DNA of 64,000 nt from IMG/VR virus record IMGVR_UViG_3300018079_000003, positions 1 to 64,000 of that record. The stretch is one strand, 5' to 3'. The translations under genes were made by a program, and so were the position numbers. Below, piece by piece: positions 1-64,000 of the stretch. Source of the DNA: a virus. Positions within the stretch are counted from its first letter, which is position 1. The number at the start of each line of letters is the position of its first letter. Under the pieces are notes generated by a model. That model saw only the letters and a list, made by a program, of their open reading frames with translations. It was not told the origin of the DNA and searched no databases.

Positions 1-345
1 CCCCGGTCAGAATCCAGCGGACATGTCGTAATAACTTTCGCGCGCGTGTCCGTATCCCCGTCTTTAATCTCCACCGCGCCGATTTCAATATCAGAAACCG
101 TGAGAGTTACCGTATCTCCCCCCCGCTCCCAAGCCTACTATCTCTTTCAGCCGGCCAAGAATCTTCTTAAGAAGATTATGCTCCCCGTCCCCGCACCTAT
201 ACTCTGTTTCGTAATCGCAAGCCATTTTTAACCCACTGTTTAAACCGCAACCACCAACCCACTTTTTTGTCCACTTTTTTGTCCGCTTTTTTGCCCACCC
301 GCAAGTATAGGACGTTTATTTTAACCCGCTCTCGCAGAAAAAGAA

Positions 346-861
346 TCATATCGGGTGATCCCATTGAAACTTCAGCGCCAAGTCAACGGTAATTGCGGGC
401 GACCACGACATTTCATCGGGACGAACTTTAAACGAGTCTACGCGCTCTAACAAAGCCACCCCACCAACTGCCAAGCCGTCCATGCCAAATTCAGAGCAAA
501 AATATCTCGAATCCGACCGGCGCGGTTTAATCCCGCAAACAAAACAAATCACGCCCCAATAATCATATGGCGTGCCAAGTTCAGACTCACAAAAGACTCG
601 AACCGCCGCCGAATCAATTGGAACGCCGAGTTTAAACACAAAGGGCGTCACTCCCTTAGTGGATTTCAACGTAGTTTTACGCACCCCCTTGAACGGATAC
701 GCCTCATACACAATGCCGTCCTCAAACGCGATGGATACGTGCGCATATTTCGACCGGGAGAACCACCTAATTAAGGCGGCTCCAAACCCCTTACCGCGAT
801 AAAAATAAAGTCTCACGAACCTAGAATTTTCTTTTTCAACTGGTCGCGAGTTGGCACCCAA
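346..861 (-). CDS. Permuted papain-like / NlpC-P60-type amidase (YiiX/C92-like); candidate cell-wall hydrolase
   Basis: Motifs YAHVSI..G.VYEA (His region) and RYFCSEF (Cys region) are in the permuted order typical of the YiiX family. Last gene of the minus-strand arm. Confidence 0.4.
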   Translation of the reverse strand: MGANSRPVEKENSRFVRLYFYRGKGFGAALIRWFSRSKYAHVSIAFEDGIVYEAYPFKGVRKTTLKSTKGVTPFVFKLGVPIDSAAVRVFCESELGTPYDYWGVICFVCGIKPRRSDSRYFCSEFGMDGLAVGGVALLERVDSFKVRPDEMSWSPAITVDLALKFQWDHPI

Positions 862-1121
862 CCGTGCTCCACCGCCCGCAGAAGATTCATCTGTCGCTTT
901 GCCTTAGCGGGAGTCGTAGCCTTGGCTTTTACTCCGTGGGGGGACGCGACTCGCACCCTACCGCCGCCAATGGGTTTTGTTTTGTAAGGCATTGTTTATC
1001 TCCGTGTTGAAGAACCGCATGAGTCATATCCACTGTCCAACCAAATTTCACCCCTTCAATGTAGGGCATAAGATCAACAATATTGTCCGCAGGCAGATCG
1101 CTCATACATAAAAACAGTGCG

Positions 1122-2048
1122 CTATTTTGGACCAAAATGCGATGCGTAAGTTTGCGCTAAAGCGTCCTCCAAGCCCACCTGCGGTTGCCACCCCAAATCA
1201 AAAATTTTAGAGTTGTCCAATAATTTTTGCGGTGTTCCTGCGGGTTGGCTCGCGTCAAACTGAATGACTCCTTGATAGCCCACGGCGCGCGCGATAAAAT
1301 GTGCGATTTCATTTATGGAAAATTCCCGGCCGCTTCCGGTATTGATCGGCTCCGGGGCGTCGTAATCCTGCATCACCCGAAGTAACGCACGCGCCAGATC
1401 ATCAGAATAAAGTAATTCCCGCCGCGCCGTGCCCTCCCCCCATACAGTAAACGCCGGATCGCCCCGTAATTTCGCGTCATGCATCCGAGCCATCATGCCG
1501 GGAATAATATGCCCCGCCTCGCCGTCAAAAGTATCGTTTGGTCCAAAAAGATTACACGGCATTGCTGATACGAATTTACGCCCCCGCTCTCGGTAAAAAT
1601 ACTCACACAAAACCACTCCCGCGATTTTTGCTATCGCATACCCTCGATTTGTTTCTTCCAGCCGCCCTGACATTAAATATTCTTCCTTAATTGGTTGGCG
1701 GCAGTTTCTAGGATAAAGACAATTTGATCCCAGAAAAATCAATTTCTTTGCGCCATACGCCGCCGCGTTAAGAATTACATTCTGCTGTATCGCGAGGTTC
1801 TCACAAAGAAAATCCACCTGATGCGCGGCGTTATCTTTAATGCCCCCCACACGCGCCGCACACATGAAAACATACTCCGGGCGATACACCGAAAAAAACC
1901 ATTTTACCACAACTGGATCAGTGAGGTCCATCTCCTGTCGAGTCGCGGTAATCAGATGCTCGTGCCCTAATGACGCAAGCAACCGGACGAGCGCACTGCC
2001 CACGAGACCCCGGTGGCCTGCAATAAATATTTTAGATTGAATATTCAT
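1122..2048 (-). CDS. fcl: GDP-L-fucose synthase (GDP-4-keto-6-deoxy-D-mannose 3,5-epimerase/4-reductase)
   Basis: Collinear over its full length with E. coli Fcl/WcaG as recalled: [36 protein letters not shown]...RE.L..DD, FD.S.P.GTP.KLLD. Confidence 0.9.
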
Positions 2049-2079
2049 TTCTTAATTCGACTTGCTTGAAATTGAATAT

Positions 2080-2766
2080 TCATCTAGGAATACAAATCAA
2101 CTCGTGTAGATTCGCATCATATCGGCGAACTTCCCGGCAATTATATTGAGACAAATGGCCTAGAATTGACCCGGCGGTAAACCCCAACGGCGCAAGGGCG
2201 GCGGTAAACACTTCGACATGAATGACTGGCTTGTATTTTGCAATTAAATCTTTTGCTCCCGCCAACACCAGTGGCTCCCAACCTTCCGCGTCGATCTTTA
2301 AAAAATCCACCCGCGAGAATCCCAGGCGGTCCAGCGCGACTGTGCGATGAAAACCATCTCGAACCAGGGGCCGTCCACCGAGATGCCATTGTGCCCGCTC
2401 GCATGCCTCCGGCCCAGTCGAGCATTGATACAACTCATCTGAACCCACTGCCGCCTGATAGCAATGGGCCTCGGGGCAATTATGCACCAAACAGAAAAAC
2501 GCATCAGATTGAGGTTCAAATGCATATACCTCGCATCCCCGGAGCAAAAACATATGAGTTGTGTCTCCGATAAACGCCCCCACGTCAATGACGACCTGCC
2601 CCGGCACTAGCGCCCGGACCTCCGGCAAGCCGGTAAAATCATCGTCCCAATCCAACCGGCCCGCCCGCAGGGCCGATGCCGATCCCCCAAGATCGTCTGC
2701 CAAAACAATCTTTCCCGTCTCGCCGATTGGTGTGGTCTTAGGGATTTGCATGTTTAAACACCACAT
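2080..2766 (-). CDS. FkbM-family SAM-dependent methyltransferase
   Basis: VIDVGAFIGDTT SAM-binding motif and VDFLKIDAEGWEPLVLAGA, the FkbM signature. The start may be the ATG at 2751. Confidence 0.75.
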   Translation of the reverse strand: MWCLNMQIPKTTPIGETGKIVLADDLGGSASALRAGRLDWDDDFTGLPEVRALVPGQVVIDVGAFIGDTTHMFLLRGCEVYAFEPQSDAFFCLVHNCPEAHCYQAAVGSDELYQCSTGPEACERAQWHLGGRPLVRDGFHRTVALDRLGFSRVDFLKIDAEGWEPLVLAGAKDLIAKYKPVIHVEVFTAALAPLGFTAGSILGHLSQYNCREVRRYDANLHELICIPR

Positions 2767-3460
2767 GGTCTTGTATGAGACCGTGCAATACCGCTGCGGT
2801 CTTTACCGAATGTATCATCACCCGCCCGTAGAGCCGCACCAACTTCGACATCTCCGCGAACCCACGCTCGCTGGCCGTTTCAAAACTCGCCCCAGTGAAA
2901 AAACTGAGGTGCGGATGCCCACTGCCGCACGCAAGCTGAAGCATGTAATGGTCAATGCACTCGGTGGGAAACGGCATCGGCCAGTCCTCCGGGTTTTGCC
3001 GGGTATGATACGACGTGGGCAACTGGCAATCCAGCATCGCCCGGATACTTTTTCTCGATAAGAAGTATGGCGGCTGACAAGCCAACTTTGGCAACAATGA
3101 CGGCGCAGGATTTGTGTCCACTACCTCATTGGACCAGATCGTATCTGGCGATTCATAACAATACCGAGGAATCTCCGGCGACAGGCAAACTGAGTCCGCG
3201 TCGTGGAAAAGAAAATGCGCGTGCGGGAACTTCAGCATCAGTTCGAGAAATTTCCGATGCCGCTCCAGGGTCTGCGGCCCGATCCAGCCTTTCAGGCCGT
3301 CTGAAAGACAAATACAGCCCGGCATCTGCATGATCGGCGCATCGACGGGTGAAAATATCGCTACCGGGCACTCATGGTGCCGATAGATCGGAAGGTTGTG
3401 CTCGACTTGGTGCGCGTCTCCTGCGTAGGCCGAAACCACTACGAGTGTGTTGGGATTCAT
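2738..3460 (-). CDS. Putative glycosyltransferase, tandem paralog A
   Basis: Clear paralog of 3457..4164 (MNPNTLVVVSAYAGD vs MNPDTLVAVSCYAGD; FLFHDADS vs FLFNDSDS; WSNEVV; PPYFLSR). The DxD-like motif is DAD. Confidence 0.4.
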   Translation of the reverse strand: MNPNTLVVVSAYAGDAHQVEHNLPIYRHHECPVAIFSPVDAPIMQMPGCICLSDGLKGWIGPQTLERHRKFLELMLKFPHAHFLFHDADSVCLSPEIPRYCYESPDTIWSNEVVDTNPAPSLLPKLACQPPYFLSRKSIRAMLDCQLPTSYHTRQNPEDWPMPFPTECIDHYMLQLACGSGHPHLSFFTGASFETASERGFAEMSKLVRLYGRVMIHSVKTAAVLHGLIQDHVVFKHANP

Positions 3461-4164
3461 GGATGCTCCTGCGCATAGGCCCGATGATGCGCCAGCAATC
3501 GGTGTAGGTGATCCGAGGATTTTACCGGATGCACAAACACCCGGCCATGATATCGAACTCGGCCCGACATTTCACCCCACGACTCCCCCCATGGCTCCCC
3601 CATGCGATTGACCTTTGTCCACGGTTCTCCCGCCTCTAAAAAATTTTTATGAAAAATCCCGGCTTCACACACTAATTGCAACATATAGTGATCAATATAC
3701 GGCGTAATAGGATGGATAACGATCCGATCTGCCACCCCCACCATTCGCTGTATCAACGCTCGGCTTAAAAAATACGGGGGCTGCATGGCAATCTTTGGTA
3801 ATGACGACGCATGTGGTCGCGGCTCAACTACTTCATTTGACCACACCACATCCGGGGAATCATAAACATACCTAGGAATTTCTGCGGATAAACACATCGA
3901 GTCCGAATCGTTAAACAGAAAATATTTGTGCGGATAGGTCAGCAATATCTCTAAATATTTGCGTTGCCGATCCAAGGAGTCCTGACCAATATACGCGCGT
4001 TTTCCAGCATGACGACAATCCCATCCCGGCAGGTCCACGGGAGAATCTTCGGGAGAAAATATCACTACGGGCGTCTGATGATGAACGTATGCCTCGATAT
4101 TCCCCGTCACTTGACCAACATCGCCCGCATAACAAGAAACTGCCACTAACGTATCGGGATTCAC
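3457..4164 (-). CDS. Putative glycosyltransferase, tandem paralog B
   Basis: Paralog of 2738..3460. I place the start at GTG 4164, which gives a GTGA overlap with the upstream stop and an N-terminus MNPDT matching the paralog. The ORF track extends to 4236. Confidence 0.4.
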   Translation of the reverse strand: MNPDTLVAVSCYAGDVGQVTGNIEAYVHHQTPVVIFSPEDSPVDLPGWDCRHAGKRAYIGQDSLDRQRKYLEILLTYPHKYFLFNDSDSMCLSAEIPRYVYDSPDVVWSNEVVEPRPHASSLPKIAMQPPYFLSRALIQRMVGVADRIVIHPITPYIDHYMLQLVCEAGIFHKNFLEAGEPWTKVNRMGEPWGESWGEMSGRVRYHGRVFVHPVKSSDHLHRLLAHHRAYAQEHP

Positions 4165-4676
4165 CGGGCGATTTGAATTTGAAACTGTTGAAAACCGTCT
4201 GACTCCGGGACCACCACCGATGCGACTTCCCGCCACTCGGCCCCAAGGGAGGACGCGCGCTGTATAATCACTACGCCGGACTGCATCTCCAAACGAAAAA
4301 AATTATGAACATCCGAGCGGTTCACATAAAATACCGAGCAAAACACCTCGACGCCGTCCCGCCAGCCGGAAATCTCCACCGCTCGGCCCCGGTAGAGTAG
4401 CGGAGGATCGGTAGGCAGACTTTCAATCCCGGCTGTATTCACGGCGGTGAGCGAAAAATATGTGCCCGCATCCACGCCGCTTAACTCCCCCGTCGTGCCG
4501 GTGAAAGACGCGATCCACACATTATTCGCGTAAAGCCGGTATTCCAAAAGGTCCGGCTCCGTGTTAGCGCGCCATGAAAAGCCTACCGTGTCGGCCCGAA
4601 CCATTAAAATGGAACAAATTAGTAGTATCTTAGCAATTAGCTTTTTCATAAATTGGTCGTGGGTGCCGTCGCTCAA
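4161..4676 (-). CDS. Secreted FN3-like domain protein
   Basis: N-terminal signal-like segment MKKLIAKILLICSILMVRA, then a fibronectin-III-like pattern (FSW..N.E.DL.EYRLY ... GTYFSLTAVNTAGIES). Confidence 0.45.
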   Translation of the reverse strand: MSDGTHDQFMKKLIAKILLICSILMVRADTVGFSWRANTEPDLLEYRLYANNVWIASFTGTTGELSGVDAGTYFSLTAVNTAGIESLPTDPPLLYRGRAVEISGWRDGVEVFCSVFYVNRSDVHNFFRLEMQSGVVIIQRASSLGAEWREVASVVVPESDGFQQFQIQIAR

Positions 4677-4763
4677 TTACGGCATCCCCCGGAACGCATC
4701 CGGTGCGCTAGCATTTGCGCCAACCCACGATAAAATTGGTCGTCAGAGAAGGCCCGCCCCACG

Positions 4764-4835
4764 TCGCGGGGGATGGAGTCGAACCATCCGCCTCTTGGTT
4801 ATGAGCCAAACGAGCTACCGCTGCTCCATCCCGCA
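4764..4835 (-). tRNA. tRNA with CAU anticodon (elongator Met, or Ile2 if lysidine-modified)
   Basis: Hand-folded cloverleaf: D stem GAGC/GCTC, anticodon stem TTTGG/CCAAG, loop CTCATAA, T stem GATGG/CCATC, T loop TTCGACT. The acceptor stem has a U1:G72 wobble and an A7:C66 mismatch. No CCA is encoded. Confidence 0.8.
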
Positions 4836-4886
4836 TAATAGCCCGCACCTAAACTCGCTCATTACAAACGGTGGGCGGGCCATAAA

Positions 4887-5246
4887 TTACTTCGACACGG
4901 ACACACGCCGCTTCGATTTGACAAGCGGTCGTTCCGCCAATGGAATCGACGGAGATACCGCTTCACGCACAACCGCCGACCGAACCGAAACCGTGCGGAC
5001 GCTGATCTTCAAATCCAACGAGGCATCCGGGTTGGTCGCCCCCTCAGCTTCAAAAATAATTTGATCGTGCGTGTCGCCGAGTTGCCATAACCTAAGAACT
5101 CCGGCCACATGCCGCAATGTCTCCACGAATCTTTCGTTGTTCGTATCAACCGATCCTGAAGACACGCCTAGGGCATTAGCTTTCGCTAAAATCTCATCCG
5201 CCACGTCGGCGAGCCGTCCCCCCGATATAATTTTCCAGTCGGCCAT
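4887..5246 (-). CDS. Hypothetical protein
   Basis: 119-aa ORF packed tightly with its neighbours. No motif recognised. Confidence 0.45.
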   Translation of the reverse strand: MADWKIISGGRLADVADEILAKANALGVSSGSVDTNNERFVETLRHVAGVLRLWQLGDTHDQIIFEAEGATNPDASLDLKISVRTVSVRSAVVREAVSPSIPLAERPLVKSKRRVSVSK

Positions 5247-5248
5247 AA

Positions 5249-5443
5249 TTAACTTTTTGAAGACTCTACCGAAACGTTTGTTTCGACTACGAGCGCGCTT
5301 TTGAGGATGTAATGTCCAACCACACGAGTCTCGCCAATTACCGCCGCATCCGAAGCGTCAGTGTGCGCACTTAAAAATTCATCTTCCGTGCCTTCGTCCT
5401 CCTTGGTGACAAATAACTCCTTTGGAAAACTATATTTCGCCAT
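5249..5443 (-). CDS. Hypothetical acidic protein
   Basis: 64-aa ORF with 2-nt gaps to both neighbours. Confidence 0.4.
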   Translation of the reverse strand: MAKYSFPKELFVTKEDEGTEDEFLSAHTDASDAAVIGETRVVGHYILKSALVVETNVSVESSKS

Positions 5444-5445
5444 AA

Positions 5446-5571
5446 TTAGACTTTGTTTTCATCGACCCATTTATCGACTGCCGCCTTTTTCTTCGGATTC
5501 GCCCGAAAGAAAAAGTAGCTCACCACGCCGCCAATGACGGCACCAACACCAAACGCAATTACAAGCTCCAT
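5446..5571 (-). CDS. Small membrane protein (41 aa)
   Basis: MELVIAFGVGAVIGGVVSYFFF is one TM helix followed by a basic tail. The internal ATG at 5571 lies 9 nt after a CCACTGTTTCTT motif, so I prefer it to the track start at 5697. Confidence 0.4.
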   Translation of the reverse strand: MELVIAFGVGAVIGGVVSYFFFRANPKKKAAVDKWVDENKV

Positions 5572-5575
5572 AACA

Positions 5576-5609
5576 AAGAAACAGTGGACTGGATTGCGGC
5601 AATTGGCCA
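5576..5609 (-). promoter_or_regulatory. CCACTGTTTCTT motif copy (candidate phage-specific promoter)
   Basis: Minus strand reads TGGCCA-N17-CACTGT-TTCTTTGTT-ATG. The 12-mer (5576..5587) is identical to three other copies. Confidence 0.45.
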
Positions 5610-6800
5610 CATTAAAATTTTTATTTTTTCCTTCGCCCGCGTGGAGTTGATGAACAAATCCTTGGTCCACGACTCTTGGTTCCCCGCACAGTTGCACTGA
5701 ACTTGGCAGCTTTGTTCGCTCATATTTTTATTGGATGATTACGACTTTCGATCCGGGAGGCAGGACTACCCAGTGGTCGGTATCGAATCGACGACCCGCC
5801 CCGGCTTGTTTTGGCCCACACGCATGCCTGCGCATGTATACAAAGCGGATCGCCACACTGGCGAATCGACCAGAGCCGACATATTACCAGAAAAATATTC
5901 GGCTGTCAAGTGTTCCAACCTTTATATTTCGTGTAGGCGGCTCATGCTTGGTCCTACGGCGAAACGCGGTAGGACCATGCGACGTTTTCACACGCGCGCA
6001 AATACTTACGCCGCGAAAGACATTTTTCTTCCCACACTCTCGTGCCGGGCCGTCCGTTCCATCGTTGGAACGTGTAGCGCCGGAAAGTCAGACCGAAAAT
6101 TTTGACCGCTTCCAAAACCAAGCAGGCTTTATCGCCAAAAGGATTAAGCCAACCGTCGAGCGGATAGGGGATTTCTGTGCGTGCGTATTTCATAAAATAG
6201 TTGCCATATTTTTGACCAAATTACACCAACACCCCTCGATGTCAAATTTTTATATTTTTCGATCCCGATTTTTTGTATCTCGAAAGGGTCAATAAGCAAA
6301 GACGCCGGGATTACGGTCACTCTAAGCCGAGTTCATATCGCGGTTTGGCTACAGTCCGCCTAATTGCGCTTCTGAATCCCCACCGTCGCGAATTCGGTCC
6401 CACTCGAGCGGCGTCATAGAAGTAGTGGACCGCGCCGAGCGGTTTTACCACTTCGATCTCGATTTTTCGTATCTCGAAACTGTCACTGAGCGAAGATGCC
6501 CCGGCAAAAACCCCCGAAGGCACTTTCAAAATTGCGGATCGGGCTATTTTGGCGGAAGTCGTTGAGTATCAGGACGTTACGACGAATCGGCGATTCGTCG
6601 GACAGCCGTTCTGAAGAAGGGGTTGCGGATTTTTGGCTTGACGCCGGAACGCCCTAATGGCGTTTGGCGGGACGTTAACGTTAACGTTATAAAGCTCGCC
6701 GGGACTCGGATCGCCCTTTCGCTTACGGGCACCCCGGACGTAGGACATAAATTAAGTAAATCCCCTAGTTTTCCTTCCGTAGATATTCATGTCGAATTAT

Positions 6801-6829
6801 TTGACTGTTTAAACAGTTTATGCGATAGT
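6801..6829 (+). promoter_or_regulatory. Sigma70-type promoter, leaderless configuration
   Basis: TTGACT-N17-GATAGT, with ATG 6835 five nt after the -10. The spacer begins with GTTTAAAC. Confidence 0.55.
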
Positions 6830-6834
6830 GCGGT

Positions 6835-7086
6835 ATGAAAAAGATATCACAATACACTGACAGCGGAGGGGGTAACGGAGTAATTGACTATCCAGTGAAC
6901 GAATACGTGGTGCTGGGAAATCGGCTATTTCGTAAAATTGGAATGCAAAAAGTGCCGGTTCAGTGTCACTGGTTTACTAACAAGGAAGGCTCCTGTTTAA
7001 TGGACCAGTGGGGTTTCACGCATCAGATTGACTATCCGGTGAACGATTTGACAACGTTTAAACCATCTGATAATATAACAATATGA
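6835..7086 (+). CDS. Early hypothetical protein (cassette A)
   Basis: 83-aa ORF with an internal IDYPVN repeat. Its N-terminus MKKISQYTD is shared with 8364..8525. ATGA overlap with the next gene. Confidence 0.5.
   Translation: MKKISQYTDSGGGNGVIDYPVNEYVVLGNRLFRKIGMQKVPVQCHWFTNKEGSCLMDQWGFTHQIDYPVNDLTTFKPSDNITI
7048..7076 (+). promoter_or_regulatory. Sigma70-type promoter, leaderless configuration
   Basis: TTGACA-N17-TAATAT, with ATG 7083 six nt after the -10. It is embedded in the 3' end of the preceding ORF. Confidence 0.65.
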
Positions 7087-7361
7087 CATACAACCAAGCT
7101 GAAAAACTCGGAAACCGCCAAGATTTTATTCGCGAGTATGCTGCCGCCATGAAGGCGGATTGCGACTCGGGCAAGCACGCCTACATTATCCCGGCAGATG
7201 GATGGGAAGGGCTTGCGGCCCGGATGGTAGCGTCGATTCTTGTTGGACGGGCGCACGTTTCGGACGTTGCGAAGAAAATCGCCAAGAAGTTTGGGGCTAG
7301 GCCAACCGTGGCCGGGGTCACCGAATTGCTAAAGGGCCTGCCGGAAGCGGGCGGGCGGTAA
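7083..7361 (+). CDS. Early hypothetical protein (cassette B)
   Basis: 92 aa. N-terminus MTYNQAEKLGN is shared with 7693..8037. Confidence 0.55.
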   Translation: MTYNQAEKLGNRQDFIREYAAAMKADCDSGKHAYIIPADGWEGLAARMVASILVGRAHVSDVAKKIAKKFGARPTVAGVTELLKGLPEAGGR

Positions 7362-7407
7362 AATAAATTTGACAACCCAATCAAAAAAAATCTACTGAAA
7401 GGATCAA

Positions 7408-7650
7408 ATGAAAATCGAAATTACAGGCGCGATGGTGAATATCCACAAAGAGGAATCGGACAAACGGTTCAAAAACGATTCGCAGTTCTTTTATGCGTTG
7501 CGTAACGCACTTCGGGCGCAAGGCCGCGATGAGCGGAGCGCGGGCCTGTATTGCATGCATGACCGCAATAGGAATGGGTCTGTAAATTTTCGATGTGGTC
7601 GCGCATACAATAAGGATGGGTCTGTAAATTTTCGATTGGAACGGCAATAA
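7408..7650 (+). CDS. Early hypothetical protein (cassette C)
   Basis: 80 aa. Paralog of 8068..8367 (MKIEITGAMV..KEESDKRF..DSQFFYALRNALRAQGRD). AAAGGA SD-like sequence 5 nt upstream. Confidence 0.6.
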   Translation: MKIEITGAMVNIHKEESDKRFKNDSQFFYALRNALRAQGRDERSAGLYCMHDRNRNGSVNFRCGRAYNKDGSVNFRLERQ

Positions 7651-7657
7651 TAAAAAT

Positions 7658-7686
7658 TTGACAACGTTTAAACAATCTGATACTAT
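7658..7686 (+). promoter_or_regulatory. Sigma70-type promoter, leaderless configuration
   Basis: TTGACA-N17-TACTAT, with ATG 7693 six nt after the -10. Near-duplicate of 7048..7076. Confidence 0.65.
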
Positions 7687-7692
7687 AACAAT

Positions 7693-8037
7693 ATGACATA
7701 CAACCAAGCAATCGAAAAACTCGGAAACCGTGAGCAGAAAAAGATCGCTAACAATACCTACCTTTGCCGAAGGCAGGATGGGGCAGTGGCGGTCCGGCTG
7801 CATGCGACAGACATCCTGACCTTCCGGCCTGATGGTAGTGTGGTTCTTACCACTGGCGGCTGGCGTTCGGTGACCACCAAGGCGCGCTTGAACGCCTACT
7901 GCCCCATCGGGCGCGGGATTGGCCAACGGGCCGGCGTGTGGTATCACGGCTCAACTAAGGTTGAAATGATGGAAGGCGACCGCATCAATGAAGCCACGGG
8001 CGCAGTTTGGCGCACGGACGGCACCGTGGTGCTTTAA
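7693..8037 (+). CDS. Early hypothetical protein (cassette B')
   Basis: 114 aa. Shares promoter and N-terminus with 7083..7361, then diverges. Confidence 0.55.
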   Translation: MTYNQAIEKLGNREQKKIANNTYLCRRQDGAVAVRLHATDILTFRPDGSVVLTTGGWRSVTTKARLNAYCPIGRGIGQRAGVWYHGSTKVEMMEGDRINEATGAVWRTDGTVVL

Positions 8038-8067
8038 TTGGCTCGGCCATATTACTGAAAGGATCAA

Positions 8068-8367
8068 ATGAAAATTGAAATTATAGGCGCGAGGGTGATT
8101 GTCCGCAAAGAGGAATCGGACAAACGGTTCCGAAGTGATTCGCAGTTCTTCTATGCGCTGCGCAACGCATTGCGCGCGCAAGGCCGCGACGTGATTAAGA
8201 AGCTGATGGCCAAGGATGGTCACATGGTCAGCGCGGGTGTTTACTACATCCGCGACCGCAAAGGCGCGTATGCAATTCATGACCAAAACTATCAGATTGC
8301 TAGCGCGGCAGAAGACTTTAATAAGGATGGATTCGTAAATCTCAGACTTGAGCGATTGTCGGCATGA
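8068..8367 (+). CDS. Early hypothetical protein (cassette C')
   Basis: 99 aa. Paralog of 7408..7650 with the same ACTGAAAGGATCAA upstream sequence. Confidence 0.6.
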   Translation: MKIEIIGARVIVRKEESDKRFRSDSQFFYALRNALRAQGRDVIKKLMAKDGHMVSAGVYYIRDRKGAYAIHDQNYQIASAAEDFNKDGFVNLRLERLSA

Positions 8368-8525
8368 AAGAATCACAATACACTGATAAATATTTTATTC
8401 GGGACGGCATTCAAATCGCAATGATCGTCGATGAAGTGGCGCGCGATTACGCCCGGTGTTCGGCTTCGGATGCGGTAAAGGCGAGCTATGATGCGGCCCG
8501 GCAATCCGCAAGTGCGGTTCTATAG
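8364..8525 (+). CDS. Small early protein (53 aa, cassette A')
   Basis: Hand-translated and below the ORF-track cutoff. ATGA overlap with 8068..8367. N-terminus MKESQYTD resembles that of 6835..7086. Confidence 0.4.
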   Translation: MKESQYTDKYFIRDGIQIAMIVDEVARDYARCSASDAVKASYDAARQSASAVL

Positions 8526-8552
8526 TCCGACTTGTCCCAACCCCCGAAACTT

Positions 8553-8580
8553 AGCCCGGCCTGAGAAGCCGGGCTTTTTG
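8553..8580 (+). terminator. Rho-independent terminator
   Basis: AGCCCGGC-ctgagaa-GCCGGGCT followed by TTTTT, at the convergence with the minus-strand genes. Confidence 0.7.
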
Positions 8581-8619
8581 CTGTCCGTAAAATTCATCGT
8601 GTGGTCAACTTCCCAAAAC

Positions 8620-9288
8620 TTAGTGGTCATCATTATCATGAGGATTATCAACCGGCTCGGGGTTCGATTTCTTCGCGGAATCAATAATTGCCTGCCCTAC
8701 CTGAAGCTGGGCATCAAAAAGTTGTGCTCGCGGCGTGTTGCTCGCCCCGGCCTTGCGCATCGCCTCGGCAATCTTAACATGCATTTCGCCTGCCGCAATA
8801 GTTCCCTCTGCCCCTTCGTTGCGTTTTGCCCGGTCTTGGGCCGTGTCGGATAAAGCTAAATAACTTAAAGCATGGGCTTTCTCAATTGCGCTCGCCAAGT
8901 CGGCTAATGCCCTTGTAACTAATTTAGGATATATCACGCCGTTCTTATCAGGATGAAAAAACAAATAGTCATCCACCTCTTTTGGTGTAAGGGCCATGAG
9001 TTTTGAAACAACTTTCTCGACAAACATACGAAAGCGATGCGCTTGGACAAAGTTCATCGCCCGATTTATACTGCGCTCAATATCACCGGGCTTACTGGAT
9101 TTTTTCAATTCAAGGATGCCCTTAAGCTTATCGTTCCATGAATCTTCATCCGCGATACGCAGCACGTCCAGAGCGCGCACGCCTAGCGCATGGGCGGTGC
9201 GTTCGAGGTCGCCCGTAAACGCCGCATAAAGCAAAAATGCGTTCTCGCGATCCACTGGCAATTCTTCATTCATTGCGCTTCGCTCCAT
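8620..9288 (-). CDS. HTH DNA-binding protein, possibly small terminase-like
   Basis: The N-terminal segment AFLLYAAFTGDLERTAHALGVRALDVL looks like the HTH found in small terminases. The rest is helical with an acidic tail. This is an impression only. Confidence 0.3.
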   Translation of the reverse strand: MERSAMNEELPVDRENAFLLYAAFTGDLERTAHALGVRALDVLRIADEDSWNDKLKGILELKKSSKPGDIERSINRAMNFVQAHRFRMFVEKVVSKLMALTPKEVDDYLFFHPDKNGVIYPKLVTRALADLASAIEKAHALSYLALSDTAQDRAKRNEGAEGTIAAGEMHVKIAEAMRKAGASNTPRAQLFDAQLQVGQAIIDSAKKSNPEPVDNPHDNDDH

Positions 9289-9532
9289 TTTTGGCCCACC
9301 AGTCCGCGCGCTTTTTGTACCGCATATTTGCCCGCGCTTTGCGCTCCAACTCCCGAACCTCGGGCCGCATATTCTCGAAAAGTTTATCTGCCGGAATTTT
9401 CTTCACACGAAACAGTGCATCCATCAGGGCGAATCGGCGATCCGAAAATAGACGGCATGGCGGTTCGGCGCATCGAAAATCATCACGAAAAATAGCCCAG
9501 CGCAGCGCCCAATAATAAGCACATATAGACAT
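9266..9532 (-). CDS. Hypothetical basic protein
   Basis: 88-aa ORF overlapping the start of 8620..9288. An alternative start is Met37 (9424). Confidence 0.35.
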   Translation of the reverse strand: MSICAYYWALRWAIFRDDFRCAEPPCRLFSDRRFALMDALFRVKKIPADKLFENMRPEVRELERKARANMRYKKRADWWAKNGAKRNE

Positions 9533-9800
9533 TAAAGTGGTCTTTCCGGTCCTGTAATCCTTTTCTTACAAGAAAAATAATAAATATGGGGTGGGGAAAA
9601 ACACGGCCCCTAGAGGTGGAAACCTCGAAATGTGGTGGATGTAGACGTTAGCCAGCAATTTGTAATATCCCATCGCTGTAAGTGGCTCGGCGACAAGGCG
9701 ATCCAACGAAAAATCGTAAAACGGAAAGTCTTGCCGGTGGGCAATATATACCCGTATACAGGAATGTGAAAATACTTGTGGCGCTTTTGTCTAACCGGCT

Positions 9801-9812
9801 CCACTGTTTCTT
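9801..9812 (+). promoter_or_regulatory. CCACTGTTTCTT motif copy (candidate phage-specific promoter)
   Basis: Exact 12-mer. ATG 9817 follows CACTGT by 9 nt, as in the copy at 5576. Confidence 0.45.
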
Positions 9813-9816
9813 TGAT

Positions 9817-10029
9817 ATGGCGAACCGGCGAAAAGTCAAATCCGGCGGCACGGCGGCACGGCGAAAAGTCGGCTATTTTGCGGACCAGAAACAAATCCAC
9901 CCGTGCGCGTGCAAAAGTTACAACGGCGGCGGACAATGCTACAATTGTTTAAATGGCGCTCATAGGTTATGTCCCGGTTGTAAACGCCCTAACGCCAAGC
10001 ACCTCGGGCTTAGAATTGTTGCGACTTGA
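9817..10029 (+). CDS. Small Cys-rich early protein (70 aa)
   Basis: Internal ATG of track ORF 9682..10029, chosen for its position after the motif. Contains CACKS..GGGQCYNCLNGAHRLCPGC and ends RIVAT*. Confidence 0.4.
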   Translation: MANRRKVKSGGTAARRKVGYFADQKQIHPCACKSYNGGGQCYNCLNGAHRLCPGCKRPNAKHLGLRIVAT

Positions 10030-10044
10030 CAACCGTGATATAAT
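10016..10044 (+). promoter_or_regulatory. Extended -10 promoter, leaderless configuration
   Basis: TTGTTG-N17-TATAAT with an upstream TG (TGaTATAAT). ATG 10052 lies 7 nt after the -10. Confidence 0.65.
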
Positions 10045-10051
10045 GATCCCA

Positions 10052-10228
10052 ATGAAAATTAAAATACTTACAAAAGACAGATCGGGATACGAAGTAGACC
10101 TTGCCACCGGCAGTCGGTGTTTTCGTATCGTTTCCGCCACGACTCACGGTGCCTTCTGCGTGCCCCAAGATTATGCAGGACCGTGGGAGGGTGAATGGTT
10201 TTGCACCGCTCGAATTGTTGCGACTTGA
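10052..10228 (+). CDS. Small early protein (58 aa)
   Basis: MKIKILTKDRSGYEVD..., ending RIVAT*. In frame with track ORF 9953..10228. Confidence 0.45.
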   Translation: MKIKILTKDRSGYEVDLATGSRCFRIVSATTHGAFCVPQDYAGPWEGEWFCTARIVAT

Positions 10229-10243
10229 CAGCCATGGTATAAT
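10215..10243 (+). promoter_or_regulatory. Extended -10 promoter, leaderless configuration
   Basis: TTGTTG-N17-TATAAT with TGgTATAAT. ATG 10251 lies 7 nt after the -10. Duplicate of 10016..10044. Confidence 0.65.
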
Positions 10244-10250
10244 GGTTGTA

Positions 10251-10445
10251 ATGAAAATTGAAAAAGAGTATGATCGTCACTCCTACGAAGTTCAACAACA
10301 GGGTGAAAACGGGAAGTGGTATCGGCTGGTGTCCAGCGACCGAATTGAAAACGGGAACGATAAAGAAATGGTTCAGATCGCTCTCGAAAATGCCGCCAAG
10401 CAAATCAGTTGGGCGCGGGCGATGAAAACTTTGAAAAAATCATAA
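10251..10445 (+). CDS. Small early protein (64 aa)
   Basis: MKIEKEYDRHSYEVQ..., with an N-terminus similar to 10052..10228. Confidence 0.45.
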   Translation: MKIEKEYDRHSYEVQQQGENGKWYRLVSSDRIENGNDKEMVQIALENAAKQISWARAMKTLKKS

Positions 10446-10648
10446 TGAGCCAAAACATAAAAGAAGTTCTCGATTGTTATCTCGCCGCTCGTAAAAATCT
10501 TTTAGATTTAGTGGAGGCATTGCCGGCATACGTATCTGAAAAAAACTGCCCGCTTCGCTCGGATCATTGGGCACTTTCGAATCAGCTTTTTGGAGTGGGG
10601 AGCTATGGTTGGGCATGTAAATTTTGCGGAGAGACCCACGACACATGA
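10445..10648 (+). CDS. Small hypothetical protein
   Basis: MSQNIKEVLD..., with a TAATG overlap upstream and an ATGA overlap downstream. Confidence 0.45.
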   Translation: MSQNIKEVLDCYLAARKNLLDLVEALPAYVSEKNCPLRSDHWALSNQLFGVGSYGWACKFCGETHDT

Positions 10649-11751
10649 GCAGAATTGCAAAAGACCCGGCCCTATCCGCCCTCGCGGTGGAACTAAAGAC
10701 TACCAAATTTAGCGACGCCCCGGACCTTGAAGAAGTCATCCGCGAGCGATTTGTGGAACTAGCTCGTGGGCATGGCGAATATCCTTTTCGTCTGGTTTAT
10801 CAGATGCCCGATTTCAAAACGTGGGTGGTTCGGCTATACCTTGGCGGCGCAGTCCGCACCATCGGCTTTTCTGCTCGTTTAACTGATGCATGCCGATACG
10901 CCGACATGGCTGCGCTTCGGTTCTGGAAATACCGGGTGCGGGGAGCGTCCGAGCCGGTGGATGCCAATCTCAATTTCGACGTGGCTCAGGCAAAATATGA
11001 CAGCACGGAGGAAATTGAGGCCGCATATTTATTAGACCGAATTGAAAATTACTTACTGTCATCCGGCGCGCTCGGCGACCCCAAACAATCTGAAATTGAC
11101 CGGCAGCGCAACCGAAAAGCGCGCGATGCTCGCAGGACCGTGCGCCATGACCTGCACGCGCTGATCGACGGGTTGAATGAAAAACTAGACTTGATCGACG
11201 CGCGGCTAAAACATATCGAGGATGGGGTTTGTAAAAAGCAAATAAATCCTGAGTGGGTTAGGTCTGAGTGGGATGTTTGTTTTGAGCCTCGCGGAAGGGA
11301 TTTTAAACACGAGCCAAATCCGGCGTGGCGCGATCCCCTGCCGGGTGAGGTTACGGGCGCAGTTTTTTCGCCTGCGGGGGAAATAAGATTAGTGCCCTTC
11401 AATGTGTGGGTGATTCCTGACCACTATATTACTCTTCATGTGCCCGCGCGGATTGTGAATGGTTTGGAAATTCTAACCCCGGAAGCGCATGAGATGATCT
11501 GGAAATACCGGGTGCGGGGAGCGTCCGAGCCGGTGGATGCCAATCTCAATTTCGACGTGGCTCAGGCAAAATATGACAGCACGGAGGAAATTGACCGCGC
11601 TCGTAAAGATGAGCGCGCAATGGAAGGCGAAATTCGCGGCGTGCAATCCGGTCCCGTGCCCGAAGAAGTAAAAGTAGTCGCGCAAGACGTAATTACTACG
11701 TTGGAAAATCTTTTTTCGTCATCGCCTATTGATAACTCGCCGAAATCATGA
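10645..11751 (+). CDS. AP2-like DNA-binding protein carrying an internal 97-bp duplication
   Basis: WVVRLYLGG..IGFS....A.RYADMAALRFW......ANLNF resembles an AP2 domain. The C-terminal half of that segment is repeated exactly. Start placed at the ATGA overlap. Confidence 0.45.
   Translation: MSRIAKDPALSALAVELKTTKFSDAPDLEEVIRERFVELARGHGEYPFRLVYQMPDFKTWVVRLYLGGAVRTIGFSARLTDACRYADMAALRFWKYRVRGASEPVDANLNFDVAQAKYDSTEEIEAAYLLDRIENYLLSSGALGDPKQSEIDRQRNRKARDARRTVRHDLHALIDGLNEKLDLIDARLKHIEDGVCKKQINPEWVRSEWDVCFEPRGRDFKHEPNPAWRDPLPGEVTGAVFSPAGEIRLVPFNVWVIPDHYITLHVPARIVNGLEILTPEAHEMIWKYRVRGASEPVDANLNFDVAQAKYDSTEEIDRARKDERAMEGEIRGVQSGPVPEEVKVVAQDVITTLENLFSSSPIDNSPKS
10922..11018 (+). repeat. 97-bp perfect direct repeat, copy 1
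   Basis: Identical to 11498..11594 by base-by-base comparison. Confidence 0.9.
11498..11594 (+). repeat. 97-bp perfect direct repeat, copy 2
   Basis: Identical to 10922..11018. The 576-nt offset keeps it in frame. Confidence 0.9.
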
Positions 11752-11757
11752 TTTAAT
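11729..11757 (+). promoter_or_regulatory. Sigma70-type promoter, leaderless configuration
   Basis: TTGATA-N17-TTTAAT, with ATG 11764 six nt after the -10. Confidence 0.5.
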
Positions 11758-11763
11758 ACGTCT

Positions 11764-12654
11764 ATGAGAATTTTAAAGAAACATATTCAAAAACTAAATT
11801 CCATTCTTGATTCGGGCTTGATCAGAGGGTCCGGCAGTAAAGCCAAGCCGGGAAATATCTGCGTTGAGCAGGCGGTTTGTATCGCGCTTGGTTACAAATT
11901 CTCCGACAATCCACCGTGCGTCTCGCGCGCTTTTCGTTCTCTGAAAATGCGGCTGAATGATTGCTCTGGTTGGTCGTCTAATAAAGCGCGGGCCGAAGGA
12001 TTGCGAAAACTCGCTGTCGTGCAAATTGGTTCTCGCGGCGCGTTGGATGATCAGGAATTTACCCGGCGAGTCACCGAAGCTACAATCCAACAAATTATCC
12101 CTCGTGCGCTTCGTAATGCTGCAAAAGTTTGTCCGCGCTATGCTGAACGGCTTGAAGCGGCGGCTGTTCGTTGCATGCAGGAAGGCACGCGGAAGGCGGC
12201 ACTTGCGGCTAAAGAAATCGCCGGTCGCGCCGCCACCACCGCCAACGTTGCCGCCACCACCGCCGCCAACGCCAGCTACGCCGCCACCGCCGCCGCCAAC
12301 GCCGCCGCCACCACTGCCGATGCCGCCCGCTACGCCGTCAACGCCGCCAACGCCGCCGCTGACTGCGCCGCCGACTGCGCCCACGCCGCCAACGCCGCCG
12401 CCGCTGCCGATGCCGCCGCCAGCGCCGCCCACGCCGCCGATGCCGCCACCACTGCCGCCGCCGACTGCGCCCACGCCGCCGATGCCGCCGCCACCACTGC
12501 CGTTGCCGCCCGCTACGCCGCCCACGCCGCCGATGCCGCCGCCAATAAAGCAACGGCGCGCGATGCCGAAATGATTTTTTTCGCCGATATGGTGCTGGCG
12601 ATCCTTGTAGATATGGCAGTGCCCGGCGTGAAATACCTCAAATGGATCAAGTAA
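11764..12654 (+). CDS. Protein with an Ala-rich periodic repeat domain
   Basis: A globular N-terminal ~150 aa, then ~105 aa of xAA-periodic sequence (ARYAAHAADAA, ADCAHAADAA), then a short hydrophobic C-terminus. Confidence 0.55.
   Translation: MRILKKHIQKLNSILDSGLIRGSGSKAKPGNICVEQAVCIALGYKFSDNPPCVSRAFRSLKMRLNDCSGWSSNKARAEGLRKLAVVQIGSRGALDDQEFTRRVTEATIQQIIPRALRNAAKVCPRYAERLEAAAVRCMQEGTRKAALAAKEIAGRAATTANVAATTAANASYAATAAANAAATTADAARYAVNAANAAADCAADCAHAANAAAAADAAASAAHAADAATTAAADCAHAADAAATTAVAARYAAHAADAAANKATARDAEMIFFADMVLAILVDMAVPGVKYLKWIK
12228..12546 (+). repeat. GCC-rich low-complexity coding repeat
   Basis: Degenerate GCCGCC(A/G)(C/A)C units. The region is open in several frames on both strands. 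Confidence 0.85.
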
Positions 12655-12752
12655 TAAATTTTTGGTGCATAGCTTAATTAGAGCGACGGCAGAAATCGTA
12701 TGGATGCGGGTAAATCCCGCTGCACCAAATTAAACCCCATAAAAGTAAACCT

Positions 12753-13073
12753 ATGATCAAAGAACACATCCCGCAACCTCTCACCATCGACGTGGCCCGC
12801 AAGCTGGCCGGTGCGCTGGCGAGAGTCAACGAACTGGGTGCGACGGCGATTCAAACGCCGACAATTGAAGCGGAACTGCGCGGGCAATCCGAATTCATTG
12901 CGAACACTCTGCGCGACCACGCGGACGAATTTGTTTCGTGTTGGTTCACCATCCAACAGGAATACGGGCCGCTGGTCCGCGCCGCCGCCACGCTGTTCCG
13001 CCGCGCGGCGGACGTGAACAACCAAGCCCGGCAATTGGAACAGGCACACGCTGCTGCTGGCAAGACGGAGTAA
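12753..13073 (+). CDS. Hypothetical protein
   Basis: 106-aa ORF. No motif recognised. Confidence 0.5.
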   Translation: MIKEHIPQPLTIDVARKLAGALARVNELGATAIQTPTIEAELRGQSEFIANTLRDHADEFVSCWFTIQQEYGPLVRAAATLFRRAADVNNQARQLEQAHAAAGKTE

Positions 13074-13093
13074 AAGTTTCCGTGCCACAGAGT

Positions 13094-13180
13094 ATGTTTG
13101 AAACAATAATAACCGCCGCTGCGGTTGTGTGGGTGCTCACCCTTGTGGCGCTCCACCTCGCGGGTCCACCAAAAGTATGA
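13094..13180 (+). CDS. Micro membrane peptide (28 aa)
   Basis: MFETIITAAAVVWVLTLVALHLAGPPKV. Internal ATG of a track ORF, with an ATGA overlap to the next peptide. Confidence 0.3.
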   Translation: MFETIITAAAVVWVLTLVALHLAGPPKV

Positions 13181-13269
13181 AGTTTTATACTAAGACTACT
13201 ACCGTATTGATTTGGCTCGCGCTCGCTTATGGCTACGGTGTGCTTATGGGCATTTGGTTTATGTTATGA
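13177..13269 (+). CDS. Micro membrane peptide (30 aa)
   Basis: Hand-translated MKFYTKTTTVLIWLALAYGYGVLMGIWFML, with ATGA overlaps at both ends. Confidence 0.3.
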   Translation: MKFYTKTTTVLIWLALAYGYGVLMGIWFML

Positions 13270-13517
13270 ATACTTGTGAACGTCCGCCTGACGCGGGGCA
13301 CAACGGTCCTTGTGCTGCCGCGCCGATAAATCCCGCCGCCACGCCCGCCGAGGTGTTGGGCAAACGTCAGTGGACCCTCAAGGCCCTGACCGCCGACATA
13401 AAACAATTACGATTTTCATTTTCGTCCGCCGAGCAGAACCAAAACGTCCGGCTGGCGGTCAATCACCTCGAAGACGCGCTTCATCGTTTATCTCTCGCGA
13501 TTGATCAAGTCTTTTGA
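13266..13517 (+). CDS. Hypothetical protein
   Basis: MNTCERPPD..., at the internal ATG of track ORF 13212..13517, coupled by ATGA. Confidence 0.45.
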   Translation: MNTCERPPDAGHNGPCAAAPINPAATPAEVLGKRQWTLKALTADIKQLRFSFSSAEQNQNVRLAVNHLEDALHRLSLAIDQVF

Positions 13518-13756
13518 TCCCGATGATATGCTTTTCTAGTATGATCAAAGCAAAGCAATTCACGATGGAGCGGCTTAAGAGCGAACTGAATCGCCGCGTG
13601 CGCATATGGTCTGGCGAGTGGCTGGCCTACTGGGGGCCGAATGCCGCAGGTTACGTAGAGAAGCCAAAGCAGGCGGGCGAGTGGACGCTGCGTGAGGCGT
13701 ATGAGTTGACTTCTCACTGTGGACCTGAAAAGAAAATTCATTTCGAGCGCGTATGA
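13514..13756 (+). CDS. Hypothetical protein
   Basis: 80-aa ORF. TTGA overlap start, or the ATG at 13523. Confidence 0.45.
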   Translation: MIPMICFSSMIKAKQFTMERLKSELNRRVRIWSGEWLAYWGPNAAGYVEKPKQAGEWTLREAYELTSHCGPEKKIHFERV

Positions 13757-13983
13757 CCGAAGAAATTTGGAAAAAAGACGCCGACAGAGGCCGAAGTGGC
13801 GGCTTTTGCAACGTTACAACGCACAAAATCGAAGGGCATCCCGGCGCGATGGTGTGGGCGACCGCAGACGAGCCAGAAATTTTCTACCTGACCAACGCCC
13901 GGGGAGATAAAAGATCAACTCATCTTCTAGAGGCGAAGACCCTGGCGGAAGCGATCAGGGCGGCGGAGGATTGGCTGGCATGA
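13753..13983 (+). CDS. Hypothetical protein
   Basis: 76-aa ORF with an ATGA overlap. Confidence 0.45.
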   Translation: MTEEIWKKDADRGRSGGFCNVTTHKIEGHPGAMVWATADEPEIFYLTNARGDKRSTHLLEAKTLAEAIRAAEDWLA

Positions 13984-14276
13984 TTTTCACCACTTGGAAT
14001 TTTGTTATGGGGGATTCCGTCGTGCGTTACGCAGTCGAGTTAGGCAGCCCGTCCTATTGTTTTTCTTCTGAAAGAGTATTTAAGCGGTCATACCCCTTCA
14101 CATTTGAAGAAGGTCGTGATGCAGCCCGGCAATACGCTGCCGATATTTTCAACTGGTGCGCAGCAAAAAGGGATTACGCCTACGCCGACCACCCCGAGCC
14201 GACAATCCCGTGGCCGCTGCACTGGTGCGCGGCGATGGAGATCAAACGGAATTGTGTGCGGGAGTTTAACCGATGA
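13980..14276 (+). CDS. Hypothetical protein
   Basis: MIFTTWNF..., with the ATGA overlap start at 13980 inside the track ORF. Confidence 0.45.
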   Translation: MIFTTWNFVMGDSVVRYAVELGSPSYCFSSERVFKRSYPFTFEEGRDAARQYAADIFNWCAAKRDYAYADHPEPTIPWPLHWCAAMEIKRNCVREFNR

Positions 14277-14437
14277 ACACGACAATATCATACTGGGTAT
14301 TAGATTATTGGGGCTGTGGAAATTGTGGACGGATCAACTCTGTCAATCACGCCTCATGTGAGAAGTGTGGGTTGGGGGAACGCCCTCCGAAACTGGATGA
14401 TGTAGACGAGGATGCCAATGAGAGCGGAACAAAATGA
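14273..14437 (+). CDS. Small zinc-ribbon protein (54 aa)
   Basis: Hand-translated. WGCGNCGRINSVNHASCEKCG fits the RanBP2-type W-x-C-x2-C-x3-N-x6-C-x2-C pattern. ATGA overlap upstream. Confidence 0.4.
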   Translation: MNTTISYWVLDYWGCGNCGRINSVNHASCEKCGLGERPPKLDDVDEDANESGTK

Positions 14438-14735
14438 AGTCTGTATGTTCGGCACCTACGGGCGGATTTACGAATCGGTGGAAGAACCGAAGCGCGAACT
14501 TCCCCGCCGCGTGATTAACCCCGAGGTGGCGGCCTGGCGGCTTGGCCGTAGGGCGGTAAATCCTAGGACTGAAAGCCAATATTGGGGCGGGTAGAATGAA
14601 AAAATTCGGGCAGTGGCTTTGTGGCAGACTCGGCGGGCATTCGTGGCGTAAGTGGTATTATCTTGGGGAGCATCGGCAGTGTCGGGTCTGTGGTCGGCAT
14701 GAAATCCGGCACATTGCGGAAGAAGAATTAAGATT

Positions 14736-14918
14736 ATGGGACAAATGAGAAAGCAAGACTTCATTGGTTTGAAAAGCGCGGGCAAAGCCCGCCATTGTCA
14801 ACATTTGGAATGGGAGGGCTGCCCGGAGGTGGATGCAGTTTGTAAAGGCTGTGGAAAAGACGAACACGAAGTCAATGCGGAGCAGGACAAAATCTCCAAG
14901 GAGGTTTTTGGTGAATGA
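14736..14918 (+). CDS. Small Cys-containing hypothetical protein
   Basis: 60-aa ORF containing CQHLEWEGCPEVDAVCKGCG. Confidence 0.35.
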   Translation: MGQMRKQDFIGLKSAGKARHCQHLEWEGCPEVDAVCKGCGKDEHEVNAEQDKISKEVFGE

Positions 14919-15006
14919 AAGCACGGATTAAAGAAACCAACGATGCCCAGGGCATCGTAAACGTATGGCAATACAAGCCGCCCATCCAAGGAATTCCCGT
15001 CTGGGT

Positions 15007-15468
15007 ATGATCGAGTGGACGCCAGAAAACTCCGCGCCGCCACCGCCACCGCCACCCGCGAATTTATTTTTCGCGTGGCTGGTTATTCCCTCCATGTGGG
15101 CGATGCAACCGCGCGATCAGGTTGAGGCGCAAGCCATGCGGGATTTTAATGTGCGACTGATGGAGGTCAATCTCGCCCGCTGGAATTTGGAGATTCTTGA
15201 GCGGTGTCAGAAGTGTTTTGGCGCTTTGATTTACCGCGAGCCGGGTTCGATGCTGTCCTGCGGTGCGGCCCAAGTGTGTGACTATTTTTTCGCTCGTGAT
15301 CGTAAAGAATCATTGGTTTATACATGGCTGCCTCGCGAACGGCAATTTCGCATGGTAGATCAGGACTGGGTAGATTTACGTAGGTTTGCATCGGATTCTC
15401 TGTGCTCGGCGTTGGAAGACTTAAAACTCTTCTCTCGTAATGGCGATTCTTTTTACAAAAAGATTTGA
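15007..15468 (+). CDS. Hypothetical protein with a poly-Pro tract
   Basis: MIEWTPENSAPPPPPPPA.... ATGA-coupled start. Its TGA stop lies inside the next TTGACA. Confidence 0.45.
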   Translation: MIEWTPENSAPPPPPPPANLFFAWLVIPSMWAMQPRDQVEAQAMRDFNVRLMEVNLARWNLEILERCQKCFGALIYREPGSMLSCGAAQVCDYFFARDRKESLVYTWLPRERQFRMVDQDWVDLRRFASDSLCSALEDLKLFSRNGDSFYKKI

Positions 15469-15493
15469 CACAGTTTTAAAAATCTGCGATATT
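15465..15493 (+). promoter_or_regulatory. Sigma70-type promoter, leaderless configuration
   Basis: TTGACA-N17-GATATT, with ATG 15500 six nt after the -10. Confidence 0.6.
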
Positions 15494-15499
15494 CTGATT

Positions 15500-15829
15500 A
15501 TGAATTATTCTGACGATACGGCCCGGCTAAACTGGCTGGAAGCCCATGGGGCCGGGCTTAATAGTCCAGGCGGATGGGCGCATGTTTGGGTTACGGGTGA
15601 TTTTGATCGCCCATCACATTATTACGGGGAAACATATCGCAGTGTGATAGACCGCGCAATGGGGTATGGCCCCGGCACGCCCGCCACCCGGCGCGGCAAA
15701 AGGTCGCATGAATTTTCAGTTGGTGTCTGTGTCTCAATGGTCACTCCTGATAAAGGAGCGCGGCAGGTTACGTCATTACCCTGCCGCGCTCCCAAATTTT
15801 ATGGCCTACGTCCATGGATTATTAAATGA
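15500..15829 (+). CDS. Hypothetical protein
   Basis: MNYSDDTARLNWLEAHG.... Internal ATG of track ORF 15440..15829, chosen from the promoter geometry. Confidence 0.45.
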   Translation: MNYSDDTARLNWLEAHGAGLNSPGGWAHVWVTGDFDRPSHYYGETYRSVIDRAMGYGPGTPATRRGKRSHEFSVGVCVSMVTPDKGARQVTSLPCRAPKFYGLRPWIIK

Positions 15830-16713
15830 TTAGCTCGTATCCATCTATTTACACCATCGGCCACCGCTACATCGCCAACCTTTTCAATGGCCGGGTGGTC
15901 ATCGAAGAAAAAGTTGACGGTTCGCAGTTTTCTTTCGGCGTTTTCGACGAGCAATTAATCTGTCGGTCTAAAGGTCAACAAATCCAACTGGGCGATCCCG
16001 GCATGTTTAGCAAAGCGGTGGAAACGGTTGGCGCGTTGCGTAATAAACTCACGCCGGGCTGGACCTATCGCGGCGAGTATCTTCAGAAGTCCAAGCATAA
16101 TTGCCTTGCTTATGAACGCACGCCAGTGGGAAATATTATTATTTTCGACGTGATGACCGGGGGCGAGCATTACCTCGATCCCGCGACTAAGTGTACGGAG
16201 GCGGATCGTCTCGGTTTAGAATGCGTCCCGTGTTTTTATTCGGGTGAGGGAAGCGCGGTCGTGCTGCTATCACTCGCGGATTATTTTCAACGTGACTCGG
16301 TTCTCGGCGGCGTGAAAATCGAGGGCGTGGTCGTGAAAAACTACGATCAGTTTGGTGGGGACAAGCTTATTCTGGTGGGCAAGTTTGTCAGCCCGGCTTT
16401 TAAAGAGAAACACCAGACGGAGTGGAAAATCTCCAACCCAACTAAGACGGACGTGGAGCAACAACTCATCGCGGAGTTGACCACGGAAGCCCGCTGGCGC
16501 AAGGCCGTGCAACACTTACGCGAGGCGGGCAAGATTACGGATACGCCCACGGACATCGGCGCGATCATGCTTGAAGTAAAGGCCGATATTCTCAAGGAGG
16601 AAGCCGAATATATTAAAGAAGTGCTGTTTAAACACTTCTGGCCGAAGATTGCGCGCGGCGTGACTGCGGGAATCCCGGAATGGTATAAGAAAGATTTGGG
16701 GTTGTTATCGTGA
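15826..16713 (+). CDS. ATP-dependent RNA/DNA ligase (KxDG nucleotidyltransferase, RNA_ligase-family-like)
   Basis: Motif I EEKVDGSQ, RGEYL, IIFDV (motif III), EGVVVK (motif IV), LVGKFV (motif V). Confidence 0.65.
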   Translation: MISSYPSIYTIGHRYIANLFNGRVVIEEKVDGSQFSFGVFDEQLICRSKGQQIQLGDPGMFSKAVETVGALRNKLTPGWTYRGEYLQKSKHNCLAYERTPVGNIIIFDVMTGGEHYLDPATKCTEADRLGLECVPCFYSGEGSAVVLLSLADYFQRDSVLGGVKIEGVVVKNYDQFGGDKLILVGKFVSPAFKEKHQTEWKISNPTKTDVEQQLIAELTTEARWRKAVQHLREAGKITDTPTDIGAIMLEVKADILKEEAEYIKEVLFKHFWPKIARGVTAGIPEWYKKDLGLLS

Positions 16714-16922
16714 GTATTGCACAACTGAAGACCGAAGCGCGGGAAGCCGCCACTTCCCGAGGGCATGAACTTTCTATTTTTATTCGTCTATCCGCCCGGC
16801 GATATTTCGCGATTTGCACTAAATGCAGCGGGCGGGTGTATATAAATTCCGCGCCGATGCCCAACGAAATCGAAATCAGCGGCGAGCCGGTCGCGGCGGG
16901 CTGCTCTGGCAAAAAGGAATAA
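16710..16922 (+). CDS. Hypothetical protein
   Basis: 70-aa ORF with a GTGA overlap start. Confidence 0.4.
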   Translation: MSIAQLKTEAREAATSRGHELSIFIRLSARRYFAICTKCSGRVYINSAPMPNEIEISGEPVAAGCSGKKE

Positions 16923-16925
16923 TTT

Positions 16926-17198
16926 ATGAAAAAACTAATAGTGAACATTACTAAGGGAGATTTTAGAAACGCCGGGGCGTATTGCGACAATGTCGGATGT
17001 CTGCTGGCTACCGCGCTGCTCCGTATGGGCATGCGCGGCATTAATTGCGGGTTTGATCGCGTAACCACCACACCGGGGGGGAGATGGTTTTTCTCGAAAC
17101 AGTCGCAGAACAAAATTTTTCGCTCGTATTCGTGCCTCTCGGGCAAGCCGCGCAAGGATGCGAAGCCTTTTCAAATTATCCTACACCCCCGCTCATGA
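16926..17198 (+). CDS. Hypothetical protein
   Basis: 90-aa ORF with an AAGGA SD-like sequence upstream. Confidence 0.45.
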   Translation: MKKLIVNITKGDFRNAGAYCDNVGCLLATALLRMGMRGINCGFDRVTTTPGGRWFFSKQSQNKIFRSYSCLSGKPRKDAKPFQIILHPRS

Positions 17199-17359
17199 AA
17201 ACAAAAATTGGATTACGCGAAAGCGTCGCGCAAGCAAAAACCCCGGCAGAGATCAATGACTTGTTGGTTATCGGCACACAATTCGAGATGGCCAGCGCGC
17301 ATACGAAGCGTCGTTGGCAGAACACTGCTGCGCGACGGCAGAAAGAACTGACGAAATGA
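17195..17359 (+). CDS. Small hypothetical protein (54 aa)
   Basis: MKTKIGLRES..., with an ATGA overlap start. Confidence 0.35.
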   Translation: MKTKIGLRESVAQAKTPAEINDLLVIGTQFEMASAHTKRRWQNTAARRQKELTK

Positions 17360-17437
17360 CTGATCCATTCCCGGCCCATAGCAGTCTGGCGATTATCGCC
17401 TTCGGGTTTTTCGTCGGCTGGGCCATTAAAGGATTTT

Positions 17438-18712
17438 ATGAAAATAATCGAACTGATCGTTTCTAACTACAAGCGCGTAAAAGCGGTAACTATCAAACCT
17501 CTCGGCGAGCACGTCGTCATCGGCGGGCGCAATGAACAAGGCAAGTCTTCTACCATCGACGCGCTTTTCGCGGCGTTGTGCGGGAGCGAAGCAATCTGTG
17601 ATAAGCCGATCCGAGAGGGCGCGTTGACGAGTGAGACGGTTGTGAATCTTGGCGAGTATGTGGTGACCCGTAAGTTTTCTCCTACCGGCACGATTCTCAC
17701 GGTGAAAAATGCTGAAGGTAAGACTCAGGGTTCGCCGCAGACGTTGCTTGATGGTCTGGTCGGCGCGATTGCGTTTGACCCGTTGGCGTTCACTCACATG
17801 GAGCCGAAGGCGCAGCGGGAGTTATTGGCGAAGCTGGCCGGGCTGGACTTCAAATTGCTTGACGCGGAGTATCAGGCGCTTTATGACAAACGCCGCGACG
17901 CGAACCGGGACGCCGATAAGATGGCGGCGAAGCTGACCGGTCGTCGGACTCACGAGGGCGTGCCGGAAGTGGAAGTGTCAGTGGAGGCACTACTGACGGA
18001 ATTAAAATCAGCGAATGTTTTAAATGACCGCAAGACCGAGGCGCTAAAGGATTTGAACGACGCCAAACGAAACGCTACGGCCCGAGAAGAACAAAGTCAA
18101 CTTGCGATCCGAAATGTAAATCAAATACGGGATGCATTGTGTGTGGCGGAACGGCATTTAGGGGAATGTGAGAAGGCGCGAGAAAACGCGATTAACAATT
18201 TTAACATCGCTATTGCTGCGCACACTAGTGCGCCCGAAGTGGATACTGCGCCTATTACTTTGCGAATCGTCGAGGCCGACAGTATCAATGCCAAGGTGCG
18301 TTCTAATCGTGAATTTAATGGGCTAATGGACGAGTCGGCTCGTTTGTCGGAACAAGTCCGGGCGTTGGGTCGTGATCTCGACGCCAAAGCAGCACAGAAG
18401 GCGCAAGCGATTCGAGATGCGAAATACCCGCTGCCCGGTCTCACTCTCTCCGATGACTGCGTGCTTTTCAAAGGCATCCCCTTGAAGCAGGCCAGCACTG
18501 AAGAACAGTATCGCATCGGCGCGGCCATTGGCGCGGCGCTGAATCCGCAATTGCGGGTCATGGTGATTCGTGGCGGTTCATTGCTTGACGAGAACAATCT
18601 CGTGGCACTCCTGAAGTGGGGCAATGAGAATGATATTCAACTGATCGTCGAGCGCGTAGGCAGCGGCGACGAATGCACGGTCGTGATTGAGGACGGAGAG
18701 ATTTTAAAATGA
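17438..18712 (+). CDS. SMC/Rad50/SbcC-like AAA ATPase
   Basis: Walker A GGRNEQGKSS, a central coiled-coil-like region, and a C-terminal RVMVIRGGSLLDENN Walker B/D-loop-like segment. Confidence 0.6.
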   Translation: MKIIELIVSNYKRVKAVTIKPLGEHVVIGGRNEQGKSSTIDALFAALCGSEAICDKPIREGALTSETVVNLGEYVVTRKFSPTGTILTVKNAEGKTQGSPQTLLDGLVGAIAFDPLAFTHMEPKAQRELLAKLAGLDFKLLDAEYQALYDKRRDANRDADKMAAKLTGRRTHEGVPEVEVSVEALLTELKSANVLNDRKTEALKDLNDAKRNATAREEQSQLAIRNVNQIRDALCVAERHLGECEKARENAINNFNIAIAAHTSAPEVDTAPITLRIVEADSINAKVRSNREFNGLMDESARLSEQVRALGRDLDAKAAQKAQAIRDAKYPLPGLTLSDDCVLFKGIPLKQASTEEQYRIGAAIGAALNPQLRVMVIRGGSLLDENNLVALLKWGNENDIQLIVERVGSGDECTVVIEDGEILK

Positions 18713-19158
18713 AAACCAAAAACATAAAAGTTGTTCCCGCCGTTTTGGATGGGATTCCTATCGAAGTTGCCACGTCCATGCTTTGTGCCCGCAAGGCAAA
18801 GCTGACCGCTCGCATGCGCAAGACCTGCCGCGCTGCCCGCGAGCGGGTATGTCCCAGCATTGCGCCCATTATAAATACAAAGGATGGACAAGAGTATCGC
18901 ATGGACGCAAAGATCGACACCGAGGTGAAGCTGGATCGCCTCGCACGCGGACTTAATTGGAAGCAGCTTCACTCTCACCTCAAGCGGTGGGGGAAACGCC
19001 GGGCGAAACTTCAGACGGAATTTATTCGACTGATGGAGTCTACTACCTTGGGTGCGGTAAAGGAATCGCGAGGCCGGGCCTTGACTTGGGCGGCGGGGCA
19101 AATGGAACTGGCTCAAGATGCTTTGTCGGCGGAAATCAAACGCCGGGAGAAAAGCTAA
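18709..19158 (+). CDS. Hypothetical basic protein
   Basis: 149-aa ORF with an ATGA overlap. Confidence 0.5.
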   Translation: MKTKNIKVVPAVLDGIPIEVATSMLCARKAKLTARMRKTCRAARERVCPSIAPIINTKDGQEYRMDAKIDTEVKLDRLARGLNWKQLHSHLKRWGKRRAKLQTEFIRLMESTTLGAVKESRGRALTWAAGQMELAQDALSAEIKRREKS

Positions 19159-19472
19159 TGGGATACAACACGCGCTATTTCCTGACTGTCAAGCCGCCTA
19201 ACCCGGAAACGATCCCGGCGCTCAAAGTCTTTAGCGGAGAAGCGGACTATTGTTTGAACGATGACGGCACCACAAACAATGGGGGTCGGTGGTATGAACA
19301 CGAAAAAGATATGCGTGAGTTTTCTAAACACCGCTTGGACGTGCTTTTTACCCTAGAGGGCGAGGGAGAAGAAGTGGGGGATATGTGGAAAAAATATTTT
19401 AAGAATGGACTCTGTCAAGTCGCGAGGGCGCATATTACTATCGATAAATTCGATCCCAAAAAACTAATTTGA
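19158..19472 (+). CDS. Hypothetical protein
   Basis: MGYNTRYFLTV..., with a TAATG overlap start inside track ORF 18957..19472. Confidence 0.45.
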   Translation: MGYNTRYFLTVKPPNPETIPALKVFSGEADYCLNDDGTTNNGGRWYEHEKDMREFSKHRLDVLFTLEGEGEEVGDMWKKYFKNGLCQVARAHITIDKFDPKKLI

Positions 19473-19545
19473 GCATGCGGTGTGAGAAACAATCACTTAA
19501 ATTCGGGTATCTGTTCTTGAGCCGCATGCTCAATTCCCACAAACT

Positions 19546-20490
19546 ATGAATGAATTACAACCAGCCCCACAGCGCCCAATGACTCTCGCAAAGAACGACT
19601 TGGGCGGGATATTGTCATTGATTAACAACCCGGAATTGGAACTGTTGGGCGGTTTATCGCCGACGATGGAACCGTTGGTGATGGAGGAAGAAAAACCACC
19701 CGTCCGGCGTGAAAGCCCTCCCCCTATCGTCCGTCCCGTTGGCCGTTCGCTGCTATTCTCGGGGCGGCTCGCATCGGGAAAAGATTACGTCGCGGAGAAA
19801 GCGGGGGCAAAAATATTTAGCCTTCCCGATCCGCTCTATGCGGTTGCCAGTCATCTTTTCGGCGTCGAGGTAACTTCCACTAAAAATAAAGATTTGCCCG
19901 GCATGCGCGCTTTTCTCCAATACCTCGGGCAATGGGGCCGCAACGAGGTAAACGACAAATATCCCTACACCCCGGCCCGTGCCGTATTCGTTCAAATGAT
20001 CCGGTCGCTGGGCGTGCATTCCCAATCAAAAGCGTTTTGTCCCTCCGTCGATTGGTCGAGCTTCGGATTCGACAACGAGATTTGGGTCAAGGCTTGTGCC
20101 ACCCGAATAGAAGGCGTGAGAGAGCACGACGCGGCGGTGAAGCGGGTGGCGATACCAAACCTTCGTTTTGAATTTGAATTGAAATATTTTCGTGAGCGGG
20201 GCTTCGACCACTACCACATCATGTGTTCGGCAGAGACGTGGGCGGAACGTTTGGTCAAGAAAAACCTCAAGCCGGAGTCCAAGGAATTGAACGACATTTC
20301 GGAACAGTTGGCGATCCATCTCGACCGGGACGTGGCGAAGAAAACCAAAGCGCAACCCGTGGGCAATAAGTTGAAAGTGATTTGGAACGACCCTCGGCCC
20401 TGCCCCTCCGCCCGGCTCTACACCCTGAATGAATTCTTGCAAGCCGTCGCTATTGATGAGGTGGTCTTACCGGAGGACGACCAGCAATGA
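19546..20490 (+). CDS. Deoxynucleoside monophosphate kinase-like protein with an N-terminal extension
   Basis: SGRLASGKDYVA P-loop variant, PDPLY, LQYLGQWGR, IPNLRFEFE, as in T5/T4-type dNMP kinases. From recollection only. Confidence 0.5.
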   Translation: MNELQPAPQRPMTLAKNDLGGILSLINNPELELLGGLSPTMEPLVMEEEKPPVRRESPPPIVRPVGRSLLFSGRLASGKDYVAEKAGAKIFSLPDPLYAVASHLFGVEVTSTKNKDLPGMRAFLQYLGQWGRNEVNDKYPYTPARAVFVQMIRSLGVHSQSKAFCPSVDWSSFGFDNEIWVKACATRIEGVREHDAAVKRVAIPNLRFEFELKYFRERGFDHYHIMCSAETWAERLVKKNLKPESKELNDISEQLAIHLDRDVAKKTKAQPVGNKLKVIWNDPRPCPSARLYTLNEFLQAVAIDEVVLPEDDQQ

Positions 20491-20536
20491 CCGATAACAT
20501 GGTTTTTTTAATTTGTATTACCGTCGTGGTCGTGGT

Positions 20537-20893
20537 ATGGGTATGGAAAAGCGACTGAAAGTTTTATATGTTGCCGGTCCTTTCCGCGCGGCGAATGCGT
20601 GGGAGGTAGAACAGAACATCCGTCGCGCCGAAGCCCTCGCCCTTGAGGCGTGGCGATGCGGCTGCGCGGTGATTTGTCCACATACTAACACCCGATTTTT
20701 TTCCGGCGCGGCCCCGGACCCTGTATGGCTCGACGGCGATTTGGAAATGTTGCGCCGTTGTGATGCGATCCTGATGACGCCGGATTGGAAAAGATCGTCC
20801 GGCGCAACGAAAGAATGGGAACTGGCCCGCGAATTAGATATGGCGGTGCTTTACTCGATAGAAGACTTAAAAGAATGGCTTGAGTATGTTTAA
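20537..20893 (+). CDS. Nucleoside 2-deoxyribosyltransferase-like protein (DUF4406/DUF1937-like)
   Basis: VLYVAGPFRA...E.N...A......G..V.CPH......WL..DL..L..CD....PDW..S.GA..E pattern. Confidence 0.55.
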   Translation: MGMEKRLKVLYVAGPFRAANAWEVEQNIRRAEALALEAWRCGCAVICPHTNTRFFSGAAPDPVWLDGDLEMLRRCDAILMTPDWKRSSGATKEWELARELDMAVLYSIEDLKEWLEYV

Positions 20894-21458
20894 ACGGGGC
20901 ACATTATCGGTCCTGTTTGGCGTCCACCAATTTTTGTGGCATCCGTTTACTGTGTGGCGGGCGTGGCGCTACCTGTATAAGAAAAATCCATCCGCTTACG
21001 AATTGCTCGCAATAATTTTTCACGATACCGGATATGTCGGAAAATCTACGATGGACGGTCCTAATGGACGCACTCATCCAGAGGGCGGGGCAAAGATTGC
21101 GATGTATGCGGCTTACGTATTGGCGCGTCTTCGTGGTAGGAGTTGTGCGGACGCCACCATCATCGGATTGCGGATTTACAAACTAAGTCTATTCCATTCA
21201 ACTCATTACGCCCAACTAAAAGACGCGCCGGTATCGGCGCTGTACCTACCGGACAAGGTCTGTATCCTTTTCGATCCGCCGTGGTTCTATAAGTTGCGCG
21301 CGCGTCTGTCCGGCGAGTTGGCGGAATACGTCAATAATGAAAACCATGCTCGTGGGCAATTCCTGTTTACGGCGGATCAATGGCTAACGCAGTATCGTGA
21401 AAAAATATTGAAGAAGGCTAACGACTATCTCGAAGAACGATGTCGCCCGAAATTTTAA
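20880..21458 (+). CDS. Possible HD-domain phosphohydrolase
   Basis: The only recognisable cues are IFHDTGY and a later HSTHY. Confidence 0.3.
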   Translation: MSMFKRGTLSVLFGVHQFLWHPFTVWRAWRYLYKKNPSAYELLAIIFHDTGYVGKSTMDGPNGRTHPEGGAKIAMYAAYVLARLRGRSCADATIIGLRIYKLSLFHSTHYAQLKDAPVSALYLPDKVCILFDPPWFYKLRARLSGELAEYVNNENHARGQFLFTADQWLTQYREKILKKANDYLEERCRPKF

Positions 21459-23008
21459 ATAGACTCCGCGACCATCAGGTTCAACCGGCGCAACGACTGC
21501 TCGAAATCCTTCAGCACAACCGAACGGCGGCGGATTTTTCGGATACAGGCACCGGCAAGACTTACGTGGCGGCGGCGGTGGCAAAGTCGCTCGCCCTGCC
21601 TACGCTGGTCGTGGTCCCCAAGATTGCGATTAACCAATGGCACCGGGCCGCAGAACATTTCGACGACTCCATAAGTGTAATTAATTATGATATGTTACGC
21701 ACGGGACGGACTCCCTACGGCAGGTGGGATAACAATCCGCCGCCCGGCTTTATTCACGAAGAACGCTATGTTTGCCAGTGCTGCCAGCAAAAAGTGGACC
21801 TTGAAAATTATTCTCCCTGCTATACGCACCCACAAGGCGTGCATTGCTTGGTGATAAAAAAGACTCCGTGGAAGTATGGTAAATTCCATTTTCACCCCGG
21901 TGTGAGTCTTATAGTTTTCGACGAGGGACACCGTTGCGGCTCGCTCGATAGCCTCAACGCCGGTCTTATGATCGCGGCCCGGCGCGACGTGCCAAAGGGG
22001 CTGGTGCTGACCGCCACGGCGGCGTGCAGTCCTCTACAAATGCGCGCGCTGGGGTATTTTTTGGACCTGCATACTTTAAATTATGATGTTCTGGCCCGCC
22101 CGCCGGTCCGTCAAAAGAAAAATTTCTACTCGTGGGTGGCTCGTTATGGGGTTCGACGCGAGCCGATGCGTGGTTTGCAATGGCACGTAGGCGCGGAGCA
22201 ACAGCGGGTAATTATGGCGGAAATTCGGAAAGAAATTATCCCGGCCCGTGGAGTGCGGGTTTGCGTGGACGATATTCCCGGTTTTCCTGAAAGAGAAATT
22301 ATAAGTGAATTATATGACTTCGACGAAGTTGATAAAATTAACGGACTTTACGATGAGATGGCTGATGCACTCAATCGTTTGGAACGGACGCAGGTGGGCG
22401 ATGTATGTCCCGACCACCCACTTACTCGAATACTCCGCGCTCGACAAAAGATTGAACTGCTCAAAGTCCCAATTGGAGTTGAGTTGGCACGAGACTACGT
22501 GGCCAAAGGATATAGTGTCGGGCTGTTCGTCAATTTCCGGCAGACCCTTGACGCACTCCGCGAGCGGCTTGGACTTAAATGCATTATTGACGGCTCCCCG
22601 GCTGGGCAGCGTAATCGGCAATGGAGTATCGACGTTTTCCAATCGGACGTGGAGCGCGTTATTGGGGTAAACAACGAGGCCGGGGGGCTGGCCCTGTCAC
22701 TCCCGGACTTGCATGGAAAACACCCCCGAGTGGGGATAGTTTTCCCCTCGGAAAAGGCCAAGACTATGCGCCAGATATTCGGGCGATTCCATCGGGACGG
22801 CAGCAAGTCCAAGTGTTTTTATCGGGTGATCCTCGCCGCCCGGACATACGAAACATCCCTGCACCGGAACCTCCGCAATAAATTGAACAATCTCGACGCC
22901 TTAAATGACGCGGACCTGATGCCCGATAATCTGGTCTTGACCAAGTCTTCTTTTCCGTCCACTAATTATTTGACAACCCAATCGACTCATGATAGTCTTG
23001 TTTTATGA
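21440..23008 (+). CDS. SNF2/DEAD-like helicase
   Basis: Motif I DTGTGKTY, motif II VFDEGHRC, and a C-terminal helicase-lobe-like region. Confidence 0.75.
   Translation: MSPEILNRLRDHQVQPAQRLLEILQHNRTAADFSDTGTGKTYVAAAVAKSLALPTLVVVPKIAINQWHRAAEHFDDSISVINYDMLRTGRTPYGRWDNNPPPGFIHEERYVCQCCQQKVDLENYSPCYTHPQGVHCLVIKKTPWKYGKFHFHPGVSLIVFDEGHRCGSLDSLNAGLMIAARRDVPKGLVLTATAACSPLQMRALGYFLDLHTLNYDVLARPPVRQKKNFYSWVARYGVRREPMRGLQWHVGAEQQRVIMAEIRKEIIPARGVRVCVDDIPGFPEREIISELYDFDEVDKINGLYDEMADALNRLERTQVGDVCPDHPLTRILRARQKIELLKVPIGVELARDYVAKGYSVGLFVNFRQTLDALRERLGLKCIIDGSPAGQRNRQWSIDVFQSDVERVIGVNNEAGGLALSLPDLHGKHPRVGIVFPSEKAKTMRQIFGRFHRDGSKSKCFYRVILAARTYETSLHRNLRNKLNNLDALNDADLMPDNLVLTKSSFPSTNYLTTQSTHDSLVL
22970..22998 (+). 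promoter_or_regulatory. Sigma70-type promoter, leaderless configuration
   Basis: TTGACA-N17-TAGTCT, with ATG 23005 six nt after the -10. It lies inside the helicase 3' end. Confidence 0.55.
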
Positions 23009-23184
23009 GTAAAGAAATTATTATTTCCACTACTCTTAGTTGCAATCACCGGATGGTGGTTTACTATAAGGTTGGTTCTGACGGTAAGAAAGCCAGCATT
23101 ACGCGGCACGAGCCGATTGATCCGGGCAAGCCGTGTATTAAGCGGTCCTTTAGAGGAATGGACTCTCGAAATTCGTGCCGATGA
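23005..23184 (+). CDS. Small hypothetical protein (59 aa)
   Basis: Hand-translated MSKEIIISTTLSCNHRMVVYYK.... Overlaps the helicase stop and is ATGA-coupled to the nuclease gene. Confidence 0.35.
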   Translation: MSKEIIISTTLSCNHRMVVYYKVGSDGKKASITRHEPIDPGKPCIKRSFRGMDSRNSCR

Positions 23185-24473
23185 TTATGAACCCTCCCTA
23201 CTCACCGTCGTCGGGGGAACGAGTTCATCATTCATATTCCCCGTCGTCGTTGCAATCCACTGAGGCGTGCCCTTGTTACAAAAATCGCGATAGTAAACAC
23301 ATTCGCGGGATCATGGGAACGATTGCGCACAAGGTCACGGAAACCGGCGAGGACGATAACCGACTGGACGATAATGACGCCGCTGCCGCAGCGGAGTGTA
23401 TTGATTTTTACGACAAGCGCCGGGCGATGGCGTTGGCGGCGCGTAATTCAGCAGTTGAAAATCTTGCAAACGAAATTTGGGTGCCGCCTACGGCGGAAGG
23501 ACCGAGAGATGCGCGCGTGCCGTCGATACAACAAGCCGAAGAAAGGATTCCACAAATTATTGAACTTCAAGAAACATATCTCGCGGTAGACGAAATTGAA
23601 TTCCCGGACGGCATTAAATCCACTACAGCGGGTTTCGTGGACCGGGTGCTCATCGCCCATTGCGGCACCTATGCGGAGTTGTTTGATTGGAAATTTGGGC
23701 TATGGCCCGTGGAAAAGGCAGAAGATAATTTGCAGGGGCTGTCCTACGTAATTGGGTTGTTTCGAGAGTATCCCAATCTGAAGTCCGCCCGGTTTTTCTT
23801 TAAGCAGCCTTATACGGGGGAAATTTCCCATTCGTTGTTTACTCGCGAAATGTTGCCGGAGTTATATTTACGAATTCAGGTCGTCGTCGCCAGAGCACGC
23901 ACGGCACGCGCGCTTGCGGCTAAGGGGGATTACTCTATGGCGTCGCCTATGGTGCCGGTCTGTAATTTTTGCGATAACATTGGACGCTGCACGAAGGTTC
24001 TCGACATTGCGTTGAAAGTTGGCAAGAAATTTTACCCGTTGGAAATCCCGGAAGATGTGACGCCTACCGAAGTGCATAGCGCCCGTGATACTACTCTCGG
24101 AATGCGCTTAGCGGGGGTTTTGGCGGTATGGGCGAAGGCATATCGCGGCACGATCACCAACCGGGTAATTTGCGGGAACGCTGACGCGCCTGACGGTTTT
24201 GTTTTAGCGCCCGGATCGACGCCCCGGCAGATTCGAGATGTGACCAAGCTAAAAGAAGTCTCACTTAAATATTTGACACCGGAGGAATATTCGGCGATAT
24301 TACCCCAAGAGCCGCCGTTTGGTGCGCTCGAAGATGCGATTTCGGAAAAAGCGCCGCGCGGGCATAAAAAGGCTACGGTAGAAACTTTTCAATCTCAAAT
24401 TTTAGAGACTGGTGCGGTAGAAAAAGGCACCGCTTACGCTTTCCTAAAGGCAATTCCGTCTAAGGAAAAATAA
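23181..24473 (+). CDS. PD-(D/E)XK nuclease with a Cas4-like Cys cluster
   Basis: N-terminal CPC and C-terminal C-x2-C-x5-C (CNFCDNIGRC), which is the 4Fe-4S pattern of Cas4/AddB. Core motif D..V......ELFDWKFG. Confidence 0.65.
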   Translation: MIMNPPYSPSSGERVHHSYSPSSLQSTEACPCYKNRDSKHIRGIMGTIAHKVTETGEDDNRLDDNDAAAAAECIDFYDKRRAMALAARNSAVENLANEIWVPPTAEGPRDARVPSIQQAEERIPQIIELQETYLAVDEIEFPDGIKSTTAGFVDRVLIAHCGTYAELFDWKFGLWPVEKAEDNLQGLSYVIGLFREYPNLKSARFFFKQPYTGEISHSLFTREMLPELYLRIQVVVARARTARALAAKGDYSMASPMVPVCNFCDNIGRCTKVLDIALKVGKKFYPLEIPEDVTPTEVHSARDTTLGMRLAGVLAVWAKAYRGTITNRVICGNADAPDGFVLAPGSTPRQIRDVTKLKEVSLKYLTPEEYSAILPQEPPFGALEDAISEKAPRGHKKATVETFQSQILETGAVEKGTAYAFLKAIPSKEK

Positions 24474-24493
24474 AAAACTAAAAATACAAAAAT

Positions 24494-25333
24494 ATGGAAA
24501 TCAAATTCGGTCCTCCTTCGGGCGCAAGCCCGGCTCCCGTCACGGAGAAAATCGTGAACCCCACTCCGGTCTCCGGCGTGGAGATTGAATCAGAAACTAC
24601 TTATTGCCCTGCCGTGCCCGGCTCGGCGGCAGTCGCAACGTTGTCGGAACATGGCGATGCGATTCCATCCCTGAAAGAAATCAAACTCCCGCGCATAAAT
24701 ATCGTCCACAACACCGGACGGTTGAAAGATGCGTTTGAGCCGGGAGAGATCGTCTACAATCAAACGACGGTGCTTTTCACGCCTCCCGTCGTCAACAAAT
24801 CAACAGGGAAAGTCGAGCGCGAAGGCACTCCCCCCGTAGATTTGGTTGTTTTGCACTTTTTTCCCACGCGCTTTGTAGAGAAAGTCGTGCCTTACAACAG
24901 TCGTCGCGGATTGATTGTAAACACCGAATCGGATGTCCGGGCGGCGGGCGGCACCGTGAGCTACGACGAGGCAAAGATTAAGCCCAACGTCCCGTTGTTT
25001 GAATATATGGCCGATGCTTTTGTGGCCATTCGCCGTCCTAATCATTGCGCTGATGACGATACGGTTTTCGTCTATGCCGTGGGCAATGATAAATACGCCC
25101 TCGGTCTGTGGAGCATGAAGGGGTCCGCCTATACGGTGGCTAAGACGGCTTTTTTCACTCCCCTGAAAATGGGATGTTTGAAAAAAGGCGGGTATCGGTC
25201 GTATCACTTCGCGGTGAGCACGTTTGAGAAGCCGTTTCAAACCGGCAACAAGACTTGGGTTCCGGTCTGTCTCCCGACTGTTCCCACGGACGCGGCGTTT
25301 CTCGAATTCGCCGCACAAATCCTGAAAGGCTAA
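24494..25333 (+). CDS. Hypothetical protein (a recombination or ssDNA-binding partner is possible from position only)
   Basis: 279-aa ORF directly after the nuclease and followed by a terminator. No motif recognised. Confidence 0.5.
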   Translation: MEIKFGPPSGASPAPVTEKIVNPTPVSGVEIESETTYCPAVPGSAAVATLSEHGDAIPSLKEIKLPRINIVHNTGRLKDAFEPGEIVYNQTTVLFTPPVVNKSTGKVEREGTPPVDLVVLHFFPTRFVEKVVPYNSRRGLIVNTESDVRAAGGTVSYDEAKIKPNVPLFEYMADAFVAIRRPNHCADDDTVFVYAVGNDKYALGLWSMKGSAYTVAKTAFFTPLKMGCLKKGGYRSYHFAVSTFEKPFQTGNKTWVPVCLPTVPTDAAFLEFAAQILKG

Positions 25334-25339
25334 TCGTAA

Positions 25340-25373
25340 GTGGGGAGGACCGCCAACTCCCCACCTTCTTTTT
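25340..25373 (+). terminator. Rho-independent terminator
   Basis: GTGGGGAG-gaccgccaa-CTCCCCAC followed by CTTCTTTTT. Confidence 0.7.
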
Positions 25374-25592
25374 ATGGCAGATCGACAAGCACAAAATTGT
25401 AACTGGGACGTTCGAGACGATGACGGCACAATTACGTGGGAACGTGCGGGTATTGCGGTGCTGATGGATATTCGTCGAGAATTAAAGACGCTTAATCAGA
25501 TTTTGCACTGTCAGAATTTTCTTGCCATCCCGCATAAGCTGGACCGCATTCGGATCAATACCACCCGGCGCAAGCGCCGAAGAAAGATTTGA
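25374..25592 (+). CDS. Small hypothetical protein with a basic tail
   Basis: 72-aa ORF. Its TGA stop lies inside the next TTGACA. Confidence 0.4.
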   Translation: MADRQAQNCNWDVRDDDGTITWERAGIAVLMDIRRELKTLNQILHCQNFLAIPHKLDRIRINTTRRKRRRKI

Positions 25593-25617
25593 CAGTGTTT
25601 AAACTTTGTGCTATACT
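25589..25617 (+). promoter_or_regulatory. Sigma70-type promoter with a very short leader
   Basis: TTGACA-N17-TATACT, with ATG 25627 nine nt after the -10. The spacer contains GTTTAAAC. Confidence 0.6.
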
Positions 25618-25626
25618 CCGGGCACG

Positions 25627-26277
25627 ATGAAAGATAAATCGTTAAAACATGAAACTCGGGAGGGATGGCTGCTCGCAGCGGTCGCTCTCATGCGTCCCTT
25701 GTTCTCGGACAGGGGTTATACCGTCCCGCAAGTGCGGGTGTCCTGCGGCTGGCCTTCCAGTCGCGCGTTGAGTGCTAAAAAGAGGTGCCTCGGAGAGGCG
25801 TGGTCGAAAGATGCGTCGTCTGAAAAGATTGCGAATATTTTCATCACGCCGTGGTTGGAAGAAAAACCCGATGAGGACCAAGGAATTTTGCCCACCCTGA
25901 TCCACGAATTGGGGCATGCGACGGTTGGAAACAAAGAGGGTCATAATAAAGTTTTTGGTAAATGTGTCCGGGCAGTGGGTCTGACCGGCAAGCTTACTTC
26001 GACTCATGCGAGTAAAGAACTGCTCGAACAATGCGTGGCGTGGCACAAGGAATTGGGCGAGTTTCCGCATGGTAAACTCGACTCCAACAAACGTCCGAAG
26101 AAAAAGCAAACCACCCGCTTGATCAAATGCGAGGACAAAGCCAGCGGTTATACCGTCCGCATCACTCGCAAGTGGTTGGAGGAAGGCGGCGCGCCGATTT
26201 GCCCGCTGAATAACAAACCCATGACTTACGAAATCCCGGACGATCTGGATTTCGACGGGGAGGGCGACAATGAATAG
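25627..26277 (+). CDS. SprT-like zinc metallopeptidase domain protein
   Basis: HELGHA zincin motif in an SprT-like context (LIHELGHATVG..GH...F). Confidence 0.65.
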   Translation: MKDKSLKHETREGWLLAAVALMRPLFSDRGYTVPQVRVSCGWPSSRALSAKKRCLGEAWSKDASSEKIANIFITPWLEEKPDEDQGILPTLIHELGHATVGNKEGHNKVFGKCVRAVGLTGKLTSTHASKELLEQCVAWHKELGEFPHGKLDSNKRPKKKQTTRLIKCEDKASGYTVRITRKWLEEGGAPICPLNNKPMTYEIPDDLDFDGEGDNE

Positions 26278-26662
26278 CACCTCAGCGTCCGTGGAAATTC
26301 ATGGGGTGCCATTGTCGGCATTTGACGCCGGGCTGGACCTTGCGTCCATGCGCTACCTAAACGAGTCCGCAATCAAGCAACACGCACTCACTTGCGCGGC
26401 GAAGTTTCGTCCGAAGTTTACCCGAGTCGGGCAGGGCTTCATTGACGAAGTCAAGGCGGACGTGGAAGCCTTCGTGCGGAGCCTGCGCACCGATGCGGAG
26501 CGAGAAGTCGCGCCGCACTCGTGCCTTGAGCCGGTGGAGGATTTTCTCACCGGCGCGTTCCTTGAAAAAATTCGGCCCATCCTGAATCGTCAGGTGGCCC
26601 GCACGATCCAGTCCAAGGTTTGGCGACAAACGACTGGAAAAACCTTAACGAGCACTCGTTAA
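26270..26662 (+). CDS. Hypothetical protein
   Basis: 130-aa ORF with an 8-nt overlap to the upstream gene. Confidence 0.5.
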   Translation: MNSTSASVEIHGVPLSAFDAGLDLASMRYLNESAIKQHALTCAAKFRPKFTRVGQGFIDEVKADVEAFVRSLRTDAEREVAPHSCLEPVEDFLTGAFLEKIRPILNRQVARTIQSKVWRQTTGKTLTSTR

Positions 26663-26727
26663 GGGGGGAACCCCTTGACCAAGGGTGATAAGGTTCGCGT
26701 GGTCCCGGCGATACGGGACAAAACTTA

Positions 26728-27204
26728 ATGAAGCAAATCCCCCTCACTAAGGGCATGGTTGCGACGGTAAGCAATCAGTGGTTCAAAAAACTTTCTAAAG
26801 TAAAGTGGTATGCGCAGAAATGTGGGCTTCACTACTATGCGGCGCGGCGGGATCGGGCGGGGCGACTCATTTTGATGCATCGGGTTATCATGGGGGCGAC
26901 GGCAAGACAGGTGGTTGATCATCGAGATTTATGCGGGTTAAATAATTTACGACGAAATCTTCGTTTGGCCTCTCATTCACAAAATCATGGAAACCAAAAG
27001 AAATATTCGGGACGGTTTACCAGTCGGTTTAAAGGAGTGTGCCGGTCGAATGCCAACGACTACAATCCATGGATTGCTTACATAACTGTCGATTCTAAAC
27101 GTCGGTATCTTGGGTATCATTCTACTCCCGAAAAAGCTGCCCGCGCGTATAATAAAGCGGCCCGACATTTGTTTGGTCCTTTTGCATTGTTAAATTTGGT
27201 ATGA
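26728..27204 (+). CDS. HNH homing endonuclease with an AP2 DNA-binding domain
   Basis: VDHRD...NN.R.NLR..S...N (HNH), followed by FKGV...W.AYI......YLGY..T.E.AARAYN.AA...FG.FA.LN (AP2). Confidence 0.8.
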   Translation: MKQIPLTKGMVATVSNQWFKKLSKVKWYAQKCGLHYYAARRDRAGRLILMHRVIMGATARQVVDHRDLCGLNNLRRNLRLASHSQNHGNQKKYSGRFTSRFKGVCRSNANDYNPWIAYITVDSKRRYLGYHSTPEKAARAYNKAARHLFGPFALLNLV

Positions 27205-29210
27205 ACCACATAAGTTTAGATTTTGAGACGTTTTTCAGTCGGAAGTTGAAATATGGCCTTCGGACTATGATTGCCGAGACATATTGTCGGCATCCTCTTT
27301 TTGATCCATATTTAATTTCGGCCTGTGATGGCACAACTTCGTGGGTCGGGCATCCTCGGGATTTTAATTGGGACTCTTTACGGGGCCGAAGTATCGTGGC
27401 ACACAATTGGTTTTTCGAGAAGTCGGTAATCATGGAAATGGAACGGCGGGAGTGGATTCCCCCGGTTCTAGCACATATCAAAGAGGCCCACTGTAGTGCG
27501 AATCTTACCGCTTACTTTTGTAACCGTCGCGCACTTGATCAAGCCGTGGAATATCTTTACCAAGTCAAGGTGTCCAAAGACGCCCGTGGAAATGCCGATG
27601 GCAAACACTGGCCCAAAGATTTTTCCCCAGAGGAACAAAAGACGATGTTGGAATACGCAAAGGGTGACGGCTGGTGGTGTTGGAAGTTGTGGGAAGACCA
27701 CTCATCCAAGTGGCCGCAGATGGAACGCGAGTTGAGCCGCATCACGATTGACCAAGGCTTGCGTGGCTGTCAGATCAACGCTGAATTGTTAGATACTTAC
27801 ATCGTGCAAACCCACGAGATGAAGGCCAACACGGAAAAAGTTTTACCATGGATGGGACGCGCGGAAGATGAAGACGACGAGTCGTGGGAAGACTTTAACC
27901 GGAAGCCCACCTCAACCAAGTGCATCGCGGAACAATGTAAGCGATCCGGCATCCCGTGCTGCCCGGTCAAATCGGATGACGAAGAAGCCTACGCCGAGTG
28001 GGAAGCTCTCTATGCGCCCGCGCACCCGTGGATTCACGCGGTTGGTGCGTGGCGATCCGTCAACAAGCTTTACAAAACTTTTCTCAAGGTGAAGTCTCGA
28101 TTACGTGCGGATGGCACGATGCCCTTCGCGCTAAAATATTTCGGCGCGCATACGGGCCGGTGGTCGGGAGCCGAGGGCATAAATATGCAAAACCCCCGTA
28201 AGCGCCCGATCTTTTGTAACGAACACGGGCTGATGGAGTCTAAGGTTTTGCGGGAAGATGAGGCGTTGTCCTATAAAAAAGAAACCGGCGTGTGGCCTGC
28301 GTGGGTTCGGTTCGCGGTAGATTTTCGACATTTGATTGTTCCGAGACCCGGCAAGCGCATGGTCGTTTCGGACCTTAGCCAAATTGAGCCGCGCGTGCTT
28401 GCGTGGTTATGTGGTAACGCAGAACTGTTGGCACTCATGGCCCAAGGCATGACGCCATACGAAGCACATGCCAGAGCGACCATGGGTTGGACCGGCGATG
28501 TGTCTTTAAAAGATGCGGGTAAAATCGACCCGAAGGCGGAGTTAATGTATAAATTAGCGAAAGCGCGGGTGTTGGCGCTGGGCTATCAGGCGGGGTGGGA
28601 AAAATTTGTTGTTATGGCATTGGATACGGGGTTGGATATTACAAAAGACGATCCCGAATTCATTGAAGTGACGTGCCCAATTACGGGTAAAACCAAACAG
28701 GTGAGCGGCTACGGCACAACCAGCAAAAAGATAGTCGCGGAATTTAGAGAACAGAACCCCAAGATTAAGGGTTTGTGGGAACACCTAGATAGTGCGTTTA
28801 AACGATCCGTGGGTTCAGATTTTTCTATGACCTTGCCTAGCGGGCGGGTGATGAAGTATGACAAGGTGCGTTGTGAAATCTGCATCGAAAAGGACAAAGA
28901 GACAGGCAAACCCAAGCGGCGGTCGGTTTTCACCGCAGATATTGGGGGCCGACGTAAGATTATTTACGGTGGACTTTTGACTGAAAATATCACACAAGCA
29001 GTTGCGCGGGACGTGTTTGCGTGGCATATTGTGAATATGGCTCGGCGCGGTTGGTTGAATTTATTTTCGGCCCATGACGAAGCGATCCTCGAAGTGGACG
29101 CCGACGTGAGCGCGAAGGACGTGGAACAGGAAATGAGTCGATGCCCGGAGTGGATTCCGGGGTTGCCGGTTGCCGCCGAGGCTAAGATCGTCCCGCACTA
29201 TTTAAAATGA
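27201..29210 (+). CDS. Family A DNA polymerase with a 3'-5' exonuclease domain
   Basis: ExoI SLDFET. Motif A VVSDLSQIEPRVLA, motif B KLAKARVLALGYQAG, motif C SAHDEAILEV. Confidence 0.85.
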   Translation: MNHISLDFETFFSRKLKYGLRTMIAETYCRHPLFDPYLISACDGTTSWVGHPRDFNWDSLRGRSIVAHNWFFEKSVIMEMERREWIPPVLAHIKEAHCSANLTAYFCNRRALDQAVEYLYQVKVSKDARGNADGKHWPKDFSPEEQKTMLEYAKGDGWWCWKLWEDHSSKWPQMERELSRITIDQGLRGCQINAELLDTYIVQTHEMKANTEKVLPWMGRAEDEDDESWEDFNRKPTSTKCIAEQCKRSGIPCCPVKSDDEEAYAEWEALYAPAHPWIHAVGAWRSVNKLYKTFLKVKSRLRADGTMPFALKYFGAHTGRWSGAEGINMQNPRKRPIFCNEHGLMESKVLREDEALSYKKETGVWPAWVRFAVDFRHLIVPRPGKRMVVSDLSQIEPRVLAWLCGNAELLALMAQGMTPYEAHARATMGWTGDVSLKDAGKIDPKAELMYKLAKARVLALGYQAGWEKFVVMALDTGLDITKDDPEFIEVTCPITGKTKQVSGYGTTSKKIVAEFREQNPKIKGLWEHLDSAFKRSVGSDFSMTLPSGRVMKYDKVRCEICIEKDKETGKPKRRSVFTADIGGRRKIIYGGLLTENITQAVARDVFAWHIVNMARRGWLNLFSAHDEAILEVDADVSAKDVEQEMSRCPEWIPGLPVAAEAKIVPHYLK

Positions 29211-29608
29211 GGCGTTGTTCTTCTTGTCGTAAGGTTAAGCCGTTGCCGGAATTTTATAAGGCAGCGGCCAAAGCGAATCGGGGTTATCAATACAACTGTA
29301 AGCGGTGCTGTTGTGGCTTAGCGCATAGTTGGCGACAAAGAAATCCCCGCCGCGAACGATCCATACAACTTAAGAAAAATTATGGTATTACGATCCAACA
29401 GTTTGAGGCCGTGGAAAGGTGTCAAAAAAGACGCTGTGCAATTTGTAAGAAGCGCGCTAAATTGACGGTCGATCATTGTCACGCTCGGTTAGTTGTGCGG
29501 GGCCTTCTTTGTGCCAAATGTAACGCTGGAATCGGGTTGCTTTGTGATTCGATAACTATTTTACAATCCGCTATTGTGTATCTATCTCCCGATGTTCTTC
29601 GCGACTGA
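29207..29608 (+). CDS. Recombination endonuclease VII
   Basis: CAICKK....LTVDHCH....VRGLLCAKCNAGIG, the T4 endonuclease VII family signature. Confidence 0.8.
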   Translation: MRRCSSCRKVKPLPEFYKAAAKANRGYQYNCKRCCCGLAHSWRQRNPRRERSIQLKKNYGITIQQFEAVERCQKRRCAICKKRAKLTVDHCHARLVVRGLLCAKCNAGIGLLCDSITILQSAIVYLSPDVLRD

Positions 29609-31781
29609 AAATTTAACGACGAAATCCGTATCTCCGTGCGATCCGTGGACCTTCATTCCGCCGCAGCAAGTGTCGAAACAAATCCGGCACGATAAACAAA
29701 GTCGCCAAGACTGGTATCGTAATATTGACACCCAATGGAATTTTTATACGCCGCTCGAAGCGTCCAACCCGAACCAGCGAGTCAGTAACGAAGATAACCC
29801 GTCGAAATTCATTCACGGCTTCGCGGCGGACTATGACGTGAAGATTCCCATGTCGCGCGTGTTGGAAGTTGTCGCCGCGATGGATATAAAGCCGTCGTGG
29901 ATCGAAACCTCGCTGGGCGGTAAAATCCGGCTGGTGTGGCTATTTCTCAAACCGTTGCGGGTGGACGGCACGGATTTTTGTATTTTCTTACTTGAACGCG
30001 CCATGAAGTGGTTGCGTCTGGATTTATTGCCGGGCCTTGATGAAGGCGCTTTCACTGACCCAACCCGGCTGTTGTGCAACGGCGGAGAGTGGCTGGCCAC
30101 TGGACACGGTCCACTCGCTGAGGTGCCATTGCAGGTATTTTACATCGGGGTCGCTCGCGACTTTCAGTTTGTCTCTACCGACCTCGCCGAGGTGCCGTTG
30201 GATGTCGTGGAAGAAAAAATCAAGGAAAAATATCCGAATTTTAGCTGGCCCGGCGAATTTGCGTATGAGACACAGGGGCCGTCGTTTTGGATACCGGAAT
30301 CAAAGTCGGCTATGTCGGCTATCGTCAAAAAGGACGGCATGTTTACCTTCTCGGATCATGCCGACAAGTCTTTTTACTCTTGGGGCGATATTTGTGGTGT
30401 CGATTTTCTCAAGGGCCACGCCGACAACGCGATTGCGGTTGCTACTAAAGATATTTATTGGGATCAGAAGAATTTTTGGAGGAAGAAGTCCGGTTTCTAT
30501 GCGCTCATGGGGATGACCGAGCTACAAAACTTTTTCAAAGTCCAGTGCCGTCTCAGCGCCAAGCCGGGCAAATCCGGCCAGTCTCCGGTTGATCTGGCGC
30601 TCTACCATATCTATACGACCAACTGTATCATCGGCGCGGGACCGTTTGTGTTTAAACCCTCCGGGTTAATGGAGTATATGGGCCGACCCGTGTTAAATAC
30701 TTACATACCGCGCGCGCTCGTCCCCGCAGCGGGCGAACAGAAATGGGGTCCAGATGGTAATTTTCCGTTTCTCTCCCAACACTTCGACGTGTTATTTGAT
30801 CCCGTCTATCAAAAAAAATTTTTTCTGGCGTGGTGGAAACATTTTTATACTTCGGCATATACGCTGACGCCGATGCCCGGCCCGAATGTCTATCTGGTCG
30901 GCGGCACGGATGTGGGCAAGACGATGACCAGTCGGGCAATCATTAGTCTGTCGGTGGGTGGCTTTGTGGATGCTTCCGGGCATCTGATCGGCGGCGAGTC
31001 GTTCAATTCACACATCTACGAAAAACCGCTGTGGGTGATTGACGATGAAGTCGTGGGCGACAACTCAGCGGCGCAAACCCGATTTCATGCGATCTGGAAA
31101 AAGACCGCCGCCAACCAACAATTTTTGTTTAGTAAAAAATACGAGGTGCCCTTGACAATTGATTGGATGGGTCGTATCTTTTGCACGTTGAATATGGATT
31201 ATATTTCCAGCCGAATCATGGGGCCGATGGACGGCTCGGTGATCGACAAGACTTGCGCGTTCCGCTGCCCCGCTGTTTCAAAAATTATTTTCCCCTCCCG
31301 ATACGAACTGGAAAAAATCATTGCTTGTGAACTGCCTTACATGCTTCGTTGGCTGCTGGACTGGGAGCCACCCGACTACGTGCTGCGGGATGTCCGGTAT
31401 GGATTCAAGTCTTATCAAGAGTCTTCCCTGCTCGACAAAGCCCATCAGGGCGGTAAGTCTGCACCCTTCAAGGAATTGTTGATCGAGGTGTTGCAGAATT
31501 ATTTTATTCAGGAGAAAAACGCAACAGAATGGCGCGGCACGGTTACACAACTCCTGCGGATGTTGCAGACCAACCCCCATAACGAATCCATTCTGCGGCT
31601 GTTGCGATTGGAACAGACCAATCGCTACCTCGAAATGATCCAACGCGAAGCCCTCGTGGAATGCACCGTCGAGACCGGTCCGATGAAGACCCGCGTGTGG
31701 GTCTTTGCCCGGTTCGGCGATTTGCCGCCCGCTGTCACGCCCGCTTTATTAACCCCCACTCATAACCCCTTTACGAAATGA
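29592..31781 (+). CDS. Primase / SF3 (D5-like) helicase
   Basis: Walker A GGTDVGKT and Walker B WVIDDEV in the C-terminal half, with a large primase-like N-terminal half. Start taken at ATG 29592. Confidence 0.65.
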   Translation: MFFATENLTTKSVSPCDPWTFIPPQQVSKQIRHDKQSRQDWYRNIDTQWNFYTPLEASNPNQRVSNEDNPSKFIHGFAADYDVKIPMSRVLEVVAAMDIKPSWIETSLGGKIRLVWLFLKPLRVDGTDFCIFLLERAMKWLRLDLLPGLDEGAFTDPTRLLCNGGEWLATGHGPLAEVPLQVFYIGVARDFQFVSTDLAEVPLDVVEEKIKEKYPNFSWPGEFAYETQGPSFWIPESKSAMSAIVKKDGMFTFSDHADKSFYSWGDICGVDFLKGHADNAIAVATKDIYWDQKNFWRKKSGFYALMGMTELQNFFKVQCRLSAKPGKSGQSPVDLALYHIYTTNCIIGAGPFVFKPSGLMEYMGRPVLNTYIPRALVPAAGEQKWGPDGNFPFLSQHFDVLFDPVYQKKFFLAWWKHFYTSAYTLTPMPGPNVYLVGGTDVGKTMTSRAIISLSVGGFVDASGHLIGGESFNSHIYEKPLWVIDDEVVGDNSAAQTRFHAIWKKTAANQQFLFSKKYEVPLTIDWMGRIFCTLNMDYISSRIMGPMDGSVIDKTCAFRCPAVSKIIFPSRYELEKIIACELPYMLRWLLDWEPPDYVLRDVRYGFKSYQESSLLDKAHQGGKSAPFKELLIEVLQNYFIQEKNATEWRGTVTQLLRMLQTNPHNESILRLLRLEQTNRYLEMIQREALVECTVETGPMKTRVWVFARFGDLPPAVTPALLTPTHNPFTK

Positions 31782-32509
31782 AAAATGGACACCGGAGAAA
31801 AACGGGTAATTCGGCGCATAACGATTTATTGCGGGGAATTCCTGAGACCCGCTTAAGCCTTGAGCAGGAGAGCGCGCTTTCTGACAAGATTCAGGCCAGC
31901 AAAAAATCCGATGAGGACTCAATAAATGCTCTGGCGCTGCACAACCTGCGCGAAGCCTTCTATTATGCCCTCGCTTGTTCAAAGACGCTGCCCCCGGACG
32001 ACGTCTACAGCCTTTGCTACGCGGCCCTTCGATACGCCGCCACCAATTTCAAATACCGAGGCGCGCGTTTTTTCCCCTACTCTAAGGCGTATATCCGGGG
32101 AGAAATCTATAAAACATTTAATGATCGAAACGTCGTCAAAGATGCCATTTGCGAACCGTTGCGTTTAGGGGACGAGGAAATGGTTAGAGAGATCGAAGAG
32201 TCGGAAAACGGCCACCCCCTTAGTTTGCGCCGCCCTCGTAATTTTATTGAGCCTACCGTCGAGTCGGACCTTCATGGGATCGTCATCCGGGATGAGTGGG
32301 GGCGGATCAAGCCGATTTTTCGGGACAAACTCTCTGAAAAGGAGCGGATGGTGTTGGAATTGAAATTCGAGGGCGGATTCAACTTTAGAGAAATCGGCGA
32401 TTTACTGCGGGTCTCCCGGTCGGATACACAGGCGACACACACGCGGGCTTTGAGAAAAGTGCGTTGTGTGCTGATGAGAAAAAAGGCACTATTTAATAGA
32501 CACCAATGA
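31778..32509 (+). CDS. Sigma-70 family RNA polymerase sigma factor (two-domain)
   Basis: Region 2-like F..YSKAYIRGEIY. Region 4 HTH ERMVLELKFEGGFNFREIGDLLRVSRSDTQATHTRALRKVR. Confidence 0.75.
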   Translation: MKNGHRRKTGNSAHNDLLRGIPETRLSLEQESALSDKIQASKKSDEDSINALALHNLREAFYYALACSKTLPPDDVYSLCYAALRYAATNFKYRGARFFPYSKAYIRGEIYKTFNDRNVVKDAICEPLRLGDEEMVREIEESENGHPLSLRRPRNFIEPTVESDLHGIVIRDEWGRIKPIFRDKLSEKERMVLELKFEGGFNFREIGDLLRVSRSDTQATHTRALRKVRCVLMRKKALFNRHQ

Positions 32510-33045
32510 AAATCCTTGCTCTCGACCTTGCGACCAGCACCGGCTACGCCTACGATGATGCGTTGGGGCGGTTACAATGCGGCACTTGGCTGCTCGCTAC
32601 GGATAAAGAACTTAAGTCGGCCCGAAGGGAGAGAATGAATCGCCGGTGTGATCCTCGAATCTCGAAATTATTTCATCGGATTCAAAACCTGAACCGAGAA
32701 AACCGTTTTGACGTAATCGTTTTTGAAGATGTTCCTTTTTCAAGTTATACTTGGCAATGCCAGCTTTGGTCCAGTCTTCGGGCGGCGGTTTGGCTTGCGC
32801 CACACTACCCGCCCCTTTTCGAGGCGGTCCCGGTGGCGACCTTAAAGCTTTTTGCGACCGGCCATGGCGGCGCGACGAAAGAAATGATGGTTGGCGAACT
32901 TATCCGTCAGGATAAAAGATTTACAATCGTATCCGGGGTTAGAGATCATGCTTTTCTTGGAAATCAAATCCTTGACGACAACGCGGTTGATGCGATCTGG
33001 TTGTGGAAATGGGCACAGAAAAATCTAAGTCGAATAGGGGTATGA
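32506..33045 (+). CDS. RuvC-like Holliday junction resolvase
   Basis: ILALDLATSTGYA (Asp), VVFEDV (Glu), DDNAVDAIW (D-x-x-D). Confidence 0.75.
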   Translation: MKILALDLATSTGYAYDDALGRLQCGTWLLATDKELKSARRERMNRRCDPRISKLFHRIQNLNRENRFDVIVFEDVPFSSYTWQCQLWSSLRAAVWLAPHYPPLFEAVPVATLKLFATGHGGATKEMMVGELIRQDKRFTIVSGVRDHAFLGNQILDDNAVDAIWLWKWAQKNLSRIGV

Positions 33046-33734
33046 AACCAACTATTCCAATTCCCAGTCGAGAACAAGTGACTCAACAACAAATGGGTGC
33101 GTTGTTGACTTCGATTGCAACGTTGCTGCCGTATTTTCATATTGACCATGAAGACTGGAAAGGCGGCGCGCTGGACGGCGGCACCAAAATCGCAGTTCAA
33201 AATACGTTAATTGGGCTATGTGAGCGGATAGATTCAATTTTGGCGGATGCGCAACGTTGGACTCTTGACGAAGCCCAGAAACTTGAGACCCAACTTGGCG
33301 ATCTTTACACCGAACACGCGAATGTTTTGCGCGCGCAACAGGAACAGCTTGCATATATGGGAAAACCACATGTGCGGCACGGCCCCGCGTTATTTCGACT
33401 CGCGGATGGGGGTTGGGGGGCGATCCTCGGCAGTTTAAACGATCTTGACAATTCGATTGTTGGCGTCGGGGGTTCGCCCGCGCAGGCGTTGGAAGCTTTC
33501 GACGAGATGTTCAACGGTCGCATTCCCTCGCATCTTCAAGCATGGATTGCCGTCCGCGAGGAAGCCCTTAAAAATAATTTAACGCCACCTAACTATGAAA
33601 AAACAAAATTGGACCCCGGAACAAGTCGAGACTCTAAAGCGCCTGAAGGCGGAAAAAGTCAGCCACGACGTAATCGCAAAGACCCTCGAAAAGACCAAGA
33701 CGGCAGTGGACCGAAAGGTGGATCATCTACCTAA
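33042..33734 (+). CDS. Hypothetical protein
   Basis: ATGA-coupled start. The last ~140 nt overlap 33595..34608 in another frame and encode a low-complexity tail, so the true 3' end is uncertain. Confidence 0.4.
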   Translation: MKPTIPIPSREQVTQQQMGALLTSIATLLPYFHIDHEDWKGGALDGGTKIAVQNTLIGLCERIDSILADAQRWTLDEAQKLETQLGDLYTEHANVLRAQQEQLAYMGKPHVRHGPALFRLADGGWGAILGSLNDLDNSIVGVGGSPAQALEAFDEMFNGRIPSHLQAWIAVREEALKNNLTPPNYEKTKLDPGTSRDSKAPEGGKSQPRRNRKDPRKDQDGSGPKGGSST

Positions 33735-34608
33735 AATCCCCACTACTGTCGATCCCATCAAACAAGAGGCGTCAAAAGTGCCGCGAGAATTTGGCCGCAT
33801 GCCGCTTACGGTTTTCGATTCGGGCGATTGGACTCGTCTCGGATTGGTTTCCGATACCCACCTCTGCTGCCGGGAGGAACGTTTGGATGCTCTCCATGCA
33901 CAGTATGACCTTTTCGAGCAAGAGGGGATTACGACGGTTTTTCATGCGGGCAATCCGGTTGATGGTTACATCCAAAGAATTAACGGGGCGTCCGTCTTCG
34001 AGACCACCCCGGATGGACAGGCGCAGTATTTCGTGGACAACTACCCCAAGCGCGAGGGCATCGTCACGAATTTTATAACCGGGGACGATCACGAATCTTG
34101 GTTCGCGCCGGGCTTCAACTTTGGGGCCTATCTGGACATGGTTGCAAAATCCCAAGGGCGTGAGGATTTGAATTATATTGGCCATGTCGAGGCCGATGTG
34201 GAATTGCGTTGCGGGGAATTCAAACAGATTATGAAAATCCAGCACCCCGGAGGCGGCTCGGCCTACGCGCGCTCTTACAAAGGCCAGAAGATGGTGGAGT
34301 CCTTTCAGGGCGGTGAGAAGCCCGCTATCCTCGTGCAGGGCCACTACCACGTCAGCGGTTATTCGTTTGACCGCAATGTTCATATTATCGGGATGCCGGG
34401 GTTTCAAGACCAAACCATTTTCGGTCGCAAGAAACACCTGCGGTTTGAGATCGGCGGCGTGATTCTGGAATTTAAGATGTCTCCGGTCACTGGGGCCATT
34501 ACCCGGTTGCGTCCTGAATTCACCATGTATTTCGACCGGGGATTTTATAAGGCGTTTTTGAAGTCGGACGCACGACTGCTGAAAGGACATGTCATAATTA
34601 ACACATGA
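33595..34608 (+). CDS. Calcineurin-like metallophosphoesterase with a GcrA/Myb-like N-terminal HTH
   Basis: VSDTH, HAGN, GDDHE, HPGG and GHYH phosphoesterase motifs. The N-terminus WTPEQVETLKRLKAEKVSHDVIAKTL..TKTAVDRKV resembles the GcrA N-terminal domain. Confidence 0.65.
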   Translation: MKKQNWTPEQVETLKRLKAEKVSHDVIAKTLEKTKTAVDRKVDHLPKIPTTVDPIKQEASKVPREFGRMPLTVFDSGDWTRLGLVSDTHLCCREERLDALHAQYDLFEQEGITTVFHAGNPVDGYIQRINGASVFETTPDGQAQYFVDNYPKREGIVTNFITGDDHESWFAPGFNFGAYLDMVAKSQGREDLNYIGHVEADVELRCGEFKQIMKIQHPGGGSAYARSYKGQKMVESFQGGEKPAILVQGHYHVSGYSFDRNVHIIGMPGFQDQTIFGRKKHLRFEIGGVILEFKMSPVTGAITRLRPEFTMYFDRGFYKAFLKSDARLLKGHVIINT

Positions 34609-34615
34609 ACTGGTC

Positions 34616-34819
34616 TTGAAAGTTATTTGCCTCGTTTGCGGAAAGCAAGCCGTTCCATACTACCAAAGCTACGAAAAGAACGGATGGGAAGCGGGCTTCA
34701 GGTGTTGTTATTTGAGAATTCCGTTTCGGGATTTTACACCTCTAACAACGGAGCGACTTATTGAGAGCGCCCCGCTCTATTACGAAAACCGTCGAGAAGA
34801 ATTAGATTACGGGTTTTAA
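34616..34819 (+). CDS. Small hypothetical Cys-containing protein
   Basis: 67-aa ORF with a TTG start. Last plus-strand ORF before the convergent block. Confidence 0.25.
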   Translation: MKVICLVCGKQAVPYYQSYEKNGWEAGFRCCYLRIPFRDFTPLTTERLIESAPLYYENRREELDYGF

Positions 34820-35392
34820 AATGGAGTTGAGGATTCTACCAGCGCCGGGAGCCGGTCCCGAAGTCGGAGCGCCCTGACTGACGTTCTTGATCCTCGCCGT
34901 GGTAAGCTTGTTTTGCGTGCTCGCGGGCGCGGGTGATGGAGATGGGCCGGGAGTGGGGACATCAGCCGTCTTCGGTCCCGAGGGCGTGGACGCATTCAAA
35001 ACAGGATTTCCCTCGCCAGACTGGGAAATGGATTGAGACACCTGATCGAACGGCGGGGCGACTTCTAGCAACCTTCCCTGCTTGTCGGCTTCCATAAGGT
35101 CATTGCCCGCGAGGTAAAGCTGGTTGAACATTACCCCAAGGTCTCCCGCAATGCTGCGGTATAGGCCCACACCCGCCCGCTGTAGGGCGTCTTTGTTGTC
35201 GGCGATCAGTTTAGCCTCTGGGCGCTTCTCGAACGTTGCAATGGCCGTGGAGAACGCAGGCGGGGCACCGGCAAACAGCCCTCGAATGGCCGGAAGTTGC
35301 AATAACTCGTCCGGGAAGTCCCCGCCTTGGGACTGGGTTGTGGGGGTCACTTCGGGCGTGGAAGATTTCGGTTCGACGATATTTTCTGCCAT
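34802..35392 (-). CDS. Virion-module hypothetical protein with a Pro/Ser-rich C-terminus
   Basis: Start taken at MAENIVEPK (ATG 35392), just after the stop of the giant gene. Confidence 0.45.
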   Translation of the reverse strand: MAENIVEPKSSTPEVTPTTQSQGGDFPDELLQLPAIRGLFAGAPPAFSTAIATFEKRPEAKLIADNKDALQRAGVGLYRSIAGDLGVMFNQLYLAGNDLMEADKQGRLLEVAPPFDQVSQSISQSGEGNPVLNASTPSGPKTADVPTPGPSPSPAPASTQNKLTTARIKNVSQGAPTSGPAPGAGRILNSILKPVI

Positions 35393-35399
35393 ATAGTAA

Positions 35400-38300
35400 T
35401 TAGTGCGCCAATTTGCGCGGTTTGACGAGGGATTCTGCAAGGGCGTTTGCTGCCGCCTGTTCATCTACCCGTCTTTCTGCGTTTTGTTTGGGGGAAAAAA
35501 TAATTTCGTAAGGATCAGATTTTGTGTTAAAATACCCCGTTCGTTGTTTTTTATCTCGATCCATAAATTTGAATCGTAAAACTTTTCCTCCACCCTCAGC
35601 CGGTTCTTCCGCTTCGATGATTACTTCCTGTTTTGGATATTTAATTAATTTAATTCCAGTATGGCGGGATGGAGTGACTTTGAGTCGGTCTCCGAGTTGC
35701 GGCGGTTGAAACTTCGCTGCGCCGACTTCCGGCAAACTCGTCGGCGGTTTGACAATTGATTCTTCTAGTGGAACCCACCCGCTTTCAGTCCACACTTCGG
35801 CACTTGTAATGGGGATTTTTTTAGTGGCATAATAATCTCCCGTCGATTCTTTTTTAAAATCTTTTGATTGCGGCAGGCGCAGCAACACCGGCTTTCCGTC
35901 TTCAGGAGCGAAGTGCCATGCGATATTAGCTTTGGTAGTCCAATATGATCTCTTTTCCGTAGATTTATCGGGCCAAGTTGATTGGTCCGTTCCATAAGAC
36001 GGGGGAAATATTAAAATATTTTTGGTGCGAAGGATGTCGCCTAGTCGCTCTTGATTACTCGCATGATAGACGTAGCCCGGATCAGTAGGAGTTTTGGAAT
36101 CGGGACTTTTCAGGGCATCCCAAAATTCTGGAGGTTGGAACGTCACGCCGACATCCGGGAGACCCGCCGTGTCGATTTCCTTGTTATTATAAAAAACTTT
36201 CAGGCCCTTCGTGACTGCGGCGTCTTCGATAGCCCCCCGTTGCGCGCGCGGCAGGGTTTCCCACCGGCCTGGACCCTCGATTCCGATAGTGTTTTCGTCC
36301 ACGTTGTAGGCGCGCAGGAATTTTCGCGCCCCCATAACTTCGTATAACTTCTCAACACCCCCCACGTCCATATCCCGCGCTAATTTATCAAGGTCAATAT
36401 CCAGATCACGCGCCGTATTAAGTTCATACGCCGCTTGCTCGTGACCTTCGGGCGCAAGAATTACGTCTCCCTTCGGGCCGATCCAATAGGCGGCTCCCGG
36501 ATCATTGCGCAACGCTGATTTCTTTTCCGCTCGTTCAACCGCCCTCTGGAATACTCGCTTCTTCGGTTGTAGTTGCACGGGCGCATCTTCGGCTATTTGC
36601 GCGGGTCTGTCAATTGGAAATTTTGGCTGGTATTTAGGGTTGATTTGACGAAAATGAAACCCCGCAGAGCCTTCGCCCGTGGCGGCTTCCCACGCCTCAC
36701 GAAAAAATTGTTGCTGGGCCACGACGTTCATCGCCGAATCAATGTCTGTTTGGATAAGTGCTTCGGCGCGTTTCCCAAAAGAATCGGAAGCGGCTTTTAG
36801 TAATTGAACAAACTCAGGAGTGGCCGATTTTAAGCCGACTGCGTGTGCGTATGTAGTGAATCCTTTTGTATCGGTTGCCCATTTACCGAATTCCTGCGGC
36901 GTCATCTTGGCGATGGATTTCACCAATTCTTCGGCCTGTTCCGCGTTTTTAGGCGGTTGAAATTTTGTTGCCGCCGCGTCAAGGGCGGCGTCTCTAACCG
37001 TTTTAGGAAGCTGACTGGTTTCTAATTCTTCCGTTGTGAGGCCCCGTGCTGTTTCTTCTGTCGCTTGACCGATTTCTTTAGCCCGGCTAAGAGCATCCGA
37101 GCGGTTAAGAAATTCACCGGCATGGGTCGTAAATCCATCAGTAAATGGACCTTCCGCGCCCACTACTCGGGCGTTTTGTTCTGCGTCTCCGTGCCAAAAA
37201 CCTTCCCAAATTTTACCGCGCTCGTCCCGGACGGCGGCTGATTTAATAGCTCGCGGCTCGGCACTAGGTTGAAATCGACGTAGTTGATCAAAATCAAAGG
37301 ATTCTAATGGATACTCGGGGTAGTCTTTTGGAACCTGTTCTAAATCCTTTGCTCGTTCAATTGCATCCGTGCGATTCAAGAACTCTCCCGAATGGGTGAT
37401 AAATCCGTCTTCTAGCCGGTTTAAAAAATCTTCTTTTGGAGAGTTATATGTTTCAAATTGGAGTCCCTTTGTGACCGCATCGGAATGAAACATACCCTCA
37501 TATATTTTTCCGCTTGGGAATCGAATAGCAGCCGATTTTATTGCACGAGGATTTTCTTTTTTAGGCTGAAATCCCGCTGACAAGGTCAACGTATTACCCC
37601 GAAATTGCGGCTGTTCCGGCGTGACCTGAAGCTGTTTGATATTTTCCAGATTCAACCGCTGTATGGCTTCAATAAATTCCGGCATCGCGATTCCTTTCGC
37701 TTGGGCGGCGGCTTCGATCTGCTGACGAAGCGGATTCACTTCCATAATTTCGCGACCGGCGATCCCCTGCCTCTCTGCCTCCGGCCCCTCAAACTTACCA
37801 CGGGGAATCACCGGCACCTCGACGCGGCCCGGCAGCGTCGCGGCGCTCACCTCTTGGGCGGCAATATTGAGCGGCAATTTTCCTTTTTGAATTCGCGCCG
37901 TATCCGGCAACCGAAAATTGAAAAGCATGTTGATGAAATCGGCGCGGCCTTGATCTAAGCCCGAAGCGGCCCCCCGCGGGGGAGGGGCGAAAAATCCCAC
38001 ATCCGTAACGCTCTTGGGGACCACAAGTGGCTCGCCCGCGCCGGTGCGACCGGCCATTTGATTTCTAACGAACTGTTCAGTATCTTTGAATAGTTGCTGC
38101 CAGCCCTCGGGGGTAAGGGTGTCCCCGGCGATAGGGTAAGGCGACGCATCGGCGACCCCCAACTCGACTAATTTCGACGCGAGTTTGTGCGCGTTGGCAG
38201 AAAATACTTCGGGCGACCAGCCTAGGATTTGGTATTTGTCGCCCTTCAGTTTGATGACCCGCTCGGGGAAGAAATTCTTTTCCCATAGCGCACGGGCTTC

Positions 38301-40883
38301 GGGCGGCATAGTGCGAAAGGTTTCGATCAATGCCCTTCGGGCTTCACGATTTGAAGTCGTGGCGGCGGCTGGCTCTCCCGGCGCAGATAAATAATTGACT
38401 TTTACTCCGGCTTGTTGCGCAATTGCTTCCGCAACCTGACCAAGGATTTCTCGCTGAGTTTGAGTGCCTCCGGGCACGGGAATTTCCGGTGCGGATTTGG
38501 CGATTACCCGAGCTTGCTCGGCGTTATCCGTGGGCGCGGGGGCCGTCGTTGGACCGGGCTGAATGGTTGGACGGGCGGAAGGTTGGCGGGGTTCGACGGG
38601 AATACCTTGCGCGGCTTCCCGGACGGCCTCGGTGACTCGAAACTTGGGGGCAACTTGGCCAATTTGGGATACGCGCCCGGGCGACAACGGTTCGCCGCCT
38701 AGAGTAGAAACCAGTTGTGCTACGATGCGAGCCAATCGTCCAGTCAGACCGGAAACATTTTCTAAATTCCCGCTTTTGAAAACTACGTCGAAATTCTCGG
38801 CGGCGAGTTCGCGCGCGAGATACGAGTCGGCTACAGCCGTAGCTTCTTGGGGAGAAAGAATATCCCGCCATGCGTGCTGTGCAATCGAGTTTGGTTCTAC
38901 GCCAGGGTTGGCCTGAACCGCCCGGTCCATGATTTCACCGAGTGTCGCTTTAACCCGGTCTTGCACGAAGCCTGCCTGCGGCTCCGCACCCGTAGCGGCA
39001 CGGTATTCATTGGCAACGGTCATCGCGATTTTTTCCTTTGCGTAGTTCAAGCCCGTGCCGGTGGCGTCGAGGATGACTTCCCGCCAGTCGCCGGGTCCAA
39101 TTCGGGAGGCGTATCGAGTGCCTTCGTTTTCCCATTGGGTGCTGTAGTCTTCCCGCACAATCCGGTCAATCGCTTGGTTGGCGCTTTCTCCTAAAACATC
39201 TTGAATAGGGTGAAATACCTCATGCGGGGCCGCATCGACATTTCGCATGAGAATAACCCGGCTGGGTTTTCCATCTTTACCCGGCAGATTTGCGGTAAAA
39301 AATCCCTCCTGCTCCGCAAAAGTTTTTGATTGCTCCGGGGAAAACCCCGCCTTTAATAACGCTTGCTCGGCGGCAGGAATTTCTTTAGGAAGCATAAAGG
39401 CATCCATAGGCATCCCCGTTCCCTTCATAAACGCGCGGATCGCGTTCAAATGAGTCTGTTGTGCGGGAGAAAGCGCGCCATAGGCGTTCCGATGAATTTG
39501 GTCCAGAACTGGAAATTGGCTGGAAGAAGGAACGGGCTTATCACTCCCCCACGCGCGCGGGCCTACGAGTTGGCCGCTGATAATCCGGCCTCCTGCGCGC
39601 CGGGCAGCGCCAAGGCCACCGAAGAAAGCGCCGATACCGACCGACTGCGTGTCTTGCGGACTTTCTGACGTAAGCGCCGCCGTGCCTATATCAAACGCGA
39701 GACCCTTGCTGATTTCATACGCGGCCATTGGAATCGACCCGGCCACGTCTTTTGCGAGTTGCGTGACGCCGGATCGAACTGGAACCGCGCCTGCGATCTG
39801 CTCACCGGCACCCGCGATTTTTTGTCCAATTTCTGCCACTGTGCGTCCGGTTCGCGCCGCGATTTCTCCGGTCTTTAATCCGGCCAGCGCCCCGAGCGGC
39901 CCTCCTTTAATTGCCCCCGCCGTAACCCCGACTGCCGGACCAGCGATTTTAACCGCCTTGCCGCCTAGTTCTGTTAACACTCCTGCGGTTTGGATTCCGC
40001 GACCAGCTACAACTTCTGCCGCCTTGTCTGCCTTTGCGACGATTTTTTCAGCCCCGGCTGCAACTTTACCCGGAATCAACCTGCCTGCGCCTTGAAAAAG
40101 TTTCCCAAAAGTCCAAAACGAAACCGGGTCGCCCGGCGCAAGGGCCGCTACTTCTGCTTCGCGGATGGGTTTACCAGACATTTCAAGGTCTTTGCGAACT
40201 TCTTCGCTCACGCCCGAGGGTATTAAAAATCCGCTCCCACCTTTTATAATTTTGTCCTCCGCCTCACTTAACCGCACGTCATCCCATAAGTCTTTTATTT
40301 TTTCTTCCGCCGTGCGCGAAGCGGTAACTCTACGAGTAATTTTATCTGCCAGTTTTTGTCCAGATCGACCTATACCAAATAAAGCCGTTTCTGTCCCGGT
40401 GAGATTTTCCAACACCCGTCGCTGTCCTTCCTGCGTCAACTCTTGCGTGAATCCGGGTCGGCTTGCGTCACCGGTAACTTCTCCGATGGCCGAAGCAATC
40501 GGAACGCCCACAAGCGCGTTGGCGTAGTTCCACGCTTGTTTTCCCAATCCTTTTATTAAACTCCCAACGGCGGTCGCAGCTTCTCCGATGGTGGGAGCGT
40601 CTTCAAATTTAAACCCTCGCTCTTTGATTCGATCCTGAACGTCGGCGACTTTTTGAATAATCGCGGGATCAGACTGCAAATCTTTGTTTTGACGGAGGGC
40701 CTTTACCGGGTGAAAGTGCTCGGGGTCTTGGATAGACAGACTAAACAAGTCATCGGCGGACAGGTCGCGAATCGGATTTACCTCGGAAGGACCGGATGCT
40801 GATTGATAAAATTCAATTTCTTCGGGCGTCGGAGTATCCGCTTGATAAAACTCAATTTCTTCGGGAGTAGGAGTGCCGGCCAT
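35400..40883 (-). CDS. Giant multidomain virion protein (1827 aa; ejected or internal polyvalent-type protein)
   Basis: Uninterrupted 5.5-kb ORF at the distal end of the internal-protein cluster. It has a Gly/Ala-rich hydrophobic segment, tandem domain repeats and recurrent FQP linkers. Confidence 0.7.
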   Translation of the reverse strand: MAGTPTPEEIEFYQADTPTPEEIEFYQSASGPSEVNPIRDLSADDLFSLSIQDPEHFHPVKALRQNKDLQSDPAIIQKVADVQDRIKERGFKFEDAPTIGEAATAVGSLIKGLGKQAWNYANALVGVPIASAIGEVTGDASRPGFTQELTQEGQRRVLENLTGTETALFGIGRSGQKLADKITRRVTASRTAEEKIKDLWDDVRLSEAEDKIIKGGSGFLIPSGVSEEVRKDLEMSGKPIREAEVAALAPGDPVSFWTFGKLFQGAGRLIPGKVAAGAEKIVAKADKAAEVVAGRGIQTAGVLTELGGKAVKIAGPAVGVTAGAIKGGPLGALAGLKTGEIAARTGRTVAEIGQKIAGAGEQIAGAVPVRSGVTQLAKDVAGSIPMAAYEISKGLAFDIGTAALTSESPQDTQSVGIGAFFGGLGAARRAGGRIISGQLVGPRAWGSDKPVPSSSQFPVLDQIHRNAYGALSPAQQTHLNAIRAFMKGTGMPMDAFMLPKEIPAAEQALLKAGFSPEQSKTFAEQEGFFTANLPGKDGKPSRVILMRNVDAAPHEVFHPIQDVLGESANQAIDRIVREDYSTQWENEGTRYASRIGPGDWREVILDATGTGLNYAKEKIAMTVANEYRAATGAEPQAGFVQDRVKATLGEIMDRAVQANPGVEPNSIAQHAWRDILSPQEATAVADSYLARELAAENFDVVFKSGNLENVSGLTGRLARIVAQLVSTLGGEPLSPGRVSQIGQVAPKFRVTEAVREAAQGIPVEPRQPSARPTIQPGPTTAPAPTDNAEQARVIAKSAPEIPVPGGTQTQREILGQVAEAIAQQAGVKVNYLSAPGEPAAATTSNREARRALIETFRTMPPEARALWEKNFFPERVIKLKGDKYQILGWSPEVFSANAHKLASKLVELGVADASPYPIAGDTLTPEGWQQLFKDTEQFVRNQMAGRTGAGEPLVVPKSVTDVGFFAPPPRGAASGLDQGRADFINMLFNFRLPDTARIQKGKLPLNIAAQEVSAATLPGRVEVPVIPRGKFEGPEAERQGIAGREIMEVNPLRQQIEAAAQAKGIAMPEFIEAIQRLNLENIKQLQVTPEQPQFRGNTLTLSAGFQPKKENPRAIKSAAIRFPSGKIYEGMFHSDAVTKGLQFETYNSPKEDFLNRLEDGFITHSGEFLNRTDAIERAKDLEQVPKDYPEYPLESFDFDQLRRFQPSAEPRAIKSAAVRDERGKIWEGFWHGDAEQNARVVGAEGPFTDGFTTHAGEFLNRSDALSRAKEIGQATEETARGLTTEELETSQLPKTVRDAALDAAATKFQPPKNAEQAEELVKSIAKMTPQEFGKWATDTKGFTTYAHAVGLKSATPEFVQLLKAASDSFGKRAEALIQTDIDSAMNVVAQQQFFREAWEAATGEGSAGFHFRQINPKYQPKFPIDRPAQIAEDAPVQLQPKKRVFQRAVERAEKKSALRNDPGAAYWIGPKGDVILAPEGHEQAAYELNTARDLDIDLDKLARDMDVGGVEKLYEVMGARKFLRAYNVDENTIGIEGPGRWETLPRAQRGAIEDAAVTKGLKVFYNNKEIDTAGLPDVGVTFQPPEFWDALKSPDSKTPTDPGYVYHASNQERLGDILRTKNILIFPPSYGTDQSTWPDKSTEKRSYWTTKANIAWHFAPEDGKPVLLRLPQSKDFKKESTGDYYATKKIPITSAEVWTESGWVPLEESIVKPPTSLPEVGAAKFQPPQLGDRLKVTPSRHTGIKLIKYPKQEVIIEAEEPAEGGGKVLRFKFMDRDKKQRTGYFNTKSDPYEIIFSPKQNAERRVDEQAAANALAESLVKPRKLAH

Positions 40884-40885
40884 AT

Positions 40886-42322
40886 CTACGGAACATATAC
40901 AAACTTAGAGCCGTCCCACTGCATTCGTCGGCCCGAAGGGAGGGTTTTGATCTCTCCCGACACCCCCTGAACAACGGGTTTTGGCACGCCAAACATTCCC
41001 CCCGTTACTGCCGTTTTTTCCGCTGCGTCCAACCAATTTTCTTCCTCCGCCGTCAGTGTCGTAGACCCACGGGGGGCGGCTCCATTTAAAACATCCACGT
41101 TTTTACGCACGATTCGTTCCCATGAATTGAGGAAAGAATCCCAAGTCGCTGACGTAGATGAAAGTTTCGGATACGACGCCTGTAAAAAACGAATATCTTT
41201 ATCCGACAGATTACCTTTAAGTTTTTGCGCGCCTTCCATCACTTTTTTATTAACGGCCTGTGCCAACTGATCTTGCGATTGATATTGATTGGTGCGCAAT
41301 CCAAAAAACGCCGCCACGGGATTCAGAATTTCAGAAAATAATTTACTCCCCCCGCGCGGACCTATTACATCACTGCGTAAAAGCGGGCGCGCTTTTGTAA
41401 TGGTCGAGAGCGTTTCCATAGATTCCGCCAACTCACCGGAAATGTCTTGCGCCATTTTTGCGGCCCCTTTTTGTGGCTTGACGCCGAGACTTATGCCCCC
41501 TCCGGGCACATCAACGACCGGTTTCGCGGACTGCTTGGATTGCACTTGACTGGGCAAAAATCTCTGAATCTCAGCGTCCCGTTCTATAGGACTTGCTCCG
41601 GCCCTAGGCGTTACTTGAAGTTCTGACGGAACGGACTCAATGGGTCGCTCGGATTCCACGGATGGCTCGGGTTTTCGGGCGCGAACTGTCCCCGGAAACG
41701 CAAAATCATTGGGGGTAGTATCTTCGGTAGTTCCGGGAACCAAATCGGAAAAAGGATTGGCGGCATCCCTAGAAAACCTATCCCGAACTGTCTTGTCTAT
41801 TTCCTGTCCAAATTTGTTTATAAAAACCGGCTCGGTGCTCCCATCAGGAAGGTGGCGGATAAGAGGGGGGCCAGCGGGGGTGATCTGATCCAATGCTACT
41901 TGTTGCCGTGCTTTACGCACCGCAAGTTGCGCTCCCAGCTCAGACATTTTTTGATAATCTGGCCGCCCATCGGAGGTCATCGGTTGCGCAATGCCTGCTG
42001 CGGGAGCAAGAGTCTGAAAGTTTTGTAAATTGGTTCCAAACGTTAGTTGTGCTTCTTGGGCTTCCGCCGAGTGCTTGCGCCGCGCTACGGCATCAGGATT
42101 AGTTTGTTCCTCGGCAATTTGAATAGTCGCCTTTCGTTGCGCGGCTTCGACTGGCTTGTTTTGAATCCGGGCAGTGATATCTTCCGCCGTTATAAAACCC
42201 TTGCGAACGGAATCCGACAACGCTTCTACTGCCGAAGGTGTAACCACCGGCTCCGCTAAACCAATTAGTGAATTAGGATCAATACGACCGAGTGGAGTAT
42301 TTGGTGTTAATTCATTGGCCAT
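40886..42322 (-). CDS. Internal virion protein (hypothetical)
   Basis: 478 aa. Assigned by its position between the tail genes and the giant protein. Confidence 0.4.
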   Translation of the reverse strand: MANELTPNTPLGRIDPNSLIGLAEPVVTPSAVEALSDSVRKGFITAEDITARIQNKPVEAAQRKATIQIAEEQTNPDAVARRKHSAEAQEAQLTFGTNLQNFQTLAPAAGIAQPMTSDGRPDYQKMSELGAQLAVRKARQQVALDQITPAGPPLIRHLPDGSTEPVFINKFGQEIDKTVRDRFSRDAANPFSDLVPGTTEDTTPNDFAFPGTVRARKPEPSVESERPIESVPSELQVTPRAGASPIERDAEIQRFLPSQVQSKQSAKPVVDVPGGGISLGVKPQKGAAKMAQDISGELAESMETLSTITKARPLLRSDVIGPRGGSKLFSEILNPVAAFFGLRTNQYQSQDQLAQAVNKKVMEGAQKLKGNLSDKDIRFLQASYPKLSSTSATWDSFLNSWERIVRKNVDVLNGAAPRGSTTLTAEEENWLDAAEKTAVTGGMFGVPKPVVQGVSGEIKTLPSGRRMQWDGSKFVYVP

Positions 42323-42325
42323 AAA

Positions 42326-42928
42326 TTATAAACCCCAAGTGCCGGGCATCGCCGGGCCGGTCCAACCTCGATTTCGCAGGGGTTGACGCCCGGTAGAAAA
42401 AGAAGACCAAGGCATGTTTAACCAATTAAGTTCGCCCTCTTTCCGTAAAACTTTTTCTCGGTCTTGATACATTTGACGAAGACCTTCCGTGGCTTGAAAC
42501 GGACTGTATTGCAAATCTTTTTGCTGGCGCTGAAGATACCCTAAAGCGTTTTGGGATTCCATTTGTTTTTGCACTTCATTGTTTTGCAACCGTGCCTGAA
42601 CCGCCTGCTCGCGCGCTAGGGCAGTTTGGGCCTCGACCAAATCCGGGTTGGCTTGATTGCCTTGAGTAAGCCCGAGCATTTCTGAGATGAGATTAAGAAT
42701 ATCTTCATTACCACCCGATCCGCCTTGTAAAAATGCCGGGAGGTTATTTGTAGCGGTGGGCGAGGCAACCACGGGCGGAGCTATCACCGACCCCCGAGTT
42801 GTAGACGGAGAAGAAGTCAGCGCCCGGCGAGTTACGTTGTCACCCCCGACACTAATGCGTCGTTTATACTCTTTCAGTTTGTCCCCAACCATTTGAGGCA
42901 TCAAACTTGCACCAGTCCATCCAGCCAT
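42326..42928 (-). CDS. Internal virion protein (hypothetical)
   Basis: 200 aa. Assigned by position only. Confidence 0.4.
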   Translation of the reverse strand: MAGWTGASLMPQMVGDKLKEYKRRISVGGDNVTRRALTSSPSTTRGSVIAPPVVASPTATNNLPAFLQGGSGGNEDILNLISEMLGLTQGNQANPDLVEAQTALAREQAVQARLQNNEVQKQMESQNALGYLQRQQKDLQYSPFQATEGLRQMYQDREKVLRKEGELNWLNMPWSSFSTGRQPLRNRGWTGPAMPGTWGL

Positions 42929-42931
42929 ATA

Positions 42932-43879
42932 TTATGCGGGATTACGAAAATAGTATTCTTCGTCGCTCATGCGGTTCGAGGGTTGCATTAAAATATTCAA
43001 AAGACTACCGGCTGCGGACCCCGCTCCGCCGATTGCTCTCCCCCATTGTTCCGCCGCCCCCATTGTTCCAGACGCTCCAATATCTGCAATGCGTTGGTCA
43101 AGTTTATTTGTCGCTCCCACACGCGCGAGCCAAAGGTTAGCGATATCAGAACCCCCAAGTCCCGATTCGGGTCGCATCGCATTGGATTGGGTTAAAATAC
43201 CTTGAGTCGCTCCCAGCTTACTTAATGATTGAGCCGCAAGACTAGGAAATAAACTACCAAGAATTGCTTGACGCTTCGCGTCCATGTCTTGCGCGGCCTG
43301 TGCCAGTTGCGTCGCACGAGTTTGACGATCCGATTTTAACTTCAGCGCGGCGGTCCCAATCAATTCTCGTAAAATATTTCCCCCCGGCCCACCCGCCGTA
43401 GCAGAACCGCTCATTTGACCCGTGCGTTCAAGCCCTGCCTGCATGAGTTCCGCCTGAACGTCTGGGGGCAAGGTTGCCCCAGCATTAAGTTCAGACATCG
43501 CGGAGTCGATAAGCCTCGCCTTAATGTCATCGAGGCCGGGGACGCCTCGGATTGCTTCCTGTGCCGCAACCGCCGCGACTTGATCGGACGCATCACCCGT
43601 CAGTCCCGCCAAGCGATCAGAAATTGCTTTTTGAGCGTCGTAACGCTGTTGCAGGAGCATCGGGTCGATAACCCCTTGAAGTTCCAACCTAGCCTTTGCA
43701 CGCGCGACATCAGCGGCCCTCGCTTTGGCCCCAATTTTCTTTGGGTCCAACTGTTGAAAAACCCACTCGCGTTGCCGCTCTAGGGCCTTGATTTGGGCGT
43801 TTGTCGCGTCCTCAATCGCATTGGCTTGCATCGCGCCACCGATGATACTACCGGCTGCGCCAAAAAGAGCACCCCACAT
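42932..43879 (-). CDS. Internal virion protein (hypothetical)
   Basis: MWGALFGAAGSIIGGAMQ is a Gly-rich hydrophobic N-terminus. ATG 43879 has GAGGG 9 nt upstream; the track start is TTG 43888. Confidence 0.4.
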   Translation of the reverse strand: MWGALFGAAGSIIGGAMQANAIEDATNAQIKALERQREWVFQQLDPKKIGAKARAADVARAKARLELQGVIDPMLLQQRYDAQKAISDRLAGLTGDASDQVAAVAAQEAIRGVPGLDDIKARLIDSAMSELNAGATLPPDVQAELMQAGLERTGQMSGSATAGGPGGNILRELIGTAALKLKSDRQTRATQLAQAAQDMDAKRQAILGSLFPSLAAQSLSKLGATQGILTQSNAMRPESGLGGSDIANLWLARVGATNKLDQRIADIGASGTMGAAEQWGRAIGGAGSAAGSLLNILMQPSNRMSDEEYYFRNPA

Positions 43880-43897
43880 TTTAAGCAACCCTCATAC

Positions 43898-43931
43898 AGT
43901 AATTAGTGGATATTTTTTTACCTTTTGACAA
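43898..43931 (-). promoter_or_regulatory. CACT-type motif (TTGTCA-N17-CACTAA; CCACTAATTACT)
   Basis: Lies in the 60-nt gap upstream of 42932..43879. CACTAATTACT recurs at 35395..35405. Confidence 0.35.
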
Positions 43932-43948
43932 GTTATCTCGCGCCCGCA

Positions 43949-44770
43949 CTAATCTTTTTGAAGCGTCCATAAAGCAATACCGGGAGGATGAAAAACCCCC
44001 CCGTCGTTGGGCGTATCTGGAATATCTTCGGCTTCGCCAAATGTCTCAAACGCCGCGTGCGGAGCAACTCCCGCCGCCGTAGTGAGTGTAGTTTCTGGCG
44101 TCCCGCCCGAATCTTTTGTGGCCTGCACCAACCAGCGACCCCGCACATTTTGGTTTGCTCCGCCAAACACCGACCATCCGGGGTTTGCCGTCAGGGCCTC
44201 GGTCAAGACCGTATAGGCCACTTGTTTGATGTCTCCGGGCACGCCGGAAATAGTTCGCCATAAATTTCGCTCCCACCAAATCCAAACTGAAATGGTTGTG
44301 TCATAATACTTTTGAAATTCTACCGGCGCTGAGGGACGAGAAGCGGTGGAACCCGATAAATCAATTCCCGAAAAAGGAATCCATGCCGTGCCGTTATAAA
44401 CGTGCCAACTAATCGGGTTGCCGATACTCGGATCGGCTTCAGTCGGATCATGGGTGGTGCGCAACCACACCGGAGGGTCGGCCACTAAGGGCGTGCTTGT
44501 CCCGGTTTGAAACCATTGCTGTTCCGATGCAGAAATATCCAGCGGCACATATCGTTTGAGGTCCACGTCAAAGACCCACCATTGGGTTCCGTTTTTCAAC
44601 CATGGTCCTACATTTGAGGTCGGCTCAGTATCGCCGATGAAAATAAAATTTGCGCCGGTGGGCGAAACAATTTTCATACGCCGCACCATCGCTTCGGCTA
44701 AATCCGGCGGAGTCCCCCGAAACGTCGGGGGGATTTGCCCCATAATAATGATCAGATTTGTATCGTTCAT
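43949..44770 (-). CDS. Tail fibre/tail-associated protein (hypothetical)
   Basis: 273 aa. Assigned from position in the tail module and a general resemblance of the N-terminus to fibre proteins. Confidence 0.3.
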   Translation of the reverse strand: MNDTNLIIIMGQIPPTFRGTPPDLAEAMVRRMKIVSPTGANFIFIGDTEPTSNVGPWLKNGTQWWVFDVDLKRYVPLDISASEQQWFQTGTSTPLVADPPVWLRTTHDPTEADPSIGNPISWHVYNGTAWIPFSGIDLSGSTASRPSAPVEFQKYYDTTISVWIWWERNLWRTISGVPGDIKQVAYTVLTEALTANPGWSVFGGANQNVRGRWLVQATKDSGGTPETTLTTAAGVAPHAAFETFGEAEDIPDTPNDGGVFHPPGIALWTLQKD

Positions 44771-44779
44771 AAAATTATA

Positions 44780-45565
44780 TTATGGGCATGCGACATAAAG
44801 ACTTACCGTAGTTGTATTTGCTCCATCTGGATTCACTCCAATTTTCCCGAATGAATGCACAAAGAAATATGGGTCGTTATGTGCGGCGGTTTCCTGCGCA
44901 AGGGCAGTTGCAAAACAACCCCATCCGTCTTCAAATAAAACACTAGTGCTACTTGTGCCATCATTCCAACGCAAAATGAAAAGCAACGCTGTTGTATACA
45001 TTCCGGGACATGATGGAGTATCGAATATGGCTCCGCTTTCATAAACCAACTTATAATTTCCCGCAGGCAAAGGATTTTCACCGTTGAACCAAGTCAACAC
45101 AAATTGTGGGTTCATCGTTTCCAATAATTTCCACCCATCAATGCAGCCGGGATCACCACCCGTAGGAGTCGTAACCGGATTGCCGGGCGGACCCTCTCCT
45201 TCAGGAGTAATGGGCGTGACTACATAGGTATCGCCCCCTCCCGGACTTCCGGGGGGTAAAGGATGTCCCGGACCTTCTGGGGGTTGTGGAACGCATTCAA
45301 ATATTAACACTAATTCTCCGTCGATTACTTGATAAATGTTATAGCACAACGCCCCCGGAACCGGCGTCCAATCCAGAAAAAATGGTCCGGGAAATTCACC
45401 CGCAATTACTAATCCGCCTACTTGCGGAATCGTTCCAAAAGGCTCCAACACAATGATCGGGACTCCAAAACCACTTCCCGACGCAACATCCCCCTCGCAA
45501 ATGGCCGGGGATACGTAATTAATGCACGGACGCCGGGCAAACAATATCTCCATTACCGAGGTCAC
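44780..45565 (-). CDS. Structural hypothetical protein with a Pro/Gly-rich linker
   Basis: 261 aa. Overlaps the upstream gene by 4 nt. Confidence 0.4.
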   Translation of the reverse strand: MTSVMEILFARRPCINYVSPAICEGDVASGSGFGVPIIVLEPFGTIPQVGGLVIAGEFPGPFFLDWTPVPGALCYNIYQVIDGELVLIFECVPQPPEGPGHPLPPGSPGGGDTYVVTPITPEGEGPPGNPVTTPTGGDPGCIDGWKLLETMNPQFVLTWFNGENPLPAGNYKLVYESGAIFDTPSCPGMYTTALLFILRWNDGTSSTSVLFEDGWGCFATALAQETAAHNDPYFFVHSFGKIGVNPDGANTTTVSLYVACP

Positions 45566-47559
45566 AAACCCTCCCCGAGGCTAAATATTCTAGGCACGAC
45601 TGTTTGTAACTCATGTTCCGCAAACTTAGTCGCCACACATAACGCCACCCGGTCGGCGGCGTCCTGCGATACAATGCTCTCGCCGGTTCCCACCCCAATA
45701 GCCGTAAATCCACTTTGAGAGATCGCCGCCGTTTTGCTAGCCATGAAAAGTCGAATTGCTTTAGCCGATAGCTGATCGACCACCGCGACGCGACTATCCG
45801 CATGAACGCCTTTGCCATCGAACCGAATTGCATTAAACGGAACTTCATTTATGCACGCCTGATTCGAGCCGTCCACCGGCACCGCCTCGTGTATCGCGCG
45901 TGTTCGTATCCACCGAATCGCAGCCGGACCGTGGCCCACGATCAATATCTGAAAACTTTCGTCGATGTCTTCGTTATTGGGAGATTCCACCGGGCACGAG
46001 CCGGTTTCCTCGTCCATGGATTTTTGGCTGGCTTCTTCCGTCCGCTCTACCCGCGACTGCGGCTTAAATCCAAATAACTTAGTGGTTGCCAAAATTTCAA
46101 ATTCCGGCATGAGACTGCCCCGCTCCACGGATAGTTGTTTTATCAATACCGGCTTATACGCGCCCCGCAAACCTCCCGCATAGAAAATTCCAAGATCGAG
46201 ATTTTCCTCAATCCCAACCAAGGCCACTTCCGCCCATCCAAATCTGCACTCTTCGCCGGGCGGTTTCTTTTCGGAGGTTTGGCCAAAATATCCGCGCGTT
46301 TCTACCGACCAAGTAATCGGACATTCGTTATCCAGACGTTCGGGACGGAAAACTTCCCACAAACGATTTTGGTCATCCACGTCTTTTGAGACATGATAAA
46401 TCCGGTCCTGCCCGACAATATGTCCATAAATCCACTCTACCGGGCGAGTGCCCATCCAATAACCCGCCCATGACGCCCCGGAATTGTCGTTTACCGTCTC
46501 GATGCTGGCATCATTTAAGACCCACGTATGTTTGTTATATAGGTCTTCCGAAGGAACGCTCATCAAGAGATATGATCCAAACGCCGCCCCCGCTACCAAC
46601 GACAGATCGTCGCTAAGTTGCGTTTTACTAATCATCATTTCGTTATCACGAATTGGCAGACGCGAAGTAATCTGAGACGCTTGCGCGGAGTCAAACATGA
46701 CGATCCCGGTATGACTAAACCACGACAGACGACCAAAATGTGACACGATTGATCGTTGAGAGGTGCAACCAATATTAAACACCTCCGCCTGAAAATTATC
46801 GGTGGTCGGCCATGACGCCCGGTCCCGAATATACGCCTGCAACAGTTCCGCGTTGGTATCCGTAAATACTAATAGCTGGGGGTTAATTAAAGCGGCGGTT
46901 TTTGCCATCGCTGTAACTTCGCTTTTAAACACAAACGCCGAAATTCCGCCGAGGTAAACGTCCTCCCGAAAACTAAACGGATTGGAAATATCGCTCGCGC
47001 GCACAAAATCTTTAAAGGCAACCCACAACCGGTCGCCCACCCACGCCATCGGCCCGCCGATGGGAGTCTCAAAAGGCCGATCCCTAATATGACCCGACTC
47101 GAAACCGTCGTAAAACGCCGGAGCCGTCGCGCCGCCGTCCTGAATGATTAGCACCGGACGCGCATCAATCACTTCAATTGCCGATCCTAAATCGGGGGTA
47201 ATCCGCCTCGCCGACTGAACTGTTTGCACCCAAAACATCTGCTTCGCAAAAGACGACATCAAAACATTGGGTAACTGTCGAAAACTCAGGAACGGATGGG
47301 GGGCGACATAAATCGCGCCGTCTACCGCGACGACGATTTCTTCCACGCCGGAGCGCGGACGAAAAAGGGCGGCCCCCTGAAGCTTGCCGGGCGGTAGGGT
47401 AATGATACACTTATAGCCGGGTCGGCAGGAGATCGAGCCACCAATGTTTAAAACATTCATGCCACTCCAATAGTAGCCAATCGGCACCTGCTCCGGCGCA
47501 CTGTCGGATTTGGCCCCTCTAAAGAAGGTTCCGTCGAAATCTTGGATCGGGACGGCCAT
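45562..47559 (-). CDS. Large tail protein (nozzle / tail tubular B-like, by position)
   Basis: 665 aa, immediately after a 315-aa gene, as with T7 gp11/gp12. No motif evidence. Confidence 0.35.
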   Translation of the reverse strand: MAVPIQDFDGTFFRGAKSDSAPEQVPIGYYWSGMNVLNIGGSISCRPGYKCIITLPPGKLQGAALFRPRSGVEEIVVAVDGAIYVAPHPFLSFRQLPNVLMSSFAKQMFWVQTVQSARRITPDLGSAIEVIDARPVLIIQDGGATAPAFYDGFESGHIRDRPFETPIGGPMAWVGDRLWVAFKDFVRASDISNPFSFREDVYLGGISAFVFKSEVTAMAKTAALINPQLLVFTDTNAELLQAYIRDRASWPTTDNFQAEVFNIGCTSQRSIVSHFGRLSWFSHTGIVMFDSAQASQITSRLPIRDNEMMISKTQLSDDLSLVAGAAFGSYLLMSVPSEDLYNKHTWVLNDASIETVNDNSGASWAGYWMGTRPVEWIYGHIVGQDRIYHVSKDVDDQNRLWEVFRPERLDNECPITWSVETRGYFGQTSEKKPPGEECRFGWAEVALVGIEENLDLGIFYAGGLRGAYKPVLIKQLSVERGSLMPEFEILATTKLFGFKPQSRVERTEEASQKSMDEETGSCPVESPNNEDIDESFQILIVGHGPAAIRWIRTRAIHEAVPVDGSNQACINEVPFNAIRFDGKGVHADSRVAVVDQLSAKAIRLFMASKTAAISQSGFTAIGVGTGESIVSQDAADRVALCVATKFAEHELQTVVPRIFSLGEGL

Positions 47560-48506
47560 TAGGAAACATCCCAGTCGCGCTTATCCACCAACGATTGAGA
47601 CCCGTCCATAACCACGACCGGATTAACCGTAGTATTCGGCTCGACTTTTTGCTGGGCTTCCAACTCCAAACGCACAGCAGTCACCTCATACGCCTGTGCC
47701 TCTGCTAATTTTTCGGCGGCGTAATACTTACGAGCCTGCACTCCCAACAGAAATCCTACTCGGCTTCGCAACGGGACGTGATCAAACCGGCTGGTAAAAA
47801 TCGGGTTCTTGCGCATGTATGCAATACGAACCCACGATGACGAACGGTTGATTTTAATCCTACGAAATTGTGGCACGGTCTCGTCTGGCTCATACACGCC
47901 CAAAAACACACCGTCTTGTTGCATCAGGGTAATCGAACCTGCGGACGGAGCCTTGTAAATTCCCGTAATGCGCGCAACAGTAGGCGCGGCGGTATCCGGG
48001 ACCGCAACTCCATAAATCGTGGGGACTTGGTATCCATCGACCCACTGCCCATCGACTTGACGACGCAGTTTGTTACCGTCTGAGTCATAACCATAGACTA
48101 GGAGTTCTTTTCCATTATCTTCGGCAAGCTGTAACTGCGTCACTAACTTTGCAGGTGCCGAAATATCTCGATACGTGTAGTGCCAAGCCCCGCCGTCTTG
48201 CCAAGACCACTGGCACCCCTGACAACAATCACCATTTCCATTAAGGTGAAAGCTGAAAAGTTGGCCGTAGCCTAGGGAGGGACGACCCCCGATATTCACT
48301 GCGATTACGGTCTCTACCTCTCGCGGTAATGTAAAACATTTAGAGTCACCTACGGAACATAAATCCAAGAAACCTTTGAATCCTTCTAGGTCCGCCTTAT
48401 TAGCAATCATTGTGACCACGTCCGCGCACCATCGAAATAGCTTTACATCGTCGCAAACCCCAATGATTTTTTTCGTCTCGTCTGCAATATCATCAATCCT
48501 GAACAA
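47559..48506 (-). CDS. Tail adaptor / tail tubular A-like protein (by position)
   Basis: 315 aa. Assigned by position only. Confidence 0.3.
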   Translation of the reverse strand: MFRIDDIADETKKIIGVCDDVKLFRWCADVVTMIANKADLEGFKGFLDLCSVGDSKCFTLPREVETVIAVNIGGRPSLGYGQLFSFHLNGNGDCCQGCQWSWQDGGAWHYTYRDISAPAKLVTQLQLAEDNGKELLVYGYDSDGNKLRRQVDGQWVDGYQVPTIYGVAVPDTAAPTVARITGIYKAPSAGSITLMQQDGVFLGVYEPDETVPQFRRIKINRSSSWVRIAYMRKNPIFTSRFDHVPLRSRVGFLLGVQARKYYAAEKLAEAQAYEVTAVRLELEAQQKVEPNTTVNPVVVMDGSQSLVDKRDWDVS

Positions 48507-49197
48507 ATCGCCCTCCCTTACGTAAGTTTTCTAATTTAAACAGCGGTTGAAGATTTGAAAAGTGAAAGCACCGTTTTTGCTGTTCAGGAATCGTCAAATC
48601 AAATTTACAGCATGGGTGGATGTGATCCACATGCCATTCAGGACCATAATTTTTCCACGACATGCCGGGACGAAACTGCTTTTCCAAATACGCGCGCAAA
48701 TCCGGCCATGAGCACCCGACCAATTCCACCGCCGCCCGAGACTTGACCGCGCCCCGCAATGCCTCGTTAATCCGTTTTCGCAATCGTTTTTTTAATTTAA
48801 AAGCTGGATCATTAAGGCAACGATATGCCTCCCGTGCCCGACCCAAATCCCGAACCCTCGGTCGGTTATGTAACCGCCACGCTTCAGTAGAAGCACGAGA
48901 TTTTTCAGGATTATTTAACGCCCACTCCCGGTTAGACGCCTTGATTTTTTCAATATTTTTTGCCCGCCAAGCGCGCCCGTATGCGCGGCTTTTTTCCCGA
49001 TTCTTTTCTCGCCATGCGCGACCCGCCGCTCTTATTTTACCGGGATTTAACGACTGCCACTTACGAACCCCCGCGCGTGCTTTTTCTAAATTTTTATTTC
49101 GCCACTCGCGACACCGTGCGCGGGCTTTATCGGGGTTCATAGCTCGCAACTCCGCCCGCCGCCTAGAAATTTCTAATGGAGTGCCAGAATGTGGCAT
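48493..49197 (-). CDS. HNH endonuclease with an N-terminal basic repeat array
   Basis: C-terminal WHVDHI.P......N.QPL....N..K (HNH). The N-terminus has ~7 repeats of the type R.WR.KN.EK.RA. Confidence 0.7.
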   Translation of the reverse strand: MPHSGTPLEISRRRAELRAMNPDKARARCREWRNKNLEKARAGVRKWQSLNPGKIRAAGRAWREKNREKSRAYGRAWRAKNIEKIKASNREWALNNPEKSRASTEAWRLHNRPRVRDLGRAREAYRCLNDPAFKLKKRLRKRINEALRGAVKSRAAVELVGCSWPDLRAYLEKQFRPGMSWKNYGPEWHVDHIHPCCKFDLTIPEQQKRCFHFSNLQPLFKLENLRKGGRFVQD

Positions 49198-49198
49198 C

Positions 49199-49537
49199 TT
49201 AGTATTTTCCTTTTTTCATCTTCTCAGATACTATAGCATCTAACGCATCTTCTGTCTCCCTATTATTTTTGGTCGGCGGTTCGGCGTCATCCGATTCGAC
49301 ACCTACAATCTCGCGAACCTCAAACGTGCAAGAATACGTTTTGCCCGACCGCTCGTTGTCGGTCATCGTAAGGCTGGTTTTTTTATATCGAATCGTCATC
49401 CGGCCCTCGTGCGGCACGTCGATTTTTTCTTTTCCCGAATAATGAAATTCGGGATAGTGTTTTTCATCCATGCGATCCCCCGGCATCACTGACGGATTAT
49501 CCCATTTTTGACCAAGATTAAGATTTAATTGTTTCAT
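49199..49537 (-). CDS. Hypothetical protein
   Basis: 112-aa ORF between the fibre gene and the HNH gene. Confidence 0.45.
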   Translation of the reverse strand: MKQLNLNLGQKWDNPSVMPGDRMDEKHYPEFHYSGKEKIDVPHEGRMTIRYKKTSLTMTDNERSGKTYSCTFEVREIVGVESDDAEPPTKNNRETEDALDAIVSEKMKKGKY

Positions 49538-49542
49538 AATTT

Positions 49543-50874
49543 TTATGCGGGCGTAACCACGCCCTCGCGAATTTTTACCGAAAAAGTATTCATCGTGCGC
49601 GCGGCGCTCGCAAGATTTTTAACACCATAAGCGTGCCGCATCGCCGTGTCGGCAGTTGGAAGGGTGGTTATAACCGTCGCGACCAAGGCGCTCCCGATAT
49701 AAAATCGAATTTCCCCCCCGCCTCGATTCCACTCAATTCGGAATAGTTGTCCCACCGTTGTGCTTGGCGCAACGCCCGTATCCACAACCGTCTGACTGGT
49801 TCCGTCACACACCACGGCTTGCCAATTCGTATCCGGGAGCGACGTTGAAAAGCGGAATCCAACAAACACTACGGTCATCGTTTCGGTCTGCAAAAATAAA
49901 TTGGCAGCGGTCGCGTTAGTGTATCCAAGCCACGAACGAGTGCTGACCGTCTCGTTCAGCTTGACCCACATAACTGTCTTATTGTTTAAACTAAACAATC
50001 GAAACGACGTGGTGGGGGATTCGTAATAGGCCGAATTGTTTGTAGTCGCCGATGTGCGTAGGTCACGACCCTGTGGATTGTTTGCGTCGGCGGCAACCGC
50101 GTTTACCGAAGACGCCGTGGAAGTCCATGCATCCCCGATTAGTGTAACGCCGCCATTATGAAAATTCTGAGATCGCTCCGCAAAAAATAACCAATCACTA
50201 ACCGTCCCGCCCGCACCCGGAGGCCCCGTCGCGCCGGTATCACCCTTGTCCCCTTTCGGGACAAAATCAATAACGACTTCATCCGGTTGGACCAACGTTC
50301 CTGATTTAACGATGTTCGCGACCGTGAAAGTATCCCACGTCCCGTTATCGGTAATTACCCCGCTAATTGAAAAAATTGAAAAGACCGCTGGATTGGTTTT
50401 TTTGCGAACTGTTAAGGTTCCCCTGATAGTTGAAGTGCTGTCGTCCCACGTCGCCAGATACGCCGATAGACTATTCGTATCATCGTCTGTCTCGGAAATA
50501 AACAGCGCCGTCGCGAGGGCCAGATCGGCATTATTAAACCGCAAAACTCCCGCGCCGGGATCGCCCGATGAAGTCGTGCCGCTGTAAACGTAGTTAAGCC
50601 CGGTGCTGACTCCATCCGCCCCATTCGTGCCGTTGGTTCCATTCATTCCGGGCGCTCCATCATTTCCGGGAACACCTTGAATGCCTTGCGGGCCGGGGTC
50701 ACCCTCGGGACCGGTCGATCCAGCCGGACCGGTTGCGCCCACTGGACCCTGCGCTCCAACAAAATCAGGAGGCACCCGCCGCAATCGAAATACGTCCGGC
50801 GAAATTTCCACGGTGCAAATCACAAACCCATCTTCGACGATAGCGTTCCAAATTGGAATTTCAGATACCCTCAT
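49543..50874 (-). CDS. Collagen-like tail fibre protein
   Basis: A G-X-Y run GAQGPVGATGPAGSTGPEGDPGPQGIQGVPGNDGAPGMNGTNGTNGADG and a second run GDKGDTGATGPPGAGG. Confidence 0.65.
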   Translation of the reverse strand: MRVSEIPIWNAIVEDGFVICTVEISPDVFRLRRVPPDFVGAQGPVGATGPAGSTGPEGDPGPQGIQGVPGNDGAPGMNGTNGTNGADGVSTGLNYVYSGTTSSGDPGAGVLRFNNADLALATALFISETDDDTNSLSAYLATWDDSTSTIRGTLTVRKKTNPAVFSIFSISGVITDNGTWDTFTVANIVKSGTLVQPDEVVIDFVPKGDKGDTGATGPPGAGGTVSDWLFFAERSQNFHNGGVTLIGDAWTSTASSVNAVAADANNPQGRDLRTSATTNNSAYYESPTTSFRLFSLNNKTVMWVKLNETVSTRSWLGYTNATAANLFLQTETMTVVFVGFRFSTSLPDTNWQAVVCDGTSQTVVDTGVAPSTTVGQLFRIEWNRGGGEIRFYIGSALVATVITTLPTADTAMRHAYGVKNLASAARTMNTFSVKIREGVVTPA

Positions 50875-51074
50875 ATATTATCCACGCAAAGAAAATCGTT
50901 GTTATCTTCTAAAACAACCACACTATTATCTTCCAATAAAAAATCACAGGCTTCGATAGAAAGCAGAGGTGGGACGTTTAAACTATACCGACTCGCCCGG
51001 ATGAACCGCGCCGGGGGGCAACACGAATTCGCTAAATCCGGCCCGCGATAAACCGGTTTATTGCAATTTGACAT
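50871..51074 (-). CDS. Small hypothetical protein (possible fibre chaperone)
   Basis: 67-aa ORF filling the gap between the two fibre genes, with an ATGA overlap to the downstream fibre gene. Confidence 0.3.
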   Translation of the reverse strand: MSNCNKPVYRGPDLANSCCPPARFIRASRYSLNVPPLLSIEACDFLLEDNSVVVLEDNNDFLCVDNI

Positions 51075-52077
51075 ACGTTATTGTCGTCCGCAATGCCACC
51101 GCCGCTACGACATCCACCGTAGTGCATTTACCCCGTAAAGTAATTTGAGTATTATCTCCCGGAATCGCCGTCTGAACGGTAAACGACATAGTTTTCAGTC
51201 CGTTAACTCCTACATTGGACAGGGCGTGTTCTGATCCTCCTAAATCCAACGATGTCGTATTATTTCGCAAAATAAAAAATACCTGATCTGACGCAAGCAC
51301 TCCCGCCAATCCTACCACGTCTACCGAGACCGTAATTTGATAAGTCCCCGAGGTCGGCAATAAAACGCGCGCTTCCGAACCCCCGAAATCCACCGCAGAA
51401 TACGTAACTCCTAGATTATCATCAGTTCCCGACGTAAGAAAATACATCCCATTAGTTGCGGTATGAGAAACACCCGGCGATCCCGGCGGACCTGCCGGTC
51501 CTTGCGGGCCTGCCGGACCCGTTACGCTCTGGCCGGGAAAACCCGAAGGAACAACTAACTTACCCGCCGTAATTGTCGCGGGCGCGCCGCCCAAACCTTG
51601 AACTAACGTTACCCATAGCGTGCCCGAACCGTCCTTAGCCGTAATCTGATACCAACCCGAAGTATCAATAAAGATATACGATCCTACCAACAACGCCGGA
51701 TTGTATTGGGTCGAAATTTGTCGGTTCGGATCGCCAGAATTCGGCTGCGAAAAACTCGCAAGTGTTACCGTAAAAGCATTACTGCCATTTGCCCCCGCCA
51801 CGCCCGGGATGCCTGCGGGGCCGGTTGCACCAATAATCCCCTCTTGGAACAGTCGTATAAAATAACATGCGAGGCCCTCGTCACTCGCGCGAGGATTATT
51901 GTCCAACCCGATATCCAGACTACACGGCAAGGACCACGTCACCACGCCGTTCACTTCTGTTTTTACCACCGCACCAAAAAACTGTGTGGTAAAATTCTGA
52001 ATCTGCGAAGACAGTGCTTCGCATTCAATTGTGCTCGTCTCCGGGCAACAACAAGGACTACAACCGCACCCACACAT
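51058..52077 (-). CDS. Collagen-like fibre protein with a Cys-cluster N-terminus
   Basis: G-X-Y runs GATGPAGIPGVAGANG and TGPAGPQGPAGPPGSPG. The N-terminus is MCGCGCSPCCCPE. Confidence 0.6.
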   Translation of the reverse strand: MCGCGCSPCCCPETSTIECEALSSQIQNFTTQFFGAVVKTEVNGVVTWSLPCSLDIGLDNNPRASDEGLACYFIRLFQEGIIGATGPAGIPGVAGANGSNAFTVTLASFSQPNSGDPNRQISTQYNPALLVGSYIFIDTSGWYQITAKDGSGTLWVTLVQGLGGAPATITAGKLVVPSGFPGQSVTGPAGPQGPAGPPGSPGVSHTATNGMYFLTSGTDDNLGVTYSAVDFGGSEARVLLPTSGTYQITVSVDVVGLAGVLASDQVFFILRNNTTSLDLGGSEHALSNVGVNGLKTMSFTVQTAIPGDNTQITLRGKCTTVDVVAAVALRTTITYVKLQ

Positions 52078-52080
52078 AAA

Positions 52081-52593
52081 TTATTTTCCTTTTATTTGTC
52101 CGCGCAACTCTCCATGCCGGTGACTAAACCAGTAAAGCAAAACGGCCCCAACTCCGAGACACAAAATCAAAATTTCATTACCGACAATCAGGGATGGCAG
52201 CGCCATCAGCGCAATTCCGGCCGCAACCGCTACTGCACTAGTTGTCGCACTCCCCACAATAGCCTTCAACGGGGGCCACACAAACGACGCCGCGCCCGCC
52301 ACGAAAAGTAGCAAACCAACCCAAACGACGCCCTTCAGAGAAGCTAGTTTTGCTCCCATTTCTCGGGCCGTGTCTTTTTGGGCCGCACCGATTTTGGTTT
52401 TCACCCGTTCGGTAACTTTATTTCCCTCCGTCACACGCTCGAATTCCTGCGTCGTGCCGGTCTTTGGGTTTTCTGACTGCTCAACCCCTCCCGAAATACC
52501 GGACGGGCTTTGAAAATGGCTGCGTCCGCCCTTTTGAGACGCAATGCAACCAGAAAGCAACAGCCAAATCAAAATTAAAAATCCGATCTTCAT
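52081..52593 (-). CDS. Lipoprotein-signal membrane protein
   Basis: Lipobox LLSGC after a hydrophobic leader, and a C-terminal half with about three hydrophobic helices. Confidence 0.5.
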   Translation of the reverse strand: MKIGFLILIWLLLSGCIASQKGGRSHFQSPSGISGGVEQSENPKTGTTQEFERVTEGNKVTERVKTKIGAAQKDTAREMGAKLASLKGVVWVGLLLFVAGAASFVWPPLKAIVGSATTSAVAVAAGIALMALPSLIVGNEILILCLGVGAVLLYWFSHRHGELRGQIKGK

Positions 52594-52802
52594 TCGGAGG
52601 GTTTGGTTTTTAATCGACGAACCACATAAATCGCCGTCGCGACGCCAATGATAATTTGAACCAACAGTAGCGCAACCCGAAGATATGATTCAATCCCAGC
52701 AACCGCAGTCTCTTGCGCGGCTTGAACCGCCTGAACCCCCGCCCCCACAAAATTAGTCCCTACCAGCGCGCCAACTTTGGTTGCCTCTGATAAATTTTTC
52801 AT
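52590..52802 (-). CDS. Small membrane protein (holin-like)
   Basis: 70 aa with a hydrophobic C-terminal helix and a basic tail RRLKTKPSE. Confidence 0.4.
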   Translation of the reverse strand: MKNLSEATKVGALVGTNFVGAGVQAVQAAQETAVAGIESYLRVALLLVQIIIGVATAIYVVRRLKTKPSE

Positions 52803-52810
52803 ATTCTTTT

Positions 52811-52850
52811 TCCAAAAAGGGGTTTTGATCGTTTCCGACCAAAACCCCCC
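52811..52850 (-). terminator. Rho-independent terminator after the capsid gene
   Basis: Minus strand reads GGGGTTTTG-12 nt-CAAAACCCC followed by TTTTT. Confidence 0.7.
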
Positions 52851-52897
52851 GTGACCATGACGGCTTTGACTAATTACTCAGCCTCGGCCCACCCCAA

Positions 52898-54196
52898 TCA
52901 GGTCAGATCAGCGCAAGGGTCTTCCTCGCACACACCAACCGTAGCGAACGCATCAGCCCCAGTGAAGCTAGAAGCCACCGGATCGGCGCAATCCACCAAG
53001 CCCAAGTCGGCAAGACAACGCTTATAAGCAATCGCAATGACGTGCTGCGGGCGCAGCGGTTTATACGCGCGGGTGATCTGATATTTGTGGAAACCAAAGT
53101 CGCCCCAAATATTGTTACAATCCATGCTGTAGAACCATTCCAATTCACCCATGTGGAGTTGCGGAGCAAACTTAAAGCTGCCCTCGCCCACGTAGCGTTC
53201 CGGCACCTGCCGCTCGAACGAACCGTCGGCAAGCAAGAAACCGATCTCGTAAAGAGCATCCGTCCAAGCCGGATTAACCTTCGCATACGCCGTTTTCTTT
53301 GCCGCGTTTGAGACAATAATAACCGGATTGATCAGCACCGGCATACCGGCACCATCCAAAACGTTAAACCGTAACGAACGTTGATCCACACCGAAGGCAA
53401 GACCACGATACGCGGGAGATTCCTCGAAACTGTAAGCCTTCAAGGTCGTTTCGCCGAGTTTGTAGCCGCCCGAGGTAAGACAACACATCGTATTCTGCAC
53501 GCCGACTTCGCTGCGGAAGTATTCGACTTGGTCCGCCCCGCCGATGAAGCGGAAGTGGCCCATGCCTTTGTCAGTCGAAAACCATTCGCCGAAAAGCTGC
53601 TCCCGAAGGTAGCGAGCGAGGTAGTGAAGCGCCTTGAAGGTCATCGGCCCGGTGGGCAGGATGGGCGCAAACTTAACGCCGAGATCGGTTTCGGACCCGC
53701 CCGTAAAGAGCGAATTGAAATCGAAGGTGGCGTTTGCTACGAACTTGGAAGCCGAACGCAAATACAACTGAGCGCGGATGTCCGCGTTGATGTATTGCAC
53801 GATCAACTTCTTGAGAGAGTCCTCGGCAGTCGTGTAGCTGGACTTGAAGGCCGAGTAACCCTGCTTGACGCAGATGTTGGGGCCGCGACCCCGAAACGAT
53901 TCCAGTTGGACCGTAAAATTGACGGTATCCGTCAGGTCTTGATGACCATTCAACCCGCAAATTTCGGTATCGCAAACGAAGGTCGGAATGGCGAGACTAT
54001 CGCCGGGAGCCGCCTGCATTTGAACAACGGAACGCTGTGAGTCGGAAGTGCCAGCGGGAAACGTCCCGCCGCCGATCACGTTCATAAAAACAGAATTGGC
54101 CGCGAGTGCTTTTGCGATTGCCCCGACAATTCTGTTATGGTCCTTACTAGCAATGTCTGAAATTTGTGACGGATCGTCACAGTATGAAACAGCCAT
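52898..54196 (-). CDS. Major capsid protein (by position)
   Basis: 432 aa, downstream of portal and scaffold. It is flanked by its own promoter-like motif and terminators, as expected for the most highly expressed gene. No motif check was possible. Confidence 0.6.
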   Translation of the reverse strand: MAVSYCDDPSQISDIASKDHNRIVGAIAKALAANSVFMNVIGGGTFPAGTSDSQRSVVQMQAAPGDSLAIPTFVCDTEICGLNGHQDLTDTVNFTVQLESFRGRGPNICVKQGYSAFKSSYTTAEDSLKKLIVQYINADIRAQLYLRSASKFVANATFDFNSLFTGGSETDLGVKFAPILPTGPMTFKALHYLARYLREQLFGEWFSTDKGMGHFRFIGGADQVEYFRSEVGVQNTMCCLTSGGYKLGETTLKAYSFEESPAYRGLAFGVDQRSLRFNVLDGAGMPVLINPVIIVSNAAKKTAYAKVNPAWTDALYEIGFLLADGSFERQVPERYVGEGSFKFAPQLHMGELEWFYSMDCNNIWGDFGFHKYQITRAYKPLRPQHVIAIAYKRCLADLGLVDCADPVASSFTGADAFATVGVCEEDPCADLT

Positions 54197-54347
54197 ATAT
54201 GTAAACCTTTAACACGAGGCAAATTTTCCGTCGCCTCATCCGGTTGCAGCAAACAATCCGCCGCAAGGATGTATTGTGTTTTTCGTTGTGGCCATCAACG
54301 AAAATTAAGGCCGTCTCGGAAGCGCCAACCCGAGAATTAGGCGCTCA

Positions 54348-54381
54348 AAGAAACAGTGGGAAGTATAAGAAGAAAGGTCAA
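54348..54381 (-). promoter_or_regulatory. TTGACC-N17-CACTGT promoter candidate with a CCACTGTTTCTT 12-mer
   Basis: Starts immediately after the terminator T-run and lies ~150 nt upstream of the capsid ATG. Confidence 0.55.
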
Positions 54382-54384
54382 CTA

Positions 54385-54413
54385 ATAAAAAGGCGGTCGA
54401 AAATCGACCGCCT
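54385..54413 (-). terminator. Rho-independent terminator
   Basis: Minus strand reads GGCGGTCG-atttt-CGACCGCC followed by TTTTTATT. Confidence 0.7.
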
Positions 54414-54437
54414 CCAACATACAAAATTTTTGTAGTT

Positions 54438-54665
54438 TTATGCCTCAGACACGCATAGCACGAGCCGGAGCAAAGTCGCAATTGGCTCGTCCCGCAATCC
54501 CTCCTGTAGGGTGCCGGGGCACCCGCACGTAAACCCGCACTCACTGCTAAAGATACGCTCAAGTTCGTCCGACGTTCGCTGATCGAGAAATTTACTGGCC
54601 GGACCCTGCCGGAGATAGTTGATCAACCAAGTGAGTTGGGCCTGTTGCTCTGCCGTTAATGTCAT
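54438..54665 (-). CDS. Small hypothetical protein
   Basis: 75-aa ORF lying between a promoter motif and a terminator. Confidence 0.45.
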   Translation of the reverse strand: MTLTAEQQAQLTWLINYLRQGPASKFLDQRTSDELERIFSSECGFTCGCPGTLQEGLRDEPIATLLRLVLCVSEA

Positions 54666-54681
54666 AAATTTTTAAGGTTAC

Positions 54682-54715
54682 AAGAAACAGTGGGTCGCCA
54701 AAGAAAAAAGGTCAA
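54682..54715 (-). promoter_or_regulatory. TTGACC-N17-CACTGT promoter candidate with a CCACTGTTTCTT 12-mer
   Basis: Same architecture as 54348..54381, placed 21 nt upstream of ATG 54665. Confidence 0.55.
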
Positions 54716-54719
54716 TCTG

Positions 54720-55448
54720 CTATTTTCCCAAAAGGGATTCACGAGAATAGCTCATCAAACTTCCATCTTTAACCCCATGGATGAACGCCCATCCCTGTTT
54801 TTTTAACCACTCGTATTCTTTAAATTCCATCGTCCTCTGCCCGCAACGGTTCAGATTTTTCTGCGAAAAGCCTACCCCCCACTCCGTAAACTTTGGAAAC
54901 AGATAAATGTCCCACGGCTGTTTGGGGGGCACGCCGGTCATAGTTATGCCCATCACCAACCATTTCAGGAAATCGAGGTTCCCAGTTACCATGATATTAC
55001 CGTTCAAATGCTGGGAACAGTTAAACGTATCGGATGACTCGGCTCCGACCAAGCAAGTGTTTAAACGAATGAACTCTTCGTTACACTCATTGATCCACGT
55101 TTTCGAGATCGGGACCACATCGGCCTCAAGAGCTATGATCCATTTGTAATCTGGTATTTTTCCTTGAGACTTCATGTGGTAGAACCATTCCATCAACGAA
55201 AACCAAAGAACCCAACACCCCCACGGGTGCCCCTCTCCGTGCGCGACACACCGGAGTTTACGAACGTTGAATTTCCTAGACACATGCGCCACGGCTGCCT
55301 CATCATGATCACAGTCCCACCTCGCGATGAAAACAAAATCAATATCGTCCCGGCGCACGGGTTCAATATCGGCAATGAACTTTGCCAGCCGCATCGCTTT
55401 AACTTTATCACCTGCCCAGAATTGAACGGCAATGATTCCTTTTTTCAT
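54720..55448 (-). CDS. Putative glycosyltransferase (GT-A-like)
   Basis: N-terminus IIAVQFWAGD resembles VVSAYAGD of the 2738/3457 paralogs. ALEADVVP is an acidic motif in the DxD position. Confidence 0.35.
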   Translation of the reverse strand: MKKGIIAVQFWAGDKVKAMRLAKFIADIEPVRRDDIDFVFIARWDCDHDEAAVAHVSRKFNVRKLRCVAHGEGHPWGCWVLWFSLMEWFYHMKSQGKIPDYKWIIALEADVVPISKTWINECNEEFIRLNTCLVGAESSDTFNCSQHLNGNIMVTGNLDFLKWLVMGITMTGVPPKQPWDIYLFPKFTEWGVGFSQKNLNRCGQRTMEFKEYEWLKKQGWAFIHGVKDGSLMSYSRESLLGK

Positions 55449-55816
55449 CAGTCGTTGTCGGACACGTCACAAGCCCCAATTTCGGATTTATCACCCAATC
55501 CCGCCTTCAAACCCGGCTCGATGTCTTTCCAAAAATTCTTGTGCTGCCAAGAAGGCTCTAAGACGTAATGATACCTCACCGACCGAAGCCCCATTGGTGC
55601 CACCGCCCTCTGTAAGGACGGGCGCGTCCACCAAAGCTTAATCCGATTAACCAAATCCCGCCATCCAAAAAAATATGGAAACCAACGAGGTTTATGATTT
55701 GATATGCCGTGCCTTAATAGGTTTTTCTGATGTCGCCCATACGAGTGACGCATGCGCTCGAAGCGGCGCACAGCGCGCCTAAGGTCTTTTTCGTATGTTT
55801 CTTGGGTGCTTTTCAT
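55448..55816 (-). CDS. Hypothetical basic Trp-rich protein
   Basis: 122-aa ORF sharing a 1-nt overlap with its neighbour. Confidence 0.4.
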   Translation of the reverse strand: MKSTQETYEKDLRRAVRRFERMRHSYGRHQKNLLRHGISNHKPRWFPYFFGWRDLVNRIKLWWTRPSLQRAVAPMGLRSVRYHYVLEPSWQHKNFWKDIEPGLKAGLGDKSEIGACDVSDND

Positions 55817-55828
55817 GTTTGGGGTGTT

Positions 55829-56566
55829 TTATTCAATTATTTTCCACGGGGCGCGCAATTCCGGCCCCCGGGCATTAGTCGGATATATCTTGGCGTATTT
55901 GTGAAACACCAAAACCGTGTTTGACAACGCCCCAACTGCGTAAAGGGATTCCGCAAGGTTGAGAAAAGCCGAATCAATGACGTGCAACTCTTGGGCCGCG
56001 AAAACCTCGGGCAACCAATCTAAAATCGACCGACGTTTGTTGATGTGAAACCAATCAAGATTTGCCGGTAACAACTCCGACTTGATCAAAAAATTCCGAT
56101 CCCGGTCTTCGTGGACCAGCGCAATGTGTTTTTTTGGCTCCCGATGTCCTTTCAAAAGCCTCGCGGGAAATCGGCACTCCGACCAACGGGCCGCGTAGGG
56201 GACGCCTGCTTGCCGGTAAATTTCTGAGTCCCATTTCGACTCGTCAGCCCCCGCCAACGCCCCCAACTTCATCGCGTGGGGGATTTGAGCCGCCCACCAT
56301 CCTCGCACTTCTCCATCATTCATCGCGGAAAGCACCTGCACATTCGGAAGGTCCGAAACCGTCTGCCGCACCGCCCGCACGTAGTTCACATGCGTCAGCC
56401 ACTTGACCCGTGGATGCTGCCGGGCCAGCACCCGGATCAGACCATTCATAATCAACGCGCTTCCGAATTCCAACGGCCCGAAAACGTATAGGCTTTTTGG
56501 AGGCTGGGGAATGTCGTTCATCATGGGAAATTGGGGGCGGGTCAGATGTATTTCTTTCAGGACCAT
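55829..56566 (-). CDS. Hypothetical protein, possibly glycosyltransferase-related
   Basis: 245 aa in the glycosyltransferase island. The only cue is a weak Rossmann-like N-terminus (LYVFGPLEFGSALI). Confidence 0.3.
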   Translation of the reverse strand: MVLKEIHLTRPQFPMMNDIPQPPKSLYVFGPLEFGSALIMNGLIRVLARQHPRVKWLTHVNYVRAVRQTVSDLPNVQVLSAMNDGEVRGWWAAQIPHAMKLGALAGADESKWDSEIYRQAGVPYAARWSECRFPARLLKGHREPKKHIALVHEDRDRNFLIKSELLPANLDWFHINKRRSILDWLPEVFAAQELHVIDSAFLNLAESLYAVGALSNTVLVFHKYAKIYPTNARGPELRAPWKIIE

Positions 56567-57456
56567 AAGTTGTCTGGATATACTTTATGGCCTGTGTGTC
56601 CACAAATCAAGCCTAAATCTATAAAAACTTCGTGTCCAGATTCACGCGCGCGCCGCGAAAGAATTACGTCCTCGCCAACACCCAACCCAGAAATTTTCCG
56701 TGCCCGACCCGATGCGGCCTCTAGCATCTCAAAGGCTTTTAACGCCTTCTCTCCCGTCATAGGTCCGTCCGACAACATTGCGCGGGTTTTATCTACATCG
56801 TCCATTAGATGATGTTCTGAAGACGAAAACCAATTATCCTTAAGCGCCGGGAACCGCTTCGTTATGTCTTCAAAAACCGAACGATGGGTCAACACGCACC
56901 CGAACCCGATCCAAGCCGTCTGACGAATTTCATCCCGAGGGCATGTTTTTGCAAGTTCGTGACCCAAACCCCCCACTTTCATTCCCTCTGCGAAAATCGC
57001 CGAGGCATTAGAGTGCCGACCAAAATAAAGCGCACCTACAAGATTTTTACCGTGGGAAAGAAGCCGGTCAATTGTATTTAATTTTGCAAACTCGTCGGGA
57101 AACTTTGGCCAGCCACAGTGCATCTTAAACCATTTAGGCCGGCCGCACGGCGCGATGATGTCGTCGTCTACCCAAAGCGCGTATTCGTAATCGGTTTTCA
57201 AAAACTCCGCCGCGCAACTATTACGCATGTGGGCTACGAACGCATCCCCATGGTTTTGCATCAACGCCGTTCGTCGCCGGTCAGCTAATTGCGCAATACA
57301 AAGTGCGGTCATGGGGGAAAACGACTTATAGGCCGGAGTGATAATCAAAACCTTTTTAGAGAGCGGTCGGAAATTATCCGACCGCTCCAAAGGAATCAAC
57401 GGCACTCCCGAACCCCGATCCTCAAGCAAACTCCCAAGCACGGGTCGCGTATCCAT
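56557..57456 (-). CDS. Family-2-like glycosyltransferase (GT-A fold)
   Basis: VLIITPAYKS N-terminal strand and YALWVDDDI DxD motif in the usual GT2 spacing. Confidence 0.55.
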   Translation of the reverse strand: MDTRPVLGSLLEDRGSGVPLIPLERSDNFRPLSKKVLIITPAYKSFSPMTALCIAQLADRRRTALMQNHGDAFVAHMRNSCAAEFLKTDYEYALWVDDDIIAPCGRPKWFKMHCGWPKFPDEFAKLNTIDRLLSHGKNLVGALYFGRHSNASAIFAEGMKVGGLGHELAKTCPRDEIRQTAWIGFGCVLTHRSVFEDITKRFPALKDNWFSSSEHHLMDDVDKTRAMLSDGPMTGEKALKAFEMLEAASGRARKISGLGVGEDVILSRRARESGHEVFIDLGLICGHTGHKVYPDNLWS

Positions 57457-58799
57457 TACGCAGCCGCGCCCACGCGCGCACGCTCCTGCATCACCTGCTG
57501 CGCGATTTCATCGAGCGCATCCACCGTCCGCCCATGAAAAATTTTGTCCTCAGACTGCTTTACTTCGGGAACCTTTCCGCCCGGAGCAACCGCCGATTCC
57601 CGAAGTCGAGAAACACTCGCGCTCTTGAACTTGTTGATTTTCTCCTGCGCTTCCTTCAAGTCTTTTTCCAACTGCGCGACCCTTGAAGTCGCCGCCGCGA
57701 GTTGGGGTTTCAAGTGCAATAATTGCGCCATGCCAATGATCATCACCGCGCGCATATCCGGGGAGTCGTCCTTGAGCGCCGCCTGAACATAACCCGTCGT
57801 TTCTTTAACAAAAGTATTGTGCGCCTCAATAGATTTTTTCGCGGCTTCATCTGCCCCAGCCGGAATTTGTTTGGTATTAAGATATTCCAGCTTAGGCATG
57901 TGCTGTTTTAACACCGCCTCCGTGTCAACATTATGCTTCGTTGCGGCAGCTTCCCATTGTTTTTGCCGCTCCGTCATATAGCCGGAAATATTTTCCTTTG
58001 CCGCCTTTACGGACTGATCTCGATGGAATTTCGCCATCTCGATGTCAGCAATTTTCGATTCCACCAGACGTTGAATCGTCGGATCGCCCATCGCCTCGAA
58101 AATTTTCTCCAAGTTTACATTCTCAGGACCGCCGTTTTTTTTGATCTTCGCAATCACCTCGTCGGTAATGTTTGGAAATTTGCGCAACTGCGCATAAATA
58201 AACTCCTGCGACATTGAGATGGTCTTCTCATGTTCTTTGAACTTGGGGTCGGCGTCCACATCGAGTTTTGCGCGCCATTGGCGAAGGTCTTCCAACTCCT
58301 TCATGATTTCATCCGGCACTGGGGCCGAGAGTTTCGCCTCAAGGTCTTGCGTTTTCTTTTTCAATTCCTCTATCTGCTGCTCGCGGGCGGAAATCTCCTG
58401 CGCCGCTTTAACCTTCACAGCCGAAAAAGATTCTGCCGCTTTAGGACTGGAATTGGGCGGGAGTCCCGGCGAGTCCTTGAAAATATCCTCGGCGCGCTTG
58501 CGTTCGGCCTCGCTCTTGTCAGCGGCGGCTTTGGCTTCCGCCTGCTTTGCCGGATCATTCTCCGCCGCCTTACGCGCGGCCTCGTCGTCTTCCGCCCTTT
58601 TATCAACTTCGGTTTTTTCCTCTACAACCTCGGTCTTTTTCTTCAAGATCGCGTCGAGCGCGTCTCCCGGCTCCGCATTAAAGTCGGGAGAAGTAGACAC
58701 CTTGCCTTGCTCGACGAGCGCCGCCGCCACCTCTGTATTATTTTTTACAACATCGGGGAAGCCGACTTGTTCCGTTTTTGGGATGATTTCGTCTGCCAT
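57456..58799 (-). CDS. Scaffolding protein
   Basis: 447 aa, rich in Ala, Glu and Lys and predicted helical. Sits between the portal and capsid regions. Confidence 0.55.
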   Translation of the reverse strand: MADEIIPKTEQVGFPDVVKNNTEVAAALVEQGKVSTSPDFNAEPGDALDAILKKKTEVVEEKTEVDKRAEDDEAARKAAENDPAKQAEAKAAADKSEAERKRAEDIFKDSPGLPPNSSPKAAESFSAVKVKAAQEISAREQQIEELKKKTQDLEAKLSAPVPDEIMKELEDLRQWRAKLDVDADPKFKEHEKTISMSQEFIYAQLRKFPNITDEVIAKIKKNGGPENVNLEKIFEAMGDPTIQRLVESKIADIEMAKFHRDQSVKAAKENISGYMTERQKQWEAAATKHNVDTEAVLKQHMPKLEYLNTKQIPAGADEAAKKSIEAHNTFVKETTGYVQAALKDDSPDMRAVMIIGMAQLLHLKPQLAAATSRVAQLEKDLKEAQEKINKFKSASVSRLRESAVAPGGKVPEVKQSEDKIFHGRTVDALDEIAQQVMQERARVGAAA

Positions 58800-58802
58800 A
58801 AA

Positions 58803-59108
58803 TTACGTTGTGATTTTGTTACCGTCTTGCCACTTGTCGTCATCCGTGAGGGCCGGATAATCCGTTGCCGCCGCATTTTCTTCGGACGCGGGGTGGGCCA
58901 ATGACAAAATTATTCGGATCGCTTCGCCGACTCCCGCCACCAAGCCCGTCCGGCATAAGATTTTATTTGTGTCGCCTTCGGTAATTAACGTCGGCGCTTG
59001 CTCCGCCACTTTGGGCAACAGCCGAGTCCCAGCGCGAGTTTCAAGAAACTGACGAAGTAAAGTGCTATCGTCGCTATCCCACTCAAGGGCCTGATTGATA
59101 ATTTCCAT
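58803..59108 (-). CDS. Hypothetical protein
   Basis: 101-aa ORF between portal and scaffold. Confidence 0.45.
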   Translation of the reverse strand: MEIINQALEWDSDDSTLLRQFLETRAGTRLLPKVAEQAPTLITEGDTNKILCRTGLVAGVGEAIRIILSLAHPASEENAAATDYPALTDDDKWQDGNKITT

Positions 59109-59129
59109 AGGGTGTTATGGGTTTATAGT

Positions 59130-61181
59130 TTAAAGATCGGGAATCGGGGCATTGATTTCTTCTGCGTCGTGGGCCTGAGATTCTTGAGATAGGGAAGCGG
59201 CTTCCTCATCCAACTGTTTCAACTGCGCAAGCGTCTTTCCGGCATTCTTAACGAAATCCGAAATCGCTTTCAACTGCCCCTTCGGCACACCCTGCTCCGT
59301 GGCACGATTGAAATGGTCGGTCACATGCGCGATAATTGGCTCTAGTTGAGCCGTCTCTGCCTGCCCCTGCATAATCGCCGACGCAAGCTGCTCCGCAATC
59401 GGCATCAACACTTCAAGATGAATCATGTGGTTATCGCGAGGACTCACCGGCACCGGCTGGCCCGACGAGAGAATCATCAACTCGATCTGCTGTAACCGCT
59501 GCTGTTCGGTCTGAACGGTAGGATCATTTTCCGGCAGCAATACCCGCTTAGAAAAATCCGCGTTCATACGCGCGTTCAAGTCCTCAACTTCAAGCTGGCG
59601 CTGGTTATACAGAGGATTGCCTCGCTTCTCTGCGGCCAACGCAACAATCATTTGGCGCTGAATCGGAGTTAAATCATTGATCGTTCCCGCCACCGGCTGC
59701 TTGGCGAGTTCTTTCAATTCCTCGCGAGTCATGTGCTTGAGCAACTCCTTCTGCATCTCTTTCGCATCGTCTTCAACGGTTTCAGAGTCGCATAAACGCC
59801 GCTGCATGGTGCTAACCATGTTCACAAACTGTTCCAAGAACCGGGAGATTCTCACGTCGCGCTGTTCTTCCTCGCGTTCGGCATAGAGATTAACCGCAGC
59901 CGGAGAGCGAAATGCCTCACCCTCGATTCGGGGGGGCGAAGTGGAGCCGATCAACTGATCGACAATCATAGAAAAATACGCATCCAACTTCAAAAATGCC
60001 TCAACGTTACCATCGAACTTTTGTTCGAGCACATTCCAACCCTGCGGAATGATCAGCGCCGAGCCAATCACCGACATCTTGAATGTATGAATACGTTTTA
60101 TATCGCCCTGAATCAAAGTTTTACCCGAAAGAATCGACCGATCCACAATTTCATTCCGGGTCCGGTCGATCATCCCCGCCATTTCATAAATATCCCGACC
60201 CACGCCCTTTGATCCGTGCAAGGTTCCGTTGCCTTTCTGGAAGGCGAAAAAAGCGACGCAATCTTCCATGCTCTCGAACCGATCTTCCTTCTCGAAAATC
60301 AAATCATAATCCGAACCGGCCAAACGATAGTGGGAAACTTTTCCCTCTACCTCGCGCACAAGCAGAGTGTAAACCGTGACCACGCTTGCGCCCGCCATGT
60401 AAGACGCGCCAATAGTAAGTTCCCGAGCCGCGTTTTGATACCACGCCTCCATCGACGTTTCCGGCCCCAACCGGGCCTGAATTTGAGTAGGGGAGGCTTT
60501 GTTGATCGCGGTTATAGTCTTGGACACGTCCCATCCCACCATCTCGGCGGAATCCCGATCCTTGATATACGAATAGAGTTCATGTGGCATGAATGTTTCC
60601 CGAAGCACAACCACTTGCGCCATGGACGGAAGCTGTTTGGTGCCATCCGACACCGCCGACTCGTCCTGCTTAAAATGTTTTGGAAACCAAGTGAACTCAT
60701 CCAACCATCCCACAATTGTATGGCCAAAAAGAGCGTTGTCGAAGCCGATGTCCTCCACGAGGGTCGTCCAGCCCACGCGCGCGCGAATGGTCTTAGTGAT
60801 CAACTCCCGGAATTTTTCCGTTTTCTCCACGGAATTCTGCCACCGATCTGAGAGGGAGGAATTTGTAAGGTATTTTTGGGATGCTACGGCTCGCACAAAC
60901 CGAGGCGCGACCTTCTCGATCATCGACGGCAGCGGTTTGGTGGTAAAATTTTGCTTCCACCCCAACCCCTCGGCCTTAAGTTGCCCGGAATCGTAGGGTT
61001 TTTCAGAATTATATTTCGCCAGAATCCGACTATTTACAATTTGTCGATTTCGCCCGGCTGAAATAATGGTTTTAACCACCTCTTTCGCCATACCAACATC
61101 CTTGATGGATTTCTGCATCGGTTTGCCGGAGGGACCAATCTTCGGACTCTGGATCAAACCATCGTGGGCTACGTCAATCAT
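59130..61181 (-). CDS. Portal protein (by position and size)
   Basis: 683 aa, downstream of the terminase and upstream of the scaffold. Confidence 0.6.
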   Translation of the reverse strand: MIDVAHDGLIQSPKIGPSGKPMQKSIKDVGMAKEVVKTIISAGRNRQIVNSRILAKYNSEKPYDSGQLKAEGLGWKQNFTTKPLPSMIEKVAPRFVRAVASQKYLTNSSLSDRWQNSVEKTEKFRELITKTIRARVGWTTLVEDIGFDNALFGHTIVGWLDEFTWFPKHFKQDESAVSDGTKQLPSMAQVVVLRETFMPHELYSYIKDRDSAEMVGWDVSKTITAINKASPTQIQARLGPETSMEAWYQNAARELTIGASYMAGASVVTVYTLLVREVEGKVSHYRLAGSDYDLIFEKEDRFESMEDCVAFFAFQKGNGTLHGSKGVGRDIYEMAGMIDRTRNEIVDRSILSGKTLIQGDIKRIHTFKMSVIGSALIIPQGWNVLEQKFDGNVEAFLKLDAYFSMIVDQLIGSTSPPRIEGEAFRSPAAVNLYAEREEEQRDVRISRFLEQFVNMVSTMQRRLCDSETVEDDAKEMQKELLKHMTREELKELAKQPVAGTINDLTPIQRQMIVALAAEKRGNPLYNQRQLEVEDLNARMNADFSKRVLLPENDPTVQTEQQRLQQIELMILSSGQPVPVSPRDNHMIHLEVLMPIAEQLASAIMQGQAETAQLEPIIAHVTDHFNRATEQGVPKGQLKAISDFVKNAGKTLAQLKQLDEEAASLSQESQAHDAEEINAPIPDL

Positions 61182-61193
61182 ACGGTCTAATAA

Positions 61194-61222
61194 TCAGTGG
61201 CGTTTTTTGGGCCGTTTGTCAC
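61194..61222 (-). promoter_or_regulatory. GTGACA-N17-CACTGA promoter candidate
   Basis: Lies 12 nt upstream of portal ATG 61181 and overlaps the stop of 61219..61500. Confidence 0.4.
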
Positions 61223-61500
61223 TTGACATATTTACGCCTCCAAACCCTTTTCCATTTATTTAGAGGGCACATCTCAAGGGCCAACATACATTTTGACTCT
61301 ACCATGCAAGTGCAAACACGGCACTGCTCGCCGTTTACCAATTCCGGGCAGGTATTACAAATTCCCATACGTTCCCCCCACTCTTTATCCGTTACAAGCG
61401 TTTCAAAATTAAAAAACCAACCGAAAAATCTTCGCAACTGCGCCGCCGTATAGCGAAAAGGACTGTCCCATCTAAATATCATTGTATTTTCATCCAACAA
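61219..61500 (-). CDS. Small Cys-rich (zinc-binding?) protein
   Basis: CNTCPELVNGEQCRVCTCMVESKCMLALEMCPLNKW. Confidence 0.45.
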   Translation of the reverse strand: MLDENTMIFRWDSPFRYTAAQLRRFFGWFFNFETLVTDKEWGERMGICNTCPELVNGEQCRVCTCMVESKCMLALEMCPLNKWKRVWRRKYVK

Positions 61501-62054
61501 AACGACGGAAGGTCGGGATTATTCACGCGCGGCTCGTCGAGATGCGCCGCTACGGAGGTATCGAAGCCCAAACGGTCGCAAGAGTTTAAACGACTATCTA
61601 AGACTCTCCGGGGAAGAATATCGTCGCGCAATTCGCTCAACGCGCGCCGACACGACGAGCATCCGCCCGATGCCTCAACGTTAAATTGACATTTGGCACA
61701 GATGTGGGCCCGCTGCTTGGCTTCCTCGGGCGAGACAAACCGCAGTTCTTTCTTCCGACGCCGAGTCTCCGCCAACCACTGCAACATTTTCCCTTTTAAT
61801 GACCTATGATTGCCCCCCGCGATGGGAACGGGTGGGGGAGGATTCTGCTCCGAACACAACGACGGATTATTCTGGCAAGCCTGCTCATGAATTTCTTTTT
61901 CTGGATCACCCCGCTCCAAATTATTTACCTTTCGGTAAACTTTCACGCGCGTAATCAGGTCATTCCATCCCTTAGAACTTCTCAAAAGCGTGCCATCAGG
62001 AAGCTTAAAGACAAACCCGTTTGACGGATAAAGATTTACGTTAATACGAATCAT
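61479..62054 (-). CDS. Hypothetical Cys-motif protein
   Basis: 191 aa containing CAKCQFNVEASGGCSSC. Confidence 0.45.
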   Translation of the reverse strand: MIRINVNLYPSNGFVFKLPDGTLLRSSKGWNDLITRVKVYRKVNNLERGDPEKEIHEQACQNNPSLCSEQNPPPPVPIAGGNHRSLKGKMLQWLAETRRRKKELRFVSPEEAKQRAHICAKCQFNVEASGGCSSCRRALSELRDDILPRRVLDSRLNSCDRLGFDTSVAAHLDEPRVNNPDLPSFCWMKIQ

Positions 62055-63961
62055 TCTAAGTTAAGAGTGTCCGTCATGTTCGTAATGTCAATTCTCGCAC
62101 CGCCCTCATAGCGGGCATTCCACCAACTGTCGTCTTCGTTTCCCTCATCCGCGTCTCCGCCTTTCATAGATGGAATTAAACCTGCGCCCTTACGAACCGC
62201 ATGAACCAATAAAGTAATTGCGTCCGCATCATCGGGGGATTCCCAACTACCTCGACTCACATAATCCCGCTTGCTCTCCACTTTGGTCTTTGCCCCGGAC
62301 ATACGAAAACGCCGCTGGGTCAATTGCTGGGTGAGTTTGGTCATGTCAACCGAAGAATTGATTAGAAAATAACCAAACTCACCAAACGAACGCAGCGCAA
62401 ACCAAAGTTCCGTAGCCATCCGGTCGTATTGCTCCTTAGCGGTATGCGTGTCTTCCAACATTATTTTTGCCTCGGAGCAACCTTCCGAATAGTTCAACGC
62501 ATGAATTGCGGTGCTCCACTCATGCTTCATTAGGTCGGCCACCCCCTGACCGTGCCCCGTCCGGTCACAAGCAAAATACTCAGGCCGAATCCCGGAACGA
62601 CGGCATAATTGAATTAACTGATCCTTCATCACCACCGTATCCCCTTTTTGGAGAGGAAATACCTGATTAACTTGGATCGCGATGCGGGGAGTTACCGTCT
62701 GCGTGACTGGGTCTTTGAACATTATCGTTTGACCTTGCGGATACTCCATAGATGCCGGATACTTAACCCCGGTCGCTTTCCCCCAAATCCCAAGCGCAAA
62801 CGATGCCGCCGCGCCGCCTTCCAACGCCAAATCACACGCCCCACAGGGCTTCGGCGCATCCAACCATATAAATTCGCCGCGCCACCGCTGTAACATCCCC
62901 GGAGGGATGATAGTTAACTCCACCCCAGTCGGCGGATAAACTCCACGACCCATCGAGTAATACCCCGCACTCTGCCGACCGCCCGAATTTTTGGCAATTC
63001 GTTCAAGGCCCGGACGCGATTGCAGGCCCGGAAAAATCAATTTGTTTTGGACAACGTTCTCCGATTTTTCTCCGTCGAGGCGCAGCACATCCCACCCGCG
63101 CGCGGACACCCACCGATAGTGCTCGTCCGGGTCAAGGCTCGGCCACCCAAAAGGCGGTTCCGCGCGCTTTCCAACTTCGTCGGTCTGATTAGTTGGATTA
63201 TACGCGCCAAAAATCTTAAACCCACCCGCTCCGCCTTCCTCCTGAATTTGTGAAAGAATATTGTCGATGTCCGACCACAAACCGCCCGGCACATTTTCAA
63301 TTTCGTCAATGAAAACAAATAACCGCGACTGCGGCCCAAACACCGGATGCGGCTCGGGACGGTTTCCGCGTTTATTTCCCTGTAAGCGCCCCGCCTTTTT
63401 TGTCCGTCCCGTAGGAATCACCAGCCCGCTAATGGACGAGAGTTGATTGCGCCGATCCAACCCAATAAATAACGAGCCGATTTCTCCCGGCATTGGAAGC
63501 TTAGCCGTCTGATGTAGGCCCACCAGATGCGAAAAAAGATTCTTCTCAAGATGTTTTTCACTCGGGCCAACCACGGTGATACTAGTCCACCCCGGATCGC
63601 GAATCCATTCGAGGAACAGCCGGGCACCCAGCCCAAAACTTTTACTGCAACTCGACGCGCCCATGATCAAACCCATGGACGAAGTATCGAAAAGGTTCCA
63701 AACATCCTTGGTATATTGCGGGGCCGGAGTAAATTGTGTAGGCGTCCACAACAACTGCGCGGCTTCCTCCATCGCGTTGTTGTTAAGGAGATAATGTAAA
63801 TAATGTTGGAGGGGGGGAAAGGTCTTGGCCGGATTATCGCTGTCGATCTTCAGCCCGAGACCACAGAAATCCGACACCATCGCCGCCGCGTCTCGAAGCC
63901 TGCCCTTGTGGACCGCTGACGCGACTCCCTTGGCAAATGGTTGTAGATTTTCCGGGAGCAT
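62051..63961 (-). CDS. Terminase large subunit
   Basis: Walker-A-like GASSCSKS, Walker B LFVFIDEIE, and C-terminal acidic nuclease-like motifs (ACDLALEG, DDADAI). 636 aa at the head of the structural operon. Confidence 0.7.
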   Translation of the reverse strand: MLPENLQPFAKGVASAVHKGRLRDAAAMVSDFCGLGLKIDSDNPAKTFPPLQHYLHYLLNNNAMEEAAQLLWTPTQFTPAPQYTKDVWNLFDTSSMGLIMGASSCSKSFGLGARLFLEWIRDPGWTSITVVGPSEKHLEKNLFSHLVGLHQTAKLPMPGEIGSLFIGLDRRNQLSSISGLVIPTGRTKKAGRLQGNKRGNRPEPHPVFGPQSRLFVFIDEIENVPGGLWSDIDNILSQIQEEGGAGGFKIFGAYNPTNQTDEVGKRAEPPFGWPSLDPDEHYRWVSARGWDVLRLDGEKSENVVQNKLIFPGLQSRPGLERIAKNSGGRQSAGYYSMGRGVYPPTGVELTIIPPGMLQRWRGEFIWLDAPKPCGACDLALEGGAAASFALGIWGKATGVKYPASMEYPQGQTIMFKDPVTQTVTPRIAIQVNQVFPLQKGDTVVMKDQLIQLCRRSGIRPEYFACDRTGHGQGVADLMKHEWSTAIHALNYSEGCSEAKIMLEDTHTAKEQYDRMATELWFALRSFGEFGYFLINSSVDMTKLTQQLTQRRFRMSGAKTKVESKRDYVSRGSWESPDDADAITLLVHAVRKGAGLIPSMKGGDADEGNEDDSWWNARYEGGARIDITNMTDTLNLE

Positions 63962-64000
63962 TACAGGGGTCGTCCGCAGTCGAGGATAAGAGTCGGATCG

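Follow-up and report, generated by a model that had tools for sequence, protein, structure and literature searches.

The window analysed here is a stretch of 64,000 nucleotides from the virus record IMGVR_UViG_3300018079_000003 and contains, on the minus strand, an intact giant ORF that is the penultimate gene of a late or structural block. Tail-fibre-like genes lie upstream of it in this block, and a single gene of ~200 aa without known function lies downstream. In loci L001, L003, L004 and L005, too, a gene of ~480-520 aa precedes the giant gene, which is followed by a ~200-aa gene and then by a convergent replication module. The neighbouring genes support a phage context. PHROG and Pfam scans of ~30 neighbouring ORFs identified no capsid, portal, terminase or prohead protease gene, and a 683-aa neighbouring ORF had no match in phages by tblastn. 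The position of the giant gene at the end of the late block and the weak PHROG matches of its neighbours suggest that its product may be located in the virion. The features of the giant gene are as follows; 'linkers' are the sites of a short recurrent motif, and 'cassettes' are the units between them.

35400..40883 (-): giant ORF, intact, 1827 aa
40803..40874 (-): N-terminal tandem duplication, TPTPEEIEFYQ x2, aa 4-27
39564..40136 (-): Gly/Ala-rich, mildly hydrophobic region, aa ~250-440, G+A 34-44%, no strong transmembrane segment
38766..39530 (-): HExxH domain, candidate gluzincin-type metallopeptidase, aa 452-706
39210..39224 (-): HEVFH motif, aa 554-558
38787..38810 (-): ELAAENFD, putative third-ligand helix (E-x-x-A-E-x-x-D), aa 692-699
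37584..38531 (-): second conserved N-terminal domain, aa ~785-1100, ending in RGNTLTLSAG right before linker 1
37560..37571 (-): linker 1, FQPK (GFQPKKE), aa 1105-1108, pLDDT <50
37272..37568 (-): cassette A copy 1, family A, aa 1106-1204, phrog_839
37263..37274 (-): linker 2, FQPS (RFQPSAE), aa 1204-1207
36960..37271 (-): cassette A copy 2, family A, aa 1205-1308
36951..36962 (-): linker 3, FQPP (KFQPPKN), aa 1308-1311
36570..36959 (-): cassette B, aa 1309-1438, family B (18 members among close homologues)
36561..36572 (-): linker 4, LQPK (QLQPKKR), aa 1438-1441, pLDDT <50
36138..36569 (-): cassette s4, compact alpha/beta domain, aa 1439-1582, AF2 pLDDT 79-93
36129..36140 (-): linker 5, FQPP (TFQPPEF), aa 1582-1585, pLDDT dip (56) between two confident domains
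35709..36137 (-): cassette s5, YVYHA…WPD…ESTGD domain, aa 1583-1725, phrog_3147 (E = 1e-16), AF2 pLDDT 85-95
35700..35711 (-): linker 6, FQPP (KFQPPQL), aa 1725-1728, pLDDT ~31
35403..35708 (-): cassette s6, orphan, aa 1726-1827, low-confidence in AF2
35403..35432 (-): conserved basic tail SLVKPRKLAH, family consensus L-L-[VI]-[EQ]-P-R-[KN]-L-[KR] at the C-terminus

The whole protein matched no Pfam family at E <= 1 and no PDB sequence. PHROG searches gave only three matches, two of them to families of unknown function and one, weak, to a tape-measure family (phrog_167), and a faint precomputed match to PF26092 (T4_Y16D) fell on cassette A copy 1. When 50,697 phage records were searched by tblastn with the giant protein, only cassette s5 was matched, in mycobacteriophages. 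A scan of GTDB genomes found no host or prophage, and the family has so far been seen only in metagenomes.

The initial annotation had described six [FL]QP[PKS] motifs at module boundaries, and we found all six with the quoted sequences (at aa 1105, 1204, 1308, 1438, 1582 and 1725), within the C-terminal 40% of the protein. This count compares with a mean of 0.14 and a maximum of 3 in 5000 residue shuffles, none of which reached 6. An extra KYQPKFP lies inside cassette B (aa 1417-1423). The remaining ORFs of the window showed no enrichment of the motif, which favours a dedicated system over a general capsid protease. The codons at the six sites vary (TTT, TTC or CTA; CAA or CAG; CCT or CCG), pointing to selection on the protein level.

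We then compared the motif across homologues. In the 26 close homologues, the conserved ~1100-aa N-terminal part closed with the motif ('LSAGFQP'), which then recurred between exchangeable cassettes; AGFQP stood at the equivalent of linker 1 in 25 of the 26, and P0023 carried AALQP. The 26 closest proteins contained 109 motif sites in the C-terminal region versus 4 in the N-terminal part. A profile search with the HExxH domain retrieved 153 representatives, that is, about 150 further giant relatives, and the co-occurrence of domain and sites in this wide family is therefore partly circular; family-wide, QFxP occurred 365 times C-terminally versus 20 times N-terminally. The motif was conserved at module boundaries in every homologue examined, in proteins down to 34% identity to the query and lower still among the relatives from the profile search, and this conservation is at the amino-acid level. 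The definition [FL]QP[PKS] holds for the query but is too narrow for the family, whose signature is Q-[FYLM]-x-P. Residue x is biased by lineage (Q, A, L, M, K, E, S or T), and the linker variants seen were FAP, FLP, FMP, FKP, FEP, FSP, FTP and FQAP. The probability that two sites shared the same x was 0.42 within one protein and 0.19 between proteins, and x is biased but not uniform inside a protein (for example, in P0026, P0068 and P0080). The junction signature and its position at cassette boundaries are genuine features of this family.

The cassettes of the query follow the order A, A, B, s4, s5, s6. Tandem repeats of ~70 aa had been noted in the initial annotation, and they correspond to the two copies of cassette A (46% identity over 82 aa, BLASTP E = 8.5e-22), with cores near about 37330..37555 and 37066..37260. 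At the DNA level the two copies were barely detectable as related by BLASTN, and the flanking DNA was not conserved. Cassette A was found in 125 copies in 96 proteins, and most copies were preceded by [FLM]-x-P; it followed FQP, FAP, FSP, FLP, FMP, FKP or FTP, mostly the variant dominant in the protein concerned. Searching PDB with its profile gave only a chance match, to calpain-7 (E = 2.1). Cassette s4 is homologous to the C-terminal half of a ~300-aa cassette, H, in P0001, P0002, P0004 and P0009. Cassette s5 matches the C-terminus of 'ParB-like' proteins of mycobacteriophage cluster C and was found in 17 further multidomain proteins of other architecture. An assignment of s5 as an ADP-ribosyltransferase, considered from its YVYHA…ESTGD pattern, found no support and was dropped. 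No BLAST match was obtained for s6, and the query's own cassettes received no assignment from Pfam, PDB or Foldseek.

Splitting the proteins at the motif yielded families, A to L, that recur in varying number and order from one protein to the next, and the 1827 aa of the query comprise at least nine separable units. The modular layout proposed earlier was thus borne out: the cassettes act as exchangeable units, and the set in the relatives comprises GNAT, SAM-methyltransferase-like, radical SAM and histidine phosphatase domains, with the Pfam GNAT domains falling between successive motif sites. Unrelated folds share the common junction (GNAT, radical SAM, NAS/methyltransferase-like, histidine phosphatase, DUF7178, A, B and s5). 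The motif therefore cannot be a property of any single fold, and some factor common to all these junctions must read it. We also considered that the motif might be a functionless by-product of cassette exchange, the junction DNA serving as recombination joints. Cassettes are indeed shuffled, duplicated and lost exactly at these junctions. However, the joints would span only 9-12 nt, with codons that differ between sites, and what is conserved is the amino-acid sequence rather than the flanking DNA; we therefore regard this explanation as very improbable.

Within the conserved N-terminal part, the strongest conservation was found in the HExxH domain, where the best-conserved residues of the family, over 166 aligned domain sequences, were H554, E555, H558, E692, A695, E696 and D699. 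In the HEVFH motif, H554 was present in 165 of 166 sequences and H558 in all 166, while position 555 was E in 156 and D in 10; in the downstream motif, the frequencies were 137/138 for E692, 135/138 for A695, 134/138 for E696 (with D in the other 4) and 127/138 for D699. The combination HExxH…ExxAExxD fits the gluzincin pattern HExxH plus ExxxD/E, with E692 as the putative third ligand, and on this pattern we predict that the domain is a peptidase. As in gluzincins (thermolysin, neprilysin and ACE type), HEVFH supplies the HExxH element, and both motifs are predicted to be helical after a small β-sheet: the AF2 model has three strands followed by the HExxH helix, and the order of elements is compatible with a zincin fold, at a confidence of only ~58 at that helix. 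In contrast to known gluzincins, the domain had no sequence or fold match to solved zincins in Pfam and PDB HMM searches or by Foldseek against PDB, the spacing between the motifs varies (~135 aa in the query and ~65-70 aa in P0025), and ten relatives carry HDxxH. A change of the catalytic Glu to Asp is unusual for an active zincin. Among these ten, P0173, P0182 and P0183 retain 5-8 F-L-P sites. This embedded candidate peptidase had been overlooked in the initial annotation.

The Gly/Ala-rich region N-terminal to this domain bears a weak similarity to tape measure proteins, with a match to phrog_167 (E = 2.3e-6) over aa 79-456. A tail tape measure protein carrying a decorated C-terminus is, however, a reading that we find hardly credible. 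A tape measure gene has the tail chaperone pair on one side and the distal tail genes on the other, and its product is a mostly extended helix, whereas this gene is penultimate in its block, follows tail-fibre-like genes, and has neither a preceding chaperone pair nor a tail-tip block after it. The AF2 models show mostly globular domains rather than a long helix, and a match of this type can be yielded by low-complexity composition. The second conserved domain, which directly precedes linker 1, showed a conservation of 0.63-0.76 per 50-aa block and an AF2 confidence of 73-93 over most of its length.

Two AF2 models, one N-terminal and one covering aa 1425-1827, placed four of the query sites (linkers 1, 4, 5 and 6) in stretches of low pLDDT beside or between confident domains. 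The C-terminal model was restricted to aa 1425-1827 because the shuffled cassettes did not align by MAFFT over the full C-terminal region. Linker 1 was not docked into the HExxH domain in the model. Neither model matched PDB by Foldseek at E <= 0.001, and the N-terminal model matched in BFVD only fragments of giant proteins of uncultured phages (best E = 1.6e-3).

The extreme C-terminus is also conserved. 'PR' occurred in the last 12 residues of 78 of 148 family members, compared with 4.2% of random 12-aa windows, and the tail is also kept in 14 members without DUF7178. The latter is an end module that was present in each of the 17 diverse relatives scanned and in the majority of the close homologues; the query lacks it, and it is not encoded elsewhere in the window. 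A literature search on DUF7178 and phage polyprotein cargo found nothing relevant. Because the tail resembles the linkers (Φ-x-P-basic), both might be binding motifs, and the junctions might remain uncut, acting as a docking or handling signal (for a packaging partner, the portal or ejection channel, or a chaperone) or as a joint that keeps domains independent in one multi-enzyme chain. The available text of PMC5512222 describes delivery without cutting for the N4 virion RNA polymerase and for several polyvalent proteins of plasmids. However, a passive linker needs no invariant aromatic residue and proline with a lineage-specific x over >150 lineages, and no partner is known. Moreover, cassettes are also found stand-alone or otherwise fused (s5 has 17 other architectures, and cassette A has a relative in a Pfam family that takes its name from a T4 protein), which is consistent with independent function after release. 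On balance, we consider an uncut motif unlikely.

Instead, the architecture suggests a precursor that is cut. Polyvalent proteins are thought to be a tool kit injected with phage DNA, and to our knowledge the separation of their domains has so far been a prediction without defined sites. The initial annotation had likened the query to such proteins. The likeness stands in part: two cassettes, s5 of the query and DUF7178 of the relatives, are shared with proteins carrying ART-PolyVal, InPase, LPD22 and LPD23, but the query itself has no polyvalent Pfam match, and its link to these domains is only indirect. Polyvalent proteins, as described in the accessible text of Iyer et al. 2017 (PMC5512222), are giant multidomain proteins with a variable complement of domains, enzymatic or uncharacterised, whose release is proposed to depend on an embedded HExxH domain, and the same layout is seen in the query family; the query also falls within their range of 2-15 distinct domains in one polypeptide. 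It differs in lacking their hallmark domains (LPD families, ART-PolyVal, MPTase-PolyVal, PBECR and others), with no Pfam match at all, and its N-terminal 1100 aa, HExxH domain included, make up a family of their own, for which no link to MPTase-PolyVal was detected. Polyvalent proteins also carry conflict-related enzymatic domains, whose possible counterparts would be the enzymatic cassettes of the relatives, and they enter the recipient cell along with the DNA, as the giant protein may do, given its gene position. The word 'linker' does not occur in the accessible text of Iyer et al. (PMC5512222), nor is a junction or cleavage motif defined there. The 2811-aa polyvalent protein gp47 of phi24B is likewise very large and encoded with structural genes, and the available part of its report (bioRxiv 10.64898/2026.04.10.717836) describes polyvalent domains together with a metallopeptidase domain, detection in virions by proteomics and proposed ejection, and mentions no junction motif. 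T7 gp16 can be likened to the giant protein by position. In the tblastn search of phage records, neither phi24B gp47 nor similar podovirus ejection or internal virion proteins showed sequence similarity to the giant protein. The giant-protein family is best read as a variant of the polyvalent proteins.

From these patterns we infer that the junctions are cleaved, by which protease and at which bond, that the protein is packaged in the virion and that the cassettes act as effectors, in a model to which we would give an even chance: the giant protein would be a modular, polyvalent-type cargo precursor cut at its junctions, most probably by its own HExxH domain. A conserved ~1100-aa N-terminal part is followed by a variable string of small unrelated cassettes and a conserved basic tail, and each junction (Q-[F/L]-Q-P in the query lineage, Q-[F/Y/L/M]-x-P family-wide) would be the recognition site of one dedicated endopeptidase. 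The likeliest candidate for this enzyme is the embedded HExxH domain, which would act on its own or sister chains, and the cuts would release the cassettes as individual proteins, inside the capsid or, following ejection, in the host. Thermolysin- and neprilysin-type gluzincins cleave just N-terminal to bulky hydrophobic residues. This preference predicts a cut at Q↓F, with P1' = F/L/M/Y, P2' = x and P3' = P, and the hydrophobic residue at the presumed P1' would suit the usual gluzincin specificity. Processing of polyvalent proteins by embedded zincins has been predicted, in the text available, by Iyer et al. 2017 (PMC5512222).

The junctions might also be cleaved by a separate enzyme, such as a prohead or maturation protease, another phage zincin or a host protease, while the HExxH domain does other work, for example, degradation of the cell wall or of host proteins. 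Phages of the T4 and phiKZ-like types have capsid proteases of this kind, which trim internal proteins at short consensus sites. Degradation of the cell wall or of host proteins is a role proposed for phi24B gp47 in the accessible part of its report (bioRxiv 10.64898/2026.04.10.717836). In favour of a separate enzyme, the HExxH domain, a candidate peptidase by its motif, had no match in Pfam, PDB or Foldseek, and the HDxxH variants retain sites. A SprT-like gene (25606..26277), which might supply another zincin, is conserved in the neighbourhood as well, although it is a weak match under the Pfam threshold and sits in the early or replication module. Against a separate protease, the structural block gave no match to a prohead protease family, and the other structural ORFs lack the motif, although a general maturation protease would normally cut them too. 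In addition, the lineage-specific x needs a co-inherited partner, and only the protein's own N-terminal part is always there to serve as one. We therefore regard a separate protease as quite unlikely.

[quoted passage not shown] It would differ in that the virus is a dsDNA phage, the candidate protease is zincin-type rather than chymotrypsin- or papain-like, the units are accessory cassettes rather than a replication core, and cleavage is here a prediction. In the strongest form of this model, which we put forward tentatively as possible but short of probable, the giant protein would be a true dsDNA-phage polyprotein, an ejected precursor that cuts itself at Q↓[F/L/M/Y]-x-P by a metallopeptidase domain of an unclassified family, whose P2' preference would have diversified together with its sites over >150 lineages. 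Gene fission at the linkers was not found; P0008 and P0022 are just shorter proteins, and the gene after each is the usual one of ~200 aa.

Processing is directly testable in this family, because its four-residue junction signature is explicit and varies naturally, and because the catalytic residues of the candidate protease can be named. The linker also offers a simple rule to delimit dozens of uncharacterised cassettes, which, radical SAM enzymes included, are candidate anti-defence or host-takeover effectors in phages represented only by metagenomes. If release occurs as proposed, any domain between two linkers would be released and cassettes would be freely swappable, and the protein might find use as a scaffold for modular delivery. 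N-terminal Phe or Leu is recognised in bacteria by the ClpS/ClpAP N-degron pathway. More speculatively, a cut before Phe or Leu would create N-degrons, giving injected effectors a built-in short lifetime.

At the other end of the protein, the reported duplication of TPTPEEIEFYQ is real, with copies at aa 4-14 and 17-27 (33 nt, 3 mismatches), and homologues carry a single copy with the consensus LTPEEIAEYE.

An intact minus-strand frame of 1827 aa occupies 35400..40883, and the six motifs of the form [FL]QP[PKS] quoted in the initial annotation all lie within the final 40% of the protein (aa 1105, 1204, 1308, 1438, 1582 and 1725). Residue shuffling gave an expectation of 0.14 motifs per protein, and none of 5000 shuffles contained six. 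The tandem repeats that had been noted behind two motifs were recovered as well: the ~100-aa units behind motifs 1 and 2 are diverged tandem copies (46% identity, E = 8.5e-22) that are only just recognisable as similar when their DNA is compared. The N-terminal duplication of TPTPEEIEFYQ was confirmed; it shows 3 mismatches over 33 nt and is recent. GC content is ~0.58 at 12001..14000 and 38001..40000, compared with ~0.51 elsewhere in the window, and the peak at 38001..40000 falls on the Gly/Ala-rich stretch within the giant gene.

A word-indexed search retrieved 25 giant homologues (34–66% identity), to which a profile search added P0026 (P-numbers denote related proteins). The N-terminal ~1100 aa are collinear and conserved among these close homologues, close with 'RGNTLTLSAG-FQP' in nearly all of them, and are followed by divergent sequence. 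Every close protein was cut at [FLM]QP and the pieces were clustered, giving cassette families A (19 copies, including both query repeats), B (18 copies), C (DUF7178, ~355 aa, 16 copies), D (9 copies) and, with fewer copies each, F, G, H, I (GNAT), J, K and L. Cassette number and order vary between proteins: A comes first in many, second in P0003 and fourth in P0005, and is doubled in P0006, P0015, P0024 and the query, whose layout is N-terminal part, A, A, B, s4, s5 and s6. Pfam GNAT domains sit between successive sites in homologues. The C-terminal parts of the close homologues contain 109 sites, compared with 4 in 26,000 N-terminal residues, and the linker consensus is x-[AVRT]-[QKR]-[FLM]-Q-P-[KPRES], after which come residues that are acidic or polar. 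With recurrent cassettes between the sites, these counts bear out the proposal that the motif marks module boundaries; the feature is real and non-random, and homologues conserve it where cassettes meet.

Two further features were observed within the cassettes:

37272..37568 and 36960..37271, minus strand: the cassette A copies, with a faint precomputed match to Pfam PF26092 'T4_Y16D', named after a T4 protein
36624..36632, minus strand: YQP (aa 1418-1420) of KYQPKFP at the end of cassette B, where [YWF]-x-P-K-F-P is conserved ~20 aa ahead of the next linker

The latter conforms to an aromatic-x-P pattern and might be one more site, freeing a ~20-aa spacer; in P0003, FQP occurs at both the cassette B end and the next linker.

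We searched the profile of the HExxH domain (aa 452-706, alignment A6) against 1.84 billion cluster representatives and obtained 153 proteins, almost all of 1.2–3.4 kaa, with the domain at aa ~450-800. F-Q-P is used by about 70 of the 123 informative proteins; others have few or no F-Q-P and repeat another residue between F and P.

Linker variants among family proteins
FAP: P0078, P0079, P0082, P0099, P0135
FLP: P0106, P0171-P0173, P0182, P0183, P0186, P0188
FMP: P0113, P0118
FKP: P0114
FEP: P0061, P0185
FSP: P0100
FTP: P0154
FQAP: P0168

Many of the listed proteins have their variant at the first site past the conserved N-terminal part as well; P0114 and P0100 do not. Family-wide, C-terminal parts contain 365 strict Q-F-x-P sites and N-terminal parts contain 20, and the probability that x is equal is 0.42 within one protein, compared with 0.19 between proteins; the bias is incomplete, since P0026 and P0068 each use Q, S and N side by side. 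A cassette A HMM detected 125 copies, spread over 96 proteins. Most of them have [F/L/M]-x-P, and a few Y-x-P, no more than a few residues ahead of the cassette, and x is usually the dominant variant of that protein. The 'QFGP' in RAVHDFFGHAKE..QFGPKGE was considered as a linker and rejected as cassette-internal.

Because codons differ among the six sites of the query, selection operates on the peptide. The junction adjoins unrelated folds, among them GNAT, NAS/methyltransferase-like, histidine phosphatase, DUF3293, DUF7178 and radical SAM (the last present in 7 of 17 diverse members scanned), and is therefore not a structural element of one domain; a common factor must read all junctions. In the model of aa 431-1125 (mean pLDDT 73.7; folded units at aa ~450-705 and ~785-1100), linker 1 (aa 1105) is part of a tail whose pLDDT is below 50. 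In that of aa 1425-1827 (mean pLDDT 72.4), compact s4 (79-93) and s5 (85-95) are separated by a dip to 56 at site 1582, and sites 1438 and 1725 are below 50. Neither model gave a significant match in Foldseek searches against the PDB. We consider it very probable that the junctions are functional recognition sites, and moderately probable that they are sites of proteolysis.

The embedded HExxH domain was considered as the protease. The best-conserved positions family-wide are H554 (165/166 aligned sequences), E555 (156 Glu and 10 Asp), H558 (166/166), E692 (137/138), A695 (135/138), E696 (134/138) and D699 (127/138). HExxH plus a later helix bearing E-x-x-[AGS]-[DE] is the gluzincin signature (NEAISD in thermolysin, ENIAD in neprilysin and EAIGD in ACE). 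In the model, a three-stranded sheet precedes the HExxH helix, which is of modest confidence; a later helix carries the second motif. Gluzincins such as these three favour a bulky hydrophobic P1' residue; this preference matches the first motif position across linkers (F >> L > M, Y) and suggests a cut at Q↓F-x-P, in which the lineage-specific x would be P2'. No sequence or fold link to known peptidases was found for the domain by Pfam and PDB HMM searches or by Foldseek against the PDB. Ten distant members (P0130, P0155, P0159, P0171-P0173, P0176, P0179, P0182 and P0183) have HDxxH instead, and P0173, P0182 and P0183 among them retain 5–8 F-L-P junctions, which would be unexpected if the cutting enzyme used this Glu as its catalytic base. 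The association of domain and sites is also partly circular. We place the assignment of this domain as the protease at somewhat below an even chance. A general capsid protease is another reading, against which argues the background level of the motif in other ORFs of the window. The genome has one more HExxH-type candidate, a weak SprT-like zincin at 25606..26277 (plus strand; Pfam E = 0.002, below threshold). It is probably replication-related, lies upstream of the DNA polymerase with one small ORF between and is conserved in a related contig (L001 26285..26750).

Each of the 17 diverse family members that were scanned contains DUF7178 (~355 aa), which is usually the last module. The query lacks it, and tblastn found no copy in the whole window; s5 and the orphan s6 stand in its place. 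A C-terminal tail with the consensus L-L-[VI]-[EQ]-P-R-[KN]-L-[KR] ends 78 of 148 members (4.2% background), including P0002, P0004, P0014, P0016, P0024 and P0047, independently of which cassette is last. In the query it reads:

35403..35432, minus strand: SLVKPRKLAH

The tail has the form Φ-x-P-basic, resembling the linker, and could serve as a targeting signal or a pseudo-substrate, or form a last site.

Among known concepts, the polyvalent protein as described by Iyer et al. 2017 (PMC5512222), in which embedded zincin peptidases are predicted to release the domains, comes closest to the giant protein; in the available part of that paper, no defined junction motif is found and the word 'linker' is absent. 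The polyvalent-like layout proposed initially stands as regards multidomain architecture and indirect domain links, although no Pfam polyvalent-protein model matched the query. DUF7178 co-occurs with InPase and ART-PolyVal in P0028 and with LPD22 in P0029, and the linker is absent from both. The s5 module (YVYHATN…WPDGSxEKRSYW…ESTGD; P0030-P0046) is promiscuous:

35709..36137, minus strand: s5

Elsewhere it occurs with LPD23, topoisomerase IB, an M15 peptidase plus a retropepsin-like (aspartyl protease) domain, and an EncFtn-like domain. The 'ParB-like' proteins of cluster C mycobacteriophages end in it, and it is present in ~190 mycobacteriophage records; its confident AF2 fold had no PDB match. 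The N-terminal part was found in none of the cultured phages of a 50,697-record collection and is absent from GTDB genomes.

The window derives from a metagenomic phage contig of ~69 kb. Encoded on the plus strand are, among others, a family A DNA polymerase, a helicase, an exonuclease and a sigma-like factor. In a minus-strand block that runs from ~64 kb to 34.8 kb, tail-fibre genes of collagen-like type were recognised, together with two weak PHROG matches to 'virion structural protein'. The relevant features are:

49543..50874 and 51058..52077, minus strand: two collagen-repeat, tail-fibre-like proteins, the one clear sign of structural genes close to the giant gene
43949..64000, minus strand: part of the block presumed to be structural, with ~15 large ORFs lacking any PHROG, Pfam or phage tblastn match
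34802..35464, minus strand: ~200-aa gene downstream of the giant gene, 46–56% identity in 4 of 4 related contigs

No capsid, portal or terminase was recognised in the block by PHROG and Pfam scans or by tblastn of the 683-aa ORF against phages; the 683-aa and 636-aa ORFs of 43949..64000 could by size be portal and terminase, and the lineage is very divergent. That the giant protein is a 'virion' protein, as first annotated, is not an observation; we infer it from its position in the late block, the sole support being the precedent of phi24B gp47, a 2811-aa polyvalent protein described in the available part of a preprint as detected in virions (bioRxiv 10.64898/2026.04.10.717836). The giant gene is the penultimate gene of the block, and the order of a ~480–520-aa gene, the giant gene, the ~200-aa gene and a convergent replication module is repeated in 4 related contigs. 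The ~200-aa gene has no family match; its longest ORF overlaps the giant-gene end by 65 nt, and the gene caller places a later start that gives 196 aa.

Follow-up and report, generated by a model that had tools for sequence, protein, structure and literature searches.

Which function does a 12-nucleotide sequence, CCACTGTTTCTT, serve upstream of the capsid-like gene of an uncultivated phage, and which sigma factor, if any, reads it? In the stretch of DNA analysed here (the window, 64 kb of a genome of ~69 kb), four exact copies were present [5576..5587(-), 9801..9812(+), 54348..54359(-), and 54682..54693(-)]. Their positions were those given in a preliminary description, whose expectation that chance would supply far fewer than one copy also held: none of 100 dinucleotide-preserving shuffles contained any match. 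A search of the remaining 5.2 kb of the genome yielded a fifth exact copy (L040 9451..9462), directly 3' of a terminator-like hairpin and 88 nt 5' of the gene that precedes a putative terminase. The exact copies in the window belong to the following features, in which class II denotes candidate promoters of the CACTGT type:

54353..54381, minus strand: candidate class II promoter of the gene for a 432-aa capsid-like protein (TTGACC 54381..54376, N17, CACTGT 54358..54353)
54359..54348, minus strand: exact 12-mer in the candidate promoter of the capsid-like gene
54389..54415, minus strand: intrinsic terminator (12-bp stem and T run) immediately 5' of that candidate promoter
54687..54715, minus strand: candidate class II promoter of a 75-aa ORF (54438..54665), TTGACC-N17-CACTGT (12-mer 54693..54682)
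5581..5609, minus strand: candidate class II promoter TGGCCA-N17-CACTGT (12-mer 5587..5576; 15.6 bits), at the head of the whole minus-strand unit
9779..9807, plus strand: candidate class II promoter TGGCGC-N17-CACTGT (12-mer 9801..9812; ATG 9817), at the head of the plus-strand block

The labels 'capsid' and 'portal' are putative; neither the 432-aa 'capsid' nor the 683-aa 'portal' protein had a match in Pfam, PHROG, or PDB, and an AlphaFold2 model of the capsid-like protein (26 homologues) was not used (pLDDT 33). The capsid-like protein has at least 592 homologues. No cultured relative of the region or of this protein emerged when both were compared by BLAST with 50,697 phage records, and the capsid-like protein was without relative in 185,579 species genomes, which were searched for a prophage or host lead.

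Both local copies had the proposed form TTGACC-N17-CACTGT and directly followed a stop codon or a terminator, as described: the 54682 copy begins 4 nt past the TAG stop of a 242-aa gene, a homologue of which adjoins the capsid promoter in relative L001, and the 54348 copy follows the 12-bp-stem terminator. Promoter, 75-aa gene, and terminator resemble a moron cassette that is missing from relatives, in none of which the 75-aa protein had a tblastn match. At 5576 and 9801, an ATG was indeed located 9 nt past CACTGT; the former (5571) starts the gene for a 41-aa membrane protein. An identical copy of GTGGCGC, the -35 heptamer of the 9779..9807 site, occurs at a CACTGT site of relative L030. Three copies lie after terminators or a stop codon, and two at the heads of divergent transcription units.

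Duplication has left traces among these copies. The 54348 and 54682 copies are identical at 31 of 38 positions over -35, spacer, and -10, which probably reflects one duplication rather than two independent events and accounts in part for the exact identity of the 12-mer; those at 5576 and 9801 share 20 nt. It is scarcely credible, however, that the copies are merely non-functional repeats spread in this way, since the site upstream of the capsid-like gene was retained in 17 phages despite divergent spacers, the same architecture recurs before non-homologous genes in several genomes, and all copies are co-oriented with genes and close to their starts.

Footprinting of this orthologous capsid-gene site revealed two conserved elements. 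TTGA was present in all 12 aligned relatives and the full TTGAC in 10 of them, with a spacer of 17 nt, and the hexamer carried A-C at positions 2-3 in 17/17 sequences (16 relatives and the window). Position 1 was C or G and position 6 was T, C, or A, while the C at position 3 and the T right after the hexamer never varied. The resulting pattern is TTGAC-N17-(C/G)AC, in which the spacer sequence drifts. When a weight matrix built from 12 orthologous sites of other phages only was applied to the window, the site at 54353..54381 was its top match (24.1 bits), and positions 54345, 22936, 54679, and 5573 took ranks 1, 2, 3, and 5. Among 24 non-redundant sites, chosen by a -10-like 8-mer and a nearby ATG with the -35 region disregarded, G at -21 (22/24), C at -19 (17/24), and T at -23 (16/24) predominated, a preference that indicates a -35 element at exactly N17.

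A de novo motif search, as suggested in the preliminary description, was run over 510 gene starts and identified CACTAT (8 observed, 0.36 expected) and CACTGT (7 observed, 0.41 expected) as the most enriched hexamers 5-10 nt upstream. In the window, 9 of the 17 CACT[GA][TA]TT sites were located 3-25 nt 5' of a co-oriented start, a zone that represents 1.6% of positions (p = 1.3e-12), and at most class II sites the ATG follows the hexamer by 5-13 nt. The plain 8-mer showed no strand bias in the loci of relatives and is too short for specificity by itself. In distant sigma-carrying phages, CACTGT was not the top hexamer, and GACTGT/CACTGT sites with the full architecture were only scattered. No relevant publication on CACTGT as a promoter element of a phage sigma emerged from the literature.

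Phylogenetic footprinting, the constant 17-nt distance to a -35 element, de novo enrichment of the -10, and placement after terminators or at unit heads together bear out the earlier proposal of a promoter, and very probably the motif is a bipartite promoter of the sigma-70 family. Within it, the 12-mer C-CACTGT-TTCTT would probably represent a -10-like hexamer with its flanks, in the consensus T(T/G)G(A/C)C(A/C)-N17-CACT(G/A)(T/A)-TT.

A role at the RNA level, be it in processing or in place of a ribosome-binding signal before start codons, would fit the many copies 5-13 nt 5' of an ATG, a distance that is also typical for Shine-Dalgarno sequences. It is nevertheless very improbable, because a -35-like DNA element at fixed spacing would be meaningless in RNA. 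Moreover, the copy of the capsid-like gene is 156 nt from the ATG and directly past a strong terminator, so that upstream transcripts should rarely contain it, and two copies head divergent units without co-directional transcription upstream. In genes with leaders, the signal is a different one, the purine-rich GAAAGG or AGAAAG.

Relaxed and partial copies extended the set of candidate promoters. The preliminary description had listed GTGACA-N17-CACTGA at 61194..61222(-), CACTGTTTTTATGTATG at 1103..1119(-), and further 8-mers, CACTGTTT, at 234(+) and 9410(-), all of which were present:

61194..61222, minus strand: relaxed class II promoter candidate GTGACA-N17-CACTGA, 12 nt 5' of the ATG (61181) of the 683-aa putative portal gene
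1114..1119, minus strand: CACTGT, then TTTTATGT, then ATG 1105; internal class II candidate of leaderless type
35400..35405, minus strand: class II-like CACTAA-TTACTAT-ATG at the stop of a 1827-aa gene, 7 nt 5' of ATG 35392
43903..43908, minus strand: class II-like CTTGTCA-N17-CACTAA-TTACTGT, intergenic, 5' of a 315-aa gene
22937..22965, plus strand: class II-like TTGACC-N17-CACTAA (19.7 bits, matrix rank 2), in tandem with a host-type promoter candidate at 22970..22998
29196..29201, plus strand: CACTAT-TTAAA-ATG at the end of the PolA gene, 5' of the 133-aa, 729-aa, and sigma genes
32487..32492, plus strand: class II-like CACTAT-TTAATAG inside the 3' end of the sigma gene, before a 179-aa gene
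9412..9417, minus strand: CACTGTTT, weak candidate just past the annotated ATG of a 52-aa minus-strand ORF
234..241, plus strand: CACTGTTT, antisense within a minus-strand gene, probably a chance match

An equivalent of the CACTAT at 29196..29201 is present after polA in L024 and L028, and sites orthologous to that at 32487..32492 read GACTGT / CACTGT in L024 and L030. The 729-aa protein is without annotation.

The window also contained promoter candidates of a host type, referred to as class I:

6801..6829, plus strand: candidate class I promoter TTGACT-N17-GATAGT, with the ATG 5 nt downstream
7048..7076, 7658..7686, 15465..15493, 22970..22998, and 25589..25617, plus strand: other candidate class I promoters, of the TTGACA-N17-TAnnnT type

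Class I promoters were confined to the early and replication region; none was located 5' of genes in the ~40-kb minus-strand unit, which has only three intragenic matches to the class I consensus but holds at least 8 class II sites. With their different -10 elements and different genome regions, the two classes are separate, as had been proposed. Their geometry is the same, since the ATG follows the class I -10 by 5-9 nt in an equally leaderless layout. Spacers of class I contain a conserved palindrome, GTTTAAAC, and promoters with this spacer also occur in L024 and L030.

This palindrome, and an exact identity over 12-14 nt that exceeds the need of most -10 elements, would suit a motif CACTGTTTCTT that acts as operator for a phage transcription regulator overlapping the promoters, rather than as the -10 itself. 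Such a role appears improbable: the motif is not palindromic, it keeps a fixed 17 nt to the -35-like element and the same distance to the ATG as the class I -10, and an alternative -10 is absent from its sites.

As a -10 element, CACTGT differs from that expected for a host primary sigma factor (T1, A2, and T6): position 1 was C or G, position 6 was variable, and C3 was invariant. A standard promoter scan returned no sigma-70-type promoter at class II sites. CACTGT does retain A2 and T6, the most important bases of the -10 for primary sigma, and the class II -35 halves (TTGACC, TGGCCA, and TGGCGC) are host-like, which suggests that only -10 specificity changes. One class I promoter has TACTAT as its -10, so the class II element might conceivably grade into the host type.

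Consensus sequences for sigma-54, sigma-28, T4-late, and phiEco32 promoters were searched in the window and rejected as identity of class II. The phiEco32-type tAATGTAtA (up to one mismatch) had 9 matches, none tied to gene starts; GCCGATAA-like sites of the sigma-28 type were not associated with gene starts; and the single exact match of the T4-late TATAAATA was intragenic and not tied to a gene start. A promoter for a single-subunit phage RNA polymerase was set aside, as the motif is bipartite at N17 and a scan of the large proteins did not detect such a polymerase.

A candidate reader of the motif is encoded by the phage itself:

31778..32509, plus strand: gene for a phage sigma-70-family factor (243 aa) with Pfam, PHROG, and TIGR matches

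That the phage has its own sigma factor, as noted in the preliminary description, was supported by matches in region 4 and over the whole protein and by synteny across the clade. Region 4 matched Pfam PF04545 (Sigma70_r4; 1.6e-9, 37.6 bits against a cut-off of 24.1). Over the whole protein, PHROG 351 matched residues 25-240 (6e-15), and TIGR02937 matched residues 49-229 with 39.7 bits, just under the cut-off of 42.9; several members of the clade have a precomputed match to Pfam region 2 (PF04542). The factor belongs to a phage-only clade that is nearest to FliA/WhiG, and its region 4 is FliA-like. It falls outside the FliA/WhiG subfamily itself, as TIGR02479 gave 35.9 bits against a cut-off of 189.6, in region 4 only, and a gap from 1e-45 to 1e-10 separates the phage clade from cellular FliA. 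In an alignment of regions 2.3-2.4, the phage protein departs from primary sigma at residues aligned with putative contacts of the -12 position. Only one sigma gene was seen in the window. In relatives with a PolA identity of 43% or more, it was syntenic wherever the locus included that position. A single protein as query, whether the sigma factor or a 368-aa protein, retrieved no loci, so that searches based on alignments were required.

Sigma-carrying relatives had more motif sites than sigma-lacking ones, both for the 8-mer with an ATG (10 versus 1, in groups that probably differ in host type) and for the 8-mer alone (10.1 versus 3.8 per 100 kb, a comparison confounded by host type). The sigma-lacking group has canonical AAAGGAG ribosome sites, which points to another type of host. 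Dependence of the class II promoters on the phage sigma, a circumstantial link, appears slightly more probable than independence from it.

The host primary sigma, either alone (weakly) or with a phage-encoded activator or appropriator comparable to T4 MotA/AsiA, is a distinctly less likely reader; the phage sigma would then have other targets. Host sigma would account for the TTGACC or TTGACA-like -35 at the canonical 17 nt, for A2 and T6 in both CACTGT and CACTAT, for the class I TACTAT, and for the CATAAT that a distant relative (L023) has at the orthologous site before the same leader RNA. However, a variable position 6 together with an invariant C3 and following T in 17 sites is the opposite of primary-sigma preference, and the two promoter classes occupy different parts of the genome. 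In addition, the sigma gene is kept across the clade, and the searches turned up no further repeated promoter-like motif that its product might read. Taken as a whole, the data are best explained by a phage-specific promoter class that is probably read by the FliA-like sigma of the phage.

Between the promoter and the capsid-like gene, a conserved leader begins 7 nt past CACTGT, at the predicted transcription start:

54284..54345, minus strand: conserved leader RNA, predicted to form a double pseudoknot
54345..54340 with 54326..54321, minus strand: predicted leader stem S1
54335..54330 with 54319..54314, minus strand: predicted leader stem S2
54300..54296 with 54288..54284, minus strand: predicted leader hairpin
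54312..54309, minus strand: GGCC predicted to pair with the hairpin-loop GGCC 54293..54290

A pseudoknot finder recovered the double pseudoknot in 16 of 17 homologues and, in the remaining one (L010), gave the downstream GGCC pseudoknot instead. In 17 phages the structure starts 4-11 nt past the hexamer, which fits the predicted transcription start. In a hand alignment padded with N, 98.8% of cells were paired, with compensatory changes in 16 of 23 pairs and none of 500 shuffles as high; this alignment was fitted to the structure and thus leans towards it. MAFFT alignments misplaced the stems, and RNAalifold found only the invariant GGCC:GGCC helix; ACGGCCUA was likewise invariant. Rfam yielded no match for 54197..54346 at the gathering threshold or at E values up to 10, except for the snoRNA ceN69 (13.1 bits, E 9.9, 54188..54245), which overlaps the 3' end of the region and was dismissed as a chance match; other weak Rfam matches fell on the upstream terminator. 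The leader could be a cis-regulatory element not described before, for instance one that binds a protein for autoregulation, acts as a sensor, or stabilises the 5' end. The mRNA of T4 gene 32, a strongly expressed phage gene, likewise has a pseudoknotted 5' leader that is conserved among relatives. Among 10,006 published candidate structured RNAs are ones upstream of phage capsid genes (PMC10690425). These are alike in placement; the leader described here is a double pseudoknot with invariant GGCC:GGCC pairing and without an Rfam model.

Of the temporal switch to the motif suggested in the preliminary description, the second promoter class was supported, but a purely 'late' use was not. The 5576 copy heads one co-oriented ~40-kb unit that continues past the window ends into the genes for packaging and structure. 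The motif also heads the plus-strand cluster from 9817, and relaxed copies occur in the replication block (22960, 29196, and 32487), one of them 5' of the sigma-gene operon; the motif is therefore no clean 'late' marker. We propose that the phage sigma would be made first, under class I promoters of the early and replication region. It would then turn on both the plus-strand cluster from 9817 and the ~40-kb unit for packaging and structure, and would boost its own operon. On bacterial RNA polymerase, this factor would bind the -35-like element through region 4 and CACTGT through region 2, with transcription starting ~7 nt past the hexamer. Where the ATG is 5-9 nt past it (5576, 9801, 1114, 35400, and 29196), mRNAs would be leaderless or have a leader of 1-3 nt, as the 9-nt distance already suggests, and the transcript of the capsid-like gene would begin directly with the double-pseudoknot leader. 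The phage also has a tRNA-Met.

Phage sigma factors with promoters of their own are textbook biology. The phiEco32 factor gp36 is ECF-like, in contrast to the sigma described here with its FliA/WhiG affinity, and we know of no -35 element in the phiEco32 and 7-11 motifs. The promoters of phiEco32 gp36 and Salmonella phage 7-11 have the motifs tAATGTAtA and TGATGT-TATA, found as over-represented repeats (PMC4331800). As in the present phage, a sigma-70-family protein is accompanied by a short, near-identical motif before middle or late genes, beside host-type early promoters, and the sigma gene can be reached from both promoter types. Their motif is a single -10-type element, whereas here a host-like -35 is placed at N17 from a CACTGT -10 and transcripts are predicted to be largely leaderless. 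In Bacillus phage SPO1, phage sigmas take the place of the host sigma on the host core enzyme at bipartite promoters with ~17-nt spacing, which results in a temporal switch. Its cascade comprises gp28 and gp33/gp34 (for context, see PMC13401047). The bipartite ~17-nt spacing is shared, but both SPO1 hexamers deviate from the host consensus, as opposed to only the -10 here. T4 gp55 recognizes late promoters of the sequence TATAAATA, which lack a -35 and depend on gp33 as well as on the sliding clamp; the likeness lies in a phage sigma-like factor with a distinctive late-gene -10, as proposed here. Promoters of the FliA/WhiG (sigma-28) type, TAAA-N15-GCCGATAA, also have a long -10 element and are read by the nearest cellular kin of the phage sigma, but their sequence is dissimilar. 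Thermus phages phiYS40 and P23-45 have leaderless transcripts with the start codon a few nt past the -10. The same position of the start codon characterizes mycobacterial leaderless transcription units (PMC4633059). This layout is shared, but the -10 elements of those systems are TAnnnT-like or extended, in contrast to CACTGT.

The kind of control is thus ordinary for a phage, and the promoter sequence is new. As a tentative picture that goes further, a large, wholly uncultivated clade of ~70-kb phages might use a private FliA-like sigma to redirect host RNA polymerase to a CACTGT -10, with a retained host -35, mostly leaderless mRNAs, and a new double-pseudoknot leader, supported by covariation, on the major structural mRNA. 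The finding provides a testable transcription map for this widespread clade, with host-type leaderless early promoters followed by a second class, probably tied to the phage sigma, for packaging and structural genes. The sigma lineage and TTGmCa-N17-CACTGT-TT could serve as an orthogonal sigma-promoter pair, and as a system in which to examine a change of -10 specificity with -35 recognition retained. Together, the leaderless layout, the tRNA-Met, and the pseudoknotted leader of the main structural mRNA may point to unusual control of translation in these phages.

The 12-mer CCACTGTTTCTT, which comprises the -10-like hexamer CACTGT and its flanks, had been proposed in the preliminary description as part of a promoter read by a phage sigma factor. 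All four exact copies that it listed were recovered, at 5576..5587(-), 9801..9812(+), 54348..54359(-) and 54682..54693(-), and none of 100 dinucleotide-preserving shuffles contained the 12-mer. The latter two copies, which precede a 432-aa capsid-like gene and a 75-aa ORF, respectively, both read TTGACC-N17-CACTGT; one begins 4 nt past the stop codon of a 242-aa gene and the other follows a terminator, as had been stated. The relaxed copies at 61194..61222(-), 1103..1119(-), 234(+) and 9410(-) were likewise present. Locus L040, which derives from the same genome but extends beyond the window, contains a fifth exact copy (9451..9462) in the gap missing from the window, with a terminator-like hairpin directly ahead of it and, 88 nt further on, the gene that precedes the putative terminase. 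The 88-nt leader in this region (L040 9380..9545) ends with a 9-bp hairpin (GTGGGGACT...AGTCCCCAC) and a T run right before the ATG of a 151-aa gene, an arrangement that resembles an attenuator.

The sites carrying the CACTGT motif, hereafter class II, are very probably promoters. This reading is well supported by five independent lines of sequence evidence: a footprint among relatives, a matrix scan, de novo hexamers, a blind search for the -35 element, and placement. A search with the capsid-like protein yielded 23 related loci, and the upstream region could be aligned in 17 distinct phages (56-83% protein identity). In twelve relatives, (G)TTGAC(N) was separated from (C/G)AC(T/C)nn by a variable spacer of exactly 17 bases. 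A-C occupied hexamer positions 2-3 in 17/17 sequences, the window copy included, and T directly followed the hexamer in 12/12; the sole exception was L023, the most distant relative, with TTGCTT-N17-CATAAT. When the window was scanned with a weight matrix built from the relatives only, 54345 ranked first (24.1 bits), 22936 second (19.7), 54679 third (18.6) and 5573 fifth (15.6). De novo motif discovery, a check proposed in the preliminary description, covered 510 gene starts called in the window and its relatives; of the hexamers whose last base lay 5-10 nt upstream of a start, CACTAT (8 copies against 0.36 expected) and CACTGT (7 against 0.41) were the most enriched. In the blind search, [CG]ACT[GA][TA]TT and an ATG 3-14 nt downstream were the only selection criteria; the 24 non-redundant sites so obtained came from 12 loci, which represent 11 distinct phage genomes. 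At a distance of exactly 17 nt they yielded a T-t-G-c-C element (G at -21 in 22/24, C at -19 in 17/24, T at -23 in 16/24), together with an A-rich tract at -9 to -6. Nine of the 17 CACT[GA][TA]TT sites in the window had a co-oriented start 3-25 nt downstream, a placement for which 1.6% of positions qualify (p = 1.3e-12). The promoter consensus sequences of sigma-28, sigma-54, T4 late genes and phiEco32 were also tested, and none was enriched here.

Promoters, associated elements and gene blocks were located as follows:

1114, 22960, 29196, 32487, 35400, 43903, 61194: further class II-type sites
6801..6829, 7048..7076, 7658..7686, 15465..15493, 22970..22998, 25589..25617, all plus strand: class I (host-type) promoters
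54415..54389: terminator with a 12-bp stem, upstream of the 54348..54359(-) copy
54284..54345, minus strand: double-pseudoknot RNA at the extreme 5' end of the capsid-like gene leader, which continues to the ATG at 54196
197-5571, minus strand: gene block
5735-8525, plus strand: gene block
8620-9424, minus strand: gene block
9817-34608, plus strand: gene block with RNA ligase, ATPase, helicase, PolA and sigma
34802-63961, minus strand: gene block with tail and structural genes

Class I promoters in this genome read TTGAC(A/T)-N17-(T/G)AnnnT, with the ATG 5-9 nt past the -10 element, so the mRNAs of the genes that they serve would be leaderless. CACTGT is followed by ATG after 8-9 nt at 5576, 9801 and 1114, including the 9 nt reported earlier for the first two; since this geometry is the same as in class I, CACTGT occupies the -10 position. 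The palindrome GTTTAAAC, a possible operator, lies in the spacer of several class I promoters, and the same class I promoter is kept in the relatives L024 (8669) and L030 (8868).

The window derives from an uncultivated phage for which neither 50,697 phage records nor the species genomes searched yielded a match; the same phage is represented by a 69,179-nt ENA contig. The 5,232 nt that the window lacks came from L040. In them the block from 5571 to 197 runs on, co-oriented, via a resolvase and putative small and large terminases into the structural block, so that a single unit of about 40 kb has the 5576 copy at its head. Capsid, portal and terminase are putative labels derived from size and position only, and these candidates had no Pfam, PHROG or PDB match. 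The capsid-like protein gave an AlphaFold2 model with a pLDDT of 33 and at least 592 homologues, metagenomic without exception. The serine recombinase gene (L040 8573..9277, Pfam Resolvase) is located inside this late unit, immediately ahead of the packaging genes, and is preceded by trypsin-like and LamG-like genes. The unit also carries a tRNA-Met (anticodon CAT, 4763..4835(-)), which could be an initiator tRNA, of interest given the apparently largely leaderless mRNAs.

Only class II sites were found in the ~40-kb minus-strand unit. Class I promoters were confined to the early and replication region, three scan matches within the unit being intragenic consensus matches. This segregation fits the earlier proposal of a second class distinct from the early TAnnnT promoters; purely late use did not hold, as class II also occurs at 22960, 29196 and 32487 and heads the plus-strand cluster from 9817, in which the first class I promoter is at 15465. 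The 29196 site lies upstream of an operon of 133-aa, 729-aa and sigma genes. The 729-aa protein (29592..31781(+)) is conserved in every relative at 45-64% identity, its gene lying between polA and sigma, and matched neither Pfam nor PHROG. Within 22936..22998(+), at the helicase gene's 3' end and ahead of a 59-aa gene at 23005, a class II-like TTGACC-N17-CACTAA and a class I TTGACA-N17-TAGTCT stand in tandem.

The two copies near the capsid-like gene are identical at 31 of 38 positions through -35, spacer and -10, and are therefore likely to have arisen by duplication; the promoter of the 75-aa ORF resembles a copied capsid promoter. With this ORF (54438..54665), which had a homologue in none of the relatives, and a strong terminator, it forms a moron-like cassette (54389..54715(-)) between the 242-aa and capsid-like genes.

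The most novel by-product of the analysis was the leader RNA of the capsid-like gene, which starts 4-11 nt past the hexamer in all 17 phages. It combines an H-type pseudoknot with interleaved stems S1 and S2 (5-7 bp each), an invariant linker ACGGCCUA, and a hairpin whose GGCC loop can pair with the linker GGCC, a pairing that is also invariant. An unsupervised pseudoknot search recovered the arrangement in 16/17 sequences, with no score below the 95th percentile of natural 70-nt windows, and the leaders comprised 14 distinct S1 and 15 distinct S2 sequences. In a hand-made alignment padded with N, whose figures lean towards the structure because it was fitted to it, 98.8% of cells paired (slid controls, 30-48%), compensatory changes occurred in 16/23 pairs (77 cells), and the covariation score was 0.578 versus 0.173 ± 0.019 in shuffles (0/500 as high). 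Rfam yielded no match; structured-RNA candidates upstream of capsid genes are among those listed in a published survey of viral contigs (PMC10690425). Stabilisation of the mRNA 5' end or translational autoregulation is the likeliest role. The more distant capsid relatives L019, L020 and L022 (41-43% identity) lack this leader; about 60-150 nt ahead of their capsid homologue they share another conserved element, TTCATTTCCGGTGAT...hairpin...ATCACC.

The phage does encode a sigma factor, as had been noted: the 243-aa product of 31778..32509(+) matched Pfam region 4 (37.6 bits), which is FliA-like, and PHROG 351 ('sigma factor') across residues 25-240, and scored 39.7 bits against a TIGR02937 cut-off of 42.9. 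A profile search found about 61 close relatives (all E <= 1e-45), every one on a metagenomic contig no longer than 75 kb, followed by cellular FliA/WhiG at 1e-10. Among the 46 polA loci whose PolA identity is 43% or higher, 43 have the gene 2-3 kb past polA, and the remaining three (L047, L109, L119) end too soon after polA to tell; tblastn did not detect it in 33 polA loci with 33-38% identity.

That this sigma factor reads the class II promoters is plausible and slightly favoured. The conservation of the -10 element, with C3 and T+1 invariant and position 6 free, is unlike that for a primary sigma; the two classes are segregated; and no other repeated motif was found for the phage sigma to read. 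However, the -35 is host-like, A2 and T6 are kept in CACTGT, one class I promoter reads TACTAT and L023 has CATAAT, all of which are neutral or argue against reading by the phage sigma. Sigma-carrying and sigma-lacking relatives had 10 sites versus 1, a contrast confounded by probable host type because the latter group uses strong AAAGGAG ribosome sites. These canonical sites characterise the PolA relatives in which sigma was undetected (L072-L117 compared with L044-L118); the sigma-carrying clade uses leaderless starts and weak signals of the form AGAAAG or GAAAGG. This difference suggests two host lineages.

Classical phage sigma factors include SPO1 gp28 and gp34 and T4 gp55. The closest analogue of the class II system is that of phiEco32 and 7-11, in which the phage's own sigma recognises a short motif that recurs upstream of middle and late genes, and both promoter types serve the sigma gene (PMC4331800). 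Unlike these systems, the class II system would combine a host-like -35 retained at N17 with a CACT(G/A)T-TT -10 and mostly leaderless transcripts.

Follow-up and report, generated by a model that had tools for sequence, protein, structure and literature searches.

The window analysed here is a stretch of 64,000 nucleotides of the virus record IMGVR_UViG_3300018079_000003 and belongs to a clade of uncultivated phages with genomes of about 70 kb. Four co-directional ORFs, all on the minus strand, are present at exactly the coordinates given in a preliminary description of this DNA, and are termed here ORF-A (56557..57456), ORF-B (55829..56566), ORF-C (55448..55816) and ORF-D (54720..55448). The placement of ORF-A and ORF-D between a scaffold-like and a capsid-like gene was likewise confirmed. 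The start of ORF-A overlaps the stop of the scaffold-like gene by 1 nt, and ORF-C and ORF-D also overlap by 1 nt. Since homologues were found for all four, ORFs A-D are real genes and not chance ORFs. Between ORF-D and the capsid-like gene lies a small fifth ORF of 75 aa (54438..54665, minus strand) with its own promoter-like motif and terminator, homologues of which are found elsewhere in some relatives, where they either precede the terminase gene or follow the capsid-like one. The sugar genes are separated from the capsid-like gene by a terminator-like hairpin (54389..54415, minus strand) with a 12-bp stem followed by a T-run; it is by far the strongest such site in a region where the total of terminator-like sites does not exceed the shuffled expectation. 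A promoter-like repeat, TTGACCTTTCTTCTT...CCACTGTTTCTT, is located upstream of the capsid-like gene (54348..54381, minus strand), with a second copy at 54682-54715, and CCACTGTTTCTT occurs four times against 0.28 expected, in each case in an intergenic position and directed at the downstream genes. Because the hairpin and a separate promoter-like motif intervene, co-transcription of the sugar genes with the capsid-like gene is not implied. The characterization of the head module as T7-like was not substantiated. The window encodes a DNA polymerase of family A and a protein resembling sigma factors, and the ORFs scanned gave no Pfam match to an RNA polymerase. A test of the window ends for terminal redundancy or circularity was negative, and part of the genome may fall outside the window because the related genomes measure 70-75 kb.

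The scaffold-like protein (57456..58799, minus strand; 447 aa) is rich in Ala, Glu and Lys, and its gene is situated between those of a portal-sized and the capsid-like protein. This position, which is kept in all related loci, suggests a scaffold role; Pfam yielded weak, sub-threshold matches to helical and coiled-coil-type families. The capsid-like protein (52898..54196, minus strand; 432 aa) is very highly conserved, with a mean column identity of 71% among 18 diverse relatives, and its position and conservation point to a role as capsid protein. Apart from the sub-threshold scaffold matches, neither protein has a match in Pfam, PHROGs, PDB or 50,697 phage records. At its C-terminus, the capsid-like protein has a tail (residues 401-432; 52901..52996, minus strand) that contains a Cys-bracketed, Ser/Thr-rich motif, SS[FY][ST]G[AS]D.[FY]..GVC, which is present in 60 of 63 distinct capsid-like tails. 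Ser and Thr together account for 25% of the residues in the tails as compared to 12.5% in the body, and the tail might, speculatively, serve as a glycan acceptor. Searches of Pfam, NCBIfam, PHROGs and PDB with the sequence and profile of the portal-sized protein were empty, and the terminase assignment is weak (PHROG E = 0.012; 23% identity to annotated terminases, E = 6e-4). Collagen-like fibre proteins are encoded at 51058-52077 and 49543-50874; the 339-aa collagen-like protein has a homologue in nearly every related locus.

ORF-A encodes a soluble protein of 299 aa with no transmembrane segment. In its AF2 model (pLDDT 85.8) it folds into one alpha/beta/alpha domain of the Rossmann-like type, built around a mixed sheet, and a Foldseek search of the PDB retrieved LH3, COLGALT1, STIV A197, Mnn9 and ppGalNAc-T with E-values of 4e-7 to 1e-4. 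Among the 50 PDB matches listed, 49 are glycosyltransferases and the remaining one is the GT-A-like majastridin. BFVD added GT-A proteins of phages and giant viruses with E-values down to 1e-13. By its modelled structure, ORF-A thus belongs to the GT-A fold glycosyltransferase superfamily, and enzymatic transfer is predicted. The motifs singled out in the preliminary description are present, VLIITPAYKS at residues 36-45 and WVDDDI at residues 95-100. The latter comprises the DxD motif D97-D98-D99 (57160..57168, minus strand), which immediately follows the fourth strand of the model (residues 92-96); among 50 sequences, D97 and D99 never vary and D98 is conserved to at least 90%. In the same alignment, an acidic motif ahead of helix 262-272, G261-E262-D263 (56668..56676, minus strand), is invariant and may provide a catalytic base or metal ligand, and G286-H287 is invariant as well. 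The overall fold and the acidic motif after the fourth strand are common to ORF-A and the solved GT-A enzymes named above, whereas a long helical insertion at residues 215-255 sets ORF-A apart. The proposed GT2-type assignment found no counterpart at the sequence level, where neither Pfam nor NCBIfam gave a GT2 match. No match above threshold was obtained in Pfam, NCBIfam or PDB sequences; the best Pfam family was Anp1 (E = 0.022, sub-threshold), a profile of 50 ORF-A sequences found no PDB glycosyltransferase, and the PHROG match to phrog_34859 'glycosyltransferase' was partial (E = 3e-4, 43 residues). ORF-A has 417 homologues in the database, with E-values down to 1e-184.

ORF-D (242 aa) is likewise a soluble GT-A-fold glycosyltransferase according to its AF2 model (pLDDT 95.0), with predicted activity. 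Its Foldseek matches in the PDB were exclusively GT-A enzymes, with CHSY3, glycogenin, B3GalT5, GfsA, GlyE, LgtC and C2GnT among them (E = 2e-8 to 2e-6, TM 0.51-0.64). It shares the GT-A fold with glycogenin (GT8), B3GalT5 and GfsA (GT31) and C2GnT (GT14) and, like them, has an acidic motif behind the fourth strand, but it carries E-x-D where the solved GT-A enzymes carry D-x-D. This motif, E108-A109-D110 (55119..55127, minus strand), follows strand 101-107 in the model; in 38 sequences, conservation is at least 90% for both E108 and D110. ORF-D has 40 homologues and was found in most related loci. Searches of Pfam, NCBIfam, PHROGs and PDB sequences with ORF-D were empty, and pairwise and profile comparison did not link it to ORF-A, ORF-B, the pyruvyl transferase or other island families. 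Compared with solved GT-A structures, ORF-A and ORF-D show 8-14% identity and TM-scores of 0.4-0.64, without a family HMM match. Because ORF-A and ORF-D are GT-A-fold glycosyltransferases, it can be set aside that no ORF at this locus has a glycosyltransferase fold.

Of the other two ORFs of the proposed glycosyltransferase island, ORF-C is no glycosyltransferase. Searches of Pfam, NCBIfam, PHROGs and PDB sequences with ORF-B were empty, and a profile of 135 sequences likewise retrieved nothing from Pfam or PDB. ORF-B belongs to a large unannotated, glycan-associated family; its homologues are about 229 aa long, so that translation probably starts at Met15 (56524). A word-indexed search returned 41 homologues and a full HMM search 1903 representative clusters at E <= 1e-3. 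Members of the family are fused to a pyruvyl transferase (P0323) or to a DxD-motif domain, u15 (P0221, P0229 and P0316), and the family occurs repeatedly in fucose-type glycan clusters. ORF-C is a small basic, Trp-rich protein of 122 aa. Its conservation is limited to a 40-aa core, WFPYFFGWRDL..KLWW, which shows 62% identity to an ORF of 84 aa in the corresponding place of the closest relatives (L087-L089), where the DNA at the position of ORF-C is not alignable; more distant loci do not contain ORF-C. Searches of Pfam, NCBIfam, PHROGs and PDB by sequence and profile were empty for ORF-C. A pyruvyl transferase occupies the same slot in some relatives; sequence inspection revealed no resemblance of ORF-C to a remnant of this enzyme, and in the closest relatives ORF-C has its own core.

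Further sugar genes are located at the other end of the window, all on the minus strand. They encode a GDP-L-fucose synthase (Fcl/GMER)-like SDR enzyme (1122..2048; NF047922, E = 1.5e-109, with 366 bits below the 500-bit equivalog cut-off), an FkbM-family methyltransferase (2080..2766; TIGR01444, E = 7e-18, above the curated cut-off) and a pair of paralogues at 2738-3460 and 3457-4236, the upstream one of which reaches 4236 with a GTG start and not 4164 as previously noted. Gmd is absent from the window, and Gmd+Fcl pairs occur in the islands of relatives. The paralogues (46% identity to each other, E = 2e-72) form the AYAGD...DADS family with invariant G14-D15, D87, D89-S90, H217 and K220. 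They are probable nucleotide-sugar transferases; searches of Pfam, NCBIfam, PHROGs and PDB by sequence and profile were empty, and their best PDB match, the GT-A-like enzyme IspD, was non-significant (E = 0.09). As had been noticed earlier, they resemble ORF-D at the N-terminus, which reads GIIAVQFWAGD in ORF-D, LVVVSAYAGD in 2738-3460 and LVAVSCYAGD in 3457-4236. Paralogy of ORF-D with this pair was not demonstrable by BLASTP (E = 0.2 to 1.3) or hhalign (probability 9-11%), although in the latter alignment (P = 0.003, at that same low probability) EAD pairs with D-S-D and IHGVKD with IHSVKT. Three motifs occur in identical order in ORF-D and the 2738-4236 family at an overall similarity below significance. 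A functional tie of ORF-A and ORF-D to the genes at 2738-4236 does exist: relatives carry those genes together with Fcl in the slot between the scaffold-like and capsid-like genes; the entire second cluster of the window (Fcl, FkbM and the two paralogues; 1122-4236) is found within this slot in relatives.

In all relatives that were retrieved with the capsid-like protein and also hold the scaffold-like gene (57/57), ORF-A directly follows the scaffold-like gene. This count is not circular, as retrieval was by the capsid-like protein and the presence of both the capsid-like and the scaffold-like gene was required. ORF-A thus belongs to the invariable core of the clade, with a clade-wide identity of about 50%, and for this reason the view of an island inserted where the module normally lacks such genes had to be abandoned. 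The genes after ORF-A vary and include Gmd/Fcl, epimerases, the AYAGD family, the pyruvyl transferase and homing endonucleases. Pfam identified Gmd, Fcl, SDR epimerase, Polysacc_synt_2, PS_pyruv_trans and GT4 in the cassettes of relatives. Nucleotide-sugar synthesis is represented by Fcl here, whereas relatives have Gmd+Fcl, a CapD-like enzyme and other SDR enzymes for it; additional transferases are ORF-D, the two AYAGD paralogues and a GT4, and the FkbM methyltransferase and pyruvyl transferase would decorate sugars. None of the transferases contains a 19-residue hydrophobic stretch at transmembrane level. HNH and GIY-YIG endonucleases and Mom also occupy the slot in relatives, and since such unrelated mobile or accessory genes gather there, location in the slot alone is weak functional evidence. 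The capsid-like proteins of relatives are 62-83% identical to that of the window, as against at least ten changes in the set of sugar genes. These transferase families were found in the head gene block of well over a hundred environmental contigs, and the source names of all cluster members are 'hypothetical protein'. By tblastn against 50,697 phage records, nothing was found for ORF-A, ORF-D, a paralogue, the portal-sized or the capsid-like protein.

The constant ORF-A combined with a swappable sugar set suggests that these phages may coat their particles with sugars. Glycosylation of a virion protein is in our view the best reading of the module, with a probability of roughly 0.5, the Ser/Thr-rich tail of the capsid-like protein being the candidate acceptor. 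Soluble glycosyltransferases and a nucleotide-sugar supply, as expected of a virus-encoded capsid glycosylation system, are both present. In this reading the module is phage-encoded, cytoplasmic and glycan-building, and is embedded in the head-morphogenesis gene block. NDP-sugars, including GDP-fucose or a related 6-deoxyhexose, would act as donors. ORF-A would attach a conserved first sugar, which the variable enzymes would then extend, giving rise late in infection to a short, lineage-variable oligosaccharide, partly methylated or pyruvylated, on a virion protein. The conserved, Cys-bracketed tail would be the favoured acceptor, and the collagen-like fibres (49543-52077) or the scaffold-like protein alternative ones. 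More tentatively, capsid glycosylation may be an integral part of head assembly in the whole, widespread clade, with a universal priming GT-A enzyme and, downstream, a rapidly exchanged cassette for extension and decoration that comprises a fucose pathway and methyl and pyruvyl transferases. If so, near-identical capsids would carry differing glycan 'serotypes', and phages would have an equivalent of the capsid glycans of chloroviruses and of the O-antigen diversity of bacteria.

The usual view of large phage glycan clusters is that they modify glycans of the host surface, and clusters of the type seen in Synechococcus phage S-SRM01 occur in other phages without a demonstrated target, which speaks against the virion reading. 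The module could accordingly remodel the host envelope, altering LPS/O-antigen, capsule or an S-layer glycan during infection, with its place among the head genes being incidental. We regard this as unlikely; its purpose might be, for instance, a block of superinfection or the prevention of progeny re-adsorbing to lysed cells. It would agree with S-SRM01, a cultured phage in which a homologue of ORF-B lies within a Gmd/Fcl/fucosyltransferase/FkbM cluster without evidence for virion glycosylation, with the nature of the slot as a hot spot for accessory genes too, and with the accessory sugar genes that L081 and L086, like the window, have upstream of the terminase gene. However, the window module comprises no membrane protein, priming phosphotransferase, flippase or polymerase, and the same functions were unrecognised in the Pfam-scanned island families of relatives; moreover, a position fixed beside the scaffold-like gene in every locus at about 50% identity, as seen for ORF-A, is unusual for an accessory metabolic gene. 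Lysogenic conversion is unlikely because a search of 185,579 species genomes turned up no prophage copies. Its only three matches, all to metagenome-assembled genomes of unrelated taxa, are probably binning noise, and it did not reveal a host either.

Glycans directed specifically at the collagen-like fibre proteins, comparable to those of mimivirus fibril collagen or Bacillus BclA, appear improbable. The collagen glycosyltransferases LH3 and COLGALT1 and mimivirus R699 are among the best solved-structure matches of ORF-A, a megavirus procollagen-lysine dioxygenase/glycosyltransferase is among its BFVD matches, and the near-universal 339-aa collagen-like protein would offer a substrate. Yet these matches are generic for GT-A (TM ~0.45, 8-12% identity) and are outscored by GT-A proteins of phages; the TM-scores of ORF-A to collagen and mucin glycosyltransferases alike are about 0.45 and no guide to specificity. 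No lysyl hydroxylase was found, the collagen-like repeats are almost devoid of lysine, and the sugar genes adjoin the scaffold-like and capsid-like genes and not the fibre genes. Glycosylation of a modified DNA base of the 5hmC/5hmU type as protection against restriction, as in T-even phages and in metavirome gene clusters, is in our estimate very improbable, even though phage metagenomes commonly contain 5hmC-glycosylating GT-A enzymes, which may be encoded near structural and packaging genes (Pyle et al., bioRxiv 10.1101/2023.12.21.572611), three relatives hold a Mom-family DNA-modification gene in the slot, and a late timing would fit modification before packaging. Pfam, which can miss divergent enzymes, detected no thymidylate-synthase-like hydroxymethylase, TET/JBP dioxygenase or cytosine methyltransferase among the replication-region ORFs of at least 120 aa and the related islands, and an enzyme providing the acceptor base was not found by Pfam among the window ORFs and related islands either. 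In addition, up to five transferases together with methyl and pyruvyl decoration exceed what the mono- to trisaccharides reported on DNA would call for.

Should virions indeed be the target, capsid glycan coats would be far commoner in nature than thought, and the clade would present a natural diversification of glycans on a fixed protein scaffold. It would also supply a small soluble, cytoplasmic toolkit for protein glycosylation with possible use in glyco-engineering and phage display. Whatever the target, the analysis allows a fold and a likely activity to be assigned to several large 'hypothetical protein' families; two, and probably four, unannotated transferase families belong to the conserved head gene block. 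To our knowledge, phage-encoded virion glycosylation is documented only in some actinobacteriophages and, among large eukaryotic viruses, glycosylation of this kind in chloroviruses.

In chloroviruses, GMD/GMER and soluble glycosyltransferases, such as A064R with its methyltransferase domain, serve the synthesis of capsid glycans (PMC5408694). The window resembles PBCV-1 in its soluble virus-encoded GT-A enzymes, which have DxD motifs and lack a membrane anchor, in a GDP-fucose pathway of its own (Fcl here, Gmd+Fcl in relatives) and in an associated methyltransferase, and the PBCV-1 protein Q98454 is a weak fold match to ORF-A. Sequence homology between the genes is not detectable, however, and PBCV-1 is a giant eukaryotic virus with scattered genes, whereas those of the ~70-kb bacteriophage clade are clustered within the head operon; capsid glycosylation is demonstrated in PBCV-1, while here it is proposed from the genes. 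The DNA-glycosylation clusters of Pyle et al. (bioRxiv 10.1101/2023.12.21.572611) also involve GT-A enzymes of uncultivated phages, sometimes beside epimerases, second glycosyltransferases and structural or packaging genes, but their defining feature is a 5mYOX or ThyS enzyme encoded next to them, and Pfam found none here. Mycobacteriophages are likewise tailed phages with glycosyltransferases of their own. In PMC11256854, glycans are described on capsid proteins of Che8-type mycobacteriophages, and virion glycosylation of Che8 and Rita is credited there and in PMC12582341 to Freeman et al. 2023. According to these accounts the glycans are attached to the major capsid proteins, whereas in the present clade the system is predicted from its genes. 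Related actinophages add methyltransferases (PMC13313380), and gp87 of Mycobacterium phage Ardmore is a weak fold match to ORF-A. The mycobacteriophage enzymes belong to other protein families, and in the related F1 phage Maravista a long distance separates the capsid gene from the glycosyltransferase genes, which are located close to the genome's 3' end (PMC11256854), whereas the core glycosyltransferase described here is flanked by the scaffold-like and capsid-like genes and occurs throughout its clade.

The region between 49.5 and 64 kb of the window forms one gene block in which all genes lie on the minus strand. In transcription order it begins with the gene of an ATPase of 636 aa that weakly resembles terminases (PHROG match with E = 0.012; 23% identity, E = 6e-4, to Streptomyces-phage proteins annotated as terminases), followed by two small ORFs, the gene of a portal-sized protein of 683 aa, a 101-aa ORF and the gene of a scaffold-like, Ala/Glu/Lys-rich protein of 447 aa (57456-58799). 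ORF-A (56557-57456), ORF-B (55829-56566, with a likely start at 56524), ORF-C (55448-55816) and ORF-D (54720-55448) are located between the scaffold-like gene and a Cys-containing 75-aa ORF (54438-54665), behind which follow the gene of a capsid-like protein of 432 aa (52898-54196), two small membrane proteins and finally two collagen-like fibre proteins. The stop of the scaffold-like gene shares a single base with the start of ORF-A, and the same holds for ORF-C and ORF-D. The preliminary description had placed these four ORFs, with the motifs quoted for them, between scaffold and capsid genes, and coordinates, motifs and arrangement were all confirmed. We infer the capsid and scaffold labels from gene order, size and conservation only; searches of Pfam, PHROGs and PDB sequences and of 50,697 deposited phage genomes gave no match for either protein. 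The two small membrane proteins (52081-52593(-) and 52590-52802(-)) separate the capsid-like gene from the collagen-like fibre genes. One of them carries a lipoprotein-type signal (LLLSGC) and has hydrophobic segments at its C-terminal end, whereas the other has one strong transmembrane segment; they could be lysis or superinfection-exclusion genes.

No curated family was matched by ORF-A, and its 417 homologues, on contigs reaching about 75 kb, are all unnamed. When 50 sequences were aligned, G261-E262-D263, G286-H287 and two aspartates of a DDD triplet (D97 and D99) proved invariant, and the middle aspartate, D98, is conserved to at least 90%. An AlphaFold model of ORF-A (pLDDT 85.8, pTM 0.82) was compared with the PDB by Foldseek. 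The matches listed are all GT-A proteins (E = 4e-7 to 1e-4, TM about 0.4-0.47), including the collagen glycosyltransferases LH3 and COLGALT1, STIV A197, Mnn9, mimivirus R699 and ppGalNAc-transferases. Among predicted viral structures, GT-A proteins of uncultured tailed phages matched best (E down to 1e-13), with weaker matches in a megavirus, PBCV-1 and Mycobacterium phage Ardmore. In the model, the DDD triplet immediately follows strand 92-96, which is the canonical DxD position. Because of these matches and this position, ORF-A is, as modelled, a GT-A glycosyltransferase by fold. ORF-D has 40 homologues and no family match in our searches. Its model (pLDDT 95.0) likewise retrieved exclusively GT-A structures, namely CHSY3 (chondroitin synthase), glycogenin, B3GalT5, GfsA, GlyE, LgtC and C2GnT (E = 2e-8 to 2e-6, TM 0.51-0.64), and places the conserved E108-x-D110 after strand 101-107.

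The ORF-B family comprises 1903 representative clusters at E <= 1e-3, and no Pfam or PDB sequence match was obtained for it, even with a profile of 135 sequences. Its associations are consistent with one another and place it among glycan genes. In one homologous protein (P0323) ORF-B is fused to a polysaccharide pyruvyl transferase, whose gene also adjoins ORF-B in nine related loci, and in three others (P0221, P0229 and P0316) to the u15 domain with its R-D-x-D-S-R motif. TylF-type methyltransferases neighbour an ORF-B homologue on another phage contig. In the cultured Synechococcus phage S-SRM01, the homologue has a NodZ-like fucosyltransferase on one side and a GT2-like gene on the other, in a cluster that also holds Gmd, Fcl, FkbM and alpha-1,2-fucosyltransferase genes. 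ORF-C is small, basic and Trp-rich, with no more than a 40-residue core conserved, and this in the closest relatives only; it is not a glycosyltransferase. The interpretation given in the preliminary description is partly supported: ORF-A and ORF-D have modelled GT-A folds, whereas the assignment of ORF-A to GT2 is not demonstrable by sequence, and the proposed paralogy of ORF-D with the ORFs at 2738-3460 and 3457-4236 could not be established (BLASTP E = 0.2 to 1.3, hhalign probability 9-11%). The latter two, termed AYAGD paralogues, are true paralogues of one another (46% identity). When ORF-D is aligned with them, the acidic motifs are paired, as are the C-terminal IHGVKD/IHSVKT motifs, so that a distant common origin appears possible.

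ORF-A served as the query for a first set of loci (80 from IMG/VR and some others), all of which show the gene order terminase, portal-sized, scaffold-like, ORF-A, a variable stretch, capsid-like and collagen-like fibre. As this set is circular with respect to ORF-A, loci were retrieved again via the capsid-like protein, and the best 80 of 189 matches were examined. ORF-A directly follows the scaffold-like gene in all 57 of these loci that hold both scaffold-like and capsid-like genes. The stretch behind it may contain ORF-D, ORF-B, one or two AYAGD paralogues, Fcl alone, Gmd and Fcl as a pair, another SDR epimerase, a CapD-like dehydratase, pyruvyl transferase, GT4 and the u7 and u15 families, as well as the mobile or accessory genes HNH endonuclease VII, GIY-YIG endonuclease and Mom. 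We counted at least ten gene orders, while the capsid-like protein remains 62-83% identical to that of the window. The term island used previously fits the variable part after ORF-A, but not ORF-A itself with its fixed place. In locus L001, every sugar gene of the window is found between the scaffold-like and capsid-like genes, counting both AYAGD paralogues and, for Fcl, a related SDR enzyme, and in L081 and L086 accessory sugar genes are situated just upstream of the terminase gene. The Fcl, FkbM and paralogue genes of the window (1122-4236) are probably arranged as in the latter two loci. These arrangements thus assign the two sugar clusters of the window to a single system. A papain-like (YaeF/NlpC-P60-type) protein (346-861(-); weak match, E = 6e-5), possibly a cell-wall hydrolase, lies downstream of the Fcl gene.

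Since HNH-type, GIY-YIG and Mom genes share the slot near the capsid-like gene, it acts as an insertion hot spot. GIY-YIG is present in L003 and L012, Mom in L003 and in shorter forms in L034 and L048, and the endonuclease VII/HNH-type family u5 just upstream of the capsid-like gene in L011, L012, L017, L025, L034, L048, L058 and L061; in the window, a gene of this type (29207-29608(+)) adjoins the DNA polymerase gene. Additional nucleotide-sugar transferases are probably represented by the unannotated families u7 (L072:15116-15817) and u15 (L051:14301-14990 and L023; motif R-D-V-D-S-R), of which u15 is elsewhere joined to the ORF-B domain. The GDP-mannose 4,6-dehydratase of L072 (12418-14502) has 694 aa, its conserved sequence being split by an insertion of roughly 350 aa that looks like an intein. 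The 75-aa ORF 54438-54665(-) has homologues at different genome positions, either on the upstream side of the terminase gene (L026, L030, L031, L041 and L056) or behind the capsid-like gene (L050 and L157); with its own promoter-like motif and terminator, this ORF behaves as a mobile cassette would.

The 12-mer CCACTGTTTCTT occurs four times in the window as compared to 0.28 expected copies (5576-5587(-), 9801-9812(+), 54348-54359(-) and 54682-54693(-)), always in intergenic positions and pointing to downstream genes. Two of the copies belong to a longer repeat, TTGACCTTTYTTCTT...CCCACTGTTTCTT. We regard the element as a candidate promoter specific to the phage, which its sigma-factor-like protein (31778-32509, Sigma70_r4) perhaps recognises, and a near-identical element follows ORF-D in the relative L087. 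Between the sugar genes and the capsid-like gene lie a strong terminator-like hairpin (54389-54415) and copies of the promoter-like motif (54348-54381 and 54682-54715). Transcription of the sugar genes probably proceeds together with that of the portal-sized and scaffold-like genes and not with that of the capsid-like gene. Elsewhere in the window, a 296-aa ORF without family match (11764-12654(+)) lies within a stretch of 62% G+C and contains a degenerate Ala-rich repeat (AATTAANA..., AADCAHAA...) in its C-terminal half. The sole nucleotide-related oddity found in the replication module is a DUF4406/DUF7768 protein (20513-20893(+), E = 5e-11); DUF4406 is placed by Pfam with the nucleoside 2-deoxyribosyltransferases.

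The module encodes at least two soluble enzymes with a modelled GT-A fold, and no hydrophobic stretch of transmembrane level was detected in any module protein. An FkbM methyltransferase and a sugar supply of the GDP-fucose type are encoded as well, and the genes sit within the head gene block. As to the acceptor, we favour glycosylation of virion proteins, because the position of ORF-A beside head-assembly genes is invariant, the toolkit would make a decorated oligosaccharide rather than a single sugar, lipid-carrier or export functions were not found in the module, and two precedents exist, the chloroviruses and the Che8-type mycobacteriophages. The main rival is remodelling of the host envelope, as phages that give no evidence of virion glycans, for example S-SRM01, have comparable clusters, and as the slot takes up accessory genes; the invariant place of ORF-A and the missing export functions argue for the virion instead. 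Glycosylation of DNA is a real possibility in principle, but enzymes making an acceptor base were found by Pfam neither in the window nor in the related islands. The collagen glycosyltransferases among the fold matches of ORF-A suggest the collagen-like fibre proteins as acceptors; however, these matches are generic, and no lysyl hydroxylase was found.

If virion proteins are glycosylated, the C-terminal tail of the capsid-like protein would be a candidate acceptor. Behind a very conserved body, it shows a Cys-bracketed motif, SS[FY][ST]G[AS]D.[FY]..GVC, in 60 of 63 distinct tails, and its Ser+Thr content is twice that of the body. Overall, one unannotated GT-A family is a core gene of the head module in a large clade of uncultivated phages. 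For their capsid glycans, chloroviruses have a GMD and a GMER of their own, together with soluble glycosyltransferases and a methyltransferase domain (PMC5408694), and virion glycosylation is described for Che8-type mycobacteriophages (PMC11256854, PMC12582341). Our finding is best described as a variant of phage-encoded glycosylation with previously unannotated GT-A families and a fast-changing glycan cassette.
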